Positions 1 through 28,840 of a stretch of 28,840 bases of DNA are shown piece after piece (positions within the stretch are counted from its first letter, which is position 1; the number at the start of each line of letters is the position of its first letter). This DNA comes from a virus (Duplodnaviria > Heunggongvirae > Uroviricota > Caudoviricetes). A model generated the notes under the pieces. It was not told the origin of the DNA and ran no database searches. It was given only the letters and a program-made list of their open reading frames with translations. The translations under genes and the position numbers were made by a program. The stretch lies in IMG/VR virus record IMGVR_UViG_2609459848_000003. One strand, written 5' to 3'.

Positions 1-1850
1 AACAGGGGGATCTTTTCACCGCTGGTACCGAGTTCTCTTAAACCAAGGTATTGGATAACGGCCAGTGTGCTTGTTTTAGCCAGAATATCGCGACCGACTG
101 ACGTTAAATCAGTCTGAGCTACCGTATCCTTACCAGTGAAATAAGGCAGTTTGTTTGCACCAGTCGCAAGGGCAGCGAGAGCGGTTAAAGTTGCATCCAG
201 AGGCTGTTTGCCTGCCAGCGCATTTGTCATTGTTGTCGCAAAGTTCGGGTCATTGCCAAGTGCTGCGGCAAGCTCATTCAGGGTATCAAGAGCTTCTGGT
301 GATGAACCAACCAATGCGGATATGGCAGCTCTTACATAAGCGGTCGTAGCAATCTGCGTGTTATTCGTACCCTGTGCAGCGGTAGGCGCAGTAGGGACAC
401 CCGTTAATGCAGGGCTTGCCAAAGGCGCTTTGAGAGCCAAGGCATTGTTGATAGTTGTGCTGTAATTCGGGTCGTTATTGATCGCAGCAGCTATTTCTTT
501 AAGCGTATCCAGTGTGCCAGGCGCACCGTTGATAAGTGCAGTTATAGCTGCCTTAACAAAGGCTGTATTTGCGATCTGCGTGTTATTCGTACCCTGTGCA
601 GCGGTAGGCGCAGTAGGTATTCCCGTTAATGCAGGACTTGCTAAAGGAGCTTTAAGAGCCAGAGCATTGTTGATAGTTGTGCTGAAATTCGGGTCGTTAT
701 TGATCGCAGCAGCTATTTCTTTAAGCGTATCCAGTGTGCCAGGCGCACCGTTGATAAGTGCAGTTATAGCTGCCTTAACAAAGGCTGTATTTGCGATCTG
801 CGTGTTATTCGTACCCTGTGCAGCGGTAGGCGCAGTAGGTATTCCCGTTAATGCAGGACTTGCTAAAGGAGCTTTAAGAGCCAGAGCATTGTTGATAGTT
901 GTGCTGAAATTCGGGTCGTTATTGATCGCAGCAGCTATTTCTTTAAGCGTATCCAGTGTGCCAGGTGCACCGTTGATAAGTGCCGTTATAGCTGCCTTAA
1001 CAAAGGCTGTATTTGCGATCTGCGTGCTATTTGTACCTTGCGCTGCCGTCGGCGCGGTTGGCGTTCCTGTCAGACTCGGGCTTTCTATTGGCGCTTTGGT
1101 ATCAGCCAGATCTTTTATAGACTTAACAGCTTTAGGGGTAGCCGCCATTGTTTCGCTGTCGCTGTTAGTTGCGCTACTGAGCTGAACTAATCCCTTTTGC
1201 GTTGTGCTTGCATCCTGTGCCGTATACTTGCTTTTCGCCAGATCGTAGGCTTTTTTAACTGCCAGCGAACTTGCAGCAACATCACTTCTGGTACTGGTTA
1301 CAGAGTCTGAAATATCAATGCCGATCGAGCGGTTGATACGCTCGGATGTATCAATCATCTCCTGGGTAATGGCAGATACACTAGCAGGGATATTCACCGT
1401 ACAAACAAGCAGCTCCCCATCTCCTAACTGATATGAATCGGTATAGGTTCTGGCAACAAATTCAGCCGCATGAATATGTGACGCGGTATTCACCTGGTAG
1501 GTATCTTCTCCAAGGAGGTATCTTCCCTTCAGCACAATTGCATATTTCTTGCCTGCACTAAGTGCAAGAGAAATATCCTTACGTTGCTGAATAGTTACCT
1601 GGTAAAATTCACCAATATCCACCGACGCCGCGCCTGCGGTTTTATCACCATCCACTGAGGTAATTAACAGGTTCATCCCACCGCCAGGCTTAGGTAAGAA
1701 ACCGGCATAAAATCCCGGGTCAACAATCCCCCTGAATTTTCGGTTTAGCGCGGCTGACAGATATGGTTCGTGGTATTGCACATCGGCCACCAGAGCCAAC
1801 GACTCGGATGATGGGTAAGTAACCGATGTAACAACTGTAACGTCATTCAT
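1..1850 (-). CDS. Tail fibre protein, N-terminal/constant part (P1 S-like); 3' end runs off the window start
   Basis: Minus-strand frame open from ATG at 1850 (SD AAGGA upstream) to position 1; frame checked at 1-120 and 900-1200. Translation MNDVTVVTS... and later ...QKGLVQLSSATNSDSETMAATPKAVKSIKDLADTKAPIESPSLTGTPTAPTAAQGTNSTQIANTAFV, typical of myovirus tail fibres. Not in the ORF track because it is truncated by the window edge. Confidence 0.75.
   Translation of the reverse strand, partial: MNDVTVVTSVTYPSSESLALVADVQYHEPYLSAALNRKFRGIVDPGFYAGFLPKPGGGMNLLITSVDGDKTAGAASVDIGEFYQVTIQQRKDISLALSAGKKYAIVLKGRYLLGEDTYQVNTASHIHAAEFVARTYTDSYQLGDGELLVCTVNIPASVSAITQEMIDTSERINRSIGIDISDSVTSTRSDVAASSLAVKKAYDLAKSKYTAQDASTTQKGLVQLSSATNSDSETMAATPKAVKSIKDLADTKAPIESPSLTGTPTAPTAAQGTNSTQIANTAFVKAAITALINGAPGTLDTLKEIAAAINNDPNFSTTINNALALKAPLASPALTGIPTAPTAAQGTNNTQIANTAFVKAAITALINGAPGTLDTLKEIAAAINNDPNFSTTINNALALKAPLASPALTGIPTAPTAAQGTNNTQIANTAFVKAAITALINGAPGTLDTLKEIAAAINNDPNYSTTINNALALKAPLASPALTGVPTAPTAAQGTNNTQIATTAYVRAAISALVGSSPEALDTLNELAAALGNDPNFATTMTNALAGKQPLDATLTALAALATGANKLPYFTGKDTVAQTDLTSVGRDILAKTSTLAVIQYLGLRELGTSGEKIPL
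139..1100 (-). repeat. Tandem 222-bp (74-codon) coding repeats inside the tail-fibre gene: three near-identical copies (361-582, 583-804, 805-1026) flanked by diverged copies
   Basis: The string ttattcgtaccctgtgcagcggtaggcgcagtagg recurs at 361, 583 and 805 (period 222, a multiple of 3). Minus-strand repeat unit encodes ...APLASPALTGIPTAPTAAQGTNNTQIANTAFVKAAITALINGAPGTLDTLKEIAAAINNDPNFSTT. Confidence 0.85.
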
Positions 1851-1861
1851 CAAGCATATCC

Positions 1862-2296
1862 TTATGCTGTAGTCGTGTTTATGGCCATAACTGCGGTATA
1901 TGTTTTGCCCACATACAGCGAGTCTTCCTGGACACAAATAATGGCGATTGGCTTGTTCTCGTTATCCAGAACAACCAGAGTGTTGAATGGGTAGTTTTTC
2001 CCTTCCTGCAACTGGCTTTGATCAAGGTCCATTCGGACAGTAATTATCCCGCCTGAGTAGGTTGGGACGAGGTTGATGGTGCAAAATTGACTGGTCAGTT
2101 CTGCCAGTTCGAAAGCCTTTGGCAGTTCTCCAATCTCATAAGTGCCATCTCCTTTCTTAGTAACCAGCGAACTGGTACCGAAAACGGCCTTGCTGATTAA
2201 AAATCGAGAGCCTTTGTTAATGGACGATTCAGCGCGCCGCTGATAGTAATAGTCCAACAACTGACTCTTATAGAGGTTTGTTGAGACGTCAGACAT
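1862..2296 (-). CDS. Tail fibre-associated structural protein (144 aa; possibly P1 R-like)
   Basis: ORF immediately upstream of the tail-fibre gene on the same strand (stop 1862, fibre start 1850). No motif recognised; assignment by position only. Confidence 0.4.
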   Translation of the reverse strand: MSDVSTNLYKSQLLDYYYQRRAESSINKGSRFLISKAVFGTSSLVTKKGDGTYEIGELPKAFELAELTSQFCTINLVPTYSGGIITVRMDLDQSQLQEGKNYPFNTLVVLDNENKPIAIICVQEDSLYVGKTYTAVMAINTTTA

Positions 2297-2374
2297 GATT
2301 TTCCCTAATCAATGTTGTGAAGCCTCATTGTAAGATAAGTAACTTGTCACCCCGCCCTGCGGACGGGGTGATTA

Positions 2375-3214
2375 TCAGGCATCACTATCCAGCAGCAAAT
2401 CATCTGCGCGGGTGCGATCAAACGTAGGCGTTGCTTTCACAATAGTGCCGCCCGGCGTTGCAGTGATCGGAGCGCTAATCGACGTAACTCCAGTAAGCGA
2501 AGTTGTATCCGAAGTTTCAAACCAGCAGTACGCTTTTTCGGTATCAGAAATCTCGTTCAAAGTGATCATGTCGGCGTGTTCATTTACAACAACCGACAAA
2601 TAGAGCGTAAGCCCATCAAACACTATATGCAGTGGCAGTAGAGGCTTTACGAACTGATTAAACTTTCTGAGAATTTCTTCTGTAATTGCGGACTGATCTA
2701 TCGTGCCAGTAATCCCCATTGTCCGGGCCAGGTCGTTTATGGGAATACTGATCATCCCTCTGGAAGTCAGAAACATCTCGCCGAATGTGCCGCCGGTAGT
2801 CTCCAGTGTGCTTTCAGGTATTAGAACCGTGCCATAGGGATGACGCTCAAGGTCCACCGGTGCATATATCGGATCCCATAAAACAGAAATACCGTTAAAT
2901 TCGCGGTAAATTGTCTGGTTTATAGGGCGTTCAGTCCCCTTAAAGTGAATCTCATCAAGACGCTGTTGTAACAACATCGGAACGGAAGATGAGTTCGACG
3001 TTCTGATAGTAAAGAACTGGCCAAGTTCATTTGTCCTGGTCTCCAGATCCTCCTTGCTCATGGAAAAAATAGACTTCCGGTTGGTAATTCGCTCCAACCA
3101 TGGGTCAACAAAGGTATCCATCATTGACTGAACCAAATCAGCCAATGATTTATAGAGCAATGACTTTTGCTTAGCTGATGTAAGCCGGTTATTAAACCAG
3201 GAACGCTGCATCAC
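2375..3214 (-). CDS. Baseplate/tail structural protein (279 aa)
   Basis: In the chain of ATGA-overlapping ORFs (3211-3214 overlap) between the Sit-like gene and the tail fibre; no motif recognised. Confidence 0.4.
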   Translation of the reverse strand: MMQRSWFNNRLTSAKQKSLLYKSLADLVQSMMDTFVDPWLERITNRKSIFSMSKEDLETRTNELGQFFTIRTSNSSSVPMLLQQRLDEIHFKGTERPINQTIYREFNGISVLWDPIYAPVDLERHPYGTVLIPESTLETTGGTFGEMFLTSRGMISIPINDLARTMGITGTIDQSAITEEILRKFNQFVKPLLPLHIVFDGLTLYLSVVVNEHADMITLNEISDTEKAYCWFETSDTTSLTGVTSISAPITATPGGTIVKATPTFDRTRADDLLLDSDA

Positions 3215-4644
3215 TCCTCCTCATACGAAATATTAAAGGTGGAGTTTTCTGTATCCAGATAAACGAAATCGTAAAAGCCATTGGACTCATTCCACTCGAC
3301 AAATTCCAGATAAAAGTCGCGGAAATAACCCAGCGTTTCGATAAATGCCCAAACGTCTTTTTTCTTAATCAGGATGTACTTGCCGACACGGTTCGGATCA
3401 AAGAAAGTTGAGTCACGCCCAAATTTTGTTTCCAGTGCCGACTTCAGCTCATCAGTCACGTTCTCAATGGTCAGGCTTGCCGATATCCGCCCGGTGATGG
3501 TGATCTTAAAGGGTAGTTTTCTGACCTCTTTATACGAGAATTTCTTGTTCAACTCATTCGGCACCTTCTTAAAGGCAGCCAGGATCATTTCTTCAAGCTC
3601 TGACTGGCTTTTATTTGGATGCCACCCTGAAATAAATATCTTATTGATATTCCGAACATTATAAGCACCATCTAATTTCTCTTGCTGGCCTTCGCCCCAT
3701 GCCTTTACCCAGGACAGTCCCGGGATGTTACGCACCAGAAAATACGTATAGTCCCCGCCCCATACGACCTGATCATCATAGGCAAGGTAATATTGTGCAC
3801 GGTTACGTGTGATCTCCGTTGTTTCGGCATCGGTACCTGCGGTTATAGGTGTCGTTGTCTTAACTGAAATCAAATTAGCTAAATTAGCCGCAGAATCGAC
3901 AGGCGTCAGGTTTTGGCCAGCAACCAGGGTTATATCGCCGTTGGTGCACCATACCTTAAGCGTAATTGTCGAGCCTTCTGGCGGTATTTGCCCAATTAGC
4001 CCATCGCCGAATCGAACCCCCAACTGCTCGGATGGTTTATAAAACTCAACGTAGACCTGGCTTTTACTACCGGCTAACCGGAACATAGTGCTGGAAGACC
4101 ACTGCGTGGTCTTACCATCGGTCGTCACGAATACTTCCAGCTTATAGCAGACAGCAGTGAGAGCCTTTGATAACACGACTTCCAGAAATTCTTTGGCTGC
4201 CGTAACGGTATATGTCACCTCCTGGATTTCCAACTGTGCCACTTCTACCGTACCGGTGCCGTCAACCAACCTGCATACATCCATAGTCATGTAAGGGTAC
4301 TGGTCGTCAGATATTAAAGGCATGTTTTTGGGGATTACCGCTGGGGCATCTTCACTTGTGGCGGTGATCTCAATCATCCCCGATGACGGTGTTGGCTTGG
4401 TACCAACGTAACTATTCGTTTCTGCCGCTGCCAGGATAGAGGAACGCCGCGTCGCGGTCGATATAAAGCCTTCAGCCAGCGCCGCATCGGCATACTGAAA
4501 GCACCTGTAGACAATCTGGGTAATAAACAATGTCAGCATCGAGACAAATTGAGAGCCGACAAACTTTGACCAGAATGAATCTTTCTCGACAAGCTCTTCA
4601 AACTCTGCACGAATACTGTCTTTAGTCGGTGTTGTTTTACTCAT
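3211..4644 (-). CDS. Baseplate protein (477 aa; possibly BplA-like)
   Basis: 4-bp start/stop overlaps with both neighbours (translational coupling); size and position fit a baseplate wedge protein. Confidence 0.4.
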   Translation of the reverse strand: MSKTTPTKDSIRAEFEELVEKDSFWSKFVGSQFVSMLTLFITQIVYRCFQYADAALAEGFISTATRRSSILAAAETNSYVGTKPTPSSGMIEITATSEDAPAVIPKNMPLISDDQYPYMTMDVCRLVDGTGTVEVAQLEIQEVTYTVTAAKEFLEVVLSKALTAVCYKLEVFVTTDGKTTQWSSSTMFRLAGSKSQVYVEFYKPSEQLGVRFGDGLIGQIPPEGSTITLKVWCTNGDITLVAGQNLTPVDSAANLANLISVKTTTPITAGTDAETTEITRNRAQYYLAYDDQVVWGGDYTYFLVRNIPGLSWVKAWGEGQQEKLDGAYNVRNINKIFISGWHPNKSQSELEEMILAAFKKVPNELNKKFSYKEVRKLPFKITITGRISASLTIENVTDELKSALETKFGRDSTFFDPNRVGKYILIKKKDVWAFIETLGYFRDFYLEFVEWNESNGFYDFVYLDTENSTFNISYEEE

Positions 4645-5000
4645 AGCACCACGTCCTGTGTGATAGTTATATCCCTGATACGAATGGATATTTTCAACTT
4701 ATCAAAAGCATCTCCCTCGGCTACTGACAAGCCAGAAATCGGTATGTCAGGTAAATCTACCGTCAGTTTTTGCAACAGCATTGCCTCAACCGCAATTTGA
4801 ACATGCGACAAGTTGGTCGGTTCGTGTTTAAACTGCGGTAAAACATTGCCCCATGACGGATCTCCGTATACCTCACCCTGATAAGTGTTTAGCCACTCAT
4901 ATAAACGAGCGCCCCAGGCCTCCTCCTGGGACTCATACGTTTTTACGCCGGATAACTCCAGCGTCAGCAAAGGATCAATTTCATTATTGTTGGCCATCAA
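4641..5000 (-). CDS. Small tail morphogenesis protein (119 aa)
   Basis: ATGA overlap with the Sit-like gene upstream and the 477-aa gene downstream. Confidence 0.4.
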   Translation of the reverse strand: MMANNNEIDPLLTLELSGVKTYESQEEAWGARLYEWLNTYQGEVYGDPSWGNVLPQFKHEPTNLSHVQIAVEAMLLQKLTVDLPDIPISGLSVAEGDAFDKLKISIRIRDITITQDVVL

Positions 5001-8000
5001 TCAACTCTCGCGTAGTCATTCATCAACGGATCATCAATTGACAGTGGCACCGTGCGCATAACGCCCGGTTGAGGCGTGCTGACCTTTACGACAGTTCCCT
5101 GGCCTTTCGCCGAGTCTTTAGTGTGCTCTTCAATCCTGGCAAGCAATGAGGTCATCTGCGCAAACAGCCGCTTCGTTTCACCATCAAGTGAAACGGTATT
5201 ATCAGCCAACTGCATTGTCGGCTTGGCACCGGAGCCGCCAAGGTCACTAATAACCTGTCCGTCTATCTGCATACGACCGGTTGGTTGCTGCAAATCGTTG
5301 GCGGCAGTCGTCACCTGGGACGTGGAGGCTGGTTCAGGCGCATTATTTTTCCGCATCCCCGGCGAGTTGCGGAGTTTATCGAATAGTCCATCAATCCCCA
5401 TTTGTGCGCCGAGTTGGTCAAAGTAACTTGAGTTGCTGGCCACCGGACGCGCCTCTTCAACTGGCATCGGAGTATCAACATACACATTGCCAGCTGCTGT
5501 TGCGGTCCCCTTCCCTCGTGCACGTTCTTCGAGCGTTCCCTGAACGACTTCCCGACGCATACCCCGGCCATTCATGAATTTGTTGACCAGATCGTTAACG
5601 CCAACAGCATTGCCGATTTTGTCTACCAGACCGCCTTTCTCAAACGGGCTATCACCAGGGGTAAACGCCAGACCAGTAGACTGATCGATAACGGCGTTAT
5701 CAGGCAGTGGTCCCCTCACTCCATATTGCGCCCCACCCTGTGCTCCTGCCCCAGGTGTATAGATTTCACCACCTAAATAGCGAGCACGATGAGTATTGAC
5801 CTTGATCGCGTACTCACGGTTTTCCTTCGATAAGTCACCGGTGCCTTTTTTCCACTTATTAATAGTGCCAAACCCAGCGTTATATGCAGTGATGGCCTCG
5901 TTTAAGTCTCCATTGGCTTGCTTCAGATACTTGCTCATGAGAAGAGCCGCAGCTTCTGCCGATTTCACAGGATCAAACGATTCACCTTCAGCTAAGCCAG
6001 TCTCTTCACGAGCAATGCCCGTGAACTGAAACATTCCTAGAGCACCAGTTTGTGATTTTGCGTACGGATTACCACCAGATTCAGTTGCAGCAATCGCGTA
6101 AAGAGTGCCTTCAGGAAGACCATATTTATTCTCCAGTTCAGCAAAATACGGAGCCAACTTATCGAGATTTGCCTTACCTTCAGCGCCAAGACTTCCGACT
6201 TTTACATCCAAGTTGCCATTGTTGTAGGTATCCGCAGCTTTCTGAATGTCATTCCTGGTGCCAGTGGTATTAAGCGACGATGATGACGAGCTATTTTGAC
6301 CAATAGCTTTATCAATTTTCTGCAACGCGCTATTGCCCGTTTCTACGGCATTTGCATTGATAATCTGATTGGCAGTTTGTTTTACTGTTTTATTGCTATC
6401 TTTCGCCGTGTCCAGTGCCGCATTTATCACGCGGGTAGCAATATTACTCTGTTTGGCATCGGATTCAGTTTTAGAATTAGACGTCTCCTGGTGGCTATTA
6501 ACCGGAGCTTTTAACTCTGGAGTGATTTCTTTCGCATTAGCCTCGCCGATTGGATTGGGTATTTTTGATACAATCATTGCCGCAGGGGTATTTTTAACGG
6601 CATCAACCGCTGCATCTAATGCTTTACCGGGTAAATTTTTAACCCCATCCCAAATATTACCAGCCGCCTCTTTAATGTGTTTCCCTGGGTTCTTAATGAA
6701 ATCAATTGCACTATCAATTGCATCACTGAAAACCTGTTTCAGGTTATCAACAGTAAAGAAGTCTTTGATAGCATCCAGCTTTTCAAGCAGCTTATTAGAT
6801 GTATCGCTAAACCATGCTGAAACAGCATCACCAATCTTTGCTGTGTAATCATCGAACTTGGTAGAAATGGTGTCGCCAAGGTTAGAAATATATGTTTCTA
6901 AGTTGGTAATCCCACTATCAATGGCCTGGGCAATACTTTCCGTCGAAAATGATTGCAACATATTACCGATATCCTCAAATCCAAGTGATTTGAGAACATC
7001 ACCAATAGCACTGCTAATACCAGATACCAGTCCCCCCATATCAAGAACATTGGCTAACGTATAAGCGGCTTTTTGCTGGAATGATGGATCTTGTCCTGAT
7101 TTAAGCCCAAACGCTCGACGTTGAGCTTCTGTATCATTCCAACCGGTTACCGCATCATAAATACCTCCAGCCACTGTGCCGACTAGGGGAATTGCGCGTA
7201 ACGCCCCTTTACCAACTGCCTTTAATCCAAGTTTACCTGCTGCCCGGGCAGCCAAATCTCCGCCTTCATGGGCGAGAGTCTTCTTGCCACCACCGCGTAG
7301 CATTCCTACAAGTTTCTTTGCCCCCAGAGCGCCAAAAGCGAGTGCTCCAGCTTTTTTCAGCATGCCACGCCCCATTAACAACGACGCGACGCCACCGGCC
7401 CCCTTCCCTAACAGGCTAAATAGTTTGGACAGCAAGCCGCCCTTCTTTTTACCGGTGTTTTTGGCTATCTGATCAAGGGCGCGGAGAATCTTGTCATTGC
7501 CCTCTTTAATTTCGCTGGTCTGCTCCTGAAGTTCCTGAACCGTCCGTTTTTGGGTGTTAACCTGAACGACATCGGCACTATTTTGCGATTTACGCCTAAA
7601 AAAACCTTTTCTACGGCTGTTATCGTCATTGCCACGAATCACATCGGCAATAGACTTTCTGGCACCATTAAGCGATCCACCAACTTCTTTTGATATCCCG
7701 CCAAGCTCCTTCCCTGCTGCCCACAATGGACCAGCAACGGCATAACCTAACGCATCGACAGCACGAGTCTCTGAAGGGTTGCCTATGCCTTCAGCTACTT
7801 TTGACAGTTTTTTTAATAAACCTGATTCAGCATTTAGACGCTCATCATCCTCTTTGCGCCTGGCCTTTTCAGCACGTTCAGCACGGGCATCTTCCGCTGC
7901 GGCCTTACTCCCTGACTTTCCAATAAAACGACCACGCGCATCGCGTTGGTTTTGGCTTTTTTGCGCACCGCCTTTTTGACCGAACATTTCGCGAGCGTGT

Positions 8001-8389
8001 TCGGCTGCTTCGGTCCGTTGCGCCTTTACATCTTCTGTTATAGCCTTCTTGCGTCGTTTTTTACCCTTTCGCGTAGTTGATTTGGCCTGCGGTTCCTGTA
8101 GAGCAACATCCTCCTGAACTACACGAGGAACGTCCCCTAAATTAAGCCGTTTCATTGCCTCAACAATAGGGTCCACTGATGGCGCATTGGCCACAAAGTC
8201 TGGCCGGGAATTTTCGATTGTGCGATTTAATGCCGACACACTGCGAGAGACAGGATCAACTGTAGCAACTCGCCCCCCTTTCAAATCTTCAACGGCTTCC
8301 CGAATACCTGCAAGCTCTTCCAGCTCTTTTGCGCTGGCGGTTTCAACCGTCCTTATCACATCGTCAATATTGGCGTTTTTTCTTTCCAT
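4997..8389 (-). CDS. sit: Structural injection transglycosylase / tape-measure-like protein (Sit-like, 1130 aa)
   Basis: Soluble lytic transglycosylase motif LYAIAATESGGNPYAKSQTGALGMFQFT; glycine-rich hydrophobic segment (KKGGLLSKLFSLLGKGAGGVASLLMGRGM...); long charged low-complexity N-terminal half; size close to the approximately 1140-aa P1 Sit as I recall it. Confidence 0.8.
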   Translation of the reverse strand: MERKNANIDDVIRTVETASAKELEELAGIREAVEDLKGGRVATVDPVSRSVSALNRTIENSRPDFVANAPSVDPIVEAMKRLNLGDVPRVVQEDVALQEPQAKSTTRKGKKRRKKAITEDVKAQRTEAAEHAREMFGQKGGAQKSQNQRDARGRFIGKSGSKAAAEDARAERAEKARRKEDDERLNAESGLLKKLSKVAEGIGNPSETRAVDALGYAVAGPLWAAGKELGGISKEVGGSLNGARKSIADVIRGNDDNSRRKGFFRRKSQNSADVVQVNTQKRTVQELQEQTSEIKEGNDKILRALDQIAKNTGKKKGGLLSKLFSLLGKGAGGVASLLMGRGMLKKAGALAFGALGAKKLVGMLRGGGKKTLAHEGGDLAARAAGKLGLKAVGKGALRAIPLVGTVAGGIYDAVTGWNDTEAQRRAFGLKSGQDPSFQQKAAYTLANVLDMGGLVSGISSAIGDVLKSLGFEDIGNMLQSFSTESIAQAIDSGITNLETYISNLGDTISTKFDDYTAKIGDAVSAWFSDTSNKLLEKLDAIKDFFTVDNLKQVFSDAIDSAIDFIKNPGKHIKEAAGNIWDGVKNLPGKALDAAVDAVKNTPAAMIVSKIPNPIGEANAKEITPELKAPVNSHQETSNSKTESDAKQSNIATRVINAALDTAKDSNKTVKQTANQIINANAVETGNSALQKIDKAIGQNSSSSSSLNTTGTRNDIQKAADTYNNGNLDVKVGSLGAEGKANLDKLAPYFAELENKYGLPEGTLYAIAATESGGNPYAKSQTGALGMFQFTGIAREETGLAEGESFDPVKSAEAAALLMSKYLKQANGDLNEAITAYNAGFGTINKWKKGTGDLSKENREYAIKVNTHRARYLGGEIYTPGAGAQGGAQYGVRGPLPDNAVIDQSTGLAFTPGDSPFEKGGLVDKIGNAVGVNDLVNKFMNGRGMRREVVQGTLEERARGKGTATAAGNVYVDTPMPVEEARPVASNSSYFDQLGAQMGIDGLFDKLRNSPGMRKNNAPEPASTSQVTTAANDLQQPTGRMQIDGQVISDLGGSGAKPTMQLADNTVSLDGETKRLFAQMTSLLARIEEHTKDSAKGQGTVVKVSTPQPGVMRTVPLSIDDPLMNDYARVD

Positions 8390-8470
8390 GATCTTATCGC
8401 CTACCGTTTCGGTTTAAGTTTTTCTTCCAGTTTCTCCAACAGGAAAAACGCATAGGATTCAGTAAGCCTT

Positions 8471-9352
8471 TCAGCGTCCTGAATCGGTATACCCCCATAC
8501 AAAACCAGGTTGGACACTAAGGTCTGATAGCTTTTCAATCCCCACCTGTGGAATGAAGTCGGTAGCCCGAAAGGGCACCCACAGACGGGTATATGCACCC
8601 TCTGTGGACTCCTTTTTATCCTGATTTGGGCATTTATGCGGCGGGAGACGAAGACGCATTTCACCTTTATCGATGTAGCACGGTAAACCATGTTCGAGCT
8701 TTTCATGAGCCAGTCGGATGTGTGCCGCCAGCTTCATAAATTCAGTATCAATGGCCATCCGTTTAATCGTTTCATAACGACGCTCAGCCTGATCTTCACG
8801 AGTACCGCTAACATCGTTATAAAGCTCACACTGATAAGCGAATTCCCAAAAACGCAAATCAACGATCGCTTCTTTGAATTCCGCGTCGTCTTCAGGTGGC
8901 AATGCTGCACGGCGCATCTCCAGCATTTCCATTGCCCAACCATCAAGCGGCACGATACGCCATTGATAAGGTACTCCCTCTACAGACACCTCAATATCGT
9001 CAATGAAAGGTTCCACTTCCAGGACCTGGATATCTTCAGCCAGAGCATTCATATCGCAATCGTAATAATGCTCTTTACCGCAATGTTTACAGGTGTAGGT
9101 GAATGTCTCGACCGGTGTTTCACGGGAGCCGGTAAATATCCACCATAACGCGGTAATCCGGTCCTGCGCCGTCCATGTCAGGGGATCATGTTTCGCGGGT
9201 TCAGCAAGCAAGGCTTTTAAATACGCCGTTGTCTGTTGTTCTTGTTCCTCCGGTGTTATCGAGTTGAAACGCATCGCATCAGCAATATTTGGCTGACGGA
9301 ACTGGATCAATTCAGTTGGCCGCGATGGTAGCGGGAAAAGAGGTAAAAGCAT
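8471..9352 (-). CDS. Phage morphogenesis protein with CxxC...C motif (293 aa)
   Basis: ORF with ATG start; contains CKHCGKEHYYDCD. The 3' end sits at a C5/G5 run with a protein-like out-of-frame extension (see findings). Confidence 0.45.
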   Translation of the reverse strand: MLLPLFPLPSRPTELIQFRQPNIADAMRFNSITPEEQEQQTTAYLKALLAEPAKHDPLTWTAQDRITALWWIFTGSRETPVETFTYTCKHCGKEHYYDCDMNALAEDIQVLEVEPFIDDIEVSVEGVPYQWRIVPLDGWAMEMLEMRRAALPPEDDAEFKEAIVDLRFWEFAYQCELYNDVSGTREDQAERRYETIKRMAIDTEFMKLAAHIRLAHEKLEHGLPCYIDKGEMRLRLPPHKCPNQDKKESTEGAYTRLWVPFRATDFIPQVGIEKLSDLSVQPGFVWGYTDSGR

Positions 9353-9366
9353 CCTTGCTCCTTAAT

Positions 9367-9978
9367 TCAAAGAGAAAAGCTAAAGCCCAGAAGGGAAGCC
9401 AAAGAACTTGAGGATTGGTTAAACGTGCTGTGCAATGCGAAGGTCATTGGGAATGACTTAAATTCAGTAACCTGATCTCGCGCATAGGTGACATCGCCGG
9501 TAGTGACCGGGAATACCGTCATCTCATTTTCCAGTTTGGTTAAGCCGGAAGACAGCAACCGATAAATACGCACATTGAGCAAATATTTAGACGGTATATT
9601 CCCGGTACCGTCCGGATTGATCACCCGACTTTTTGCCGTCTTAAACCAGTCCAAAACGAGGCCATCAACGGTATCCCTGACCATCATTGTTATCTGCCCA
9701 GGCGAACGCTCCGTTGGTTGAAGGATATTCCCTCCGCCGATTTTAATCGTTTCATATTCGATGCTGTAATCGTGGTAGGTAATGTCTTTGGCAAAGAAGT
9801 CTGCCCCCTCCAGTCCATCAACTTCGACAGAGAACTGCCATCCTTGCGCGAACAGCATTTTGTTCATGATGATTGACGTCAGCTTACCAACTTCCCGCTC
9901 ACCAACGCCGGAGCCAAATAATGTCGTCGTTAATGCCGAAGATACATAAGACTTTACTGAAGCAACATTAAGCCCCAT
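9367..9978 (-). CDS. Tail structural protein (203 aa; tube- or baseplate-associated)
   Basis: Position within the tail operon; no motif recognised. Confidence 0.35.
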   Translation of the reverse strand: MGLNVASVKSYVSSALTTTLFGSGVGEREVGKLTSIIMNKMLFAQGWQFSVEVDGLEGADFFAKDITYHDYSIEYETIKIGGGNILQPTERSPGQITMMVRDTVDGLVLDWFKTAKSRVINPDGTGNIPSKYLLNVRIYRLLSSGLTKLENEMTVFPVTTGDVTYARDQVTEFKSFPMTFALHSTFNQSSSSLASLLGFSFSL

Positions 9979-9988
9979 ATCAGCCCCC

Positions 9989-10579
<591 letters not shown>

Positions 10580-10635
10580 TTAACAGATTCTACGAGTTGT
10601 CATTTGTGACAGTATGCTCGCAATCGTAGTGATTA

Positions 10636-11175
10636 CTACCACCAACTGCTAGCTTTCTTCTCTCTAGCTTTTCCTTCGCTTTGCAGTAAATCTTTACTTC
10701 CTGTAGAAATATTTCTATTTGCATCAGCCTCAGACTGAATTACATCTGTCTTAGCTGCTCTCTCCTTCAACTCCTGCTCTATAAAATCGTTTTCTCGCTG
10801 GACACGAGCCGCTTTTGCTTGCAGTTCGAGTTTCATGCTTTCGAGTTGCAGCTTGCGAAGCTCATCCTCATAAGCTTGATCTCGCTTCTTGTCATTTGCT
10901 AGCTCGGCTTCTCGTTTCGCTCTACGTTCATTTTCTGCAGCAACACGCTGTTTTTCGCGTGCAGCAGCGGCAGATGCTGCTTTTTCTCTTCTAATACGTT
11001 CAGCTTGTGCTTGTTGGCGAATAAGTTCTTTTCTGGCATCCTCAGCTTGCTGCTCTTTAGCTCGCCCTTCATTTTCCGCTTGAGCAATAGCAGCAATTTG
11101 ACTTTGCAACGAGTTAGCCAAGGCAGTGCCTACACTAAACGTAGAAAAGATTAGAAATAAAATAATTTTATTCAT
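10636..11175 (-). CDS. Secreted charged coiled-coil protein (179 aa)
   Basis: N-terminal signal peptide MNKIILFLIFSTFSVGTALA, then a long E/R/K/A/Q-rich predicted helix (TolA domain II-like composition). Stop-to-start distance from the lipoprotein gene is 3 bp. Confidence 0.6.
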   Translation of the reverse strand: MNKIILFLIFSTFSVGTALANSLQSQIAAIAQAENEGRAKEQQAEDARKELIRQQAQAERIRREKAASAAAAREKQRVAAENERRAKREAELANDKKRDQAYEDELRKLQLESMKLELQAKAARVQRENDFIEQELKERAAKTDVIQSEADANRNISTGSKDLLQSEGKAREKKASSWW

Positions 11176-11178
11176 AAA

Positions 11179-11700
11179 TTATTTCTTTTCTGGACAAGTA
11201 GCATTTGGCTGAATTCGAGTTTCATTATCTTTAGTTGAAATAAGCACAGCAAGCCCCGTTGTAAACTGGCATGCTTTACCAACTTGAGTTGAAGTGAACA
11301 CCTTAGTTCCTTCTTTATAAGTCAGTGAAACACCTTCAACAATTGTTTTATCACTAACCAAAGAACCAGCCGCTGCACCAAGAGCCGCACCACCAGTACC
11401 GCCAGCTACAGCACCCAGTGTCGATGTGCCTTTAACATTATAACCGGCAACGCCCCCAGCAACAGCTCCCAGTACCGCACCAAATGTCTGTGCCGCTTCT
11501 TTATTAGCTTTATTATCAACTTTCACTTTAGCTGGAAGCACAGAGATAATATTGACTGTCTTTGTTTCCTGCTTCGAATTCAATTGAGCGGTATCATAAA
11601 CATCGGCAGCATAATCAGCACCGCTAGATTGACACCCAGAAAGAAGAATTGCAGATACAACAAGAGCGCATAAAGTATACTTTTTAGACATAAGAATCAT
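11179..11700 (-). CDS. SlyB/Pcp-family outer-membrane lipoprotein with glycine zipper (173 aa)
   Basis: Lipobox LLSGC after a hydrophobic signal; ADVYDTAQL motif and glycine zipper GAVLGAVAGGVAGYNVKGTSTLGAVAGGTGGAALGAAAG resemble E. coli SlyB as I recall it; downstream GVSLTYKEGTKVF resembles the SlyB beta region. Confidence 0.65.
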   Translation of the reverse strand: MILMSKKYTLCALVVSAILLSGCQSSGADYAADVYDTAQLNSKQETKTVNIISVLPAKVKVDNKANKEAAQTFGAVLGAVAGGVAGYNVKGTSTLGAVAGGTGGAALGAAAGSLVSDKTIVEGVSLTYKEGTKVFTSTQVGKACQFTTGLAVLISTKDNETRIQPNATCPEKK

Positions 11701-11981
11701 CCCAGAAAAACAAAAACCGGCGAGAAGTTACCACGAGAACGGAAAGTAAACAAGAATACTCCCATTGACTTATATCAATTAATCAACTTTTTATAAGCTA
11801 TCCCTAACTTATTGTGTATAGCTGAAAAGTCAGAGACAAGTTCACCATCTGCATTATTTCTTAAGTTAATAGTTTATTGCTAACTTAATTTATGCATCGA
11901 CTATTGATATCCATCTTAAAGTTACAATATCCCTCTGCATTATTTTTCATCACAAATAATATATCTATTGCACGACACTAA

Positions 11982-11998
11982 TCTGCTCTAATAAATTT
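11982..11998. promoter_or_regulatory. C1 repressor operator-like site (Op51-like)
   Basis: TCTGCTCTAATAAATTT matches the remembered P1 C1 operator consensus ATTGCTCTAATAAATTT at 15 of 17 positions; lies in the AT-rich divergent promoter region upstream of c4-icd-ant. Confidence 0.55.
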
Positions 11999-12189
11999 GT
12001 ATTTTTAAGTCGCGAATGCTATCTTTTCGCATCATATTGACCTTTTAATCGTTCAGGCTTATAGTTTCGCCGTCGTAGCAAATTCTGCGACCGGGTTTAG
12101 CAGCCTGAATGATTGTGCGGACAGCCGCAGATATCCGATATTGCGGTATTTTTGTGTCCGTAAAACCGCGTTACGCCCAAATTATGGTG

Positions 12190-12265
12190 GGGCGTGATGG
12201 GGAGGCTTCGGCCTGCTGGTTTCACAATCGCCAGTCTGCTAACCCCGTCACGTCCTGCCACCTGT
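12190..12265 (+). ncRNA. c4: c4-like antisense repressor RNA (structured, tRNA-like)
   Basis: Nested hairpins: GAUGGGG...CCCCGUC outer stem, AGGC-UUCG-GCCU tetraloop hairpin, CUGG-uuucacaaucg-CCAG hairpin. Loop tcacaatc (12222-12229) is exactly complementary to gattgtga (12295-12302) at the icd ribosome-binding site. Ends are approximate. Confidence 0.45.
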
Positions 12266-12312
12266 TTAGCAGCGGGTAGCAGGTTGTTAAACCTGATTGT
12301 GAGGCCGTAACT

Positions 12313-12534
12313 ATGGTTAATGCCAATCCTTGCGCACGCCAAGAATTCATCTGGCGTTTCTATTCCTGCAAAAAACACCACTATCACTTCGTCATCGCAG
12401 CAACAGAAGACGAAGCACGCTCTCAATTGCCTGATGGCCCCTGCATTTTTACTGCCCGTTTTTCAACTAACTCGCGCAATTCACTTAGTTACTGGAACCT
12501 CCCCTTCTCTGCCGACGTTCAGGGGGGTTTATGA
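12313..12534 (+). CDS. icd: Icd-like small protein (73 aa) translationally coupled to ant
   Basis: ATG at 12313 with SD GAGG 8 nt upstream; stop overlaps the ant1 ATG (ATGA at 12531-12534); the 73-codon length matches P1 icd as I recall it. Confidence 0.5.
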   Translation: MVNANPCARQEFIWRFYSCKKHHYHFVIAATEDEARSQLPDGPCIFTARFSTNSRNSLSYWNLPFSADVQGGL

Positions 12535-13565
12535 AAAAACCTCTCGTCACCCGTAATGAAATAGCCGAAGCGATCGCCCTGCATACAACCTGTATGCCGA
12601 CACGGGAGATCCCCGGCGCAATTGCCAACTATTTCATGATAACCAGGCGTTTTTATACCCGAACAGATAAGGCTGTGATCAACAAGCTACTGATAGCCGA
12701 GATCAGGGATTATTTGATTGAACAAGGACGTCTACGTTACGCAACAGTGGCAGCAGAAATAAGAAAGGAGGCACATAGAATGACCGGTAAAAATTTGAAT
12801 ATTGAAAAACCAGCACCTGTTGCTTCAGCTACGCCAGCACCAGCCGTGAATGTCATCCCCAACATCGGAGACACAATCGACAGCCAAACATTGTTGAAGA
12901 TGGTCAATGAGGCACGGAAATTATGTAGCGAAAAACCAGTTCGCAATAATGATTTCATTGCCAGAGTTAAGGATGAACTTGAAGGAGAAACCTACGAAAT
13001 TTTCGTAGGTCAAAAAAACGGCGCAGAAATAGATATTATAACAATGACCTACAAACAAGCCCTGCGAGTTGCCGCGCGCGAGTCAAAAGCGGTCCGCCGT
13101 TCGCTGATCGACAAACTGGAAGAATTGCAGCAGGCAAACTCCCCTACCCCATCGATCCCCCAAACATTACCAGAAGCTCTACGCCTGGCTGCCGAGTTGG
13201 CAGAACAGAAAATGCAGTTGGAACAACAGCTGGTGGCCGCAGCCCCTAAAGTCGATTTTGCCGACCGGGTATCAGCGGCTAATGGAATCCTGATCGGGAA
13301 CTTTGCAAAGGTCGTTGGACTTAAGCAAAACGCCCTTTTCTCATGGTTGCGCCAGAACGGCATTCTCATGGCTTTTGGTGCGCGCAAAAACGTACCGCGC
13401 CAGCAGTACATTAACGCCGGGTATTTCACGGTGAAAGAAGTGGTGCTGGATGATGAAAATGGCTACCAGATACGGCTGACGCCCCAATTAACGGGTAAAG
13501 GCCAGCAGTGGTTAACTCGCAAGCTACTTGATGCTGGTTTGTTAAAACCAGTAGCAATAGGTTAA
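12531..13565 (+). CDS. ant1: Antirepressor Ant1 (344 aa) with C-terminal ANT/KilA-C domain
   Basis: C-terminal LPEALRLAAELAEQK...GKGQQWLTRKLLDAG is a phage antirepressor (ANT) domain; placement downstream of the c4-like RNA and icd. Confidence 0.7.
   Translation: MKKPLVTRNEIAEAIALHTTCMPTREIPGAIANYFMITRRFYTRTDKAVINKLLIAEIRDYLIEQGRLRYATVAAEIRKEAHRMTGKNLNIEKPAPVASATPAPAVNVIPNIGDTIDSQTLLKMVNEARKLCSEKPVRNNDFIARVKDELEGETYEIFVGQKNGAEIDIITMTYKQALRVAARESKAVRRSLIDKLEELQQANSPTPSIPQTLPEALRLAAELAEQKMQLEQQLVAAAPKVDFADRVSAANGILIGNFAKVVGLKQNALFSWLRQNGILMAFGARKNVPRQQYINAGYFTVKEVVLDDENGYQIRLTPQLTGKGQQWLTRKLLDAGLLKPVAIG
12780..13565 (+). CDS. ant2: Antirepressor Ant2, in-frame internal start (262 aa)
   Basis: ATG at 12780 (codon 84 of ant1) preceded by a strong SD AAGGAGG at 8-nt spacing. 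Confidence 0.45.
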   Translation: MTGKNLNIEKPAPVASATPAPAVNVIPNIGDTIDSQTLLKMVNEARKLCSEKPVRNNDFIARVKDELEGETYEIFVGQKNGAEIDIITMTYKQALRVAARESKAVRRSLIDKLEELQQANSPTPSIPQTLPEALRLAAELAEQKMQLEQQLVAAAPKVDFADRVSAANGILIGNFAKVVGLKQNALFSWLRQNGILMAFGARKNVPRQQYINAGYFTVKEVVLDDENGYQIRLTPQLTGKGQQWLTRKLLDAGLLKPVAIG

Positions 13566-13576
13566 CAAAAGAAAAA

Positions 13577-13601
13577 ACCTGCCAGCAAACTGGCAGGTTT
13601 C
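13577..13601 (+). terminator. Rho-independent terminator after ant
   Basis: Perfect 9-bp stem ACCTGCCAG-caaa-CTGGCAGGT followed by TTTCT. Confidence 0.6.
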
Positions 13602-13642
13602 TGAGCAGATCGACCAACCCGATCTGGATCGAGTCAGAAAAA

Positions 13643-13659
13643 TTTGCTCTAATAAATTT
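13643..13659. promoter_or_regulatory. C1 repressor operator-like site upstream of kilA (Op53-like)
   Basis: TTTGCTCTAATAAATTT matches the remembered consensus at 16 of 17 positions, about 70 bp upstream of the kilA ATG. Confidence 0.6.
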
Positions 13660-13728
13660 CGTTTTCTAAGTGCAAAGAATCACCATTTCGAGCTGGTGAT
13701 TGAAGGTTGATGCAAATTTGGAGAAAAA

Positions 13729-14529
13729 ATGCAACAAACATTCAATGCGGATATGAATATATCAAACCTTCATCAAAATGTCGATCCTTCAACCACTCTG
13801 CCTGTTATTTGTGGTGTTGAAATTACGACCGACCGCGCTGGCCGTTACAACCTTAATGCTCTACACAGAGCGAGCGGACTCGGTGCCCATAAAGCGCCAG
13901 CTCAATGGCTAAGAACGCTGTCAGCCAAACAGCTCATCGAAGAGCTTGAAAAAGAAACTATGCAGAATTGCATAGTTTCGTTCGAAGGCCGTGGCGGCGG
14001 CACTTTTGCCCATGAATTGCTCGCTGTGGAGTACGCAGGCTGGATTTCTCCCGCGTTTCGGCTGAAGGTAAACCAGACATTTATCGACTATCGAGCTGGA
14101 AGATTACAACCTGCTATTCCGCAGAGTCTCCCTGAAGCTCTCCGTTTGGCTGCCGACCTGGCAGAGCAAAAGCAACGGCTGGAGCAAAAAATGCTTATGG
14201 ATGCACCTAAAGTCGAATTCGCCGAACGCGTTGCTACCGCCAGCGGGGTTCTAATCGGCAACTATGCCAAAGTGCTCGGCCTGGGCCAAAACTATCTCTT
14301 CACCTGGTTGCGTGATAACGGAATTCTGATCGCAACCGGTGAACGCAGGAACGTCCCCAAACAAGAATACATATCCCGTGGGTATTTCACCCTTAAAGAA
14401 ACCGTGATCGATACAAGCAATGGAAGCAGGATTTCTTTCACGACTCGTATAACCGGCAAAGGTCAGCAGTGGCTTATGAAGCGATTGCTTGATGCTGGTG
14501 TGCTGGTGCCTGTCGCGGCGACGCGCTAA
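13729..14529 (+). CDS. kilA: KilA (KilA-N domain plus ANT/KilA-C domain), 266 aa
   Basis: SD GGAGAAAAA before the ATG; C-terminal LPEALRLAADLAEQK...GKGQQWLMKRLLDAG paralogous to the Ant C-terminus; 266 aa followed by repL, as in the P1 lytic replicon. Confidence 0.75.
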   Translation: MQQTFNADMNISNLHQNVDPSTTLPVICGVEITTDRAGRYNLNALHRASGLGAHKAPAQWLRTLSAKQLIEELEKETMQNCIVSFEGRGGGTFAHELLAVEYAGWISPAFRLKVNQTFIDYRAGRLQPAIPQSLPEALRLAADLAEQKQRLEQKMLMDAPKVEFAERVATASGVLIGNYAKVLGLGQNYLFTWLRDNGILIATGERRNVPKQEYISRGYFTLKETVIDTSNGSRISFTTRITGKGQQWLMKRLLDAGVLVPVAATR

Positions 14530-14558
14530 CAGAAGTAGTAAGAACCACCAGCATTGTA

Positions 14559-15404
14559 ATGCTGGCTAAAGTCACTTTCCTGAGCTGTATAACGATGAGC
14601 GATTTTACTTTTTCTGGCTATGAATTGGCCTGCTTTGTAACACACTCCGGTCTATCCCGTAGCGCCGGGCATATCCTGTCGCAATGTGCAAATCTCGCGG
14701 CAACAACCAGTGAATATTTCATTCACAAGCCTCACCGCCTGATCGCGGCAGAAACTGGTTATAGCCAATCAACCGTCGTTCGTGCATTCCGTGAAGCTGT
14801 AAACAAAGGAATCCTGTCTGTAGAGATTGTTATCGGCGATCACCGTGAACGCCGCGCTAACCTGTACCGGTTTACACCATCCTTTTTGGCCTTCGCACAA
14901 CAAGCTAAAAACGCGCTGACTGAAAGCAAATTAAAGATCTCTTCAGCCGCAACCAAGGTTAAAGCTGTTCTCGCTAAGACATTGGCTTTATTTGATTTTT
15001 TAACCACAGCCCCATATCAAAATGATACCCCCTCCCCCTGTCAGGATGACGTGGCAATAAAGAATAAGAAGTCACAAGTTAAAAAAACAAAAAGATCAGT
15101 TTCCGGCGGTGCCGGAACGACCAGACTCAAAAAATTGACTTCATGGATCGCTGAGGCAAAAGCAAAGGCTGACAATCTGCGGTTATCCAAAAAACGCACT
15201 CAAAAACATGAGTTCAAGCAGAAAGTAGAGGCGGCTGCGCGGAAATATGCTTACCTGAAGAACAAGCGTTCGCCTGATATTGGCGGGATATCAAACTTCG
15301 ATAACCTACCGCATTGCATGACGGTAAACGAAGCTCTTAATGCGGTTTTAGCCAAAAATAAAGATAACGAACAATGGGGTATACCGGCGGGATTCAGAGG
15401 GTGA
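14559..15404 (+). CDS. repL: Lytic replication initiator RepL (281 aa)
   Basis: Position directly after kilA and the 281-aa length match P1 RepL as I recall it; the lytic origin is expected inside this gene. Confidence 0.7.
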   Translation: MLAKVTFLSCITMSDFTFSGYELACFVTHSGLSRSAGHILSQCANLAATTSEYFIHKPHRLIAAETGYSQSTVVRAFREAVNKGILSVEIVIGDHRERRANLYRFTPSFLAFAQQAKNALTESKLKISSAATKVKAVLAKTLALFDFLTTAPYQNDTPSPCQDDVAIKNKKSQVKKTKRSVSGGAGTTRLKKLTSWIAEAKAKADNLRLSKKRTQKHEFKQKVEAAARKYAYLKNKRSPDIGGISNFDNLPHCMTVNEALNAVLAKNKDNEQWGIPAGFRG

Positions 15405-15639
15405 TAGATTGCTCTAATCTGGAGTCACCTGGCGTTTTCAGTATGGATTTTCTTTGGCGCGGTCTGGCCATTAGGGATCATGTTTGCTGCAACATTTCTT
15501 CTGATGTGGATATTCACCCTTCCCGGTGATTTCTATAGAAAAAAAGCCAGACATTGATACAATCGTTGCGGGTGCTTGAGGCTATCTGCTTCAGGCATTA
15601 CCCGAAAAGCAGATAGAAGAAAGCCCCAGATAACATTAA

Positions 15640-15720
15640 GCGTCCTGCAAGACGCTTAACATTAATCTGAGGCAATATCTATGCTTAGCATACGTAGATT
15701 AGCCTCTTACCGACCAAAAG
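15640..15720 (-). ncRNA. sok: Sok-like antisense RNA (approximate position)
   Basis: Inferred from the hok/mok architecture; the leader GGGTGCTTGAGGCT...AGCCTCTTACCG...CAAGGAGAAG resembles the R1 hok mRNA leader from memory. Exact ends not determined. Confidence 0.3.
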
Positions 15721-15887
15721 GTCAAGGAGAAGCAGGCTATGAAGCAGCAAAAAGCGATGTTAATCGCTCTGATCGTCATCTGTTTAACCGTCATTGCGAC
15801 GGCACTGGTAACGAGGAAAGACCTCTGCGAGGTACGAATCCGAACCAGCCAGACGGAGGTCGCTGTCTTCACAGCCTACGAATCTGA
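15681..15887 (+). CDS. mok: Mok (modulator of killing) reading frame overlapping hok
   Basis: 68-aa ORF starting 58 nt upstream of hok and overlapping it in another frame, as in the hok/mok/sok arrangement. Confidence 0.55.
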   Translation: MLSIRRLASYRPKGQGEAGYEAAKSDVNRSDRHLFNRHCDGTGNEERPLRGTNPNQPDGGRCLHSLRI

Positions 15888-15894
15888 AAGGTAA
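15739..15894 (+). CDS. hok: Hok/Gef-family type I toxin (51 aa)
   Basis: Hand translation MKQQKAMLIALIVICLTVIATALVTRKDLCEVRIRTSQTEVAVFTAYESER; SD AAGGAG 9 nt upstream. Close to Gef/HokC and Hok of plasmid R1 ([28 protein letters not shown]). Below the 60-aa cutoff of the ORF track. Confidence 0.85.
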   Translation: MKQQKAMLIALIVICLTVIATALVTRKDLCEVRIRTSQTEVAVFTAYESER

Positions 15895-15971
15895 GAGACC
15901 TGGCGTGGAGAGATCCCCGCCACTCTTCGTGTGTCAGGTATCCTCAATGCACCCTTTCCTCTCCAAATAAA

Positions 15972-15991
15972 AAAGCTCCCGAAGGAGCTTT
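15972..15991 (-). terminator. Bidirectional rho-independent terminator between hok and the leftward late operon
   Basis: Stem AAAGCTCC-cgaa-GGAGCTTT; on the minus strand it is followed by TTTTTTATTT. Confidence 0.6.
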
Positions 15992-16010
15992 AAAATACAA
16001 GGGATGACTC

Positions 16011-16520
16011 TTAATCCCAATCAATCCAGTTGTAGACGATACGAAGTGACGGGCGCACAGCGGCAGTCACATCTTCGGTACTAAAGTCGATTGCATCACT
16101 GTAGATTTTGCAGTCCAACATTTCAATTGTTGTAGCAGCTTTTGTCACAGCGTTAACCCCGGAAGATTTGGATTCAGGGGTAGCAGCCATCGTGATATCA
16201 ACATAGTCCTTCGCCGCAATGCGATCCTTGATGAACTGAAGAATATCGCCTTCGATAGTCTCCACGCACTGGACCTGGATTTCCCCAGAGTTTCGAATTG
16301 GTCCGTGCTGGTTGAACTTCACACCATTCGGACCATAGTCCTCCACATCCTCGCGGGTCATTTCAGGAATTTGCGACGTGCGAACCAGTACGCTGATATC
16401 TTCATGGCCTGCAAAAGTGAGCTGGAATTCAGAAGATACCAGTCGTTCGCCTTTGGCCGCGTTGGCAGTATAGCGGCCCTTAATAAATTTACGGTTTCCC
16501 TTAGTGTTATTGTGCCCCAT
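16011..16520 (-). CDS. Phage late structural protein (169 aa), possibly tail tube-like
   Basis: Last gene of the leftward late operon, followed by a terminator; no motif recognised. Confidence 0.35.
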   Translation of the reverse strand: MGHNNTKGNRKFIKGRYTANAAKGERLVSSEFQLTFAGHEDISVLVRTSQIPEMTREDVEDYGPNGVKFNQHGPIRNSGEIQVQCVETIEGDILQFIKDRIAAKDYVDITMAATPESKSSGVNAVTKAATTIEMLDCKIYSDAIDFSTEDVTAAVRPSLRIVYNWIDWD

Positions 16521-16531
16521 ATAAAATCCTT

Positions 16532-17113
16532 TTACTGGAACGCCCGAACAATATCGGAGCTGTTATATATCGAAGAACCGGTCAACTGGAGGTTGACGGT
16601 GTTTTTCAGGAAATGCCCATTGCTGTCCCTGGGCGCATCGAGATCGAAACTTATGTCCTGGATAGCGACATCAATGATGTTGATCCGGCGACCAATGTTT
16701 AGCGTCACACGCTCCGGGATTCGACCACCAATACTGGCATCTTTAAGTTCCGGGCTAATCATCGCTGACAATGCGGCGATAGCTCCTGAAACCTCCGTGA
16801 ATGGGTCAAACAAAGCGATGAAAGTTACTGGCAGCGTGAAAGTCGGCGGTGTTCCCCCTTCCCAAACCATTAAGCTGTTCCAACGGGCAACCGACGTTGT
16901 TTCAGTACCAACCTGCGCAAAACCACTGAAGGCACCAGCAACAGATCCCATGGACATACCGGTAAACGGCGCTTCCCAATTCTGGGCCATGTTCATTGCC
17001 GCTCCCTGGCTGATATATCCGGTAACCTGGTACTGAGAGTTCGTTAAAGTAACTTTCAGATATGGCGATACACCGTCAGCCTGGCTGTAAACCCCATAAG
17101 GTATAGGTGCCAT
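16532..17113 (-). CDS. Phage late structural protein (193 aa)
   Basis: ATG-start ORF in the operon with the sheath and capsid genes. Confidence 0.35.
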   Translation of the reverse strand: MAPIPYGVYSQADGVSPYLKVTLTNSQYQVTGYISQGAAMNMAQNWEAPFTGMSMGSVAGAFSGFAQVGTETTSVARWNSLMVWEGGTPPTFTLPVTFIALFDPFTEVSGAIAALSAMISPELKDASIGGRIPERVTLNIGRRINIIDVAIQDISFDLDAPRDSNGHFLKNTVNLQLTGSSIYNSSDIVRAFQ

Positions 17114-17148
17114 TCAAGTTAAAGGCCGGAGTTCTCCGGCCTCCTCCT

Positions 17149-17964
17149 TTAGCCGAGGCGCTTACGGCGCAGTTTCATTGACTTTTTGCGGGCCAGTTTT
17201 GCCGCGCCGGTCTGGGCTTTACGACGCGCTTTTTTCAGCGCCGATTTTTGAGCCGCAGTCAGACGTTTTTTACGCAGGCGTTTACGGATGAGTTTGATCT
17301 CACCGTTACGAACAACCTTCTTAAATGCTTCAGTCAGCATTTCATCAGAAGTGCCAGCAACAACAAACGCCGCTTCCAGTTCGTCACGGTCGTCGCTATC
17401 TAAACCAGCGATAGAGGCACCAACATCAGCGGCTGCGTCGTCGTCTTCATCGTCAGCCAGTGCTTCGATCAGGTCATCATCTACACCGCATGCTGCGAGG
17501 AAGTCAGCAACATTTGCCCATGCTTCGTTATAGGCATCGTCCTGTTCTTCTGTAACTTCGGAGTCGTCGTCATCAGAGATACCAGCGATAGCCTGAACGA
17601 AACCATCAAGGGAGTCGAAAGTCAGATCACCGCTATCAGCCCAGGCGAAAACGGCGTCGGCCGCATCACTCAACGCATTCTGCATAGCACTTCGATTTGC
17701 AGCTTCCAGAATCATCTGGTGCGCCTGTTCGACGGTCCATTCTTTACCGTCTTTCCCTTCCAGGATTTGCTCAGGAGCCGGGGCAGATGGAACGTTATCG
17801 TTAGTCTGTGCCGCCGGTTCCGGATTATTATTAATAACCGGATCTGTTGGCGGTTCGGCGCTTGCTCGGGCAGACTCCATCAGCTGCACAGGATCAGAGT
17901 TCAAAGCGAAACGGGACAGTCCATTCCCCAAAAATGCCCCGGATTGAAAAAAGTTTTTGCTCAT
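17149..17964 (-). CDS. Acidic protein with polybasic C-terminal tail (271 aa)
   Basis: D/E-rich core (DDDDSEVTEEQDD...ADDEDDDAAAD...DSDDRDELE) and a K/R-rich C-terminus (IRKRLRKKRLTAAQKSALKKARRKAQ...KLRRKRLG). Confidence 0.45.
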   Translation of the reverse strand: MSKNFFQSGAFLGNGLSRFALNSDPVQLMESARASAEPPTDPVINNNPEPAAQTNDNVPSAPAPEQILEGKDGKEWTVEQAHQMILEAANRSAMQNALSDAADAVFAWADSGDLTFDSLDGFVQAIAGISDDDDSEVTEEQDDAYNEAWANVADFLAACGVDDDLIEALADDEDDDAAADVGASIAGLDSDDRDELEAAFVVAGTSDEMLTEAFKKVVRNGEIKLIRKRLRKKRLTAAQKSALKKARRKAQTGAAKLARKKSMKLRRKRLG

Positions 17965-17973
17965 TGTATTCCC

Positions 17974-19563
17974 TTACTTAATAAGCAGCGGTACGCCCTG
18001 GATACGACGGGCTACGCCAGTCGGGCAGCAGGCCCAGACTACTTCCCATTTATCGAATTCCGCCTGCGTAACTTTCAGCACATACGGTTCTGTACCGTCA
18101 GCATCAGGATCACGAGGAGCCACCAGAGCGCCGGAGGCGACAAAGCGATCTAAAAGTTTGGTCATCCCTTTAGTCAGGCCAGCCGCAGTAATACCGTCCG
18201 GGCTATGCTTCATCTGTCGGGCTAACTGGACAAAGAAACGGCTGATTGCATTCATCAGGGATGGGACGTGCTGGAAGTGCAGATAGTTATCCTGCGTGCA
18301 GCAAGTTAAAGCATCGTCGATGATCATCTGGCCAGAGGTGCCAACAGATACTTTATTGAGACGGCCCTTGACCATTGCTTCTTCGTCCGGGGTATCTTCC
18401 GGATACAGCGGTTGAATTGACGCACGAGCAATGACGGCACGTTCTTCACCAGCCGGTGAGTAATGCCAACCGCCGACATCAGAGTTTTTCTTGACGCCAC
18501 GAGCTTTCGCCGCATACGCCGCGCCAGACAGACCGAAGACCACACGGGATTGGGTCCATTTGTCTTTGCAGGAGAACGGGAAGTGATAGACAGCACAGCT
18601 TACATAATCGGTACCAAGTAAACCGGTATCTTCAACAGCAGAGATCGCTTCCGTGTACGTCAATGTCGGTTTGACATCAAAGAAGCCATCAATCAGGCGA
18701 TCTGCACAGATTTTACCTAATGCGGTGATAGCCGCATTGTCATAGCAGCCCAGGCCAAGAACAGCGGTGTACATGTACGGCGCATTGTTCAGCACTTTCA
18801 CCGCACGCAGGTACGCAGCGGTTGAGATTTTCGACTGATCACCGTTGGTACCACCAGTGAACGCCAGCGATTTTTTATTTGTTACTTTCGCCGTCGAAAT
18901 CAGCTCTTCATTAACAACCGCGCGCAGATATTTAGAACGGGCTTCCAGAGCCGTAGGCAGATAACACAAGCGACCCATGTCATCTTTCGCTTCTTCCGCC
19001 AAAGACACAGTGTGTGTCTCCAGGGTCGTTACCACGCCGAGCGAAGTCGTCTGGGTCAGTTTTAAGAGGAAGCGTTCATTACCCGCGCTATCCGCTGTTG
19101 CCGTTTCGATGGTTAACTCACGGGTAGGTGAAATACACGGATCACCATCATCAACGTAGATAGCAAAGGCTTCGCCACTATCAAGTTCAATTTCAGAACC
19201 GTATGGCAACGCACTGTAAGCCGGTTCGCCTGATTCATCGAACATAATAATCGGGAACTTCGCATCATCCGGAACAGCACGAACAACATAACCAGACGTT
19301 TGCTGAATAGCTTCGTACACATGACGAATTGGTTCGAACTGTGAGCCGGAAGACGGCTTCAGCGGTTCGCCGAGAACATCTTCGTAATTGGACTCAGTAA
19401 CCGCCAGAACAGTAAACGGCTTGCCACGCGCAAATACGCCAATACCAGCCCACAAGCTGCTATTTAATGCAACACCGGTAGATAACGTCGCATCGGCATT
19501 GATCGGGCTAACCGCGACGCCGGATGCATTACCTAATGACTGTTGAATTGAATATTGAGACAT
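17974..19563 (-). CDS. Tail sheath protein (529 aa)
   Basis: Size, position next to the capsid gene and general sheath-like sequence character. Confidence 0.55.
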   Translation of the reverse strand: MSQYSIQQSLGNASGVAVSPINADATLSTGVALNSSLWAGIGVFARGKPFTVLAVTESNYEDVLGEPLKPSSGSQFEPIRHVYEAIQQTSGYVVRAVPDDAKFPIIMFDESGEPAYSALPYGSEIELDSGEAFAIYVDDGDPCISPTRELTIETATADSAGNERFLLKLTQTTSLGVVTTLETHTVSLAEEAKDDMGRLCYLPTALEARSKYLRAVVNEELISTAKVTNKKSLAFTGGTNGDQSKISTAAYLRAVKVLNNAPYMYTAVLGLGCYDNAAITALGKICADRLIDGFFDVKPTLTYTEAISAVEDTGLLGTDYVSCAVYHFPFSCKDKWTQSRVVFGLSGAAYAAKARGVKKNSDVGGWHYSPAGEERAVIARASIQPLYPEDTPDEEAMVKGRLNKVSVGTSGQMIIDDALTCCTQDNYLHFQHVPSLMNAISRFFVQLARQMKHSPDGITAAGLTKGMTKLLDRFVASGALVAPRDPDADGTEPYVLKVTQAEFDKWEVVWACCPTGVARRIQGVPLLIK

Positions 19564-19623
19564 AACTTTCCCTGTTATGCGCCCCGCACGGGGGCGCTAT
19601 GTTAAACGGAGAACTTCCCCTGA

Positions 19624-21351
19624 TTACTCAGAGTCACCGGCATCAATCGTGTCGCCGCTTATGAAGTTAAGCCCGCCTTTTTTGGCCATTGTCAGCGTTA
19701 CACGAGTGAAGTAATCAGCGCCGTTGCGTGGGTGCATATCGTTGATAGCCGAACCCCACAGCGTGGTACGGTTGACCAGCGCCGGAGTGGTCGGATGCTG
19801 GAACGGGATGGCCGGGACAGCATCACCAGTCACGAAGCCTGCTTTACCCGGATTTTCATCACGGACGTAGCACAGCACATCCATCGAGCTGAACTGAATG
19901 TTCTCTGTCGTTAAGTTCTTACAAATACCAGCAGGTACTTCGTACACTTTCACGTTACCGAACAGGGTACCGATGTAGTGAACATACGGAGTCTGGATAT
20001 AGTCTTCGGCTGGCTGGAAGAAATCCTTCGGCAACTGTTTGAAGAAAGATGCTGCATCAGCACCAGCAAACATCCCCATCGCACCAGAAGATTTAACGCG
20101 CTCAATAATGTCGCGATATACAGTCTGGAATTTGCCACGAATGATGGTTGCCCATACATCAAAGGACTGGTTAACCGGCAGAGCGATGTCAAAGGTGTCG
20201 TTCGCAAGAGTACGCCAGATCATGATGCGAAGACGCAGCATATCCTGTTCATGAGACAGGTATTCCTTCAGGGTGCGGAACTGTAGGGAACCCAGGTCCA
20301 GACCAAATTCACGCTGTGCTTCATACGCCGCCTGTACCGTGTGCTCAGCCGCGATAACGAACTGGCTTGGGAACAGGGTGTATTTCTTCATTTCGTGGTT
20401 GATCAGCGGGATCAGCTCAGGAGCGGCTTCAATATTGATTTCCGTCTCAATTGCGATCTCAGTGCCTTTATCCGGCGCTTTGGAGAACGACAGGGCAATC
20501 TGACCAATGTTGTAGTTCAGAGAGCAGGTAACAGTGATTTGCTCACCAGCAGCATTAGTAAACGAGTGAAGTAGGCTGCCGGAACCGTTATCAACAACAG
20601 ACTTAATACGGTTAACGTAGATATTAGTGCGACCTTTTCGGATTGGTACATTCTGGCCTTCGAAGTCTTCCATCTTGAAGGTTGCGGTTTTGCTGGTGCC
20701 ATCGGAGCTTGCCACCAGCACATAGCGGCGGCGTAACTGGCTGTACACACCGACGGATTGCATGTCCAGAACATCACCAGCAGCATAAGAACCAAAAGAG
20801 GAACCTGCCACGTTAAAGACTTCATAGATGTCGGACTGGTCACGCGTAACCGGAATGAAGGTACACGCATCAGCGGTAGCTGCCCCCAACTGAACAGGCA
20901 GGATCATCGCGAGGAATAAAGGCAGACGCATAACACCGTCAGAAACGCTCATCATCTCTGCTGCGACGGATTCCAGCATCGCTTTATTAGTGGCATCCAT
21001 GCTATTGCGGGTGGACTCAATCAGGCAGTTTTCCAGCGTCTGGTGGCAGGAGGCCAGAATTTCCGGACGCGGCATAGATTTATGTGCTGCGGCGTAGTCA
21101 GCCAGTGCACTTGCCCACGCTGTAGCGATTTGAGCGGTGGCATTATCAGAGATACCCGCAAAAACCGGGTCTTTACGTGCAGCTTCAAGGATAGATGCGG
21201 CACGCGCGGCATCATCTTTAATGAATTGGTTATCAGTACCGAACTGCGCAGTGCTTGCCCAGCCAAGCACAGCTTTAGAGCGTTTTGCGATATCTGCAAT
21301 ACGATTCTGGTATTCGCGTAAGTTACTCAATTTACTCTTCCTTAAACACAA
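19624..21351 (-). CDS. Major capsid protein (575 aa as tracked; likely start is TTG at 21330)
   Basis: Large late ORF immediately downstream of parS/parB, as gene 23 is in P1. The tracked start is TTG; an in-frame TTG at 21330 preceded by SD AAGGAAG is the more likely initiation codon (MSNLREYQ...). Confidence 0.5.
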   Translation of the reverse strand: MCLRKSKLSNLREYQNRIADIAKRSKAVLGWASTAQFGTDNQFIKDDAARAASILEAARKDPVFAGISDNATAQIATAWASALADYAAAHKSMPRPEILASCHQTLENCLIESTRNSMDATNKAMLESVAAEMMSVSDGVMRLPLFLAMILPVQLGAATADACTFIPVTRDQSDIYEVFNVAGSSFGSYAAGDVLDMQSVGVYSQLRRRYVLVASSDGTSKTATFKMEDFEGQNVPIRKGRTNIYVNRIKSVVDNGSGSLLHSFTNAAGEQITVTCSLNYNIGQIALSFSKAPDKGTEIAIETEINIEAAPELIPLINHEMKKYTLFPSQFVIAAEHTVQAAYEAQREFGLDLGSLQFRTLKEYLSHEQDMLRLRIMIWRTLANDTFDIALPVNQSFDVWATIIRGKFQTVYRDIIERVKSSGAMGMFAGADAASFFKQLPKDFFQPAEDYIQTPYVHYIGTLFGNVKVYEVPAGICKNLTTENIQFSSMDVLCYVRDENPGKAGFVTGDAVPAIPFQHPTTPALVNRTTLWGSAINDMHPRNGADYFTRVTLTMAKKGGLNFISGDTIDAGDSE

Positions 21352-21459
21352 GGCACTTGTGTGAATCCCTTTTCGGAAGAGATTTTATTGAAAGTCACTT
21401 GTTGACTTTCTCGCTAAAAGTAATTTTTTAAATTTTTTGTGCGGGGGAGGGGGGCAAGT

Positions 21460-21545
21460 AAAACAGGCGTGAAACCGTGGGAATTTCAGCCTGAAATTTT
21501 TCATGAATATCTATATATATCATATATTTATACATGAAATAGACG
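21460..21545. promoter_or_regulatory. parS: parS-like partition site: box-A-type heptamers flanking an AT-rich IHF-like core
   Basis: GTGAAAC (21469-21475), ATTTCAG (21483-21489), TGAAATT (21492-21498) and TGAAAT (21535-21540) resemble P1 box A (ATTTCAC) in both orientations around atatctatatatatcatatattta, which fits the IHF consensus WATCAANNNNTTR with one mismatch; immediately downstream of parB. Confidence 0.55.
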
Positions 21546-21596
21546 CGGGACATTTTAGACAGGGGAGGGGGCTAAAGCCGCCTCCCACCAGCGGGA

Positions 21597-22562
21597 TTAT
21601 TCCCCAGCAGACATTTTCCCAATGATTTTTTTTATTGCTTCGTCAATTTCAGTTTGCACTTCAGACGGGAGTCTGGAGAACTCGTAGGCGACAACCCGTT
21701 TTTTCGGATCGGACTTCTTTCGGGCATATTGGCGACGGTCAGAGAAGTCTCGCAGCTTCTCAACCACCACAGATTTAACCGGCGCGGGCTTCAGGCTTTT
21801 GCTTTCCGCTTTGAAGATAGCCAGTATCTTCGCTTTATCCTCTTTCGCGCCCTCAGTCTCTGCAATTCGTTCGCGCACCGTATCAACCAGCTCTTCAATC
21901 GGCACGCTTTTAGCGTTAGCATCCTCGGCGATCTGGAGCAGTAACTGGTAATCTGGAAGGGCGAGATCGCTGGCTACGGGGAAGACAGCAATCATCTCAT
22001 CCGGCACCGCGGCAGCCTGGAAAGCTCGCGTCACTTTAGCCTTTGAGATGTTCTCAGCTCGGGCGATCTCTTCTTTGGTCATATTCTTACCGTACATAAC
22101 CTCGAAGCGTTTACCCAGCTCGCGCAGAGTGTGTTCGCGGGCTGTCTGGATATCAATGGCCAGCTGGCGGGCATCCGCCAGGCTGATCTCATCTTTCGTC
22201 ACCAGAATCTCAAATTTCGTTTCATTGAAGATACACGCAGCACGGCGACGCGATCCGTCCAATACCTCAATGCGCTCCCCAACCATACGACCGATAGCCG
22301 GGAAGAACTGTTGCAATTTAATGGTGCGGGAAATATCGCTTACCGACTCAGGGGTGAGCAGAGACTGATCGCGGCCGTTAACTGCCGGGTCAACGAACGT
22401 GCGCGACTCAATCTCACCACTCAGCACGACGGTAAGCAAGAATTTAGCCTGGCGGCCAGATTTTAGGGTAAAGGTTTTGGTGCCTTCACTGCCTTCAAGC
22501 ATGCGAGCAAACTCGGAGCTATTCTTGCCCAGCACTCGTCCACGGGAAACTATTTTTTTCAT
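21597..22562 (-). CDS. parB: Partition protein ParB (321 aa)
   Basis: Family resemblance to P1 ParB from memory (e.g. GRQA, VDGSRRRA, KAKVTRAFQAA, DYQLL); 4-bp overlap with parA. Confidence 0.85.
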   Translation of the reverse strand: MKKIVSRGRVLGKNSSEFARMLEGSEGTKTFTLKSGRQAKFLLTVVLSGEIESRTFVDPAVNGRDQSLLTPESVSDISRTIKLQQFFPAIGRMVGERIEVLDGSRRRAACIFNETKFEILVTKDEISLADARQLAIDIQTAREHTLRELGKRFEVMYGKNMTKEEIARAENISKAKVTRAFQAAAVPDEMIAVFPVASDLALPDYQLLLQIAEDANAKSVPIEELVDTVRERIAETEGAKEDKAKILAIFKAESKSLKPAPVKSVVVEKLRDFSDRRQYARKKSDPKKRVVAYEFSRLPSEVQTEIDEAIKKIIGKMSAGE

Positions 22563-23770
22563 GCCGCCTCACCCCTAACAAACTCAATTCGATCAAACAC
22601 AGCCTTAGTGAAACGCTCGGCCTCGGTTCGTGCCTTCTTCAGCGCCTCTGCACTGCCTGGATACGATTGCGGGTTGGCACTGATTACGGTGTCGAAAGAC
22701 TCGCCGCATCGCTCAAAGCCATCCAGACGAGGCAGAGAAGAGTCCAGAATGTTGCTGGCGTAAACCTCACGCGCAAGGCTGTGTGATGTCTCGTGATCGC
22801 GCTTGCCGGTCATCTTCGACATAAAACCAATGCTGGCGCTCAAACGCGGTTCTACGCCTTCCTCCTCCAGTTGCTCCAGCATTTCTGGCAGACGGGTGAG
22901 ATATTTCAGTGTTGAGTGGAAGTCAACCTGGGCTGGTGGGGTAGGGGTAAGCAGCAAATCGCTGGCCGCCAGACCGTTGAGCAGGAACGGATCCAGGTGT
23001 GGACCGGTATCAATAAAGATAAAGTCATAATCATCCGCAACACGATCAATGATATTGCGTCGAAGGATTTCGTACTGATTTTGTCCGGGAAGATGCTCTT
23101 CAACCAACTCTTTCCATTGGCTGGCAACAAAGCCATCGTCGATAGAGGCTGGAATCACGTCTACGCCAGGAACGATGGTCGGACGAATCACCTCTTTGCG
23201 TAGCGTCTCCGCGTCCAGGTCGTTCAGCATCGCCTGCGCGGCGGTTTCCAGGATGGAACCAATACTGTGAGTATGGTCGAGGAACATTGTGCTGGATGCC
23301 TGAGGGTCAAGGTCAATTACCAGAATGCGCAGATCGTGACGCAGTAAATCCTGATGCACACGCAGAGCGTGCGCCAACGTGACTGTGGAAACCGTTTTGG
23401 ATACGCCACCCTTCAGGTTTACGACAAAAATAACGTAAGGCGATTTGTGAATGTCGCGATATTTGGGGATCTTACGGTGGGCATAGATATCAATGACGTT
23501 CTGGATGGTCAGCGCGTACTGTTCAACGTTACCGACCTGTTTCTTGTTGAACTGGTACCCATCATCTTCCATCTCTTTGATGGCCTGCTCCACAATGCGG
23601 CGGCTCAGCTTCGGCAACTTTGCCACAGCGTTACGAGTGAACGTCTGATAATACTCGGTCTGATTGAACTCTTTGCGCTGATCTTCAATATCCTGACTCA
23701 TGGCCTTAAGTAATGCGCTTGCACGAAGAGCTATGGTGCCGACACCGCCGTAATCGCGTTTCATCATCAT
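22559..23770 (-). CDS. parA: Partition ATPase ParA (type Ia, 403 aa)
   Basis: Deviant Walker A VNLKGGVSKTVSTV; LRILVIDLDPQ; C-terminal PRLDGFERCGESFDTVISANP...AVFDRIEF close to P1 ParA from memory; an N-terminal extension typical of type Ia ParA. Confidence 0.9.
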   Translation of the reverse strand: MMMKRDYGGVGTIALRASALLKAMSQDIEDQRKEFNQTEYYQTFTRNAVAKLPKLSRRIVEQAIKEMEDDGYQFNKKQVGNVEQYALTIQNVIDIYAHRKIPKYRDIHKSPYVIFVVNLKGGVSKTVSTVTLAHALRVHQDLLRHDLRILVIDLDPQASSTMFLDHTHSIGSILETAAQAMLNDLDAETLRKEVIRPTIVPGVDVIPASIDDGFVASQWKELVEEHLPGQNQYEILRRNIIDRVADDYDFIFIDTGPHLDPFLLNGLAASDLLLTPTPPAQVDFHSTLKYLTRLPEMLEQLEEEGVEPRLSASIGFMSKMTGKRDHETSHSLAREVYASNILDSSLPRLDGFERCGESFDTVISANPQSYPGSAEALKKARTEAERFTKAVFDRIEFVRGEAA

Positions 23771-23813
23771 CTCCTTATCATTTCGTATGAGTGAATTGTA
23801 CGTTTGATTCTGC

Positions 23814-23856
23814 TACGTGCAACTTTTTTTGATTCGTGCGTCAATTATTGCACGTA
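23814..23856. promoter_or_regulatory. par operon promoter/operator inverted repeat
   Basis: TACGTGCAA (23814-23822) and its reverse complement TTGCACGTA (23848-23856) between parA and incA. Confidence 0.4.
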
Positions 23857-23878
23857 AAGAAATGGCGATGAGGCTATT

Positions 23879-24165
23879 AGATGTGTGCTGGAGGGATGAT
23901 GCAGGACCAGAATGTGCGATAGAGGGAAGTCGCATTGAATTATGTGCTGTGGAGGGATCGCTGGTATCAAATATGTGTGCTGGAGGGAAAGGCAGAGAAT
24001 TACATGTGCACTGGAGGGAAAAACGGATGGACAGATGTGTGCTGGAGGGAAAGTCTGGGCAAACTGCGGGGCGTCCCCCTCCAGCGCACATCAAAAACAG
24101 GAAATTGGACAAGCCTTCCCGGCAGCACACATTTTTTTAATGCAGCTTCCCTCCAGCACACACTT
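23879..24165. repeat. incA: incA copy-control iterons (about nine 19-bp repeats, six in one orientation and three inverted)
   Basis: GATGTGTGCTGGAGGGAAA-type repeats at about 23879, 23910, 23938, 23971, 24001 and 24042; inverted CCCTCCAGC(A/G)CACA copies at about 24071, 24115 and 24145. Confidence 0.9.
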
Positions 24166-25024
24166 ATTCTGGGAGTTTCAGCTTTGGATTGCGAGAATGG
24201 ACGATTACAAAACTTTCCCGGCCTTTCTTCTCAATTGAACAGTCGAGATAGCCGATTGTTTTAAGCTGTTCTATCGCTTTCTTAATGATACGGTTTTGCT
24301 CGCCAACAGCTGACTGCAAAGCCAGGCGCTCACGGATTCGGGCGAAAGATAGCGGCAACGGATTCTGCGGAAGGCTTTCGATGAAAGTGTAAATGGCTTG
24401 TGCAGCTTCTTTCTTCGGAAGGGCACGCAAGGCGTGGTGTTGCAACAGAACGCGATAATCAAGCTGGAACAGCTCCCACAGCTTCGAATCAGCCTCCAGC
24501 TCTATCAGATCAAGGTCAGCATCAAAACGACCGACCTTTAGCAGACCAGTCTGATAGCCGCCTTTAGCATCTTTTCCGCGCTTAAAAGCGATACCCTTGT
24601 TACGTAAGCGTCCAAGTGATTCATGAATGGTTAAACGCAGTTTCGCATCCAGACGTTTTGAGGGGAAACCACAGGCTTTAGCGAATTCCTGAAACGATAA
24701 CTGGATGGTGTTTGAGGACAAGCCGTATTTGCTGAACGCGTAGATGACACCGATCCACGTTTTGAAATCAGTATCCATATCGAGTCGAGGACCGGTGATT
24801 TTAATATCATCGTAACCCTCGGCTTTAGCTATCTCCAGCTGGGAAAACGCTTTGGTGGCATCAATCTCTTTACTTTCTCCTTTGCTCTTTGATGGCTTCG
24901 GCACGAATACCCCCAAGCGCATCAACGCTACAGGCTGCACAGTGTTGTTTGAATTAACTGTTAGTTCTTTTGCCTTACTTTCAATGTCTGCGTAAAGAAT
25001 ATCGGAGATAAAGGATTGATTCAT
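24164..25024 (-). CDS. repA: Plasmid replication initiator RepA (286 aa)
   Basis: 286-aa ORF flanked by iteron arrays on both sides, matching the P1 R-replicon layout. Confidence 0.9.
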   Translation of the reverse strand: MNQSFISDILYADIESKAKELTVNSNNTVQPVALMRLGVFVPKPSKSKGESKEIDATKAFSQLEIAKAEGYDDIKITGPRLDMDTDFKTWIGVIYAFSKYGLSSNTIQLSFQEFAKACGFPSKRLDAKLRLTIHESLGRLRNKGIAFKRGKDAKGGYQTGLLKVGRFDADLDLIELEADSKLWELFQLDYRVLLQHHALRALPKKEAAQAIYTFIESLPQNPLPLSFARIRERLALQSAVGEQNRIIKKAIEQLKTIGYLDCSIEKKGRESFVIVHSRNPKLKLPE

Positions 25025-25040
25025 ATTACTTTTTCCGAAT

Positions 25041-25301
25041 TATGTGGATAGTTTTTATAAGCGGTGATAACTACCCAGGCTTTCCCGTCAGCACACATCC
25101 TATATCCCGCCAGCACACATTAGCAACCCGTCAGCACACATTTTTATCCCTCCAGCACACATCGGTTTCCCTCCAGCACACATCGCGATACACTTCTAAG
25201 CCAGACGTGGCGCGGCCTGCAACGATCAGGGATCTATATGGATCTAATTGGGATCTGTATGGACCTAATTATTGGATCTACTCAGTGGATAATGTGGATA
25301 A
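25041..25301. other. Plasmid origin oriR: DnaA boxes, Dam GATC cluster, iterons
   Basis: Tandem DnaA boxes AGTGGATAA/TGTGGATAA (25283-25301); five GATC within 25223-25277 at roughly 10-bp spacing; one more DnaA-like box TGTGGATAG at 25043-25051 adjacent to the repA start. Confidence 0.85.
25081..25185. repeat. incC/origin iterons (five direct 19-bp repeats)
   Basis: CAGCACACAT cores at about 25088, 25110, 25131, 25152 and 25174, all in the same orientation, immediately upstream of repA. Confidence 0.9.
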
Positions 25302-25342
25302 GTGAAAAACCGGCCAACAAAGCCGGTTGGAAGGAAACCGTA

Positions 25343-25735
25343 TTATTCTACGCTTTCGATAAGAAGACCATGTTCATAACATTTAAGCTCATCGCCTTCA
25401 TACAGGAATTGGTATCCAACACCACCACCTTCCGGAACATTAGGGAATAAATCATCACTTACCGAAGAACAAATCACACCAATGCAGCGATCAACGCCTT
25501 CTCGTTCTTCAGTGCTGAAAAAATCCTCTTCGGTAAGAACATGAGTACATTGCTCATCAGCATAGGTCGGAAATACATGCTCGATGCAATCCGGGTGTTT
25601 TAAACCAAGCTGATCGGCAAGCTCGAAAGCACGACGGTATTGTTCAGATCCTGGCTTGCCAACAGTGATGTGCTCAATTTTGTAGATTGAAGTCGCTTTG
25701 TTGATAGTTTGCTTTACTGTTACTTTATCAGACAT
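25343..25735 (-). CDS. Hypothetical protein (130 aa)
   Basis: ATG-start ORF next to oriR; no motif recognised. Confidence 0.4.
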   Translation of the reverse strand: MSDKVTVKQTINKATSIYKIEHITVGKPGSEQYRRAFELADQLGLKHPDCIEHVFPTYADEQCTHVLTEEDFFSTEEREGVDRCIGVICSSVSDDLFPNVPEGGGVGYQFLYEGDELKCYEHGLLIESVE

Positions 25736-25746
25736 AAAAATCCCTT

Positions 25747-26079
25747 TTAGTTACCGCTGATAGCGCGGTTGTAATCATTAACGTTGCGATTCTTCCTGTT
25801 AATCCCCATCAGCATCGTTTCTGTATCAAGGATATACGCTGGCAGATCATCAAAATATTCACTGCTAAACTCTGGCATTCTGCACATAAATGCACTTTTG
25901 GGGGCAGGGTGGTTAACCTTTGTCGGCGTCGGCGTTAAATTCGCTGATCGACTCCCGGAGCAACCGCTGAGTGTCAGCAGGAATGCGCTGGCGAACATTA
26001 CCCGCCGCAACCAGTTGTTTCTGAACTTCAGCTTTTCGTTCCATTTGCCTGTCAGCATACTTGGCTTGTTCTGATTCAT
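25747..26079 (-). CDS. Lipoprotein (o-spanin-like), overlapped with the upstream membrane protein gene; true start probably internal
   Basis: Lipobox FLLTLSGC and a Pro/Thr-rich mature part (TPTPTKVNHPAP); the 5' part overlaps the 3' part of ORF 25913-26305 in another frame. Confidence 0.5.
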   Translation of the reverse strand: MNQNKPSMLTGKWNEKLKFRNNWLRRVMFASAFLLTLSGCSGSRSANLTPTPTKVNHPAPKSAFMCRMPEFSSEYFDDLPAYILDTETMLMGINRKNRNVNDYNRAISGN

Positions 26080-26305
26080 TTTTCACTTCCTGGCTGTGAA
26101 AATGTTGCTCTGCTTTGTTCATCGTCTCAATGGTCTGGTTAAGATCCATTATTGACTTATCACGTTCCTTAACAGCCTGATCAAGACTGCCAATTTTCTC
26201 TATGGCTTGCTTTAGCTGATGACGTTCCCATGCAAACCCAGCACCAACAAGTGCGCAAATCAGAACAAGAACACCAGTAGCAGCAAGTTTCTCCTTCAAA
26301 GACAA
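25913..26305 (-). CDS. N-terminally anchored coiled-coil membrane protein (i-spanin-like, 130 aa); start uncertain
   Basis: N-terminal transmembrane segment LAATGVLVLICALVGAGFAW followed by a charged helical region; the tracked start is TTG, 3 bp from the IS66 terminus. Confidence 0.45.
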   Translation of the reverse strand: MSLKEKLAATGVLVLICALVGAGFAWERHQLKQAIEKIGSLDQAVKERDKSIMDLNQTIETMNKAEQHFHSQEVKNESEQAKYADRQMERKAEVQKQLVAAGNVRQRIPADTQRLLRESISEFNADADKG

Positions 26306-26338
26306 AGCGTAAGCGTCAACGGAGCACCGTATTGACGC

Positions 26339-27952
26339 TTATTTATTGGTGAGTACTACGTTCCATGGCAGGAGTTCGTCAACTCGGTTGGAAGGCCATT
26401 CCGGCAGTACGCTCAGGATATGGCGCAGATACGCTTCCGGATCGATACCGTTCAGACGGCAGGTGCCGATCAGCCCGTACAACAGTGCTCCACGCTCGCC
26501 GCCGTGATCGCTGCCAAAGAACATAAAGTTTTTCTTTCCGAGACAGACTGCACGAAGCGCTCTTTCCGCAGCATTATTATCCGCCTCCGCCAGACCGTCA
26601 TCACTGTAATAACAGAGGGCATCCCACTGATTCAGTACATAGCTGAACGCTTCGCCCAGTCTGGATTTTTTCGACAGCGTACCATTCTTCTCCACCATCC
26701 ATTCATGCAGCGACGTCAGTAACACTTTGCTTCGCTGCTGCCTGACGGCAAGACGCTCTGACTCCGGTAATCCCCGTATTTCATCCTCGATGGCGTACAG
26801 TTCACTGATTCGCTTCAGGGCTTCTTCTGCCGTCGCACTTTTGCTGCTGATGTATACATCGTGGATTTTTCGCCGGGCATGGGCCCAGCACGCAACTTCT
26901 GTCAGTGCACCACCTTCACGTTCTGCACTGAACAACCTGTCGTAACCTGTGAACGCATCCGCCTGCAGGATACCCCGGAAGGGGCGGAGGTGTTGCTCCG
27001 GGTGTTTCCCCTGCCGGTTCGGCGAGTACGCGAACCAGACCGCTGGAGGAGATGACGAACCCACATTGCGATCATCCCGGACATACGTCCAGATACGCCC
27101 TGTTTTCGCCTTTTTCTGACCCGGTGCCAGTACCTTTACCGGTGTGTCATCAGTGTGAACCTTGCGGGTGTTCATTACATAACGGTACAGGGCATCATTC
27201 ACCGGTGTCATTAACTGGCAGCACGCGTCAACCCAGTTGGAGAGTAAGGCCCGGCTCAGTTCGACACCCTGGCGGGCAAAGATTTCACTCTGACGATACA
27301 GTGGCAGATGTTCGCAGTATTTTCCCGTTAACACGCGGGCAAGTAATCCGGGGCCCGCGATACCACGCTCTATCGGGCGGGACGGCGCCGGTGCTTCAAC
27401 AATACAGTCACATTTTGTACAGGCTTTTTTTACCCGTTCTGTGCGGATCACTTTCAGGGCACTGCTCACCAGTTCCAGCTGTTCAGCGCTGACTTCCCCC
27501 AGATAATCCAGCTCACCGCCACACTCCGGGCAACAGCTTTCTTCTGGCTCCAGGCGGTGTATTTCACGGGGAAGGTGTGCCGGTAACGGACGACGATGGC
27601 GCGACTGTCGCAACTGGCGGGGAACCTGAGGATCGTCTTCCCGCCCACTGTAACGATCGCTGTCCTGTTCACGTTGTTTCAGCAGAGCCTCAGCCAGTTC
27701 AACTTCACGACGCAGTTTTTCAGAACGGGTACCGAACAGCATCCGGCGCAGTTTTTCTATCTGAGCCCGCAGATGTTCTATTTCCCGTTCATCTTCTTCG
27801 ATCTTTTCTTCGGCACGTGTCAGTGCAGAGCGCAGGAAGGCTTCCGTCTCTTCAACCAGACTCAGTTGCTGGTCTTTCTGACGGAGGGCTTCAGCCTGCT
27901 CAGAGAGCAACCTTTCCAGCTCTGCGATGCGAATGAGGTATTTCTGACTCAT
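26339..27952 (-). CDS. tnpC: IS66-family transposase TnpC (537 aa)
   Basis: Leucine-zipper-like N-terminus, CPECGG zinc-binding motif and LPLYRQ, typical of IS66 transposases. Confidence 0.9.
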   Translation of the reverse strand: MSQKYLIRIAELERLLSEQAEALRQKDQQLSLVEETEAFLRSALTRAEEKIEEDEREIEHLRAQIEKLRRMLFGTRSEKLRREVELAEALLKQREQDSDRYSGREDDPQVPRQLRQSRHRRPLPAHLPREIHRLEPEESCCPECGGELDYLGEVSAEQLELVSSALKVIRTERVKKACTKCDCIVEAPAPSRPIERGIAGPGLLARVLTGKYCEHLPLYRQSEIFARQGVELSRALLSNWVDACCQLMTPVNDALYRYVMNTRKVHTDDTPVKVLAPGQKKAKTGRIWTYVRDDRNVGSSSPPAVWFAYSPNRQGKHPEQHLRPFRGILQADAFTGYDRLFSAEREGGALTEVACWAHARRKIHDVYISSKSATAEEALKRISELYAIEDEIRGLPESERLAVRQQRSKVLLTSLHEWMVEKNGTLSKKSRLGEAFSYVLNQWDALCYYSDDGLAEADNNAAERALRAVCLGKKNFMFFGSDHGGERGALLYGLIGTCRLNGIDPEAYLRHILSVLPEWPSNRVDELLPWNVVLTNK

Positions 27953-27982
27953 GACCGTTTTTATAATGCGGTCAGGAGTTTT

Positions 27983-28333
27983 TTACAACATTGTCAGTGA
28001 GTTACGGCTGGATGTTTTTGGCTGACGCCAGTCCAGCTTATCGAGGAGCATTGCCAGTTGCGAGCGGGTAATGGATACCTTGCCGTCACGTACCGCAGGC
28101 CAGATAAACTGGCCTTCCTCCAGGCGTTTGGTGAACAGGCACAGACCATCAGCATCAGCCCAAAGAATTTTGACGGTGTCACCCCGTCGGCCACGGAAGA
28201 TAAACAGGTGACCGGAGAAGGGATTATCATTCAGCACATGTTGTACCTGTTCTCCCAGTCCGTTGAAGGATTTACGCATATCGGTAACGCCGGCAACGAG
28301 CCAGATACGGGTACCTGATGGGAGTGAGATCAT
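27983..28333 (-). CDS. tnpB: IS66-family accessory protein TnpB (orf2, 116 aa)
   Basis: MISLPSGTRIWLVAGVTDMRKSFNGL...FIFRGRRGDTVKILWADADGLCLFTKRLE is the characteristic IS66 Orf2 sequence. Confidence 0.9.
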   Translation of the reverse strand: MISLPSGTRIWLVAGVTDMRKSFNGLGEQVQHVLNDNPFSGHLFIFRGRRGDTVKILWADADGLCLFTKRLEEGQFIWPAVRDGKVSITRSQLAMLLDKLDWRQPKTSSRNSLTML

Positions 28334-28755
28334 CTTCCCCTCCCGGTCAGTTCACGGATCAACACTGTGAGCAGCTCTGGCGATGGATTTTCCAGCGTCA
28401 TGTTACCGTGACGGAATTCCACCTTGCAGGAACTGGCACTGACTCTGGTCTGAGTGGAAGTGGATAAAGACGGCGCAATGGCCGCCACAGGTTCTTTCTG
28501 CTCATCCGGCGTTATTTCTACAGGTAATAATTCAACGCCAGTGTCAGAAGAGGTCGTTACCGGAAGACGCCGCGAAACACGCCCTTCGTTCTGCCAGAGC
28601 CTGAGCCATTTGAAAATAACATTATCATTGACGCCATTTTCACGTGCAATCTGTGCAACACAAGCTCCAGGTTGTGATGCCAGTTCCACCATACGAAGTT
28701 TGAATTCATTCGAATAGTTTTTACGAGGTTCTTTTCGCCAGTCCTGTAATTCCAT
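28330..28755 (-). CDS. tnpA: IS66-family accessory protein TnpA (orf1, 141 aa)
   Basis: Position first in the IS; helix-turn-helix-like region NYSNEFKLRMVELASQPGACVAQIARENGVNDNVIFKWL; 4-bp overlap with tnpB. Confidence 0.8.
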   Translation of the reverse strand: MELQDWRKEPRKNYSNEFKLRMVELASQPGACVAQIARENGVNDNVIFKWLRLWQNEGRVSRRLPVTTSSDTGVELLPVEITPDEQKEPVAAIAPSLSTSTQTRVSASSCKVEFRHGNMTLENPSPELLTVLIRELTGRGR

Positions 28756-28840
28756 ACTTAGATGTCCGTCTATATCAGATGGGCGTCTAAGTTACCAATT
28801 CTCGTCTGATGGCTACATACGGCGGTCAGTTTACGCTTAC

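What the first reader, a model, noticed from the sequence alone, without database searches (positions are those of the whole stretch)
139..1100. Three near-identical 222-bp in-frame tandem repeats inside the tail-fibre gene
The fibre gene contains three almost perfect 74-codon tandem copies flanked by diverged copies, each encoding a shaft repeat unit. Such high nucleotide identity implies recent expansion. Unequal recombination would change fibre length in 74-aa steps, a possible way to tune reach to the receptor, and the repeats are also a likely site of assembly collapse.
Basis: seen in the sequence. Interest (0 to 1): 0.5.

Follow-up and report, generated by a model that had tools for sequence, protein, structure and literature searches.

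The report
Expanded shaft repeats in P1 tail-fibre gene
The tail-fibre gene of this P1-like phage-plasmid carries four copies instead of P1's two of a long-known 74-amino-acid repeat, an ordinary copy-number variant made by unequal recombination, and the newest copy still needs checking against the raw reads.

Summary
The window is a whole 28,840-bp draft contig of E. coli 2-474-04_S4_C2 and carries part of a P1-like phage-plasmid. Gene S (tail fibre, minus strand, start 1850) holds four in-frame 222-bp units at 192-1079. Three are alike (88-97% nt) and one is diverged (60-67%). Window 464-965 is perfectly 222-periodic.

These are the "repeated elements b1/b2" already annotated in the constant part of P1 gene S. 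P1 has two, phage phi456 has three, and this contig has four.

The variable-site mosaic shows that the extra unit U2 equals the 5' part of U3 plus the 3' part of U1. One unequal exchange or slippage within a 58-bp interval of a phi456-type array would give exactly this.

Among P1-like elements the copy number runs from 1 to 4. There are at least four independently derived four-unit arrays, and contraction products also exist. The repeats are therefore recurrently gained and lost, not old and fixed.

Two points remain open. A sibling isolate's contig is 100% identical except for one unit fewer, so within-sample polymorphism cannot be told from mis-assembly without reads. The effect on fibre length and adsorption is inferred, not shown.

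Low to moderate interest: a new allele of a known repeat.

The parts
3..1850 (-). Gene S (tail fibre), 5' part: the constant segment Sc plus the first 45 nt of the variable segment. The ORF runs off the left end of the contig (616 codons).
   Evidence: Translation. 95-99% nt identity to S of P1, phi456, RCS47 and SJ46. P1 annotation. Protein P0005 is identical and named tail fiber repeat family protein, partial.
36..55 (.). cixR, the site where Cin recombinase inverts the C segment. The crossover lies at about 45/46. The contig ends just inside the invertible segment.
   Evidence: Coordinates transferred from the P1 annotation (cixR at 36471-36490, crossover 36480/36481) using the alignment window 1 = P1 36436.
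192..413 (-). Unit U4, equivalent to P1 element b2. It is the diverged 74-codon unit at the 3' end of the array.
   Evidence: 60-67% identity to U1-U3. 22/222 differences from P1 b2 and 0 from phi456 unit 3.
414..635 (-). Unit U3, a hybrid unit: b2-type at unit positions 1-52 and b1-type from position 62 onwards. It is identical to unit 2 of phi456.
   Evidence: 0 differences from phi456 unit 2; variable-site table.
636..857 (-). Unit U2, the extra unit that distinguishes this contig from phi456-type three-unit arrays. It equals U3 at unit positions 2-113 and U1 at positions 172-221.
   Evidence: The window equals phi456 Sc, and the sibling contig, plus exactly 222 bp with no other difference.
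858..1079 (-). Unit U1, equivalent to P1 element b1. It is the first unit of the array.
   Evidence: 12/222 differences from P1 b1 and 0 from phi456 unit 1.
464..965 (.). A 502-bp block that is perfectly periodic at 222 bp (a 280-bp exact repeat at shift 222). It is the footprint of the most recent gain of one unit.
682..747 (-). Diagnostic 66-mer that occurs only in U2. It links G at unit position 113 with T at unit position 172, 59 nt apart. Its presence in raw reads would prove that the fourth unit is real.
   Evidence: unique in the gene; U1 and U3 each differ at one end.
1095..1262 (-). P1 repeated elements a1 (about 1095-1226) and a0 (about 1227-1262). These are Pfam Phage_fiber_2-type motifs that precede the b array.
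   Evidence: Coordinates transferred from the P1 annotation. PF03406 hits aa 215-254 and the isolated a1 peptide at 74 bits.
1862..2296 (-). Gene R (tail-fibre assembly or structural protein), directly upstream of S in the same late operon.
   Evidence: ORF. P1 annotation. PF26881 Phage_P1_tail_fiber_R.

Best explanation
The array is the 'b' repeated element of the constant part (Sc) of P1-type tail-fibre gene S. It is present here in four in-frame copies, against two in P1.

It arose in two steps.
1. An unequal exchange between b2 and b1, with the joint between unit positions 52 and 62, produced the b2/b1 hybrid unit. This gave the widespread three-unit allele seen in phage phi456.
2. A second unequal exchange or replication slippage between the hybrid unit and the first unit of a misaligned copy, with the joint within unit positions 114-171, inserted one more unit (U2).

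Each unit adds 74 residues to each chain of the trimeric fibre, on the shaft side of the cix site. The distal receptor-binding part, which Cin inversion swaps, is unaffected. The expected physical effect is a longer or more jointed fibre with unchanged receptor specificity.

What is shown: identity with the P1 b elements, the mosaic structure, and recurrent gain and loss among relatives. What is inferred: that the fourth unit exists in the DNA of this isolate, that fibres with it assemble, and that length changes.
For: Identity:
- S, R, gene 16, bplA, pmgA and sit are syntenic with P1 at about 97%.
- P1 records annotate b1 and b2 (222 bp each), a1 and a0 at the homologous place.

Copy-number series: P1 has 2 units, phi456 has 3 and the window has 4.

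Origin:
- The three phi456 units equal window U1, U3 and U4 with 0 differences.
- The whole phi456 Sc equals the window minus 222 bp.
- U2 carries U3 states at positions 2-113 and U1 states at 172-221.

Recurrence:
- A spread sample of complete E. coli genomes gave 27 records with 2 units, 2 with 3, 2 with 4 and 1 with 1.
- Four different four-unit mosaics exist: the window; KZ160272, which equals DBAAUE010000083; the complete plasmid NZ_CP021729; and the complete plasmid NZ_CP148988.
- Hybrid joints lie at two or more different positions, 41-47 versus 52-62.
- Contraction products exist. CP148442 has a single b1/b2 hybrid unit. SNHN01000019 has U1 plus a U3/U4 hybrid.

Three-unit fibres work: phi456 is an isolated phage, and the 1046-aa three-unit S protein sits on 63 contigs.

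An assembler should not invent U2 from a three-unit template. U1 and U3 share at most 58 exact bases, and U2 needs a new linkage of two SNPs 59 nt apart.
Against: - The contig is a draft whose two ends are repeats, cix and IS66. It was therefore probably assembled from short reads.
- U2 is also exactly what one extra traversal of a loop in a k-mer graph with k<=58 would produce.
- The sibling isolate 2-474-04_S4_C1 has three units and is otherwise 100% identical over 2047 bp.
- The window-specific U2 110-mer was not found in IMG/VR or JGI metagenomes, nor at 100% in 5,426 complete E. coli genomes.
- No structure of the b unit is available. The AF2 model had pLDDT 43 and Pfam has no model for the unit. 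The length effect is therefore an inference.
- The joint of the first step spans only about 9 identical bases. This fits slippage or illegitimate exchange better than RecA-type crossing-over.
Confidence: 0.62

Rival explanations
1. Assembly artefact. The isolate really carries the common three-unit (phi456-type) array. The assembler went once too often round the U1/U3 loop and created U2.
For: - The sibling isolate's contig is identical except for one unit fewer.
- U2 contains no base that is absent from U1 or U3 at the same position.
- The contig ends in repeats, as short-read assemblies do.
- The exact U2 haplotype was seen nowhere else.
Against: - U1 and U3 share at most 58 exact bases. Reads or k-mers of 60 or more would resolve a three-unit array unambiguously and give no support to the G113-T172 linkage.
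- Collapse is the usual error for tandem repeats. The three-unit sibling contig is therefore at least as likely to be the wrong one.
- The same 616-aa product is recorded under two NCBI accessions, on two contigs.
- Four-unit arrays exist in two complete plasmids.
Confidence: 0.3
2. Old, fixed repeats. The units are ancient paralogues kept similar by purifying selection or gene conversion, and the copy number is stable.
For: - U4 versus the other units is 60-67% identical with many synonymous differences. The b1/b2 pair itself is therefore old.
- b1 and b2 are present in all P1-like S genes examined.
Against: - Copy number differs between near-identical backbones, from 1 to 4.
- There are no substitutions across 502 bp of the periodic block.
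- Lineage-specific substitutions are shared by neighbouring units, for example KEAITAL in CP150020 units 1 and 2.
Confidence: 0.03
3. Real but neutral. Gain and loss of units is a mutational by-product of repetitive DNA and has no consequence for adsorption or host range.
For: - Two units predominate, and 1-, 3- and 4-unit alleles are scattered over backbones and C-terminal types.
- The same receptor-binding part occurs with 2 or 3 units (972 versus 1046 aa).
Against: - The three-unit allele is widespread across Escherichia and Salmonella (P0040 on 63 contigs). This could reflect either hitch-hiking or an advantage.
- Nothing here measures fitness.
Confidence: 0.5

Closest known systems
Repeated elements b1/b2 (with a0/a1) in the constant segment Sc of bacteriophage P1 gene S, as annotated in GenBank M81956 and NC_005856. 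From my own knowledge these come from the work of Sandmeier, Iida and Arber on the Cin/Min tail-fibre regions; the papers were not retrievable here.
   Same: Same gene and same place between the N-terminal domain and cixR. Same 222-bp unit. U1 is 94.6% identical to P1 b1 and U4 is 90% identical to P1 b2. The a1 and a0 elements lie upstream.
   Different: Four units instead of two. The two internal units are b2/b1 hybrids that P1 lacks.
Gene S of Escherichia phage phi456 (OR339795) and the widespread 1046-aa S proteins of P1-like plasmids
   Same: The Sc nucleotide sequence is identical to the window apart from one 222-bp unit. The same hybrid unit is present.
   Different: Three units. It lacks U2.
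Pfam PF03406 Phage_fiber_2 (phage tail fibre repeat), as in Mu S, P2 H and lambda Stf
   Same: The a1/a0 elements next to the array belong to it (97.8 bits for the protein). Lambda Stf and Mu S share that element.
   Different: The 74-aa b unit itself gets no PF03406 hit and no significant Pfam hit at all. It is a separate module that recurs in more than 30 PHROG tail-fibre families.
Length-variable repeat shafts of other viral fibres and intragenic tandem repeats of surface proteins. Examples, from my own knowledge and not tested here: adenovirus fibre shaft pseudo-repeats, yeast FLO/ALS adhesins, and the streptococcal alpha C protein.
   Same: In-frame tandem modules whose number changes by unequal recombination or slippage and scales the length of an extended surface structure.
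   Different: No sequence relationship. In those systems the phenotypic effect of copy number has been measured, whereas here it has not.
Cin/cix invertible C segment of P1, in the same gene
   Same: It is also a recombination-based way of varying the tail fibre. The cixR site lies only about 140 nt beyond the array.
   Different: Site-specific and reversible, and it swaps the receptor-binding C-terminus. The b array changes by homology-driven gain and loss and leaves the C-terminus untouched.

Membership tests
P1 gene S 'b' repeated elements (Sc) | Located in the constant part of gene S, downstream of R and upstream of cixR | tested here: met
   Synteny and coordinates against NC_005856.
P1 gene S 'b' repeated elements (Sc) | Unit length 222 bp, head to tail, in frame | tested here: met
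   TRF period 222 with 0% indels. 74-aa spacing of the motif.
P1 gene S 'b' repeated elements (Sc) | Sequence homology of the units to P1 b1 and b2 | tested here: met
   U1 versus P1 b1: 12/222 differences. U4 versus P1 b2: 22/222 differences.
P1 gene S 'b' repeated elements (Sc) | Preceded by elements a1 (132 bp) and a0 (36 bp) | tested here: met
   Window 759-10607 aligns with P1 at 97.6% and includes a1 and a0. PF03406 hit at aa 215-254.
Pfam PF03406 Phage_fiber_2 | The b unit scores above the family's gathering threshold (22 bits) | tested here: not met
   Isolated b units give no PF03406 hit. Only the a1 peptide does, at 74 bits.
Contingency-type intragenic tandem repeat (length-variable surface protein) | Copy number differs between otherwise near-identical genomes, with independent gains and losses | tested here: met
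   1-4 units. Four distinct four-unit mosaics and two contraction products.
Contingency-type intragenic tandem repeat (length-variable surface protein) | Copy number varies within one clonal population at measurable frequency | tested here: inconclusive
   Sibling isolates S4_C1 (3 units) and S4_C2 (4 units) are otherwise identical over 2047 bp. Both are draft assemblies and no reads are available.
Contingency-type intragenic tandem repeat (length-variable surface protein) | Copy number changes a phenotype (fibre length, adsorption, host range) | not testable with these tools
   Needs electron microscopy and adsorption assays. The AF2 model was unusable (pLDDT 43).

The most novel reading that the evidence does not exclude
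The b array may be a fast, homology-driven length switch for the P1 tail fibre that operates within a single host population. Two colonies from what the strain names suggest is one sample (S4_C1 and S4_C2) carry the same phage-plasmid with three and four units and no other difference. Across P1-like elements the number has gone up and down repeatedly (1-4). If both are real, gene S would combine two independent variation devices: Cin inversion for receptor specificity and repeat-number change for shaft length. Copy number might then be selected by the thickness of the host's LPS, O-antigen or capsule layer.
Probability: 0.15. Interest if true: 0.55.

Novelty: new member of a known kind. Interest (0 to 1): 0.25.

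Why it matters
P1-like phage-plasmids are common in Enterobacteriaceae: 545 of 5,426 complete E. coli genomes matched this region. They also spread resistance genes and are used as delivery vehicles.

The survey shows that the shaft of their tail fibre changes length in 74-residue steps, recurrently and independently of the receptor-binding tip. This gives a simple natural series (1, 2, 3 and 4 units on near-identical backbones) for testing how fibre length affects adsorption.

For annotation and assembly it is a practical warning. Copy number in this array cannot be trusted from short-read drafts. Beyond that, the finding is an allele of a repeat described decades ago.

Tried and rejected
- Structure of the unit. 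AlphaFold2 on aa 197-616 without an alignment gave mean pLDDT 43 and pTM 0.25. Only the periodic secondary-structure pattern is quoted (about 20 non-helical residues plus three short helices per unit). No fold search was run on it.
- Solved structures. Only weak, partial sequence hits were found. 9d93 'tail collar fibers gp4' matches aa 499-566 at E 4e-9. Mu S (5yvq, 8ju3) matches the a0/a1 region. I could not find the paper behind 9d93.
- Lambda Stf shares only the a-type element, not the b unit. The Ur-lambda fibre model therefore says nothing about the b unit.
- The original P1 papers on these repeats and the P1 genome paper are not held in the library. The GenBank annotations were used instead.
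- Exact scans for the window-specific U2 110-mer found nothing in IMG/VR or JGI metagenomes. Complete E. coli genomes gave no 100% match.
- The + strand ORF 478-1185 (235 aa, TTG start) was rejected as a gene. It is the antisense reading of the periodic array inside S.
- I considered counting all arrays of three or more units with a junction-specific BLAST query. I dropped this because the tool joins non-collinear pieces, so frequencies come from a 60-row spread sample only.

Full report
**What the window is.** The window is the complete contig JNRM01000036.1 (28,840 bp) of the draft assembly GCA_000704705.1, Escherichia coli 2-474-04_S4_C2. It is about 97% identical to bacteriophage P1 over the tail, baseplate and replication region. 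The genes, all on the minus strand, are:
- S (3-1850, running off the left end)
- R (1862-2296)
- gene 16 (2375-3214)
- bplA (3211-4644)
- pmgA (4641-5000)
- sit (4997-8389), and so on.

The left end lies 45 nt inside the Cin-invertible C segment, with cixR at about window 36-55. The right end (26308-28840) is an IS66-family element. Both ends being repeats indicates a short-read draft.

**Check of the observation.**
- Tandem Repeats Finder reports one array at 352-1055: period 222, 3.2 copies, 96% matches, no indels.
- The repeat finder gives three 300-nt copies spaced 222 nt.
- The longest exact direct repeat is 280 nt. In 200 shuffles of 1-2000 the maximum was 15 nt.
- Window 464-965 is perfectly periodic at 222 nt.

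Translation of the minus strand from 1850 gives an uninterrupted 616-codon ORF. In it the motif P[SA]LTG.PTAPTA recurs every 74 residues. This defines four units: U1 858-1079, U2 636-857, U3 414-635 and U4 192-413.

Pairwise nucleotide identities:

| Pair | Identity |
|---|---|
| U2-U3 | 96.8% |
| U1-U2 | 91.0% |
| U1-U3 | 87.8% |
| U4 vs the others | 60-67% |

Three corrections apply:
- The gene is on the minus strand.
- There are four units, with a diverged one on the 3' side only.
- On the 5' side lies a different, shorter element, not a diverged copy.

**What it is.** The P1 records M81956 and NC_005856 annotate 'repeated element b1' and 'b2' (222 bp each), 'a1' (132 bp) and 'a0' (36 bp) at the homologous place in the constant segment Sc of gene S. 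U1 differs from P1 b1 at 12 of 222 positions, and U4 from P1 b2 at 22 of 222. The repeat is therefore already known.

What differs is the number of units: P1 has two, phage phi456 has three and the window has four.

Pfam PF03406 (phage tail fibre repeat) matches the a1 element only. Isolated b units get no significant Pfam hit. They do recur in more than 30 PHROG tail-fibre families. No solved structure covers a b unit beyond a weak partial match to 9d93 gp4. A single-sequence AlphaFold2 model was unusable (pLDDT 43). It showed only a periodic pattern of about 20 non-helical residues followed by three short helices per unit.

**How the array arose.** The three phi456 units are identical to window U1, U3 and U4. 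The whole phi456 Sc equals the window minus exactly 222 bp.

At the 33 sites that vary among non-terminal units:
- U3, which equals phi456 unit 2, has b2-type states up to unit position 52 and b1-type states from position 62. This is the product expected from an unequal exchange between b2 of one copy and b1 of another.
- U2 has U3 states at positions 2-113 and U1 states at 172-221. This is the product expected from a second unequal exchange or slippage between U3 and U1, with the joint in the 58-bp identical interval 114-171.

No substitution has occurred in the 502-bp periodic block, so the second event is very recent relative to the 1-5% divergence between P1-like backbones. The first joint spans only about 9 identical bases. 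That fits slippage or illegitimate exchange better than RecA-type crossing-over. The tools cannot separate these mechanisms.

**Comparative survey.** In a 60-row sample spread evenly over 558 matching records from complete E. coli genomes, 32 records covered the region:

| Units | Records | Which |
|---|---|---|
| 1 | 1 | CP148442 |
| 2 | 27 | |
| 3 | 2 | |
| 4 | 2 | CP021729, CP148988 |

Among the 60 best matches, nine had three units and one had four. The plasmid collection gave the same picture. Among the 120 best protein hits, 3 had four units and about 70 had three. These include a 1046-aa protein seen on 63 contigs, which corresponds to the common 972-aa two-unit protein plus 74 residues.

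The variable-site patterns show four different four-unit mosaics:
- the window;
- KZ160272.1, identical to DBAAUE010000083.1;
- NZ_CP021729;
- NZ_CP148988.

Further points from the same tables:
- Hybrid joints lie at two or more positions (41-47 and 52-62).
- Neighbouring units share lineage-specific substitutions, for example KEAITAL in CP150020.
- Contraction products exist: a single b1/b2 hybrid unit in CP148442, and U1 plus a U3/U4 hybrid in SNHN01000019.1.

Units are thus gained and lost recurrently.

The a-type elements upstream also vary in number, with +100 aa and +200 aa variants. Many S genes lose homology to the window exactly at the array edges. The shaft is therefore modular in more than one way.

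**Is the fourth unit real in this isolate?** This cannot be settled without reads.

Against:
- Contig JOSL01000074.1 of the sibling isolate 2-474-04_S4_C1 is 100% identical over its 2047 bp except for one unit fewer.
- U2 contains nothing that is not in U1 or U3.
- U2 is also what one extra pass round a loop in a k-mer graph with k<=58 would give.
- The window-specific U2 110-mer was found nowhere else.

For:
- U1 and U3 share at most 58 exact bases. Reads or k-mers of 60 or more resolve a three-unit array and give no support to the new G113-T172 linkage, which spans 59 nt.
- Collapse, not expansion, is the usual tandem-repeat error.
- The 616-aa product is on record under two accessions and on two contigs.
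- Four-unit arrays exist in two complete plasmids.

I put the fourth unit at roughly 2:1 real.

**Function.** It is established for P1 that S is the tail-fibre protein, with an N-terminal constant part and a C-terminal part exchanged by Cin inversion (annotation). The array lies wholly in the constant part, about 140 nt upstream of cixR. Each unit therefore adds 74 residues per chain to the proximal or shaft part and leaves the receptor-binding end unchanged.

That this lengthens the fibre is an inference from position and from the repetitive, partly helical prediction. The rise per unit is unknown.

Three-unit fibres evidently work, since phi456 is an isolated phage. For four units there are only intact ORFs in complete plasmids.

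The same C-terminal type occurs with two or three units. Copy number is thus not tied to receptor type, and a neutral polymorphism remains fully possible.

**Verdict.** The finding is a real, well-defined feature and an already described kind of repeat. This contig carries a rare four-copy allele whose newest copy needs read-level confirmation. It does not support the adaptive interpretation. Novelty: a new member of a known kind. Interest: low to moderate.

Noticed in passing
window 1-55 and 26308-28840: Both contig ends are repeats. The left end stops 45 nt inside the Cin-invertible C segment, just past cixR. The right end is an IS66-family element: HTH orf 28330-28755, TnpB-like orf 27983-28333 and DDE transposase 26339-27952, all on the minus strand. 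It is inserted where P1 has ppfA/upfB.
   Followed up: partly
window 10607-11984, 15418-15969, 21500-23877: Three segments have no nucleotide homology to P1. The sim superimmunity region is replaced by ORFs with DUF5384 and a weak TraT-like hit. rlfA/rlfB are absent. parA/parB are a different allele, though ParA and ParB domains are present.
   Followed up: partly
proteins P0076 and P0068 (homologues of window 3-1850): The a-type (PF03406) elements upstream of the b array also vary in number in other P1-like S proteins. One variant has an extra 100-aa block and another has the block twice (+200 aa). The shaft therefore has a second length-variable array.
   Followed up: partly
window about 1104-1162 (edge of the array): Many S genes in complete E. 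coli genomes match the window only on one side of the array: 1104/1162-2300 in some, 1-1112/1154 in D6-like elements. The array edge is therefore a frequent mosaic joint between N-terminal and shaft modules.
   Followed up: no
NZ_JBUBIS010000002.1 50618-53809 (hit H90): An IS2 copy interrupts the S/R region of a P1-like plasmid from a chicken E. coli. The span is 1336 bp longer than that of a two-unit array.
   Followed up: no
window 478-1185 (+ strand): A 235-aa TTG-initiated ORF lies antisense to S and is itself periodic. It is a by-product of the repeat, not a gene.
   Followed up: yes
L007 (NZ_CP021729.1) 7211-10300: In the complete plasmid that carries another four-unit array, bplA and sit are annotated as frameshifted or incomplete. 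That element may be defective, or the record may carry long-read indel errors.
   Followed up: no

Follow-up and report, generated by a model that had tools for sequence, protein, structure and literature searches.

The 28,840-nucleotide stretch of phage DNA analysed here (the window) carries, upstream of icd, an RNA gene that its sequence identifies as the P7-type c4 antisense RNA of the P1/P7 immI region, together with its full set of target sites. The element as such is already known. The best explanation for the locus is a secondary-immunity switch (immI) of P7 specificity that belongs to a phage-plasmid of the P1 family; we assign this reading a probability of about 95%. An earlier note on this DNA had proposed a c4-type antisense RNA switch as in P1/P7 immI. 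Both a match to Rfam family RF01695 above its gathering threshold and an alignment to P7 without a single difference across the RNA bear this out, and the sequence features that the note had named lie where it had placed them or at most two bases away.

The c4 RNA and its fold

The covariance model RF01695 (C4 antisense RNA) matched positions 12180-12265 over its full length (model positions 1-87) with a score of 69.6 bits, compared to a gathering threshold of 45 (E = 7.7e-12). The companion model RF03163 (c4-a1b1) matched upstream with 54.6 bits and a threshold of 46.7 (E = 2e-11). The covariance-model search with the C4 family, which the earlier note had suggested as a check, was positive, and the companion model matched as well. 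Besides these matches, the locus shows the other marks of the c4 family: a three-helix fold, complementarity to the a2/b2 sites, an additional a1/b1 pair and the operon context.

To place the mature RNA, positions of the aligned P7 locus were converted to window positions by adding 10449. The P7 c4 misc_RNA, at 1737-1813 of that locus, thereby coincides with a stretch of the window that is 100% identical to it. Megablast of the region 11950-12560 returned 100% identity to phage phi456 and 99.5% to P7, and RCS47 is likewise 100% identical to the window here. In a three-way alignment with P7 and P1, no base of the window differs from P7 over the stretch that begins with a1 and ends at the icd ATG. 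The functional assignment of c4 is carried over from P1/P7 on the strength of this sequence identity.

Folding of 12180-12265 gave a structure of -45.4 kcal/mol, with identical minimum-free-energy and centroid structures. Shuffled sequences reached on average -28.6 kcal/mol (z = -5.1), and 0 of 200 shuffles were equally stable, so that the region passes the folding check proposed earlier by a wide distance. The 77-nt RNA alone folds at -44.9 kcal/mol. The structure is a three-helix junction and not a cloverleaf. It consists of an 18-bp outer stem (12185-12202 with 12243-12260), a UUCG hairpin (AGGC-UUCG-GCCU, 12203-12214) and a second hairpin (hairpin 3, 12215-12235), whose loop of 9 nt, UUCACAAUC in the minimum-free-energy structure, carries the b' determinant. 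The a' determinant CUGCUAA forms a 7-nt single-stranded junction between this hairpin and the outer stem. Both hairpins described in the earlier note are thus present in the computed fold. Its outer stem, GAUGGGG (12196-12202) with CCCCGUC (12243-12249), is indeed paired but makes up just the inner part of the 18-bp helix. Its description of the fold as tRNA-like holds in the sense of an RNase P substrate and fails for the architecture, which is that of a three-helix junction in which ARAGORN finds no tRNA.

The fold is also supported by covariation. In an alignment of 10 relatives, two of them distant, the 28 base pairs were paired in 99.6% of cases and five pairs showed double, compensatory changes, while controls with a slid register reached just 36-54% pairing. 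The GG at the 5' start, the CCACC tail at the 3' end and the lack of a terminator fit processing of c4 from a longer transcript. A scan for an intrinsic terminator 3' of c4 found none, so c4 does not arise as a primary transcript ended by a terminator.

Table 1. Features of the immI region and of the hok/mok/sok cassette, in window positions
Feature	Position	Strand	Basis
C1 repressor operator Op51 / Oc4 of the c4-icd-ant operon, TCTGCTCTAATAAATTT	11982..11998	+	mapped from P7 protein_bind (P7 locus 1533-1549); P1 equivalent exists
Promoter P51a (P2c4), overlapped by the operator, -10 TATCTT at 12020-12025	11996..12025	+	P1 annotation (P1 locus 1513-1542) via alignment
Promoter P51b (P1c4), TTGACC, 17-nt spacer, TATAGT	12037..12065	+	consensus scan; P1 annotation (P1 locus 1554-1582)
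c4-a1b1 structured leader, two hairpins, the second with a1 in its loop	12059..12111	+	RF03163
a1 target TTAGCAG, complementary to a'	12097..12103	+	'putative a1 target site' in P1 annotation
b1 target GATTGTG, complementary to b'	12111..12117	+	'putative b1 target site' in P1 annotation
Mature c4 antisense RNA, 77 nt, GGUGGGG...CCUGCCACC	12186..12262	+	P7 misc_RNA c4 maps with 100% identity
b' determinant CACAAUC, loop of hairpin 3, P7 allele	12223..12229	+	fold, exact search, alignment
a' determinant CUGCUAA, single-stranded junction, P7 allele	12236..12242	+	fold, exact search, alignment
a2 target TTAGCAG, icd leader	12266..12272	+	target site a2 in P1 annotation
b2 target GATTGTGA (12295-12302) with icd Shine-Dalgarno GAGG (12301-12304)	12295..12304	+	target site b2 in P1 annotation
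icd, 73 aa, start ATG 12313	12313..12534	+	ORF list; NCBIfam phage_ICD_like, 52.7 bits
ant1 anti-repressor, 344 aa, in-frame ant2 start at 12780	12531..13565	+	ORF list; Pfam ANT/KilAC, 107.5 bits; P7 and P1 annotations
sok	15570..15744	+	Rfam match, 114.5 bits
mok-like ORF, 68 aa, overlapping the Hok ORF	15681..15887	+	
Hok/Gef-family ORF, 51 aa	15739..15894	+	

Operon context and target sites

The P1 annotation includes the C1 operator, P2c4, P1c4, a1, b1, c4, a2, b2, icd and ant1/ant2, and each of these maps onto the window (Table 1). The spacer of P51a carries one substitution relative to P7 (G at 12012, as in P1). The consensus scan picked up P51b on its own, matching at 10 of 12 positions. 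The icd-ant context named in the earlier note was recovered: Icd matches P7 Icd at 100% and P1 Icd at 97% identity, the ANT domain is present in ant1/ant2, and the stop codon of icd and the start codon of ant1 share the ATGA at 12531-12534, an overlap needed for translational coupling. The C1 operator, the promoters, the c4-a1b1 motif and the upstream a1/b1 sites are additions to what that note described.

Downstream of ant1, KilA (13729-14529, + strand) shares with Ant1 a C-terminal ANT/KilAC domain (112.2 bits) with near-identical motifs (LPEALRLAA-LAEQK) and has a KilA-N domain in addition. RepL (14559-15404) had no match in Pfam or NCBIfam.

Exact searches reproduced both complementarities of the earlier note. 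The octamer tcacaatc (12222-12229) has its exact reverse complement, gattgtga, at 12295-12302, and ctgctaa (12236-12242) is complementary to ttagcag (12266-12272). The pairing of b' is able to extend over 12220-12230. The note had placed the b' target over the region from the Shine-Dalgarno sequence to the ATG of icd; b2 does overlap GAGG (12301-12304), located 8 nt ahead of the start codon, but does not reach the ATG itself. The second pair of targets lies upstream of c4, where the RF03163 match stops at 12111, the position at which b1 begins, so that b1 directly adjoins the structured leader.

Counts of the two 7-mers over the 28.8-kb window are near chance (5 versus 4.7 expected and 7 versus 3.9 expected), and three copies of each are packed into approximately 210 bp. 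We then scored the geometry of the locus, defined as two 7-mers that share a segment of 77 nt and that each find two or more perfect complements in the flanking sequence. This geometry occurred at one of 28,240 window positions, and that position was the real c4 locus. The complementarity of a' and b' to their targets is not due to chance.

The cognate duplex between the b' loop and the leader was calculated at -11.8 kcal/mol, with 11 pairs and with G.U pairs reaching into the GAGG Shine-Dalgarno sequence. With the P1-allele b' loop on the leader of the window, the duplex reached just -4.9 kcal/mol and was thus about 7 kcal/mol weaker. For the full a' junction, RNAduplex chose an alternative 6-nt site, TAGCAG at 12277-12282 (+ strand). 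Flanked by a2 and b2, this hexamer has the potential to pair with six bases of a P7-type a'. It occurs in the P1 and P7 leaders, and SJ46, D6 and 813R1 have CGCAGG instead. Since several relatives carry CGCAGG, the pairing at TAGCAG is probably fortuitous.

As to the type of specificity, a' reads CUGCUAA, b' reads CACAAUC and the targets read TTAGCAG and GATTGTG. All six sites, i.e. a', b' and the four targets, are the same as in P7 and different from P1. P1 differs at a' and b' with matched changes in its targets, and the element in the window is therefore assigned by its sites to the P7 type and not to the P1 type, which settles the question of specificity that the earlier note had left to an alignment.

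Conservation, allele diversity and alternative readings

Conservation of the complementarity, whose loss would have spoken against the earlier note, was assessed in 19 annotated phage and plasmid loci and in a set of 121 IMG/VR loci; it is kept, with covariation, in both. All four targets are perfect (a1 and a2 equal to the reverse complement of a', b1 and b2 to that of b') in 17 of the 19 annotated loci, among them 673R5, where b1 owes its complementarity to an insertion of 2 nt. Of the remaining two loci, the one from Klebsiella has an ISL3 element in the place of its upstream half, and the other, on a distant contig, mismatches at one base of b1. A search of plasmid records gave 579 matches.

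Pattern searches of IMG/VR with a loop spacer of six N returned 120 loci, and those with a spacer of seven N returned 10 loci. The latter form a more distant subgroup with a loop one base longer and serve as an out-group with the same three-way complementarity. The scored set comprised the 121 loci with complete flanks, representing 71 distinct sequences. Four perfect 7-nt targets were present in 111 of them. The other 10 belong to a subgroup with an 8-nt b' allele, in which b1 stays complementary once the register is moved by one base. Altogether we counted two a' alleles, at least 15 b' alleles and 22 combinations, and the combination found in the window is the commonest (24 of 121). P7 identity, fold, complementarity, covariation and operon context are direct observations of this analysis.

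Across the 121 loci, a1/b1 co-vary with a'/b' as strictly as a2/b2 do, which suggests that the upstream sites are functional. The two modules also reassort independently of each other: JL22 joins a P1-type a to a P7-type b, and pCFSAN058545_02 a P7-type a to a P1-type b. A broader idea would be that a1/b1 are under selection for pairing with c4, e.g. for autoregulation, titration or control of precursor processing, and that reassorting a and b modules constitute a combinatorial immunity code of P1-like phage-plasmids. We put this forward tentatively, as possible though rather unlikely. The mildly new material of this study is comparative only and consists of the a1/b1 covariation and the modular reassortment of a/b alleles; the element itself moves no open question forward. 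Its use lies chiefly in annotation, as it classes the window with the P1-family phage-plasmids whose immI specificity is of the P7 type.

IsrK is an Hfq-binding sRNA of the Salmonella Gifsy prophage. The ECO95 1-6-1 contig carries a distant c4 locus. There, the part upstream of c4 that corresponds to a1b1, at positions 282-361 (approximately 12040-12125 of the window), matched Rfam isrK with 53.8 bits rather than c4-a1b1, a hint that IsrK-type RNAs and c4-a1b1 leaders may be homologous.

The 19 annotated loci also bear on whether c4 is an antisense RNA at all. A 56-aa ORF at 12109-12279 (+ strand) starts with ATG, spans b1 and the whole c4 RNA, and has been annotated as a CDS in phi456 (Orf29), JL22 (gp42), RCS47 ('transcriptional regulator C4') and the old P1 record X15639 ('c4: CDS'), as it would be if c4 encoded a small repressor protein. 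Translation of the homologous stretch in the 19 loci led us to reject a protein-coding c4, as it revealed frameshifts, lost starts and in-frame stops. The frame is shifted by a 1-nt indel in P1, SJ46, p2RM15116 and an E. marmotae plasmid, the start is ATA in 813R1, SJ46, D6 and others, and pCFSAN058545_02 and elppa9 contain in-frame stops. Furthermore, the ORF has no Pfam match, substitutions preserve the RNA pairing instead of the frame, and c4 is entered as an RNA in the reference annotations of P1 and P7. We leave a protein next to no probability, and the ORF is, judged from these alignments, a recurrent mis-annotation drawn over the RNA gene. The CDS placed on top of c4 goes by the name of 'hypothetical protein' or 'C4 transcriptional regulator', and the result flags it as an error. 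Equally negligible is the reading of c4 as a tRNA or a tRNA-derived gene rather than an antisense regulator. It could draw on the long, acceptor-like stem, on the CCACC tail and on a passage of PMC2190699 that lists c4 as an RNase P substrate. However, ARAGORN reported 0 tRNA or tmRNA genes in the window, the three helices include no anticodon arm and no D or T loops, and the best Rfam family is C4; with ARAGORN negative and no cloverleaf, the tRNA reading is excluded.

A reading that stays closer to the RNA itself would have a' and b' pair purely in cis, with a1/b1 or a2/b2 of the primary transcript; the locus would then work like an attenuator or as a switch in processing, and no trans RNA would be involved. 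c4 does share one transcript with all four targets, no terminator separates them, and a1/b1 co-vary as strictly as a2/b2 although they are sites without an assigned function. Such a switch is nevertheless very improbable here: the genetics and biochemistry reported for the identical P7 sequence, in the passages of PMC5320573 and PMC8546580 that deal with c4, describe a processed, trans-acting RNA of 77 nt, and cis pairing alone cannot explain immunity against an incoming phage. Pairing with a1/b1 in cis may occur alongside the trans action. The preferred reading remains a trans-acting c4 antisense RNA of P7 specificity.

Proposed mechanism and comparison with known systems

For trans action, RNase P processing, translational block and coupling we infer the mechanism from published work on P1 and P7. 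The c4-icd-ant1/2 operon would be transcribed from P51a and P51b, beside the C1 operator, and c4 would be excised from that transcript as a 77-nt three-helix RNA with a 5' end made by RNase P. Passages in PMC5320573, citing Hartmann 1995, and in PMC2190699 describe such a cut from the operon transcript to approximately 77 nt with an RNase P 5' end. The RNA is characterised in parts of PMC5320573 and PMC8546580, for the identical P7 sequence, as a trans-acting, processed RNA that confers superinfection immunity. In trans, the junction a' (CUGCUAA) would pair with a2 in the icd leader and the loop b' (CACAAUC) with b2. As the b'-b2 duplex would cover the icd Shine-Dalgarno sequence, icd would not be translated. 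This agrees with the summary of Citron and Schuster 1990/1992 given in a passage of PMC5320573, according to which b' occludes the icd ribosome-binding site and a' adds specificity.

Because ant1 is predicted to be coupled translationally to icd through the ATGA overlap, the anti-repressor Ant would then not be made. Biere, Citron and Schuster reportedly found in 1992 that blocked icd translation also leads to Rho-dependent termination within the untranslated icd, before ant is reached. With Ant absent, C1 repression would be kept, and lysogeny and superinfection immunity would thereby be maintained. The chain from the block of icd translation via the lack of Ant synthesis to sustained C1 repression follows the accounts found in passages of PMC5320573, PMC8198154, PMC8546580 and PMC6906374. 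Homo- versus heteroimmunity would be set by the few bases of a', b' and their targets; four base differences are stated to be enough for P1/P7 heteroimmunity in this literature. The alleles would accordingly predict which relatives are excluded: in the 19-locus alignment, phi456 and P7 share the a'/b' combination of the window, and P1, SJ46 and D6 differ.

Among the known systems, P7 is matched most fully. The P7 RNA (AF503408 misc_RNA 51057-51133, RF01695) is identical to the window over its 77 nt, as are a1, b1, a2, b2 and Icd. The order of the operon and the genes that follow it is common to both (operator, promoters, a1b1, c4, a2b2, icd, ant1/2, kilA, repL), and two point differences, at 12012 and 12067, both fall into the promoter region. 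Ant1 has 348 aa in P7 and 344 aa in the window. The upstream neighbours are shared as well. The P7-type genes upf50.0 and upf50.5, for a signal-peptide protein and a lipoprotein, lie upstream of immI at 10636-11700 (- strand), in place of the superimmunity genes simABC of P1, which are not the upstream neighbours of immI in the window. Since both these neighbours and immI are of the P7 type, the immI neighbourhood as a whole is P7-like. 3' of repL, the window carries a complete hok/mok/sok type I toxin-antitoxin cassette (15570-15894, + strand) at the position taken by rapA/rapB in P7 and by rlfA/rlfB in P1. The same hok/mok/sok arrangement is found in phi456, MH422554 and Ro157c2YLVW. Much of the remaining window is closest to P1, RCS47 and phi456, with about 98% identity. 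By these sequence comparisons the window is a mosaic.

The c4 RNA of P1 (AF234172 misc_RNA 48343-48419) resembles that of the window in length, fold, processing context and operon, and the region is about 93-95.5% identical, the upper value coming from the megablast of 11950-12560. P1 carries the alleles CUGUCAA (a') and CACUAAC (b'), with the targets TTGACAG and GTTAGTG. In the unpaired parts of c4 the two differ at exactly four bases, all within a' and b', and the outer stem shows one change from G-C to G-U. The P1 a1, b1, a2 and b2 sites carry changes that match those of the P1 a' and b' and are compensatory. Over the unpaired parts of c4 and the four target sites, the differences between P1 and the window are solely mutually compensatory ones. 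Other c4 types, from P1-like and D6-like phage-plasmids such as SJ46, D6, JL22, 813R1 and others, have the scaffold and the three-way complementarity in common with the window, while their b' alleles (CGUAAGU, CAUUCGU, CAUGUAC and others) occur together with one or the other of the two a' alleles.

Follow-up and report, generated by a model that had tools for sequence, protein, structure and literature searches.

Where a toxin-antitoxin cassette is carried by a phage-plasmid, the point at issue is whether it stabilises the plasmid, contributes to phage release or excludes other phages. The question is not a long-standing puzzle, and it is raised here by a short locus in a 28,840-nucleotide stretch of DNA from a tailed-phage record of class Caudoviricetes (IMG/VR virus record IMGVR_UViG_2609459848_000003; the whole stretch that was analysed is called 'the window' below). 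The window represents a P1-like phage-plasmid, in which ant, kilA and repL precede bplB, pmgG and the genes for tail tube and sheath, the latter group being encoded on the opposite strand. The C4 antisense RNA (69.6 bits) and the a1/b1 target sites (54.6 bits) of the P1 immI region were found intact at 12059-12265 (+), as expected for a P1-like element.

The original prediction, made by reading the sequence alone, had described a hok/mok/sok-type type I toxin-antitoxin locus between repL and the late operon. Both flanks (repL upstream and the bplB homologue of the late operon downstream) and both open reading frames (51 and 68 amino acids) were located where it had placed them (Table 1), and the toxin family, the leader homology, the mok frame, a Sok gene with a promoter and the tac-fbi pairing were all recovered. 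The region from approximately 15536 to 15991 is thus very probably a complete hok/mok/sok cassette of the hokW/hokD subgroup, working by the classical mechanism and most likely serving in post-segregational killing. The cassette is apparently intact in the window, every regulatory part having been found by sequence. The view that the locus had been missed did not hold for the public annotation, in which it does have a name (hokD in RefSeq and MokW in GenBank record MH422554). The cassette is of a known kind, already annotated at the same locus in public records, and is not new; since it has been annotated in hundreds of P1-like plasmids and experiments have been published on its closest relative, it must be regarded as ordinary. 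Its significance beyond correct annotation is small: the toxin-antitoxin module is regulated by RNA, belongs to a textbook family and, in the closest relative examined, comes second to the phd/doc system of P1-like plasmids, which bears on the stable persistence of P1-like plasmids, frequent carriers of resistance genes.

Table 1. Elements of the predicted hok/mok/sok cassette and its neighbouring genes, in window coordinates
Feature	Position	Strand	Basis and details
repL	14559-15404	+	Upstream neighbour of the cassette
hok promoter-like site	15536-15563	+	Consensus scan; -35 TAGAAA 15536-15541, 16-nt spacer, TG-extended -10 TACAAT 15558-15563
Predicted full-length hok mRNA, ~422 nt	15570-15991	+	Structured leader, mok and hok frames, 3' UTR with fbi, terminal hairpin
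hok mRNA leader	15570-15744	+	Rfam RF01794, mRNA sense strand
tac element GGGTGCTTGAGG	15570-15581	+	5' end of predicted mRNA; pairs with 15942-15954
Putative Sok antisense RNA gene, 71 nt	15619-15689	-	Alignment of annotated 933W SokW misc_RNA
mok Shine-Dalgarno GAGG	15669-15672	+	Read from sequence; 8 nt before mok ATG, within Sok-complementary region
mok frame, 68 codons	15681-15887	+	ORF list; alignment with 933W mokW
Putative Sok promoter	15696-15725	-	-35 TTGACC 15725-15720, 18-nt spacer, -10 TAATCT 15701-15696; start 15689
hok Shine-Dalgarno AAGGAG	15724-15729	+	Read from sequence; 9 nt before hok ATG
hok toxin gene, 51 aa	15739-15894	+	Pfam HOK_GEF; N-terminal hydrophobic helix, conserved C-terminal part including Cys30
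fbi (fold-back inhibition) element CCTCAATGCACCC	15942-15954	+	3' UTR, 47 nt past hok stop
GC-rich hairpin AAAGCTCCCGAAGGAGCTTT	15972-15991		Terminator scan (called on minus strand); between convergent hok gene and late operon
bplB homologue	16011-16520	-	Downstream neighbour of the cassette

The 51-aa product (MKQQKAMLIALIVICLTVIATALVTRKDLCEVRIRTSQTEVAVFTAYESER) belongs to the Hok/Gef toxin family, as had been proposed. In a protein profile search it matched Pfam PF01848 (HOK_GEF) over profile positions 1-42 of 42 with 76.8 bits (E = 9.7e-22), the cut-off of the model being 22 bits, a match well outside what chance would give. Identity was 90% to HokW, 80% to HokC/Gef and 41% to R1 Hok; the earlier description of the toxin as Gef/HokC-like was right in kind, but its nearest relative is of the HokW/HokD type. 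The residues that are invariant among the window Hok, HokW, HokC and R1 Hok include C15, T25-R26-K27, L29-C30-E31, E40-V41-A42 and Y47-E48-S49. A scan of Hok against NCBIfam gave sub-threshold matches only (PRK09738, 47.1 relative to 73 bits; HokA equivalog, 36.6 relative to 89 bits), both models representing other Hok subgroups, and the RefSeq name hokD was not reproduced by HMMs because no NCBIfam model exceeded its cut-off. Relative to the P1-like record MH422554, the window allele carries the changes V20A, G37S and T42A, and only one other plasmid record, pH8A, was found to encode precisely this protein (A20, S37; RefSeq 'HokD', 100% identical).

The 68-aa frame had been assigned to the mok position, and its start codon, Shine-Dalgarno sequence and frame offset do match those of known mok genes. 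The mok ATG precedes that of hok by 58 nt, in a different frame, and aligns with the annotated mokW start of 933W; the frame ends 7 nt before the hok stop. When the Hok protein was held fixed and synonymous codons were randomised, a frame of at least 68 codons remained open approximately 10% of the time (P ~0.10), so that the openness of the frame is weakly significant and the mok call rests on positional homology. A 57-aa antisense ORF (15699-15872, -) and the other small ORFs of the region were dismissed as by-products of the hok/mok overlap, nothing having been found to support them.

The resemblance of the upstream leader to hok mRNA leaders, which had been proposed by comparison with R1, was confirmed with a covariance model. 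The 175-nt leader matched the full length of Rfam RF01794 (model positions 1-157) at 114.5 bits (E = 1.2e-25; gathering score 59 bits), and the same model also matched hokW, hokC and R1-type loci on the hok sense strand, each match ending at the hok ATG. Because it is the sense strand that is matched, the RF01794 match is evidence for a hok leader and not for an antisense RNA. This Rfam entry, named 'sok antitoxin', models the hok leader from +1 to the hok ATG, in the window as well as in five of the loci used for comparison (L004, L007 and L009-L011), and strand calls made from it would consequently put Sok on the wrong strand.

Assigned from sequence, transcription of hok would start near G15570, which is position 1 of the Rfam match and lies 7 nt past the promoter-like site. 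The resulting mRNA of 422 nt had a minimum free energy of -168.6 kcal/mol (z = -9.25 relative to shuffles), with its 5' end paired with the 3' region. In this minimum-energy fold tac, the first 12 nt of the predicted mRNA (GGGUGCUUGAGG), pairs with fbi (CCUCAAUGCACCC), and the duplex of fbi with the first 14 nt of the mRNA was assigned -21.0 kcal/mol, a value equalled by 2 of 300 shuffles. The tac sequence is identical in the window, 933W hokW and hokC, and a complementary fbi was found 47-54 nt past the stop codon of hok in each of the six loci of the comparison (window, 933W hokW, an intact hokC, one R1-type locus and two Klebsiella plasmid loci with an R1-like Hok). Between subgroups, the pairing differs by one compensatory swap from U-A to C-G (relative to the R1 type) and by two wobble-compatible single changes. 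Folded without the 3' region, tac is predicted to form a local 5' hairpin, consistent with the refolding of the R1 model. The complement of the hok Shine-Dalgarno sequence, CTCCTT, was likewise invariant in the six-locus alignment. At the other end of the transcript, the GC-rich hairpin at 15972-15991 is a clear terminator for the minus-strand bplB operon and probably also forms the 3' end of the hok mRNA. Only three T residues follow the hairpin on the plus strand, which makes the 3' end the least certain part of the hok mRNA, an uncertainty that matters for the removal of fbi.

On the opposite strand, homology and structure point to a cis-encoded Sok, complementary to the mok translation start and with a promoter of its own. 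This putative RNA is made up of a 16-nt single-stranded 5' tail (15674-15689) that lies over the mok start codon, a long hairpin (15673-15623) and a U-rich 3' tail, with a fold energy of -32.4 kcal/mol (z = -6.2). The positions of the Sok -35 and -10 elements are conserved in all six hok loci, the R1 type among them. A consensus promoter scan of the window did not call the Sok promoter, because the -10 element is weak, TAATCT matching the consensus at three of six positions; its placement relied instead on an alignment with sokW and R1-type loci and on the primers designed in PMC8621323. There, the sokW -10 element that aligns with that of the window is the site mutated in a 'promoter-less' construct, in which antitoxin activity was lost (primers YO-421/422; PMC8621323). 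Two leader positions, 15639 and 15674, carry A in the window and C in pH8A and MH422554. As both fall in the region common to Sok and its target, complementarity between the two is unaffected, and A15639 makes the upper stem of the Sok/target hairpin perfectly paired (TTAAGCGTC/GACGCTTAA).

The way in which such a cassette would work in the window is taken from the R1 hok/sok and Sp5 hokW-sokW systems, by analogy with which its transcription, processing and toxicity are described below. The dynamics of R1 follow the Gerdes-lab model of hok/sok. A constitutive promoter would give rise to a stable hok mRNA of approximately 420 nt, which would be translationally silent through pairing of the 5' tac with the 3' fbi. 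Slow trimming from the 3' end would take off fbi, upon which the 5' end would refold and expose the mok translation start, translation of hok presumably being dependent on that of mok. Sok (71 nt, minus strand), a short and unstable RNA transcribed from its own promoter inside the mok/hok leader, would pair with the mok start region, thereby blocking translation and marking the duplex for RNase III. Were Sok not replenished, as after plasmid loss or a shut-down of transcription, the 51-aa Hok would be made, would insert in the inner membrane, and the cell would be killed or arrested. For the Sp5 counterparts, HokW was reported to be toxic, neutralised by sokW and located in the inner membrane, with a partial dependence on RNase III and Hfq, and SokW to be a 71-nt RNA with demonstrated antitoxin activity (PMC8621323).

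Among known systems, hokW-mokW-sokW (933W and Sp5/VT2-Sakai) is the most similar, with 86% DNA identity over 15558-15954, 90% identity of Hok, the same tac sequence, the same extended Sok hairpin and a Sok of 71 nt in both. The host element of hokW is an integrated lambdoid phage, whereas that of the window is a plasmid prophage; mokW extends HokW at the N terminus in the same frame (offset 57), whereas the window mok is out of frame (offset 58) through a 1-nt indel, and the Sok -10 element reads TAATCT in the window and TAACCT in sokW. The hokD-type loci of E. coli chromosomes and prophages share 86-89% DNA identity over approximately 390 nt and the same RefSeq product name, but these chromosomal or prophage-borne copies have other contexts than the copy in the P1-like element. 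The K-12 hokD (relF) copy, which we take to be without the upstream regulatory elements, differs in this respect from the window locus, which has all of them. The hokC (gef)-mokC-sokC locus is more distant (approximately 74-75% DNA and 80% protein identity), with tac and fbi in the same places and an RF01794 score of 122 bits; its Sok hairpin is without the 16-nt extension seen in the window, its mokC is in frame with hokC (offset 57), and its location is chromosomal, between nhaA and dnaJ. The R1 locus hok/mok/sok (parB) shares with the window the tac-fbi pairing, an out-of-frame mok with offset 58, the position of the Sok promoter and the leader homology. It differs in a mok of 70 codons in the R1 type (68 in the window), in a Hok that is 41% identical, in tac and fbi sequences that have undergone a compensatory change, and in a backbone that is conjugative and of IncFII type in R1 but P1-like, of IncY type, in the window.

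Canonical P1 (NC_005856) was found to be without the cassette: homology with the window ends at 15418 and resumes at 15969, and P1 has rlfA-rlfB-pmgF (1826 bp) at that place. The place corresponds to 'variable region 5' of P1-like phage-plasmids (PMC9603915). The literature on P1-like elements that was consulted contained no explicit 'hok', only an indirect mention of an 'antibacterial toxin' that replaces rlfA-rlfB-pmgF (PMC6906374). The cassette moved as a unit, since the homology with 933W hokW spans exactly the stretch from the promoter -10 element to the end of fbi (15558-15954). The same cassette was present at the same place in approximately 300 P1-like plasmids and six phage records, and matches to it were found in 5425 of 5426 complete E. 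coli genomes when the hokD and hokC types were counted together. No public record identical to the window over its full length was found. Among plasmids, the best matches span approximately 90% of it at 98-99% identity, and the element is therefore a mosaic.

Some smaller features were noted between repL and hok. Of the C1 operator Orlf/Op55 of P1, which corresponds to window 15408-15424, the first 11 nt (ATTGCTCTAAT, 15408-15418) are kept just past repL, and the P1 homology stops midway through the operator, at 15418. Furthermore, 143 bp common to most P1-like relatives are absent at 15439/15440. This deletion removes the start of an 81-aa ORF (WP_001369095.1) between repL and hok, the product of which has a hydrophobic, membrane-like appearance and no family match; out-of-frame remnants of the ORF are left at 15374-15529 and 15480-15557, and its stop codon lies inside the hok promoter. 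An artefact could be ruled out as the source of the deletion, since the identical deletion occurs in 30 plasmid records (and in 0 phage records).

In a plasmid prophage, the most likely role of the cassette is post-segregational killing that adds to phd/doc. Retention of the plasmid through the killing of plasmid-free segregants would be in line with the R1 paradigm and with the plasmid lifestyle of P1-like elements. The type II system phd/doc of P1 belongs to the same kind of element and has the same presumed role, which is to kill or arrest cells from which the plasmid prophage has been lost; its sequence is unrelated, and it employs a protein antitoxin and a Fic-family kinase toxin where the cassette would employ an antisense RNA and a membrane peptide. 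The genes phd and doc have been reported to belong to the core genes of P1-like phage-plasmids (PMC9603915). They lie outside the window, and pH8A, which carries the identical Hok, also encodes Phd and Doc. The cassette had been called an extra or alternative module; judged in pH8A, where phd and doc co-occur with it, 'extra' is the correct term and 'alternative' is not.

A serious second possibility is that, like hokW-sokW, the cassette assists cell lysis when the prophage is induced. The same machinery would then have lysis and progeny release as its main job, Sok disappearing on induction and Hok acting before the holin and endolysin, so that lysis is advanced as in Sp5. We consider this rather unlikely as the main role, but hokW-sokW, the closest characterised relative (86% DNA and 90% protein identity), does behave in this manner: upon mitomycin C treatment the sokW RNA vanishes and HokW appears in a RecA-dependent fashion, and phage release is halved without the locus (PMC8621323). 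This effect in Sp5, approximately two-fold, is nevertheless modest. With the C1-controlled lytic replicon on one side and the end of the late operon on the other, the position of the cassette would suit a function in phage release, yet nothing in the window ties Sok transcription to C1 or to late promoters. Similarly, hokW/hokD-type cassettes are mostly prophage-borne, and killing upon plasmid loss is meaningless in that setting, whereas P1-like elements are low-copy plasmids, the classical setting for stabilisation by hok/sok; moreover, many relatives with a disrupted locus are widespread all the same.

Defence of the lysogen by exclusion or abortive infection is a weaker alternative than phage release, and improbable as the main role. 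Here the shut-off of host transcription by a lytic phage would deplete Sok and release Hok early. According to figures cited in PMC8621323, R1 hok/sok on a high-copy plasmid lowered the plating efficiency of T4 by 42% and plaque size by approximately 85%, but the effect on T4 is weak and a high copy number was needed. The variable regions of phage-plasmids often hold defence cargo, yet a PADLOC scan of Hok and the neighbouring 81-aa ORF matched no defence model, and the cassette is without neighbouring defence genes, its sole neighbour being this small ORF, which is truncated in the window.

It is about equally improbable that the cassette, rather than being a plain addiction module, is wired to the lysis-lysogeny switch of P1-like phage-plasmids. 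The setting for such wiring may be given by its location between the C1-controlled repL/oriL, with the partial C1 operator, and the end of the convergent late operon, as read-through transcription entering from one side or the other upon induction could change the ends of the hok mRNA or deplete Sok. For example, antisense late transcripts across fbi could trigger Hok and bring about earlier lysis and phage release, by analogy with hokW-sokW in Sp5. If this were true, one cassette would serve addiction during lysogeny and would assist lysis during lytic growth.

Relatives can do without the locus: some have IS186/IS421 between hok and fbi, and others have lost the toxin gene. In the former, a subgroup of P1-like plasmids, IS186/IS421 (transposase WP_001300563.1) lies in a GC-rich hairpin within the 3' UTR of hok, at the site equivalent to window 15907-15917, with approximately 11 bp duplicated and fbi separated from hok (L005 6347-7707 and L008 2117-3480). 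The same element occurs at exactly the homologous site downstream of hokC in K-12-like chromosomes, and in both cases the junction lies between ...GATCCC and ATAAGCGCTAAC; a 10-bp repeat, GGATCTCTCC, was described for IS186B in pSvP1 (Venturini 2019). This 3'-UTR site is a recurrent hot spot for IS insertions that disable hok loci. The latter subgroup (L006 4001-4777, equivalent to window 15560-15707) has retained hok promoter, leader and Sok region as far as window 15707, past which an unrelated 198-aa ORF on the opposite strand, without a Pfam match, replaces the toxin gene and the 3' UTR, so that Sok and the leader are orphaned.

Repeated disruption of this kind, together with the uncommon substitutions V20A and G37S in the window allele and the weak Sok -10 element, would fit an inactive relic that, as with several hok loci on the E. 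coli K-12 chromosome, is carried along by recombination without any ability to kill, but this is unlikely, and the least likely of the readings considered, because every element (promoter, tac, mok, hok, Sok promoter and hairpin, and fbi) is intact in the window, and also in view of the tolerance of a small polar residue at Hok position 37, where other Hok toxins have Thr, and of the intact form being the commonest among P1-like plasmids.

Elsewhere in the window, an IS66-family element was identified at 26339-28755 (-), with ORFs for a TnpC-like transposase of 537 aa (26339-27952), a TnpB-like protein of 116 aa (27983-28333) and an HTH TnpA-like protein of 141 aa (28330-28755). As the similarity to most P1-like plasmids ends at approximately 26308, this element represents an insertion on the plasmid-maintenance side.

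Follow-up and report, generated by a model that had tools for sequence, protein, structure and literature searches.

The window, as the term is used here, is the whole stretch of 28,840 nucleotides of viral DNA that we analysed (Caudoviricetes; IMG/VR record IMGVR_UViG_2609459848_000003), and our interest lies in the interval 21352-21596 within it. This interval separates two partition genes from a capsid gene, the minus-strand order being parA, parB, intergenic region and capsid gene; since the partition genes are on the minus strand, sequence downstream of parB has the lower coordinates. The parA gene (22559-23770, minus strand) is a 403-aa open reading frame for a type Ia partition ATPase with an N-terminal helix-turn-helix (HTH). 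It is overlapped by parB (21597-22562, minus strand), a 321-aa open reading frame for a centromere-binding protein of the P7 type. On the far side of the interval lies gene 23 (19624-21330, minus strand), whose product is listed as "gp23, major capsid protein" in the P1 record and as Upf57.5 in the P7 record.

A megablast search with 21200-22700 matched phage P7 (AF503408 and X17529, the latter being the 1989 par sequence of P7) over the full length at 97.9% identity. The match to P1 was limited to 21200-21500, the 300 nt proximal to gene 23, at ~93%. P7 is also the nearest phage over 25 kb, with 98.2% identity across 88%. Most of the 1.5-kb stretch 21200-22700 is held by 235 PLSDB plasmids, nearly all of them from E. 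coli or Salmonella. One GenBank entry named "Escherichia phage P1" (OP279344.1) carries a P7-type par module with 99.6% identity to the same stretch of the window, so the database names P1 and P7 do not predict the partition type.

The two partition proteins follow the same pattern. ParA is identical to P7 ParA at 403 of 403 residues and 58% identical to P1 ParA; PDB entries 3EZ9 and 3EZF match it over its full length, 3EZ9 at 100% identity. Its Pfam matches are PF18607 (HTH_54) and AAA_31 and that of ParB is PF08775, a combination that marks the system as type Ia. ParB agrees with P7 ParB at 319 of 321 residues (99.4%), the two differences being S160N, next to the HTH region, and S212A; the N160 ParB of pSA20030575.2 is 100% identical to that of the window. 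The P1 ParB-DNA structures 1ZX4 and 2NTZ match residues 137-316. Identity to P1 ParB is 43% overall, with the N-terminal half at 46% and the C-terminal half at 39%. The initial annotation of this locus, made from the letters of the window, had called the N-terminal half diverged from P1, which is correct but incomplete, because the C-terminal half has diverged as well. It had also held that C-terminal identity to P1 would speak against a separate partition type; at 39% no such identity is found, and the C-terminal 51 residues (271-321) are 100% those of P7.

The partition site

Directly downstream of parB on the minus strand, parS spans 21469-21551 in the order B1-A1-IHF-A2-A3-B2-A4. We carried the box calls over from the P7 GenBank record by gap-free alignment and checked each motif in the window; the box assignments rest on the GenBank annotation and on the P7 literature. 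On the parB side are box B1 (GTCCCG, 21546-21551, minus strand) and box A1 (ATTTCAT, 21534-21540, minus strand). They are followed by a putative IHF site (21518-21530) that matches the consensus WATCAANNNNTTR on the plus strand at 12 of 13 positions and is annotated in P7 and P1 at the same offset. The other arm consists of box A2 (ATTTCAG, 21491-21497, minus strand), its inverted copy box A3 (ATTTCAG, 21483-21489, plus strand), box B2 (TTCCCA, 21478-21483, minus strand), which is the P7-type discriminator hexamer and reads TCGCCA at that place in P1, and box A4 (GTTTCAC, 21469-21475, minus strand). Boxes A2 and A3 together form a perfect 8-bp inverted repeat, the core at 21498-21533 is 86% A+T, and the P1 and P7 records place all seven parS elements at identical offsets. 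The site is thus built as the initial annotation had described it, with box A heptamers in both orientations (three on the minus strand and one on the plus strand) around an AT-rich, IHF-like core downstream of parB.

The heptamer cluster is not a chance occurrence: three ATTTCAN copies fall within 58 bp, where ~0.29 would be expected per 245 bp at the window's own density (Poisson ~0.003), and the densest 90-bp stretch for this motif in the 28.8-kb window is the parS cluster. The arrangement BA-IHF-AABA is the standard one, with A2-A3-B2 as the minimal site, and box B, B2 above all, discriminates between related ParB proteins and sets incompatibility (PMC10999674). An 18-nt imperfect palindrome (TTTCATGAATATCTATAT / ATATATTTATACATGAAA, 21499-21539) also runs across the IHF core, box A1 included; it occurs in the P7-proper class only and is missing from the sister variants described below.

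The earlier failure to find the P1 box B hexamer was borne out by a systematic search, in which neither TCGCCA nor its relaxed forms occurred on either strand of 21352-21596; the aligned positions read TTCCCA and GTCCCG. With the P1 hexamer missing, the specificity is not that of P1, and to that extent the initial annotation was right to propose a distinct one. It is not a new one, for the P7 GenBank record lists exactly TTCCCA and GTCCCG as its box B hexamers. A parS of new specificity, apart from both P1 and P7 and served by a divergent ParB, would accord with the lack of TCGCCA in the interval, with a ParB just 43% identical to that of P1 and with the two substitutions that separate the interval from P7 parS. 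Those substitutions (21543 and 21509) both lie between annotated boxes, however, in an alignment across parS with 0 indels. The alignment with P1 and P7 parS that the initial annotation had called for gave a gap-free match to P7 with every annotated box identical, next to a ParB that is 99.4% P7 and 100% P7 over its C-terminal 51 residues and a ParA that is 100% P7. We therefore give a new specificity practically no credence; it is effectively refuted by sequence identity. The parS in the window is the already annotated and experimentally characterised parS of P7, whose specificity is already known. For the interval as a whole, we regard it as nearly certain, judging by sequence comparison, that it is the parS belonging to a par module of the P7 type, carried by a phage-plasmid of the P1 family (Punavirus), with the late promoter and leader of gene 23 adjoining. 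The finding is an ordinary one in that both parS and the capsid late promoter are annotated in public records already.

By homology to P1 and P7, the A+T-rich core would be bent by IHF, and the bend would set the left arm (B1-A1) beside the right arm (A2-A3-B2-A4). P7 ParB dimers would contact box A through their helix-turn-helix domain and box B through their C-terminal dimer domain. The P7-type box B sequences (TTCCCA, GTCCCG) would be read by P7-type ParB alone, which would leave the site compatible with plasmids that carry a P1-type par. The resulting ParB-parS complex would then stimulate the type Ia ParA ATPase, so that plasmid copies are positioned over the nucleoid. From the known discrimination between P1 and P7 at box B, the element, being P7-par-type, is expected to be partition-compatible with P1-par plasmids and incompatible with P7-par plasmids. 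The P7-type par module is common among IncY phage-plasmids, and the identification of parS in itself changes little.

To describe the variation among sites of P7 specificity, we searched IMG/VR and GTDB genomes for the core pattern TTTCAGNCTGAAATTCCCACG; together with plasmid loci, this gave 36 usable loci and 25 distinct sequences. Our scan of the genome collection for the parS core returned one E. coli contig only. The search pattern fixed B2, A3 and most of A2, and these could not vary in the 25-variant table; in the plasmid sister variants, which we obtained without this pattern, B2 and A3 are kept as well. All 25 variants retain box A1 and the hairpin between parB and B1 (the proximal hairpin), and B1 is GTCCCG in 22 of them and GCCCCG in the other 3. 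The IHF spacer, A4 (RTTTAAC or TTTTCAC) and the C tract on the far side of the site vary. In summary, the P7-type centromere appears in this table to tolerate change in the IHF spacer, A4 and the distal C tract, but not in A1, in the proximal hairpin or, largely, in B1.

G tracts and the hairpin after parB

Two G-rich tracts lie outside the boxes, at the places where the initial annotation had put them: GGGGGAGGGGGG at 21443-21454 on the side of gene 23 and GGGGAGGGGG at 21562-21571 on the side of parB. The G-tract 10-mer is present in 3 copies in the window against ~0.05 expected under a uniform model. The third copy, C5TC5 at 15028-15038 on the plus strand, reads CCCCCTCCCCC followed by TGTC, as in the parB-proximal copy. 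It lies inside repL (14559-15404), which in P1 contains the lytic origin oriL. Two further observations concern the tracts beside parS: 21435-21453 and 21553-21571 form a 19-nt imperfect direct repeat around the site (79% identity, 118 bp apart), and the distal tract could alternatively pair with the 5' arm of the hairpin after parB (21578-21586).

This hairpin, GGGAGGCGGC-UUUA-GCCCCCUCCC (21563-21586, minus strand), was found as an inverted repeat beginning ~10 nt past the parB stop. It folds at -24.7 kcal/mol, and its 3' arm is the parB-proximal G tract. Among the 25 variants the stem changes only from a C.C mismatch to a one-base U bulge and from C-G to U.G, the last of which pairs on the par mRNA strand only. 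The hairpin is not followed by a U run, and no intrinsic terminator or sigma-70 promoter was called in 21250-21700, so it cannot be called a terminator. We infer that the hairpin serves as an RNA element at the 3' end of the par operon. Alignment with P1 revealed no parB-proximal hairpin there.

The distal tract belongs to a spacer that is first C-rich and then A/T-rich (CCCCCCTCCCCC GCACAAAAAATTTAAAAAATTACTTTT, 21416-21454, minus strand) and corresponds to what the 1985 P1 record K02380 labels a "CT/AT-rich region". Only in the P7-proper class does the tract read C6TC5; sister variants with the same B2 have GTCCCCACTCCCC, GTCCAC-TTCCCC or CGCCTC-CCTCCCC in its place. The distal tract is the local form of a C/T-rich spacer that is also present in P1.

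The initial annotation had seen the two tracts as a paired G5AG5 bracket around the centromere. As a functional pair, they could block the spreading of ParB, form G-quadruplex or i-motif structures that the IHF bend draws together, or provide handles for the exchange of a parS cassette by recombination. The direct repeat around parS, the strong over-representation of the 10-mer with its third copy in repL and the possible pairing of the distal tract with the hairpin 5' arm would all fit such a role. On the other side, the distal tract decays in sister variants that share box B2, P1 has a single C/T-rich tract and no proximal copy, and the hairpin arm fully accounts for the proximal tract. The minimal and the full parS sites of P1, moreover, are not known to include the C/T-rich region. 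A functional pair thus seems very improbable to us, and the bracket falls away as a description of the site. The 25-variant comparison rules out the tracts as a conserved pair; they are real and statistically unusual, but judged from this comparison they neither form a functional pair nor bracket the centromere in a conserved way. More remotely, the three C5TC4-5 copies, two beside parS and one in repL, might be sites for some factor.

When we scanned the whole window against Rfam, nothing was returned in the parS interval, and the only matches elsewhere were C4, c4-a1b1 and sok. The c4-a1b1 targets and the C4 antisense RNA of the immI region lie at 12059-12111 and 12180-12265 (plus strand), and a sok antitoxin RNA of a hok/sok-type module lies at 15570-15744 (plus strand), just downstream of repL; these matches score above the gathering threshold.

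Late promoter and leader of gene 23

The initial annotation had expected the late promoter of the capsid gene in the same interval as the partition site, and a promoter of this kind, LP23 (21382-21400, minus strand), is annotated there as "predicted" in both P7 and P1. It has the form of a -10 hexamer (TAAAAT, 21382-21387) with a 9-bp inverted-repeat -22 box (AAGTGACTT, 21392-21400) and no -35 element. The pattern AAGTNACTT-N4-TANNNT has exactly two perfect matches in the window, LP23 and Ps (2327-2345), and Ps is a P1 promoter whose transcription start was mapped experimentally. The Ps match is on the minus strand upstream of gene R and is an exact copy of the P1 late promoter Ps/LPs, with the -22 box AAGTTACTT and the -10 hexamer TACAAT; the window agrees with P1 at 100% identity in this part. 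Late promoters of P1 are activated by Lpa (PMC8198154), and the predicted LP23 would drive gene 23 in an Lpa-dependent manner.

Two palindromes had been put forward as candidate binding sites of the late activator. Both exist, but they had been misplaced by ~20-28 nt: the first, AAGTCACTTGTTGACTT, lies at 21392-21408 and not at about 21420-21436, and the second, ACACAAGgcaCTTGTGT, lies at 21346-21362 and not at 21366-21382, which puts it partly outside the interval. Only the 9-bp AAGTGACTT within the first palindrome is the annotated LP23 -22 box. This provides the case for the reading in which Lpa binds at both palindromes, since AAGTCACTT (21392-21400) is the annotated -22 box and resembles mapped Ps in form and spacing. 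The remainder of the first palindrome fares worse: two Salmonella plasmids have other sequence in place of its extended left arm (GAAAGTCA) but retain the -22 box and the -10 hexamer. The second palindrome is found 20-36 nt past the -10 hexamer and hence inside the transcript, where motif search and folding give a leader hairpin, ACACAAG-UGC-CUUGUGU (21346-21362, minus strand). It is not conserved in the Salmonella lineage, where 71.9% of cells are paired and three pairs are broken. Being transcribed and not conserved, it is a poor candidate for an activator site, and we hold out very little hope for a reading in which Lpa binds both palindromes.

The leader of gene 23 contains a Shine-Dalgarno sequence, AAGGAAGAG (21335-21343), ahead of a TTG start codon (21328-21330; together 21328-21343, minus strand), as annotated in P1; the translation begins LSNLREYQ. 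Our mechanical open reading frame call had put the start at the TTG at 21351, and the P1 annotation puts it at the TTG at 21330, with the strong Shine-Dalgarno sequence ahead of it. In the Salmonella lineage, gene 23 has a TTG start in the same place.

Between the -10 hexamer of LP23 and the inferred late start lies CUCUUCC (21375-21381, minus strand), a candidate anti-Shine-Dalgarno strand. Folding pairs it over 7 bp with GGAAGAG (21335-21341), enclosing the second palindrome (z = -2.6). The mapped start of Ps lies 9 nt past the last base of its -10 hexamer. By analogy, the LP23 transcript would start at ~21373-21375, past the anti-Shine-Dalgarno strand. In partition-function folding, GGAAGAG has an unpaired probability of 0.00-0.06 per base when the anti-Shine-Dalgarno strand is present; in the longest construct with that strand, its two central A's are free (0.93). 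For RNA that begins at 21375 or 21373, the unpaired probability is 0.44-0.93.

The comparative data for this helix come from a narrow set of sequences. Nearly all of 80 IMG/VR loci are identical in the leader, and one Salmonella lineage is informative (IMG/VR L014 and L037; CP053320 and CP146848). There the pairing strands are GUCCU...AGGAC, in the same register to the -10 hexamer and to the start codon. Four pairs of the Shine-Dalgarno helix change on both sides, against 0-1 in slid controls, in a comparison of five sequences from approximately two lineages. The predicted occlusion of the Shine-Dalgarno sequence is weaker in the Salmonella lineage. Plasmids with a capsid protein ~40-44% identical to that of the window had no LP23-like box; their ribosome binding site is covered by a local hairpin in a different leader, which cannot be aligned with that of the window.

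The stretch between parB and gene 23 yielded no terminator, so transcripts of the par operon could plausibly run on into gene 23. In the model that we derive from the folding, read-through RNA from the prophage-expressed par operon would carry CUCUUCC and have the gene 23 ribosome binding site occluded, and the Lpa-activated late transcript, which would not carry it, would be translated. The leader of gene 23 may thus be a promoter-selective translational gate and the P1-family counterpart of T4 gene e regulation. We put this forward tentatively, as a possible but rather doubtful reading. If it is true, a constitutively transcribed maintenance operon can abut a capsid gene without an intrinsic terminator, and the gate would be a way in which a phage-plasmid shields a structural gene for lytic growth from a neighbouring operon that is expressed in the prophage.

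Relation to known systems

The par region of phage P7 (AF503408, X17529) agrees with the window in gene order, in the layout of box A, box B and IHF site, and in the box sequences, which are identical. The parS (incB) of phage P1 shares the architecture, the offsets and the location between parB and gene 23, and from the LP23 region into gene 23 the identity of P1 and window is ~100%. The two differ in box B (TCGCCA in P1, TTCCCA and GTCCCG in the window) and in the A heptamers, which are ATTTCAC or ATTTCAA in P1 and ATTTCAT, ATTTCAG and GTTTCAC in the window. They also differ between the parB stop and B1, where P1 has only a 4-nt gap and no hairpin, whereas the window has the hairpin.

A sister class of P7 specificity is found on IncY elements (NZ_CP135714, NZ_CP099352 and NZ_CP139341; ~139 PLSDB records) with 82-88% identity over the 245 bp and a ParB that is 98-99% identical. 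It keeps box B2 (TTCCCA), A1, A3, the proximal hairpin and LP23, and also A2 except in NZ_CP139341 (GTTTCAG); B1 is GCCCCG in NZ_CP135714. In this class the IHF spacer is rewritten, A4 has become RTTTAAC and the distal C tract is eroded.

For the leader of gene 23, the system to compare is phage T4, in which genes e, soc, 49 and I-TevI are subject to promoter-dependent occlusion of the ribosome binding site (PMC3014915). In the gene e type, the Shine-Dalgarno sequence is sequestered in a helix whose 5' strand is found within a late promoter or immediately before it, and the same position is predicted for the leader of gene 23. Transcripts of T4 that are initiated upstream are silent and late ones are translatable, as would be the case for gene 23 if the predicted folding holds. 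The two systems differ in their activators, Lpa with sigma-70 polymerase in P1 and P7 and gp55/gp33 in T4, and the start of the gene 23 transcript is one that we infer only from Ps.

Follow-up and report, generated by a model that had tools for sequence, protein, structure and literature searches.

The locus considered here raises two questions, namely whether a pair of overlapping minus-strand genes located beside a plasmid origin encodes a spanin, as a preliminary description of the DNA had proposed from the architecture of the two open reading frames, and whether this particular copy is still able to work. The window, by which we mean the whole stretch of DNA analysed (28,840 nucleotides), is a P1-like segment (~97-98% identity): its region 25300-26308 shares 97.7% identity with phage P1 as well as with P7, SJ46, RCS47 and other P1-like phage-plasmids, and the remainder is collinear with the P1 stretch that extends from tail-fibre gene S to repA. 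The preliminary description had not recognised that the element is P1, that a location by the origin is usual in this phage or that an IS truncates the i-spanin gene. The P1 reference record carries, on the same strand and in this order, upfB, ppfA, mlp, upfA, oriR and repA. Judged by sequence comparison, the open reading frame at 25747-26079 (minus strand) is P1 mlp and the one at 25913-26305 (minus strand) is P1 ppfA. We consider it highly probable that this pair is the P1-type two-component overlapped spanin and that the present copy, hit by the insertion sequence ISEc23, is most likely crippled.

The interpretation of these genes as a spanin is right, already published and not new. Indeed, P1 gp064 and gp063 appear as overlapped i-spanin and o-spanin in a curated table (Kongari et al., 2018; PMC6139136 supplement), in which gp064 is described as a protein of 140 aa with a TMD and no periplasmic Cys, and gp063 as a protein of 110 aa with a LipoP cleavage at 39 and the lipobox TLSG, accompanied by the remark "too long signal sequence" (PMC6139136). 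More recently, ppfA and mlp have been presented as the P1 spanin genes, partly overlapping and belonging to an operon that is not linked with the remaining lysis genes (Bednarek et al., 2022; PMC9025707); according to that paper, it was Summer et al. (2007) who identified the P1 spanin genes from predicted features. The proposal of a spanin made from the architecture thus agrees with both publications, as it does with the homology to P2 LysB/LysC that we report below. In the text of Bednarek et al. (2022), the i- and o- labels are swapped (PMC9025707). Several P1-like GenBank records label the pair Rz/Rz1, and annotation is inconsistent in general: names given to these genes range over "PpfA", "hypothetical" and "endopeptidase Rz", and many records leave the o-spanin uncalled.

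The first gene, ppfA, is represented in the window by a remnant (25913..26308, minus strand) that extends from codon 10 of P1 ppfA to the stop codon at 25913-25915 and shares 99% identity with P1 PpfA over 130 aa; an exact-sequence look-up of this 130-aa remnant returned no match. The open reading frame 25913-26305, which had been taken as a gene, does lie on the minus strand at these positions but is an incomplete gene, the 5' end of which has been cut by ISEc23. Near its N-terminus, the remnant contains a predicted transmembrane segment, LAATGVLVLICALVGAGFA (26231..26287, minus strand; 19-residue Kyte-Doolittle mean 2.35), which is its sole Kyte-Doolittle window above 1.6. The periplasmic residues, ~35% of which are charged, include no Cys. 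In a single-sequence AlphaFold2 model (mean pLDDT 83), PpfA forms two helices (3-106 and 110-128) and the break between them falls at the only Pro of the protein. In one register, the a/d positions of a heptad repeat are 61% hydrophobic versus 21% elsewhere, a value matched by 21 of 5000 shuffles in what is a crude test, and the heptad signal peaks in the 45 residues that follow the membrane segment. Hydropathy, modelled helix and heptad pattern agree with the N-terminal transmembrane helix and charged coiled coil previously described, and the predicted topology, i.e. a single N-terminal TMD followed by a mostly helical or coiled-coil periplasmic domain, is that of an i-spanin.

Regarding the second gene, mlp (25747..26079, minus strand, +1 frame relative to ppfA) is intact and encodes a predicted outer-membrane lipoprotein precursor of 110 aa, 99% identical to P1 Mlp, with one substitution (V32A) in the signal peptide. 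A regular-expression match places the lipobox L-S-G-C at residues 37-40 (25960..25971, minus strand), Cys40 being the predicted lipidation site and the Ser at +2 fitting outer-membrane sorting. The mature protein would count 71 aa and start with CSGSRSANLTPTPTKVNHPAPK. Of the lipobox lipoprotein with a Pro/Thr-rich mature part that had been proposed, the lipobox was found, but the Pro/Thr/Ser content is moderate (6 Pro and 5 Thr overall). Mlp nevertheless combines the features of an o-spanin, that is, a lipobox Cys, a residue other than Asp at +2 and a short mature domain. Its signal peptide is unusually long (39 aa), and the first 27 codons of the mlp frame are poorly conserved (36% identity versus 64-73% for the rest, between P1 and Cronobacter phage JK004), so that the true start of Mlp is uncertain. 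An AGGA motif resembling a Shine-Dalgarno sequence (26088..26091, minus strand) is present 8 nt upstream of the mlp ATG; the same motif is marked in Kongari et al. (2018; PMC6139136), and JK004 has AGGAGG at its position. As for the arrangement of the two genes, mlp begins 226 nt into the ppfA remnant and runs on for 166 nt past the ppfA stop, which generates a 167-nt dual-coding overlap (25913..26079, minus strand) that encodes both the end of PpfA and the beginning of Mlp, with both frames conserved in JK004. This layout, with its +1 frame, corresponds to the "overlapped" class and bears out the earlier description on this point.

By analogy with lambda Rz/Rz1, for which the mechanism has been established, and with P2 LysB/LysC, the function of PpfA and Mlp would be membrane fusion. 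PpfA would be a type II inner-membrane protein displaying a long charged coiled-coil-like helix in the periplasm, and Mlp, translated from the internal +1 start, would after export receive its lipid at Cys40 and reach the inner leaflet of the outer membrane, the Ser at +2 providing no retention signal. The two proteins would then bind each other and bridge the periplasm and, after degradation of the peptidoglycan by the SAR-endolysin Lyz, their complexes would fuse or disrupt the outer membrane as the last step of lysis. Like lambda Rz1, Mlp may engage in an intermolecular disulfide, through its conserved second Cys.

What distinguishes the present copy from that of P1 is a complete ISEc23, a 2532-bp member of the IS66 family (26309..28840, minus strand), inserted after codon 9 of ppfA. 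Indeed, the homology to P1 ends at 26308, and the sequence starting at 26309 (GTAAGCGTCAACGG...) is the ISEc23 terminal repeat. The segment 26309-28840 matches thousands of E. coli ISEc23 copies at >99% identity and contains tnpA (28330-28755), tnpB (27983-28333) and the transposase gene (26339-27952, stop at 26339-26341), all on the minus strand. Compared with P1, ISEc23 stands in place of codons 1-9 of ppfA (MSFFSTLKT), of the AGGAGG ribosome-binding site and of the sequence further upstream, including two predicted P1 promoters inside upfB; what is left is orthologous to P1 PpfA (gp064) and Mlp (gp063), with 99% identity over the shared residues and the same overlap, frame, lipobox and neighbours (upfA, oriR and repA). 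The start codon assigned at 26305 (TTG) is an artefact created by the listing of open reading frames, this TTG being the first start-like codon past the transposase stop, which is in frame, and no purine-rich Shine-Dalgarno sequence precedes it. Between the transposase stop and this codon, the IS end can form a hairpin (26310..26341, minus strand; -18.9 kcal/mol, z = -3.4) that ends 5 nt upstream of the TTG, and no promoter-like sites beyond chance expectation were found near the IS end.

The element therefore does not carry two intact and expressible genes: ppfA is decapitated and mlp is intact. The i-spanin gene is probably disabled, through a loss of expression that we infer. As known spanin systems require both subunits, the spanin is probably defective in this element, which would be expected to lyse its host inefficiently when the outer membrane is stabilised and yet to be a viable phage-plasmid. 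This disruption of ppfA by ISEc23 is the sole new item of the analysis, and is of minor interest. In a survey of 77 P1-like phage-plasmids (PMC9603915), the 21 most conserved genes, all of full length, include mlp and ppfA, which makes the disruption an unusual event.

The insertion further looks private to the element, because the junction is absent from all the collections searched: no place in the plasmid or E. coli complete-genome collections spans both sides of the ISEc23/ppfA junction, and the exact 35-nt junction pattern is absent from viral, genome and metagenome contigs. Some ISEc23 BLAST matches reach 10-20 nt into the ppfA flank; these were rejected as chance gapped extensions, the alignment placing the end of the IS at GTAAGCG. 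Two other ISEc23 copies have the ends GTAAGCG...CGCTTAC and 8-bp target duplications, and a simple insertion thus predicts on the far side CGCTTAC-GACAAAGC-TGTTTTTAACGTAGAAAAGAATGACAT, i.e. the 8-bp duplication, then the 5' end of ppfA and upfB. This predicted far-side junction, with the target duplication GACAAAGC, was not found in genome contigs. As the window stops exactly at the far end of the IS, a simple insertion and a larger rearrangement both fit.

Could the spanin still work in spite of the insertion? Read-through from the IS, followed by re-initiation at TTG 26305 or 26299 after the transposase stop (26339-26341), would yield a PpfA deprived of only 10-12 cytoplasmic residues, with its TMD intact. 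Transcripts of the tnpA-tnpB-transposase operon, which is on the same strand as ppfA, could indeed reach the remnant, and the transposase gene ends in the ppfA frame, with its stop 33 nt before the TTG. Since the remnant retains its TMD and a complete periplasmic domain, a protein started at a TTG could enter the membrane, and mlp retains its own AGGA-ATG start. However, neither TTG is preceded by a Shine-Dalgarno sequence, the native promoters and the strong AGGAGG site are gone, and the hairpin at the IS end, together with a U-rich stretch, could terminate transcription or occlude initiation. We hence regard a working spanin as unlikely in this element and favour a crippled copy, which would represent a natural knock-out of the i-spanin by ISEc23 and, potentially, a ready-made mutant for the study of the P1 spanin. 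CRISPRi knock-down of mlp or ppfA leaves P1 plaque formation unblocked (PMC10695390), from which it follows that an element hit in this way can persist. Spanins are known for a mild laboratory phenotype (PMC9025707), and the dispensability seen by CRISPRi fits such a phenotype, although it is not diagnostic.

Other damaged forms of the pair exist. Another contig has a nonsense mutation in ppfA that is silent in mlp, and 195-aa PpfA-Mlp fusions occur in public assemblies, with 1-nt deletions at at least six sites. That the P1 spanin would be frequently lost in P1-like phage-plasmids living mainly as plasmids appears quite unlikely to us. If true, such losses could mean that domestication repeatedly, and perhaps under selection, inactivates the final stage of lysis; alternatively, some truncated or fused PpfA/Mlp forms could keep an altered function. 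The topology of the 195-aa fusions is opposite to that of unimolecular spanins such as T1 gp11. An origin of these fusions by programmed +1 frameshifting, at the A5 run that precedes the mlp ATG, was considered and rejected, as they result from DNA-level 1-nt deletions at several different sites.

Four diverged P1-like lineages have retained the pair, with identities to the P1 proteins going down to ~30%: PpfA and Mlp are 57% and 65% identical in Cronobacter phage JK004, 31% and 48% in the ~91-94 kb P1-like contigs L016-L018 and the shorter contig L019, and 29% and 33% in the short contig L020. Common to all lineages are the hydrophobic N-terminal segment, the position of which in PpfA is kept in JK004, L016 and L020, the +1 overlapping open reading frame and the lipobox Cys, as well as the second Cys of Mlp within a C-x-(M/L)-P motif. 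The Mlp Cys, L34 and L37 are invariant in five sequences including P2 LysC. In its non-overlapping part, Mlp is 73% identical between P1 and JK004, which indicates a coding constraint in the mlp frame.

Both proteins also have counterparts in phage P2, whose LysB/LysC pair is the prototype of the overlapped spanins. Over its full length, PpfA matches phrog_89, to which P2 LysB belongs (6e-61), at 4e-25, a value to be read with the caution that coiled coils may inflate profile scores. For Mlp, the matches are to its own family, phrog_30284 (4e-78), and, at 4e-5, to phrog_456, the family of P2 LysC (2e-31); reciprocally, P2 LysC matches phrog_30284 at 5e-4. By BLASTP, Mlp aligns with P2 LysC (4e-8, 37% identity over 68 residues) across the lipobox, a Pro-rich stretch and the conserved Cys, and PpfA gave no significant alignment with P2 LysB (E = 58). 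The top NCBIfam matches, phage_LysB (TIGR03495) for PpfA and P2_Rz1 (NF038368) for Mlp, are both sub-threshold (18.6 bits for a cut-off of 92.75 and 14.3 bits for a cut-off of 27, respectively). In Pfam, which contains no LysB model according to the calibration with lambda and P2, Mlp did not match the LysC family PF23793, whereas P2 LysC itself scored 64.9 bits. On these profile and alignment scores, the P1 pair is remotely related to P2 LysB/LysC and falls outside that family by curated thresholds. The organisation of the genes is alike in P1 and P2, the i-spanin gene being followed by an o-spanin gene that initiates within it in the +1 frame and extends beyond its stop; Mlp and P2 LysC share the lipobox Cys, the second Cys and the C-x-M-P motif. 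In contrast, holin Y, endolysin K and lysA precede lysB/lysC within the P2 lysis cassette, a linkage that the P1 genes lack, and the signal peptide reaches 39 aa in Mlp versus ~20 aa in P2 LysC.

With lambda, the resemblance is one of architecture, the P1 pair being unrelated in sequence to lambda Rz/Rz1. A Pfam scan of PpfA and Mlp (E <= 1) returned weak coiled-coil noise and no match to Rz, Rz1 or LysC; lambda Rz and Rz1 match their own Pfam models at 3e-54 and 3e-20. Likewise, neither the family of lambda Rz (phrog_13/PF03245) nor that of Rz1 (phrog_3198/PF06085) is matched by PpfA or Mlp. As in lambda, a type II inner-membrane helical protein would be associated with a short outer-membrane lipoprotein rich in Pro, and mlp, lambda Rz1 and P2 lysC are all read in the +1 register. 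However, lambda Rz1 is wholly embedded in Rz whereas mlp overlaps ppfA only partly, and PpfA differs from lambda Rz in having no periplasmic Cys. The unimolecular spanin T1 gp11 has the same proposed role in outer-membrane disruption, which would be fulfilled here by two proteins.

Regarding the location of the pair, the plasmid origin had been correctly noticed in its vicinity: oriR incC, with five 19-bp RepA iterons (25081..25184), is ~0.4 kb away, outside the spanin unit, with upfA in between. The latter gene (25343..25735, minus strand) begins 11 nt downstream of mlp on the same strand and is probably outside the spanin unit as well; no upfA is found downstream of the pair in lineage L016. 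On the 3' side of upfA, a terminator-like hairpin followed by a T run (25308..25328, minus strand) is likely the end of the operon ahead of oriR. This position by oriR is the ordinary P1 layout. To describe the pair as far from the late structural genes was imprecise, the major head gene 23 (19624-21351, assigned by synteny with P1) ending ~4.4 kb away. The place of the endolysin and holin genes, which the preliminary description had suggested checking, can be read from the P1 record OP279344, where lyz is at 15.8 kb, lydA/B/C at 25.8-27.0 kb and ppfA/mlp at 58.6-59.2 kb; the pair is next to neither lyz nor lydABC in P1, and, given the synteny, the window should contain none of the lysis genes. 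The genes are hence outside a lysis cassette, in or next to which spanin genes are usually, but not obligatorily, located, and P1 is known for having its lysis genes dispersed in this manner (PMC9025707). In P1, a PAAR-like gene, upfC, is present ~0.8 kb upstream of the pair in the same orientation. In L016, the pair stays with upfC-upfB and the downstream genes differ, a gene order which suggests that the pair is linked to the upfC-upfB block rather than to oriR.

A pair that adjoins repA/oriR and is unlinked to lyz and lydAB might instead serve the lysogen, with an envelope function tied to plasmid carriage (e.g., surface exclusion or envelope modification) and Mlp acting as a Bor/Cor-type lipoprotein. 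In favor of such a role, the P1 annotation predicts only sigma-70 promoters upstream, both genes are non-essential for plaques by CRISPRi and the P1 spanin assignment was made from predicted features (PMC9025707). However, both partners independently point to LysB/LysC of the P2 lysis cassette, the TMD, coiled coil and overlapped +1 lipoprotein are kept in four lineages, and in L016 it is with upfC-upfB that the pair stays while the downstream genes differ. In addition, Mlp has no match to any non-spanin functional family in Pfam or PHROGs. An envelope function in the lysogen is thus very improbable, and a P1-type spanin remains the reading that we retain.

That the lipoprotein frame would be a chance open frame in and after a real coiled-coil gene has a negligible probability and is refuted by conservation in the alternative frame, for although gene callers often miss mlp (only a C-terminal piece of 44-46 aa is called in JK004 and L018/L019), the full frame and its lipobox can be followed in three other lineages (65%, 48% and 33% identity), the part outside the overlap is 73% identical between P1 and JK004, and Mlp is homologous to P2 LysC.

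Finally, an exhaustive HMMER profile search indicates that the PpfA family is tiny (37 matches), with proper members confined to P1-like elements. It provided no bridge from PpfA to LysB-type proteins, and its matches beyond P1-like elements consist only of two short contigs and of spurious long coiled-coil proteins, with weak E-values. The most distant HMMER match to PpfA is L021.

In the window, ppfA, the i-spanin gene of the overlapped pair carried by phage P1 (minus strand; remnant at 25913-26308), is interrupted after codon 9 by a complete ISEc23 element of the IS66 family (26309-28840). The far end of the element coincides with the exact end of the window, the second junction lying outside it, and an 8-bp duplication, GACAAAGC, would be expected at this far junction if the insertion were simple. 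None of the collections searched (plasmids, complete E. coli genomes, and viral, genome and metagenome contigs) contained the ISEc23/ppfA junction. The ppfA remnant is in frame with the transposase stop codon TAA (26339-26341). Between this stop and two TTG codons (26305 and 26299), the end of the element forms a 13-bp hairpin (-18.9 kcal/mol) with a U-rich stretch after it. This hairpin could act as a terminator or as a barrier to re-initiation at the TTG codons.

A nonsense change is found in the ppfA gene of a P1-like contig, L008 (Logan SRR21919745, 866-1135), in which CAA is replaced by TAA, converting Q90 to a stop. This substitution is silent in the overlapping mlp frame (AAC to AAT) and the Mlp protein sequence is identical in L008 and in the window. 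The i-spanin gene has here been hit a second time, independently, with the o-spanin left untouched.

Public assemblies also contain 195-aa PpfA-Mlp fusion products (database proteins P0003, P0011, P0017, P0019, P0023, P0041 and P0042, and L010 at 1501-2088), which arise from 1-nt deletions at no fewer than six different sites of the overlap. One variant, a reduction of A5 to A4 immediately before the mlp ATG, recurs in six sequencing runs whose ERR accessions are adjacent. These fusions may be either real mutants or sequencing errors.

Regarding annotation, gene callers miss or truncate the o-spanin gene in diverged P1-like elements, calling only a 44-46-aa C-terminal piece or nothing at all, as for Cronobacter phage JK004 (4230-4562) and for L016 (6278-6607), L018 and L019 of a more distant P1-like group. 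In JK004, every gene shown in the retrieved 8.4-kb stretch is labelled "hypothetical". One paper (PMC9025707) labels ppfA as the o-spanin and mlp as the i-spanin; the sequences show that these labels are reversed, the predicted lipoprotein being the product of mlp.

The Mlp signal peptide, with 39 aa, is unusually long. Between P1 and JK004, mlp codons 1-27 (window 25999-26079) are 36% conserved in the mlp frame and 56% conserved in the ppfA frame. The mlp ATG and a Shine-Dalgarno-like motif are found at a position common to P1 and JK004, the ORF is likewise opened by an equally far-upstream ATG in L016 and in the short diverged contig L020, and an internal ATG at mlp codon 28 is not conserved. 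The assignment of the upstream ATG as the mlp start is uncertain.

A GC-rich terminator-like hairpin with a T run (25308-25328, minus strand) immediately follows upfA, a short distance ahead of oriR, and likely marks the end of the ppfA-mlp-upfA transcription unit. As for the window itself, its left end (position 1) falls inside the tail-fibre gene S, adjoined by the cin/U/U' gene block of the P1 record, and its right end is at an IS; because both ends are near sequence that we take to be repeated, this suggests that the window corresponds to a complete short-read contig.

Follow-up and report, generated by a model that had tools for sequence, protein, structure and literature searches.

ISEc23 between codons 9 and 10 of ppfA, the predicted i-spanin gene of P1, at the end of a draft phage-plasmid contig

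The window analysed here, a stretch of 28,840 bp, is the entire contig JNRM01000036.1 of the draft WGS assembly GCA_000704705.1; read as its reverse complement, the locus fetched from this contig shows no difference from window positions 15913–28840. The window closes with an insertion sequence that abuts a spanin-like gene, and this arrangement raises the question of where the gene natively begins, what the insertion has separated from it, and why the sequence stops at the opposite end of the element. The explanation that we hold with high confidence is that an ISEc23 copy lies inside the coding sequence of ppfA, that the result is most likely a null allele, and that the contig was broken by the repeat. 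The finding is an ordinary one: both the IS and the gene are known, the draft contig simply ends there, and insertions of IS elements into prophage genes are common.

Positions 1–26308 of the window are collinear with approximately nt 36436–63915 of P1 (NC_005856) at 97–98% identity, the only replacements relative to P1 being found in the sim and rlf regions, both of which are known to vary. The genes parB, parA, repA, oriR, upfA, mlp and ppfA are located to the left of the IS. At its other end, the contig stops 45 nt inside the invertible C-segment of P1, beside cixR, which makes this another place where the population of molecules is heterogeneous.

The features of the mobile element are the following.

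26309–28840, minus strand: complete ISEc23 (IS66 family), 2532 bp, identified by 100% identity to plasmid copies.
26309–26332, no strand assigned: terminal inverted repeat distal to tnpC, abutting ppfA and starting with GTAAGCG, found by inverted-repeat search.
28817–28840, no strand assigned: terminal inverted repeat proximal to tnpA, with whose final base the window, and hence the contig, ends.
28330–28755, minus strand: tnpA, IS66 accessory HTH protein of 141 aa (Pfam HTH_Tnp_1, E 5e-12; NCBIfam IS66_ISRel24_TnpA, 83 bits with a cut-off of 74).
27983–28333, minus strand: tnpB, IS66 Orf2-type accessory protein of 116 aa (Pfam TnpB_IS66, E 1e-36; NCBIfam IS66_TnpB, 120.9 bits).
26339–27952, minus strand: tnpC, DDE transposase of 537 aa (Pfam DDE_Tnp_IS66, 9e-98; NCBIfam transpos_IS66, 452 bits).

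The assignment to the IS66 family, already made in the original prediction, is borne out by the Pfam and NCBIfam matches, by the 24-nt inverted repeats and by the complete identity to ISEc23 copies. The 2532 bases from 26309 to 28840 align over positions 1–2532 with 100% identity to many plasmids of PLSDB, where PGAP labels the matching copies 'IS66-like element ISEc23 family transposase'; the name ISEc23 used here is that of the PGAP annotation of identical copies, rather than of the ISfinder type sequence. All three transposition proteins score over the curated cut-offs of Pfam and NCBIfam, and TnpC also matches the Pfam domains zf-IS66, LZ_Tnp_IS66 and IS66_C. ISEc23 is hosted by E. coli and other Enterobacteriaceae, on both plasmids and chromosomes, and classic IS66-family members in ISfinder measure about 2.4–2.7 kb, a range in which the 2532 bp of this copy fall. 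The occurrence of ISEc23 on plasmids has been described, for example, for pEC958 (PMC4398462).

The longest inverted repeat of the region is formed by the pairing of 26309–26332 with 28817–28840, 24 nt that are 83% complementary, and both arms begin with GTAAGCG. The motif was predicted to begin at 26309 and does so in the sequence, and the terminal bases of the window, ...TTTACGCTTAC, are its reverse complement. Inverted repeats of 20–30 bp starting with GTAAGCG and direct repeats of 8 bp are characteristic of the IS66 family (PMC11946415), as is a layout of three ORFs encoding TnpA, TnpB and the DDE transposase (PMC12888890). In the window, tnpA, tnpB and tnpC are intact and are read from the minus strand in the same direction as ppfA; the tnpA stop and the tnpB start overlap as ATGA (TCAT on the plus strand at 28330–28333), and the TAA stop of tnpC, at 26341–26339, is located 30 nt inside the IS end. 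This copy of ISEc23 is full-length and apparently functional.

The genes adjoining the element are the following.

25913–26308, minus strand: remnant of ppfA, predicted i-spanin gene, codons 10–140 plus the stop codon, delimited by alignment to P1.
25747–26079, minus strand: mlp, predicted o-spanin lipoprotein gene, intact, with one residue different from P1 Mlp.
25343–25735, minus strand: upfA, the last gene in the same transcription direction.

The gene described as spanin-like in the original prediction proved to be ppfA of a P1-like phage-plasmid, a predicted i-spanin gene: full-length P1 PpfA matches phrog_89, 'Rz-like spanin', with an E value of 5e-25. Residues ~18–36 (AATGVLVLICALVGAGFAW) are hydrophobic and the remainder of the protein is charged, an organization that fits the N-terminal transmembrane segment and charged domain of an i-spanin; the transmembrane segment is kept in the remnant. 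The mlp gene overlaps the 3′ part of ppfA (native extent 25913–26335) in another frame, and its product carries the lipobox LTLSGC (LSGC) and matches phrog_30284 (4e-78) and phrog_456, both 'Rz-like spanin', which is also the annotation of mlp in RefSeq P1. Judged by these sequence features, ppfA and mlp are predicted to form the overlapped two-component spanin of P1, equivalent to Rz/Rz1. The same role has been assigned to them in the literature on sequence grounds, their function being experimentally unverified (PMC9025707), and a comparison of 77 P1-like phage-plasmids lists ppfA with 20 other genes as 'extremely conserved' (PMC9603915). A terminator-like hairpin (25328–25308) follows upfA.

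The position of the insertion within ppfA is defined by comparison with P1, in which the gene strand reads CAGGAGGAAGAC ATG TCA TTC TTT TCT ACG TTA AAA ACA / GCT TTG TCT TTG AAG GAG, the slash marking the point where the window switches to the IS. Native PpfA has 140 aa and begins MSFFSTLKT-ALSLKEK; the IS is thus located between codons 9 and 10, 27 nt into the coding sequence. The 140-aa protein is found in the RefSeq/PGAP annotation of P1 and of five other plasmids. The native ATG is present 27 nt upstream of the insertion point in P1, P7, pNT1F10-94k and relatives at 93–95% identity, with a conserved AGGAGG 5 nt ahead of it. Furthermore, of the four relatives at 93–95% identity, three vary from P1 within the first 36 nt of ppfA at nt 6, 9 and 15 only, all of them synonymous third positions, and the fourth is unchanged there; the peptide MSFFSTLKTALS is kept in all four. 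Since changes relative to P1 are confined to synonymous third positions, these first 36 nt are coding.

The open reading frame 25913–26305 on the minus strand, with its TTG at 26305–26303, was correctly described, as was the frame that stays open into the IS up to a TAA at 26341–26339, which is the stop codon of tnpC. However, the TTG at 26305 encodes Leu11 of PpfA, and neither this TTG nor the one at 26299 is preceded by a purine-rich Shine-Dalgarno sequence. The placement of the IS 3 bp from the gene's start is therefore right as to the junction and wrong as to the start; the '3 bp' arises from the way in which the ORF was tracked. Relatives without the IS in which the gene begins at this very position, with the element intergenic, would have counted against the original prediction; in the uninterrupted relatives that we compared the reverse is found, ppfA starting upstream and the insertion point falling inside the coding sequence. 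An exact-product look-up of the 130-aa TTG-initiated ORF returned no record, whereas a 128-aa variant is recorded on JNRM01000036.1. The ORF 25913–26305 should be labelled as a 5′-truncated ppfA pseudogene interrupted by ISEc23, not as a 130-aa gene with a TTG start.

What has been separated from the gene can be read from the empty site. The closest finished relative, pNT1F10-94k, is 99.8% identical over the adjacent 6.3 kb; at its empty site GACAAAGC is present once, ppfA is intact, and upfB comes next. The two sigma-70 promoters predicted for ppfA in P1 are located 42–68 and ~260–290 nt upstream of the ATG, positions that place them, too, beyond the IS. The remnant in the window is devoid of the ATG, codons 1–9, the Shine-Dalgarno sequence and the predicted promoters, and its 131 residues are identical to those of P1 PpfA; given this identity, the insertion looks recent. 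Of the two outcomes originally proposed, the one in which the gene has lost its own 5′ end and promoter is borne out by the empty-site relatives. The other, a fusion of the gene to IS sequence, is not: tnpC ends at its normal TAA and no start codon lies between this TAA and the TTG.

The ends of the element and the expected target-site duplication were examined by fetching four ISEc23 copies from elsewhere, each identical to the copy in the window, and comparing their flanks. In three of them (L022–L024) the exact IS string is flanked by perfect 8-bp direct repeats, which adjoin the bases equivalent to 26309 and 28840. As the repeats abut the same first and last bases in these three copies, both IS boundaries are exact. 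The flanks of the fourth copy (L025) do not match, which indicates that IS-mediated rearrangement, or recombination between copies, also occurs. In the window, the left flank is the following.

26301–26308, no strand assigned: presumed left copy of the target site, GACAAAGC, an 8-mer of which the empty sites of pNT1F10-94k and P1 have one copy each.

On the gene strand this octamer reads GCTTTGTC and corresponds to Ala10, Leu11 and part of Ser12 of PpfA. The contig contains the left flank only, and the second copy would fall beyond it. If the insertion was simple, CAGTTTACGCTTAC-GACAAAGC-TGTTTTTAACGTAGAAAAGAATGACAT is expected at the right junction, with CAGTTTACGCTTAC followed by GACAAAGCTGTTTTTAACGTAGAAAAGAATGACAT. 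Exact strings for the left junction and for this predicted right junction had no match in IMG/VR, a degenerate pattern for either junction had none in GTDB representative genomes and JGI metagenomes, and an 821-bp query across the left junction was covered to 80% or more by no record of PLSDB or of the 5,426 complete E. coli genomes.

The final base of the IS is the final base of the window, as originally noted; the window being the whole contig and the boundary being exact in the flanked copies, this coincidence is precise. The explanation then offered, an assembly break at a repeated IS, fits a complete draft contig. Assemblers stop at the last base of a repeat when several exits exist, and 4720 of the 5426 complete E. 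coli genomes (87%) contain sequence resembling the IS-end half of the junction query, at a median of 3 places. The assembler would have lacked a unique path out of a multi-copy IS, and the source genome very probably holds more than one copy of ISEc23. The end of the contig is to be read as a repeat-induced assembly break.

A simple insertion accompanied by an 8-bp duplication is the reading that we favour, at roughly two in three, its right flank lying beyond the contig. The alternative that deserves most attention, less probable yet far from negligible, is that the IS marks a deletion, an inversion or a cointegrate with another replicon or the chromosome, produced by recombination between ISEc23 copies, in which case position 28840 would be followed by DNA other than the 5′ end of ppfA and upfB, and no matching 8-bp duplication would be found. 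The copy with non-matching flanks, one of the four identical copies, illustrates such an outcome; moreover, other P1-like contigs have an IS91-family element or IS1 abutting a truncated ppfA with unrelated DNA beyond it (copper-resistance genes, or the chromosomal-looking genes ecotin, mqo and ada-alkB), and a contig that stops at the IS contains nothing contradictory. On the other hand, simple insertion with a duplication is what three of the four sampled copies show, collinearity with P1 holds throughout the rest of the contig, and ppfA is kept contiguous in 606 of the 627 PLSDB plasmids that carry it.

Two further explanations would alter the meaning of the junction itself, and we regard both as very improbable. 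In one, ppfA natively starts at a TTG (26305 or 26299), so that the IS would lie in a leader or between genes, with no damage to the coding sequence. Even on uninterrupted contigs (L002, L005), some gene callers do start at the second TTG and give 128 aa; yet the ribosome-binding motif and its 5-nt spacing belong to the upstream ATG and not to the TTGs, the 36 nt that follow the ATG change at synonymous third positions only in the relatives at 93–95% identity and the peptide is conserved, RefSeq and PGAP both give 140 aa, and the promoters would be displaced even so. The other, which we consider marginally less probable still, is an assembly chimera, in which a collapsed IS was wrongly joined to the P1-like contig. 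The assembly is indeed a short-read draft, and the junction is absent from the finished genomes and plasmids searched (PLSDB and complete E. coli). Against this, the break falls exactly at the first base of the IS, a look-up gives the same contig in two samples and two further similar places, and precise IS-end junctions are rarely fabricated by assemblers.

Overall, it is very likely that a full-length ISEc23 transposed into the ppfA coding sequence between codons 9 and 10, so that 2.5 kb would now separate the last 131 codons from the ATG, the Shine-Dalgarno sequence and the two predicted sigma-70 promoters. As what is left of the gene has no start codon provided with a ribosome-binding site, and no promoter-like site nearby, ppfA is most likely a polar null allele, as far as can be judged from the sequence. 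In the case of a simple insertion, the 5′ part on the far side of the IS would code for no more than MSFFSTLKTALS before a TAA formed at the junction.

Transcription of mlp and upfA would then depend on read-through from the IS. A sequence scan between the tnpC stop and ppfA revealed neither a promoter-like nor a terminator-like site, and, since the IS genes are oriented in the same direction as ppfA, weak read-through into ppfA′-mlp-upfA is possible. Low-level expression of ppfA itself is possible through tnpABC read-through and re-initiation at the TTG 33 nt past the tnpC stop. The idea of a promoter at the IS end, either outward-facing or hybrid, was considered and rejected: the inverted repeat has a TTGACG, but no –10 hexamer is found at a spacing of 16–18 nt and the scan was empty there. 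Likewise rejected was a TnpC-PpfA fusion, the TAA separating the two ORFs and TnpC having its normal length of 537 aa; the 11 codons from this TAA to the TTG, in frame with ppfA, contain no start codon.

A P1-like prophage-plasmid with this allele is predicted to be without i-spanin, and the outer-membrane step of lysis may be weakened. A genome-wide CRISPRi study found both ppfA and mlp of P1 to be non-essential (PMC10695390); ppfA is dispensable for P1 plaque formation in laboratory conditions. Furthermore, oriR, repA and parAB are intact and at least 1 kb away from the IS, so that plasmid maintenance should be unaffected. Since ppfA and mlp are non-essential for plaque formation, the element probably persists as a plasmid and may still be viable as a phage whose final lysis step is weakened.

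Mobile elements are found next to ppfA in other P1-like contigs as well. Look-ups of truncated PpfA products gave junctions at ppfA nt 10, 14, 167, 169 and 181–186; nt 167 adjoins IS1, nt 169 an IS91-family element and nt 181–186 an IS3-family element, nt 14 adjoins an element end that we take to be IS3-like, and the sequence adjoining nt 10 has no assigned element. This amounts to at least six independent mobile-element junctions involving four identified kinds of IS (ISEc23, IS1, IS3 family and IS91 family), a frequency that is biased upwards, the examples having come from searching for truncated products. ppfA was rejected as an IS hotspot: it is contiguous in 606 of the 627 PLSDB plasmids with a ppfA match (~97%), and the truncated examples reflect the mode of search. 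It is improbable, in our estimate, that disruption of ppfA/mlp is recurrent and selected, as part of a phage-to-plasmid decay or as a preferred docking site for cargo beside the replicon, or that a truncated PpfA is still made by read-through from the IS and is functional.

Among known systems, the locus shares gene order and position with P1, Mlp differing by one residue and PpfA residues 10–140 being identical; however, ppfA is contiguous in P1, whereas in the window it is deprived of its first 9 codons, its Shine-Dalgarno sequence and its promoters. ISEc23 copies elsewhere agree with this one in their 2532 bp, their three ORFs and their ends, and the insertion site alone distinguishes the copy described here. 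Finally, the other disruptions of ppfA involve other elements and other positions, and none of them is an ISEc23 inserted at nt 27/28.

Disruption of ppfA, the predicted i-spanin gene of P1, is also encountered on other P1-like contigs, where the gene is adjoined by IS1, IS3-family or IS91-family transposase genes, or by other sequence. These junctions fall at nt 10, 14, 167, 169 and 181-186 of the gene, and on some of the interrupted contigs copper-resistance or chromosomal-looking genes are found on the far side. Notwithstanding such examples, ppfA is contiguous in ~97% of the PLSDB copies.

Junctions in ppfA on other contigs (retrieved locus, position within it)
L004, position 113
L009, position 128
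L011 and L016, position 9981
L012, positions 8687-9995
L013, L015, L017 and L018, position 9983
L019, position 4765
L020, position 1224

A further source of variation is the A5 run in ppfA codons 7-9 (TTA AAA ACA), which two Logan assemblies (L006 and L007) give at different lengths, one as A4 and the other as A6. Either reading would shift the frame of ppfA, and this frameshift probably accounts for the 128-aa ppfA gene calls. The variation itself could reflect sequencing error or real slippage.

The overlapping lipoprotein gene mlp has been named i-spanin, and ppfA o-spanin (PMC9025707). Within window 25747-26305, Mlp carries a lipobox (LSGC) and PpfA an N-terminal transmembrane segment. Such sequence features indicate the opposite assignment, with mlp as the predicted o-spanin gene and ppfA as the predicted i-spanin gene. 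The full mlp product is a 110-aa lipoprotein precursor, absent from the gene calls of both the window contig and related contigs; since these give only a 43-46-aa ORF covering the 3′ part of mlp (25747-26079), many assemblies carry an incomplete annotation of the o-spanin.

At its left end, the window starts 45 nt within the invertible C-segment of P1 (window 1-55), with the cixR crossover site TCTTAAACCAAGGTATTGGA at ~36-55, identical to P1 there. Because the contig begins inside this segment, both of its ends lie at recombination-variable boundaries.

Comparison by megablast with the P1 isolate OP279344 gave no match for 10607-11984 and 15418-15969; these two stretches represent the sim and rlf regions, reported to be highly variable among P1-like phage-plasmids. 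Finally, a 222-bp unit is present in 3.2 tandem copies (window 352-1055; 96% matches) within the constant portion of tail-fibre gene S, at the location where P1 annotates the repeated elements b1 and b2; its copy number appears to differ from that of the P1 isolate compared.
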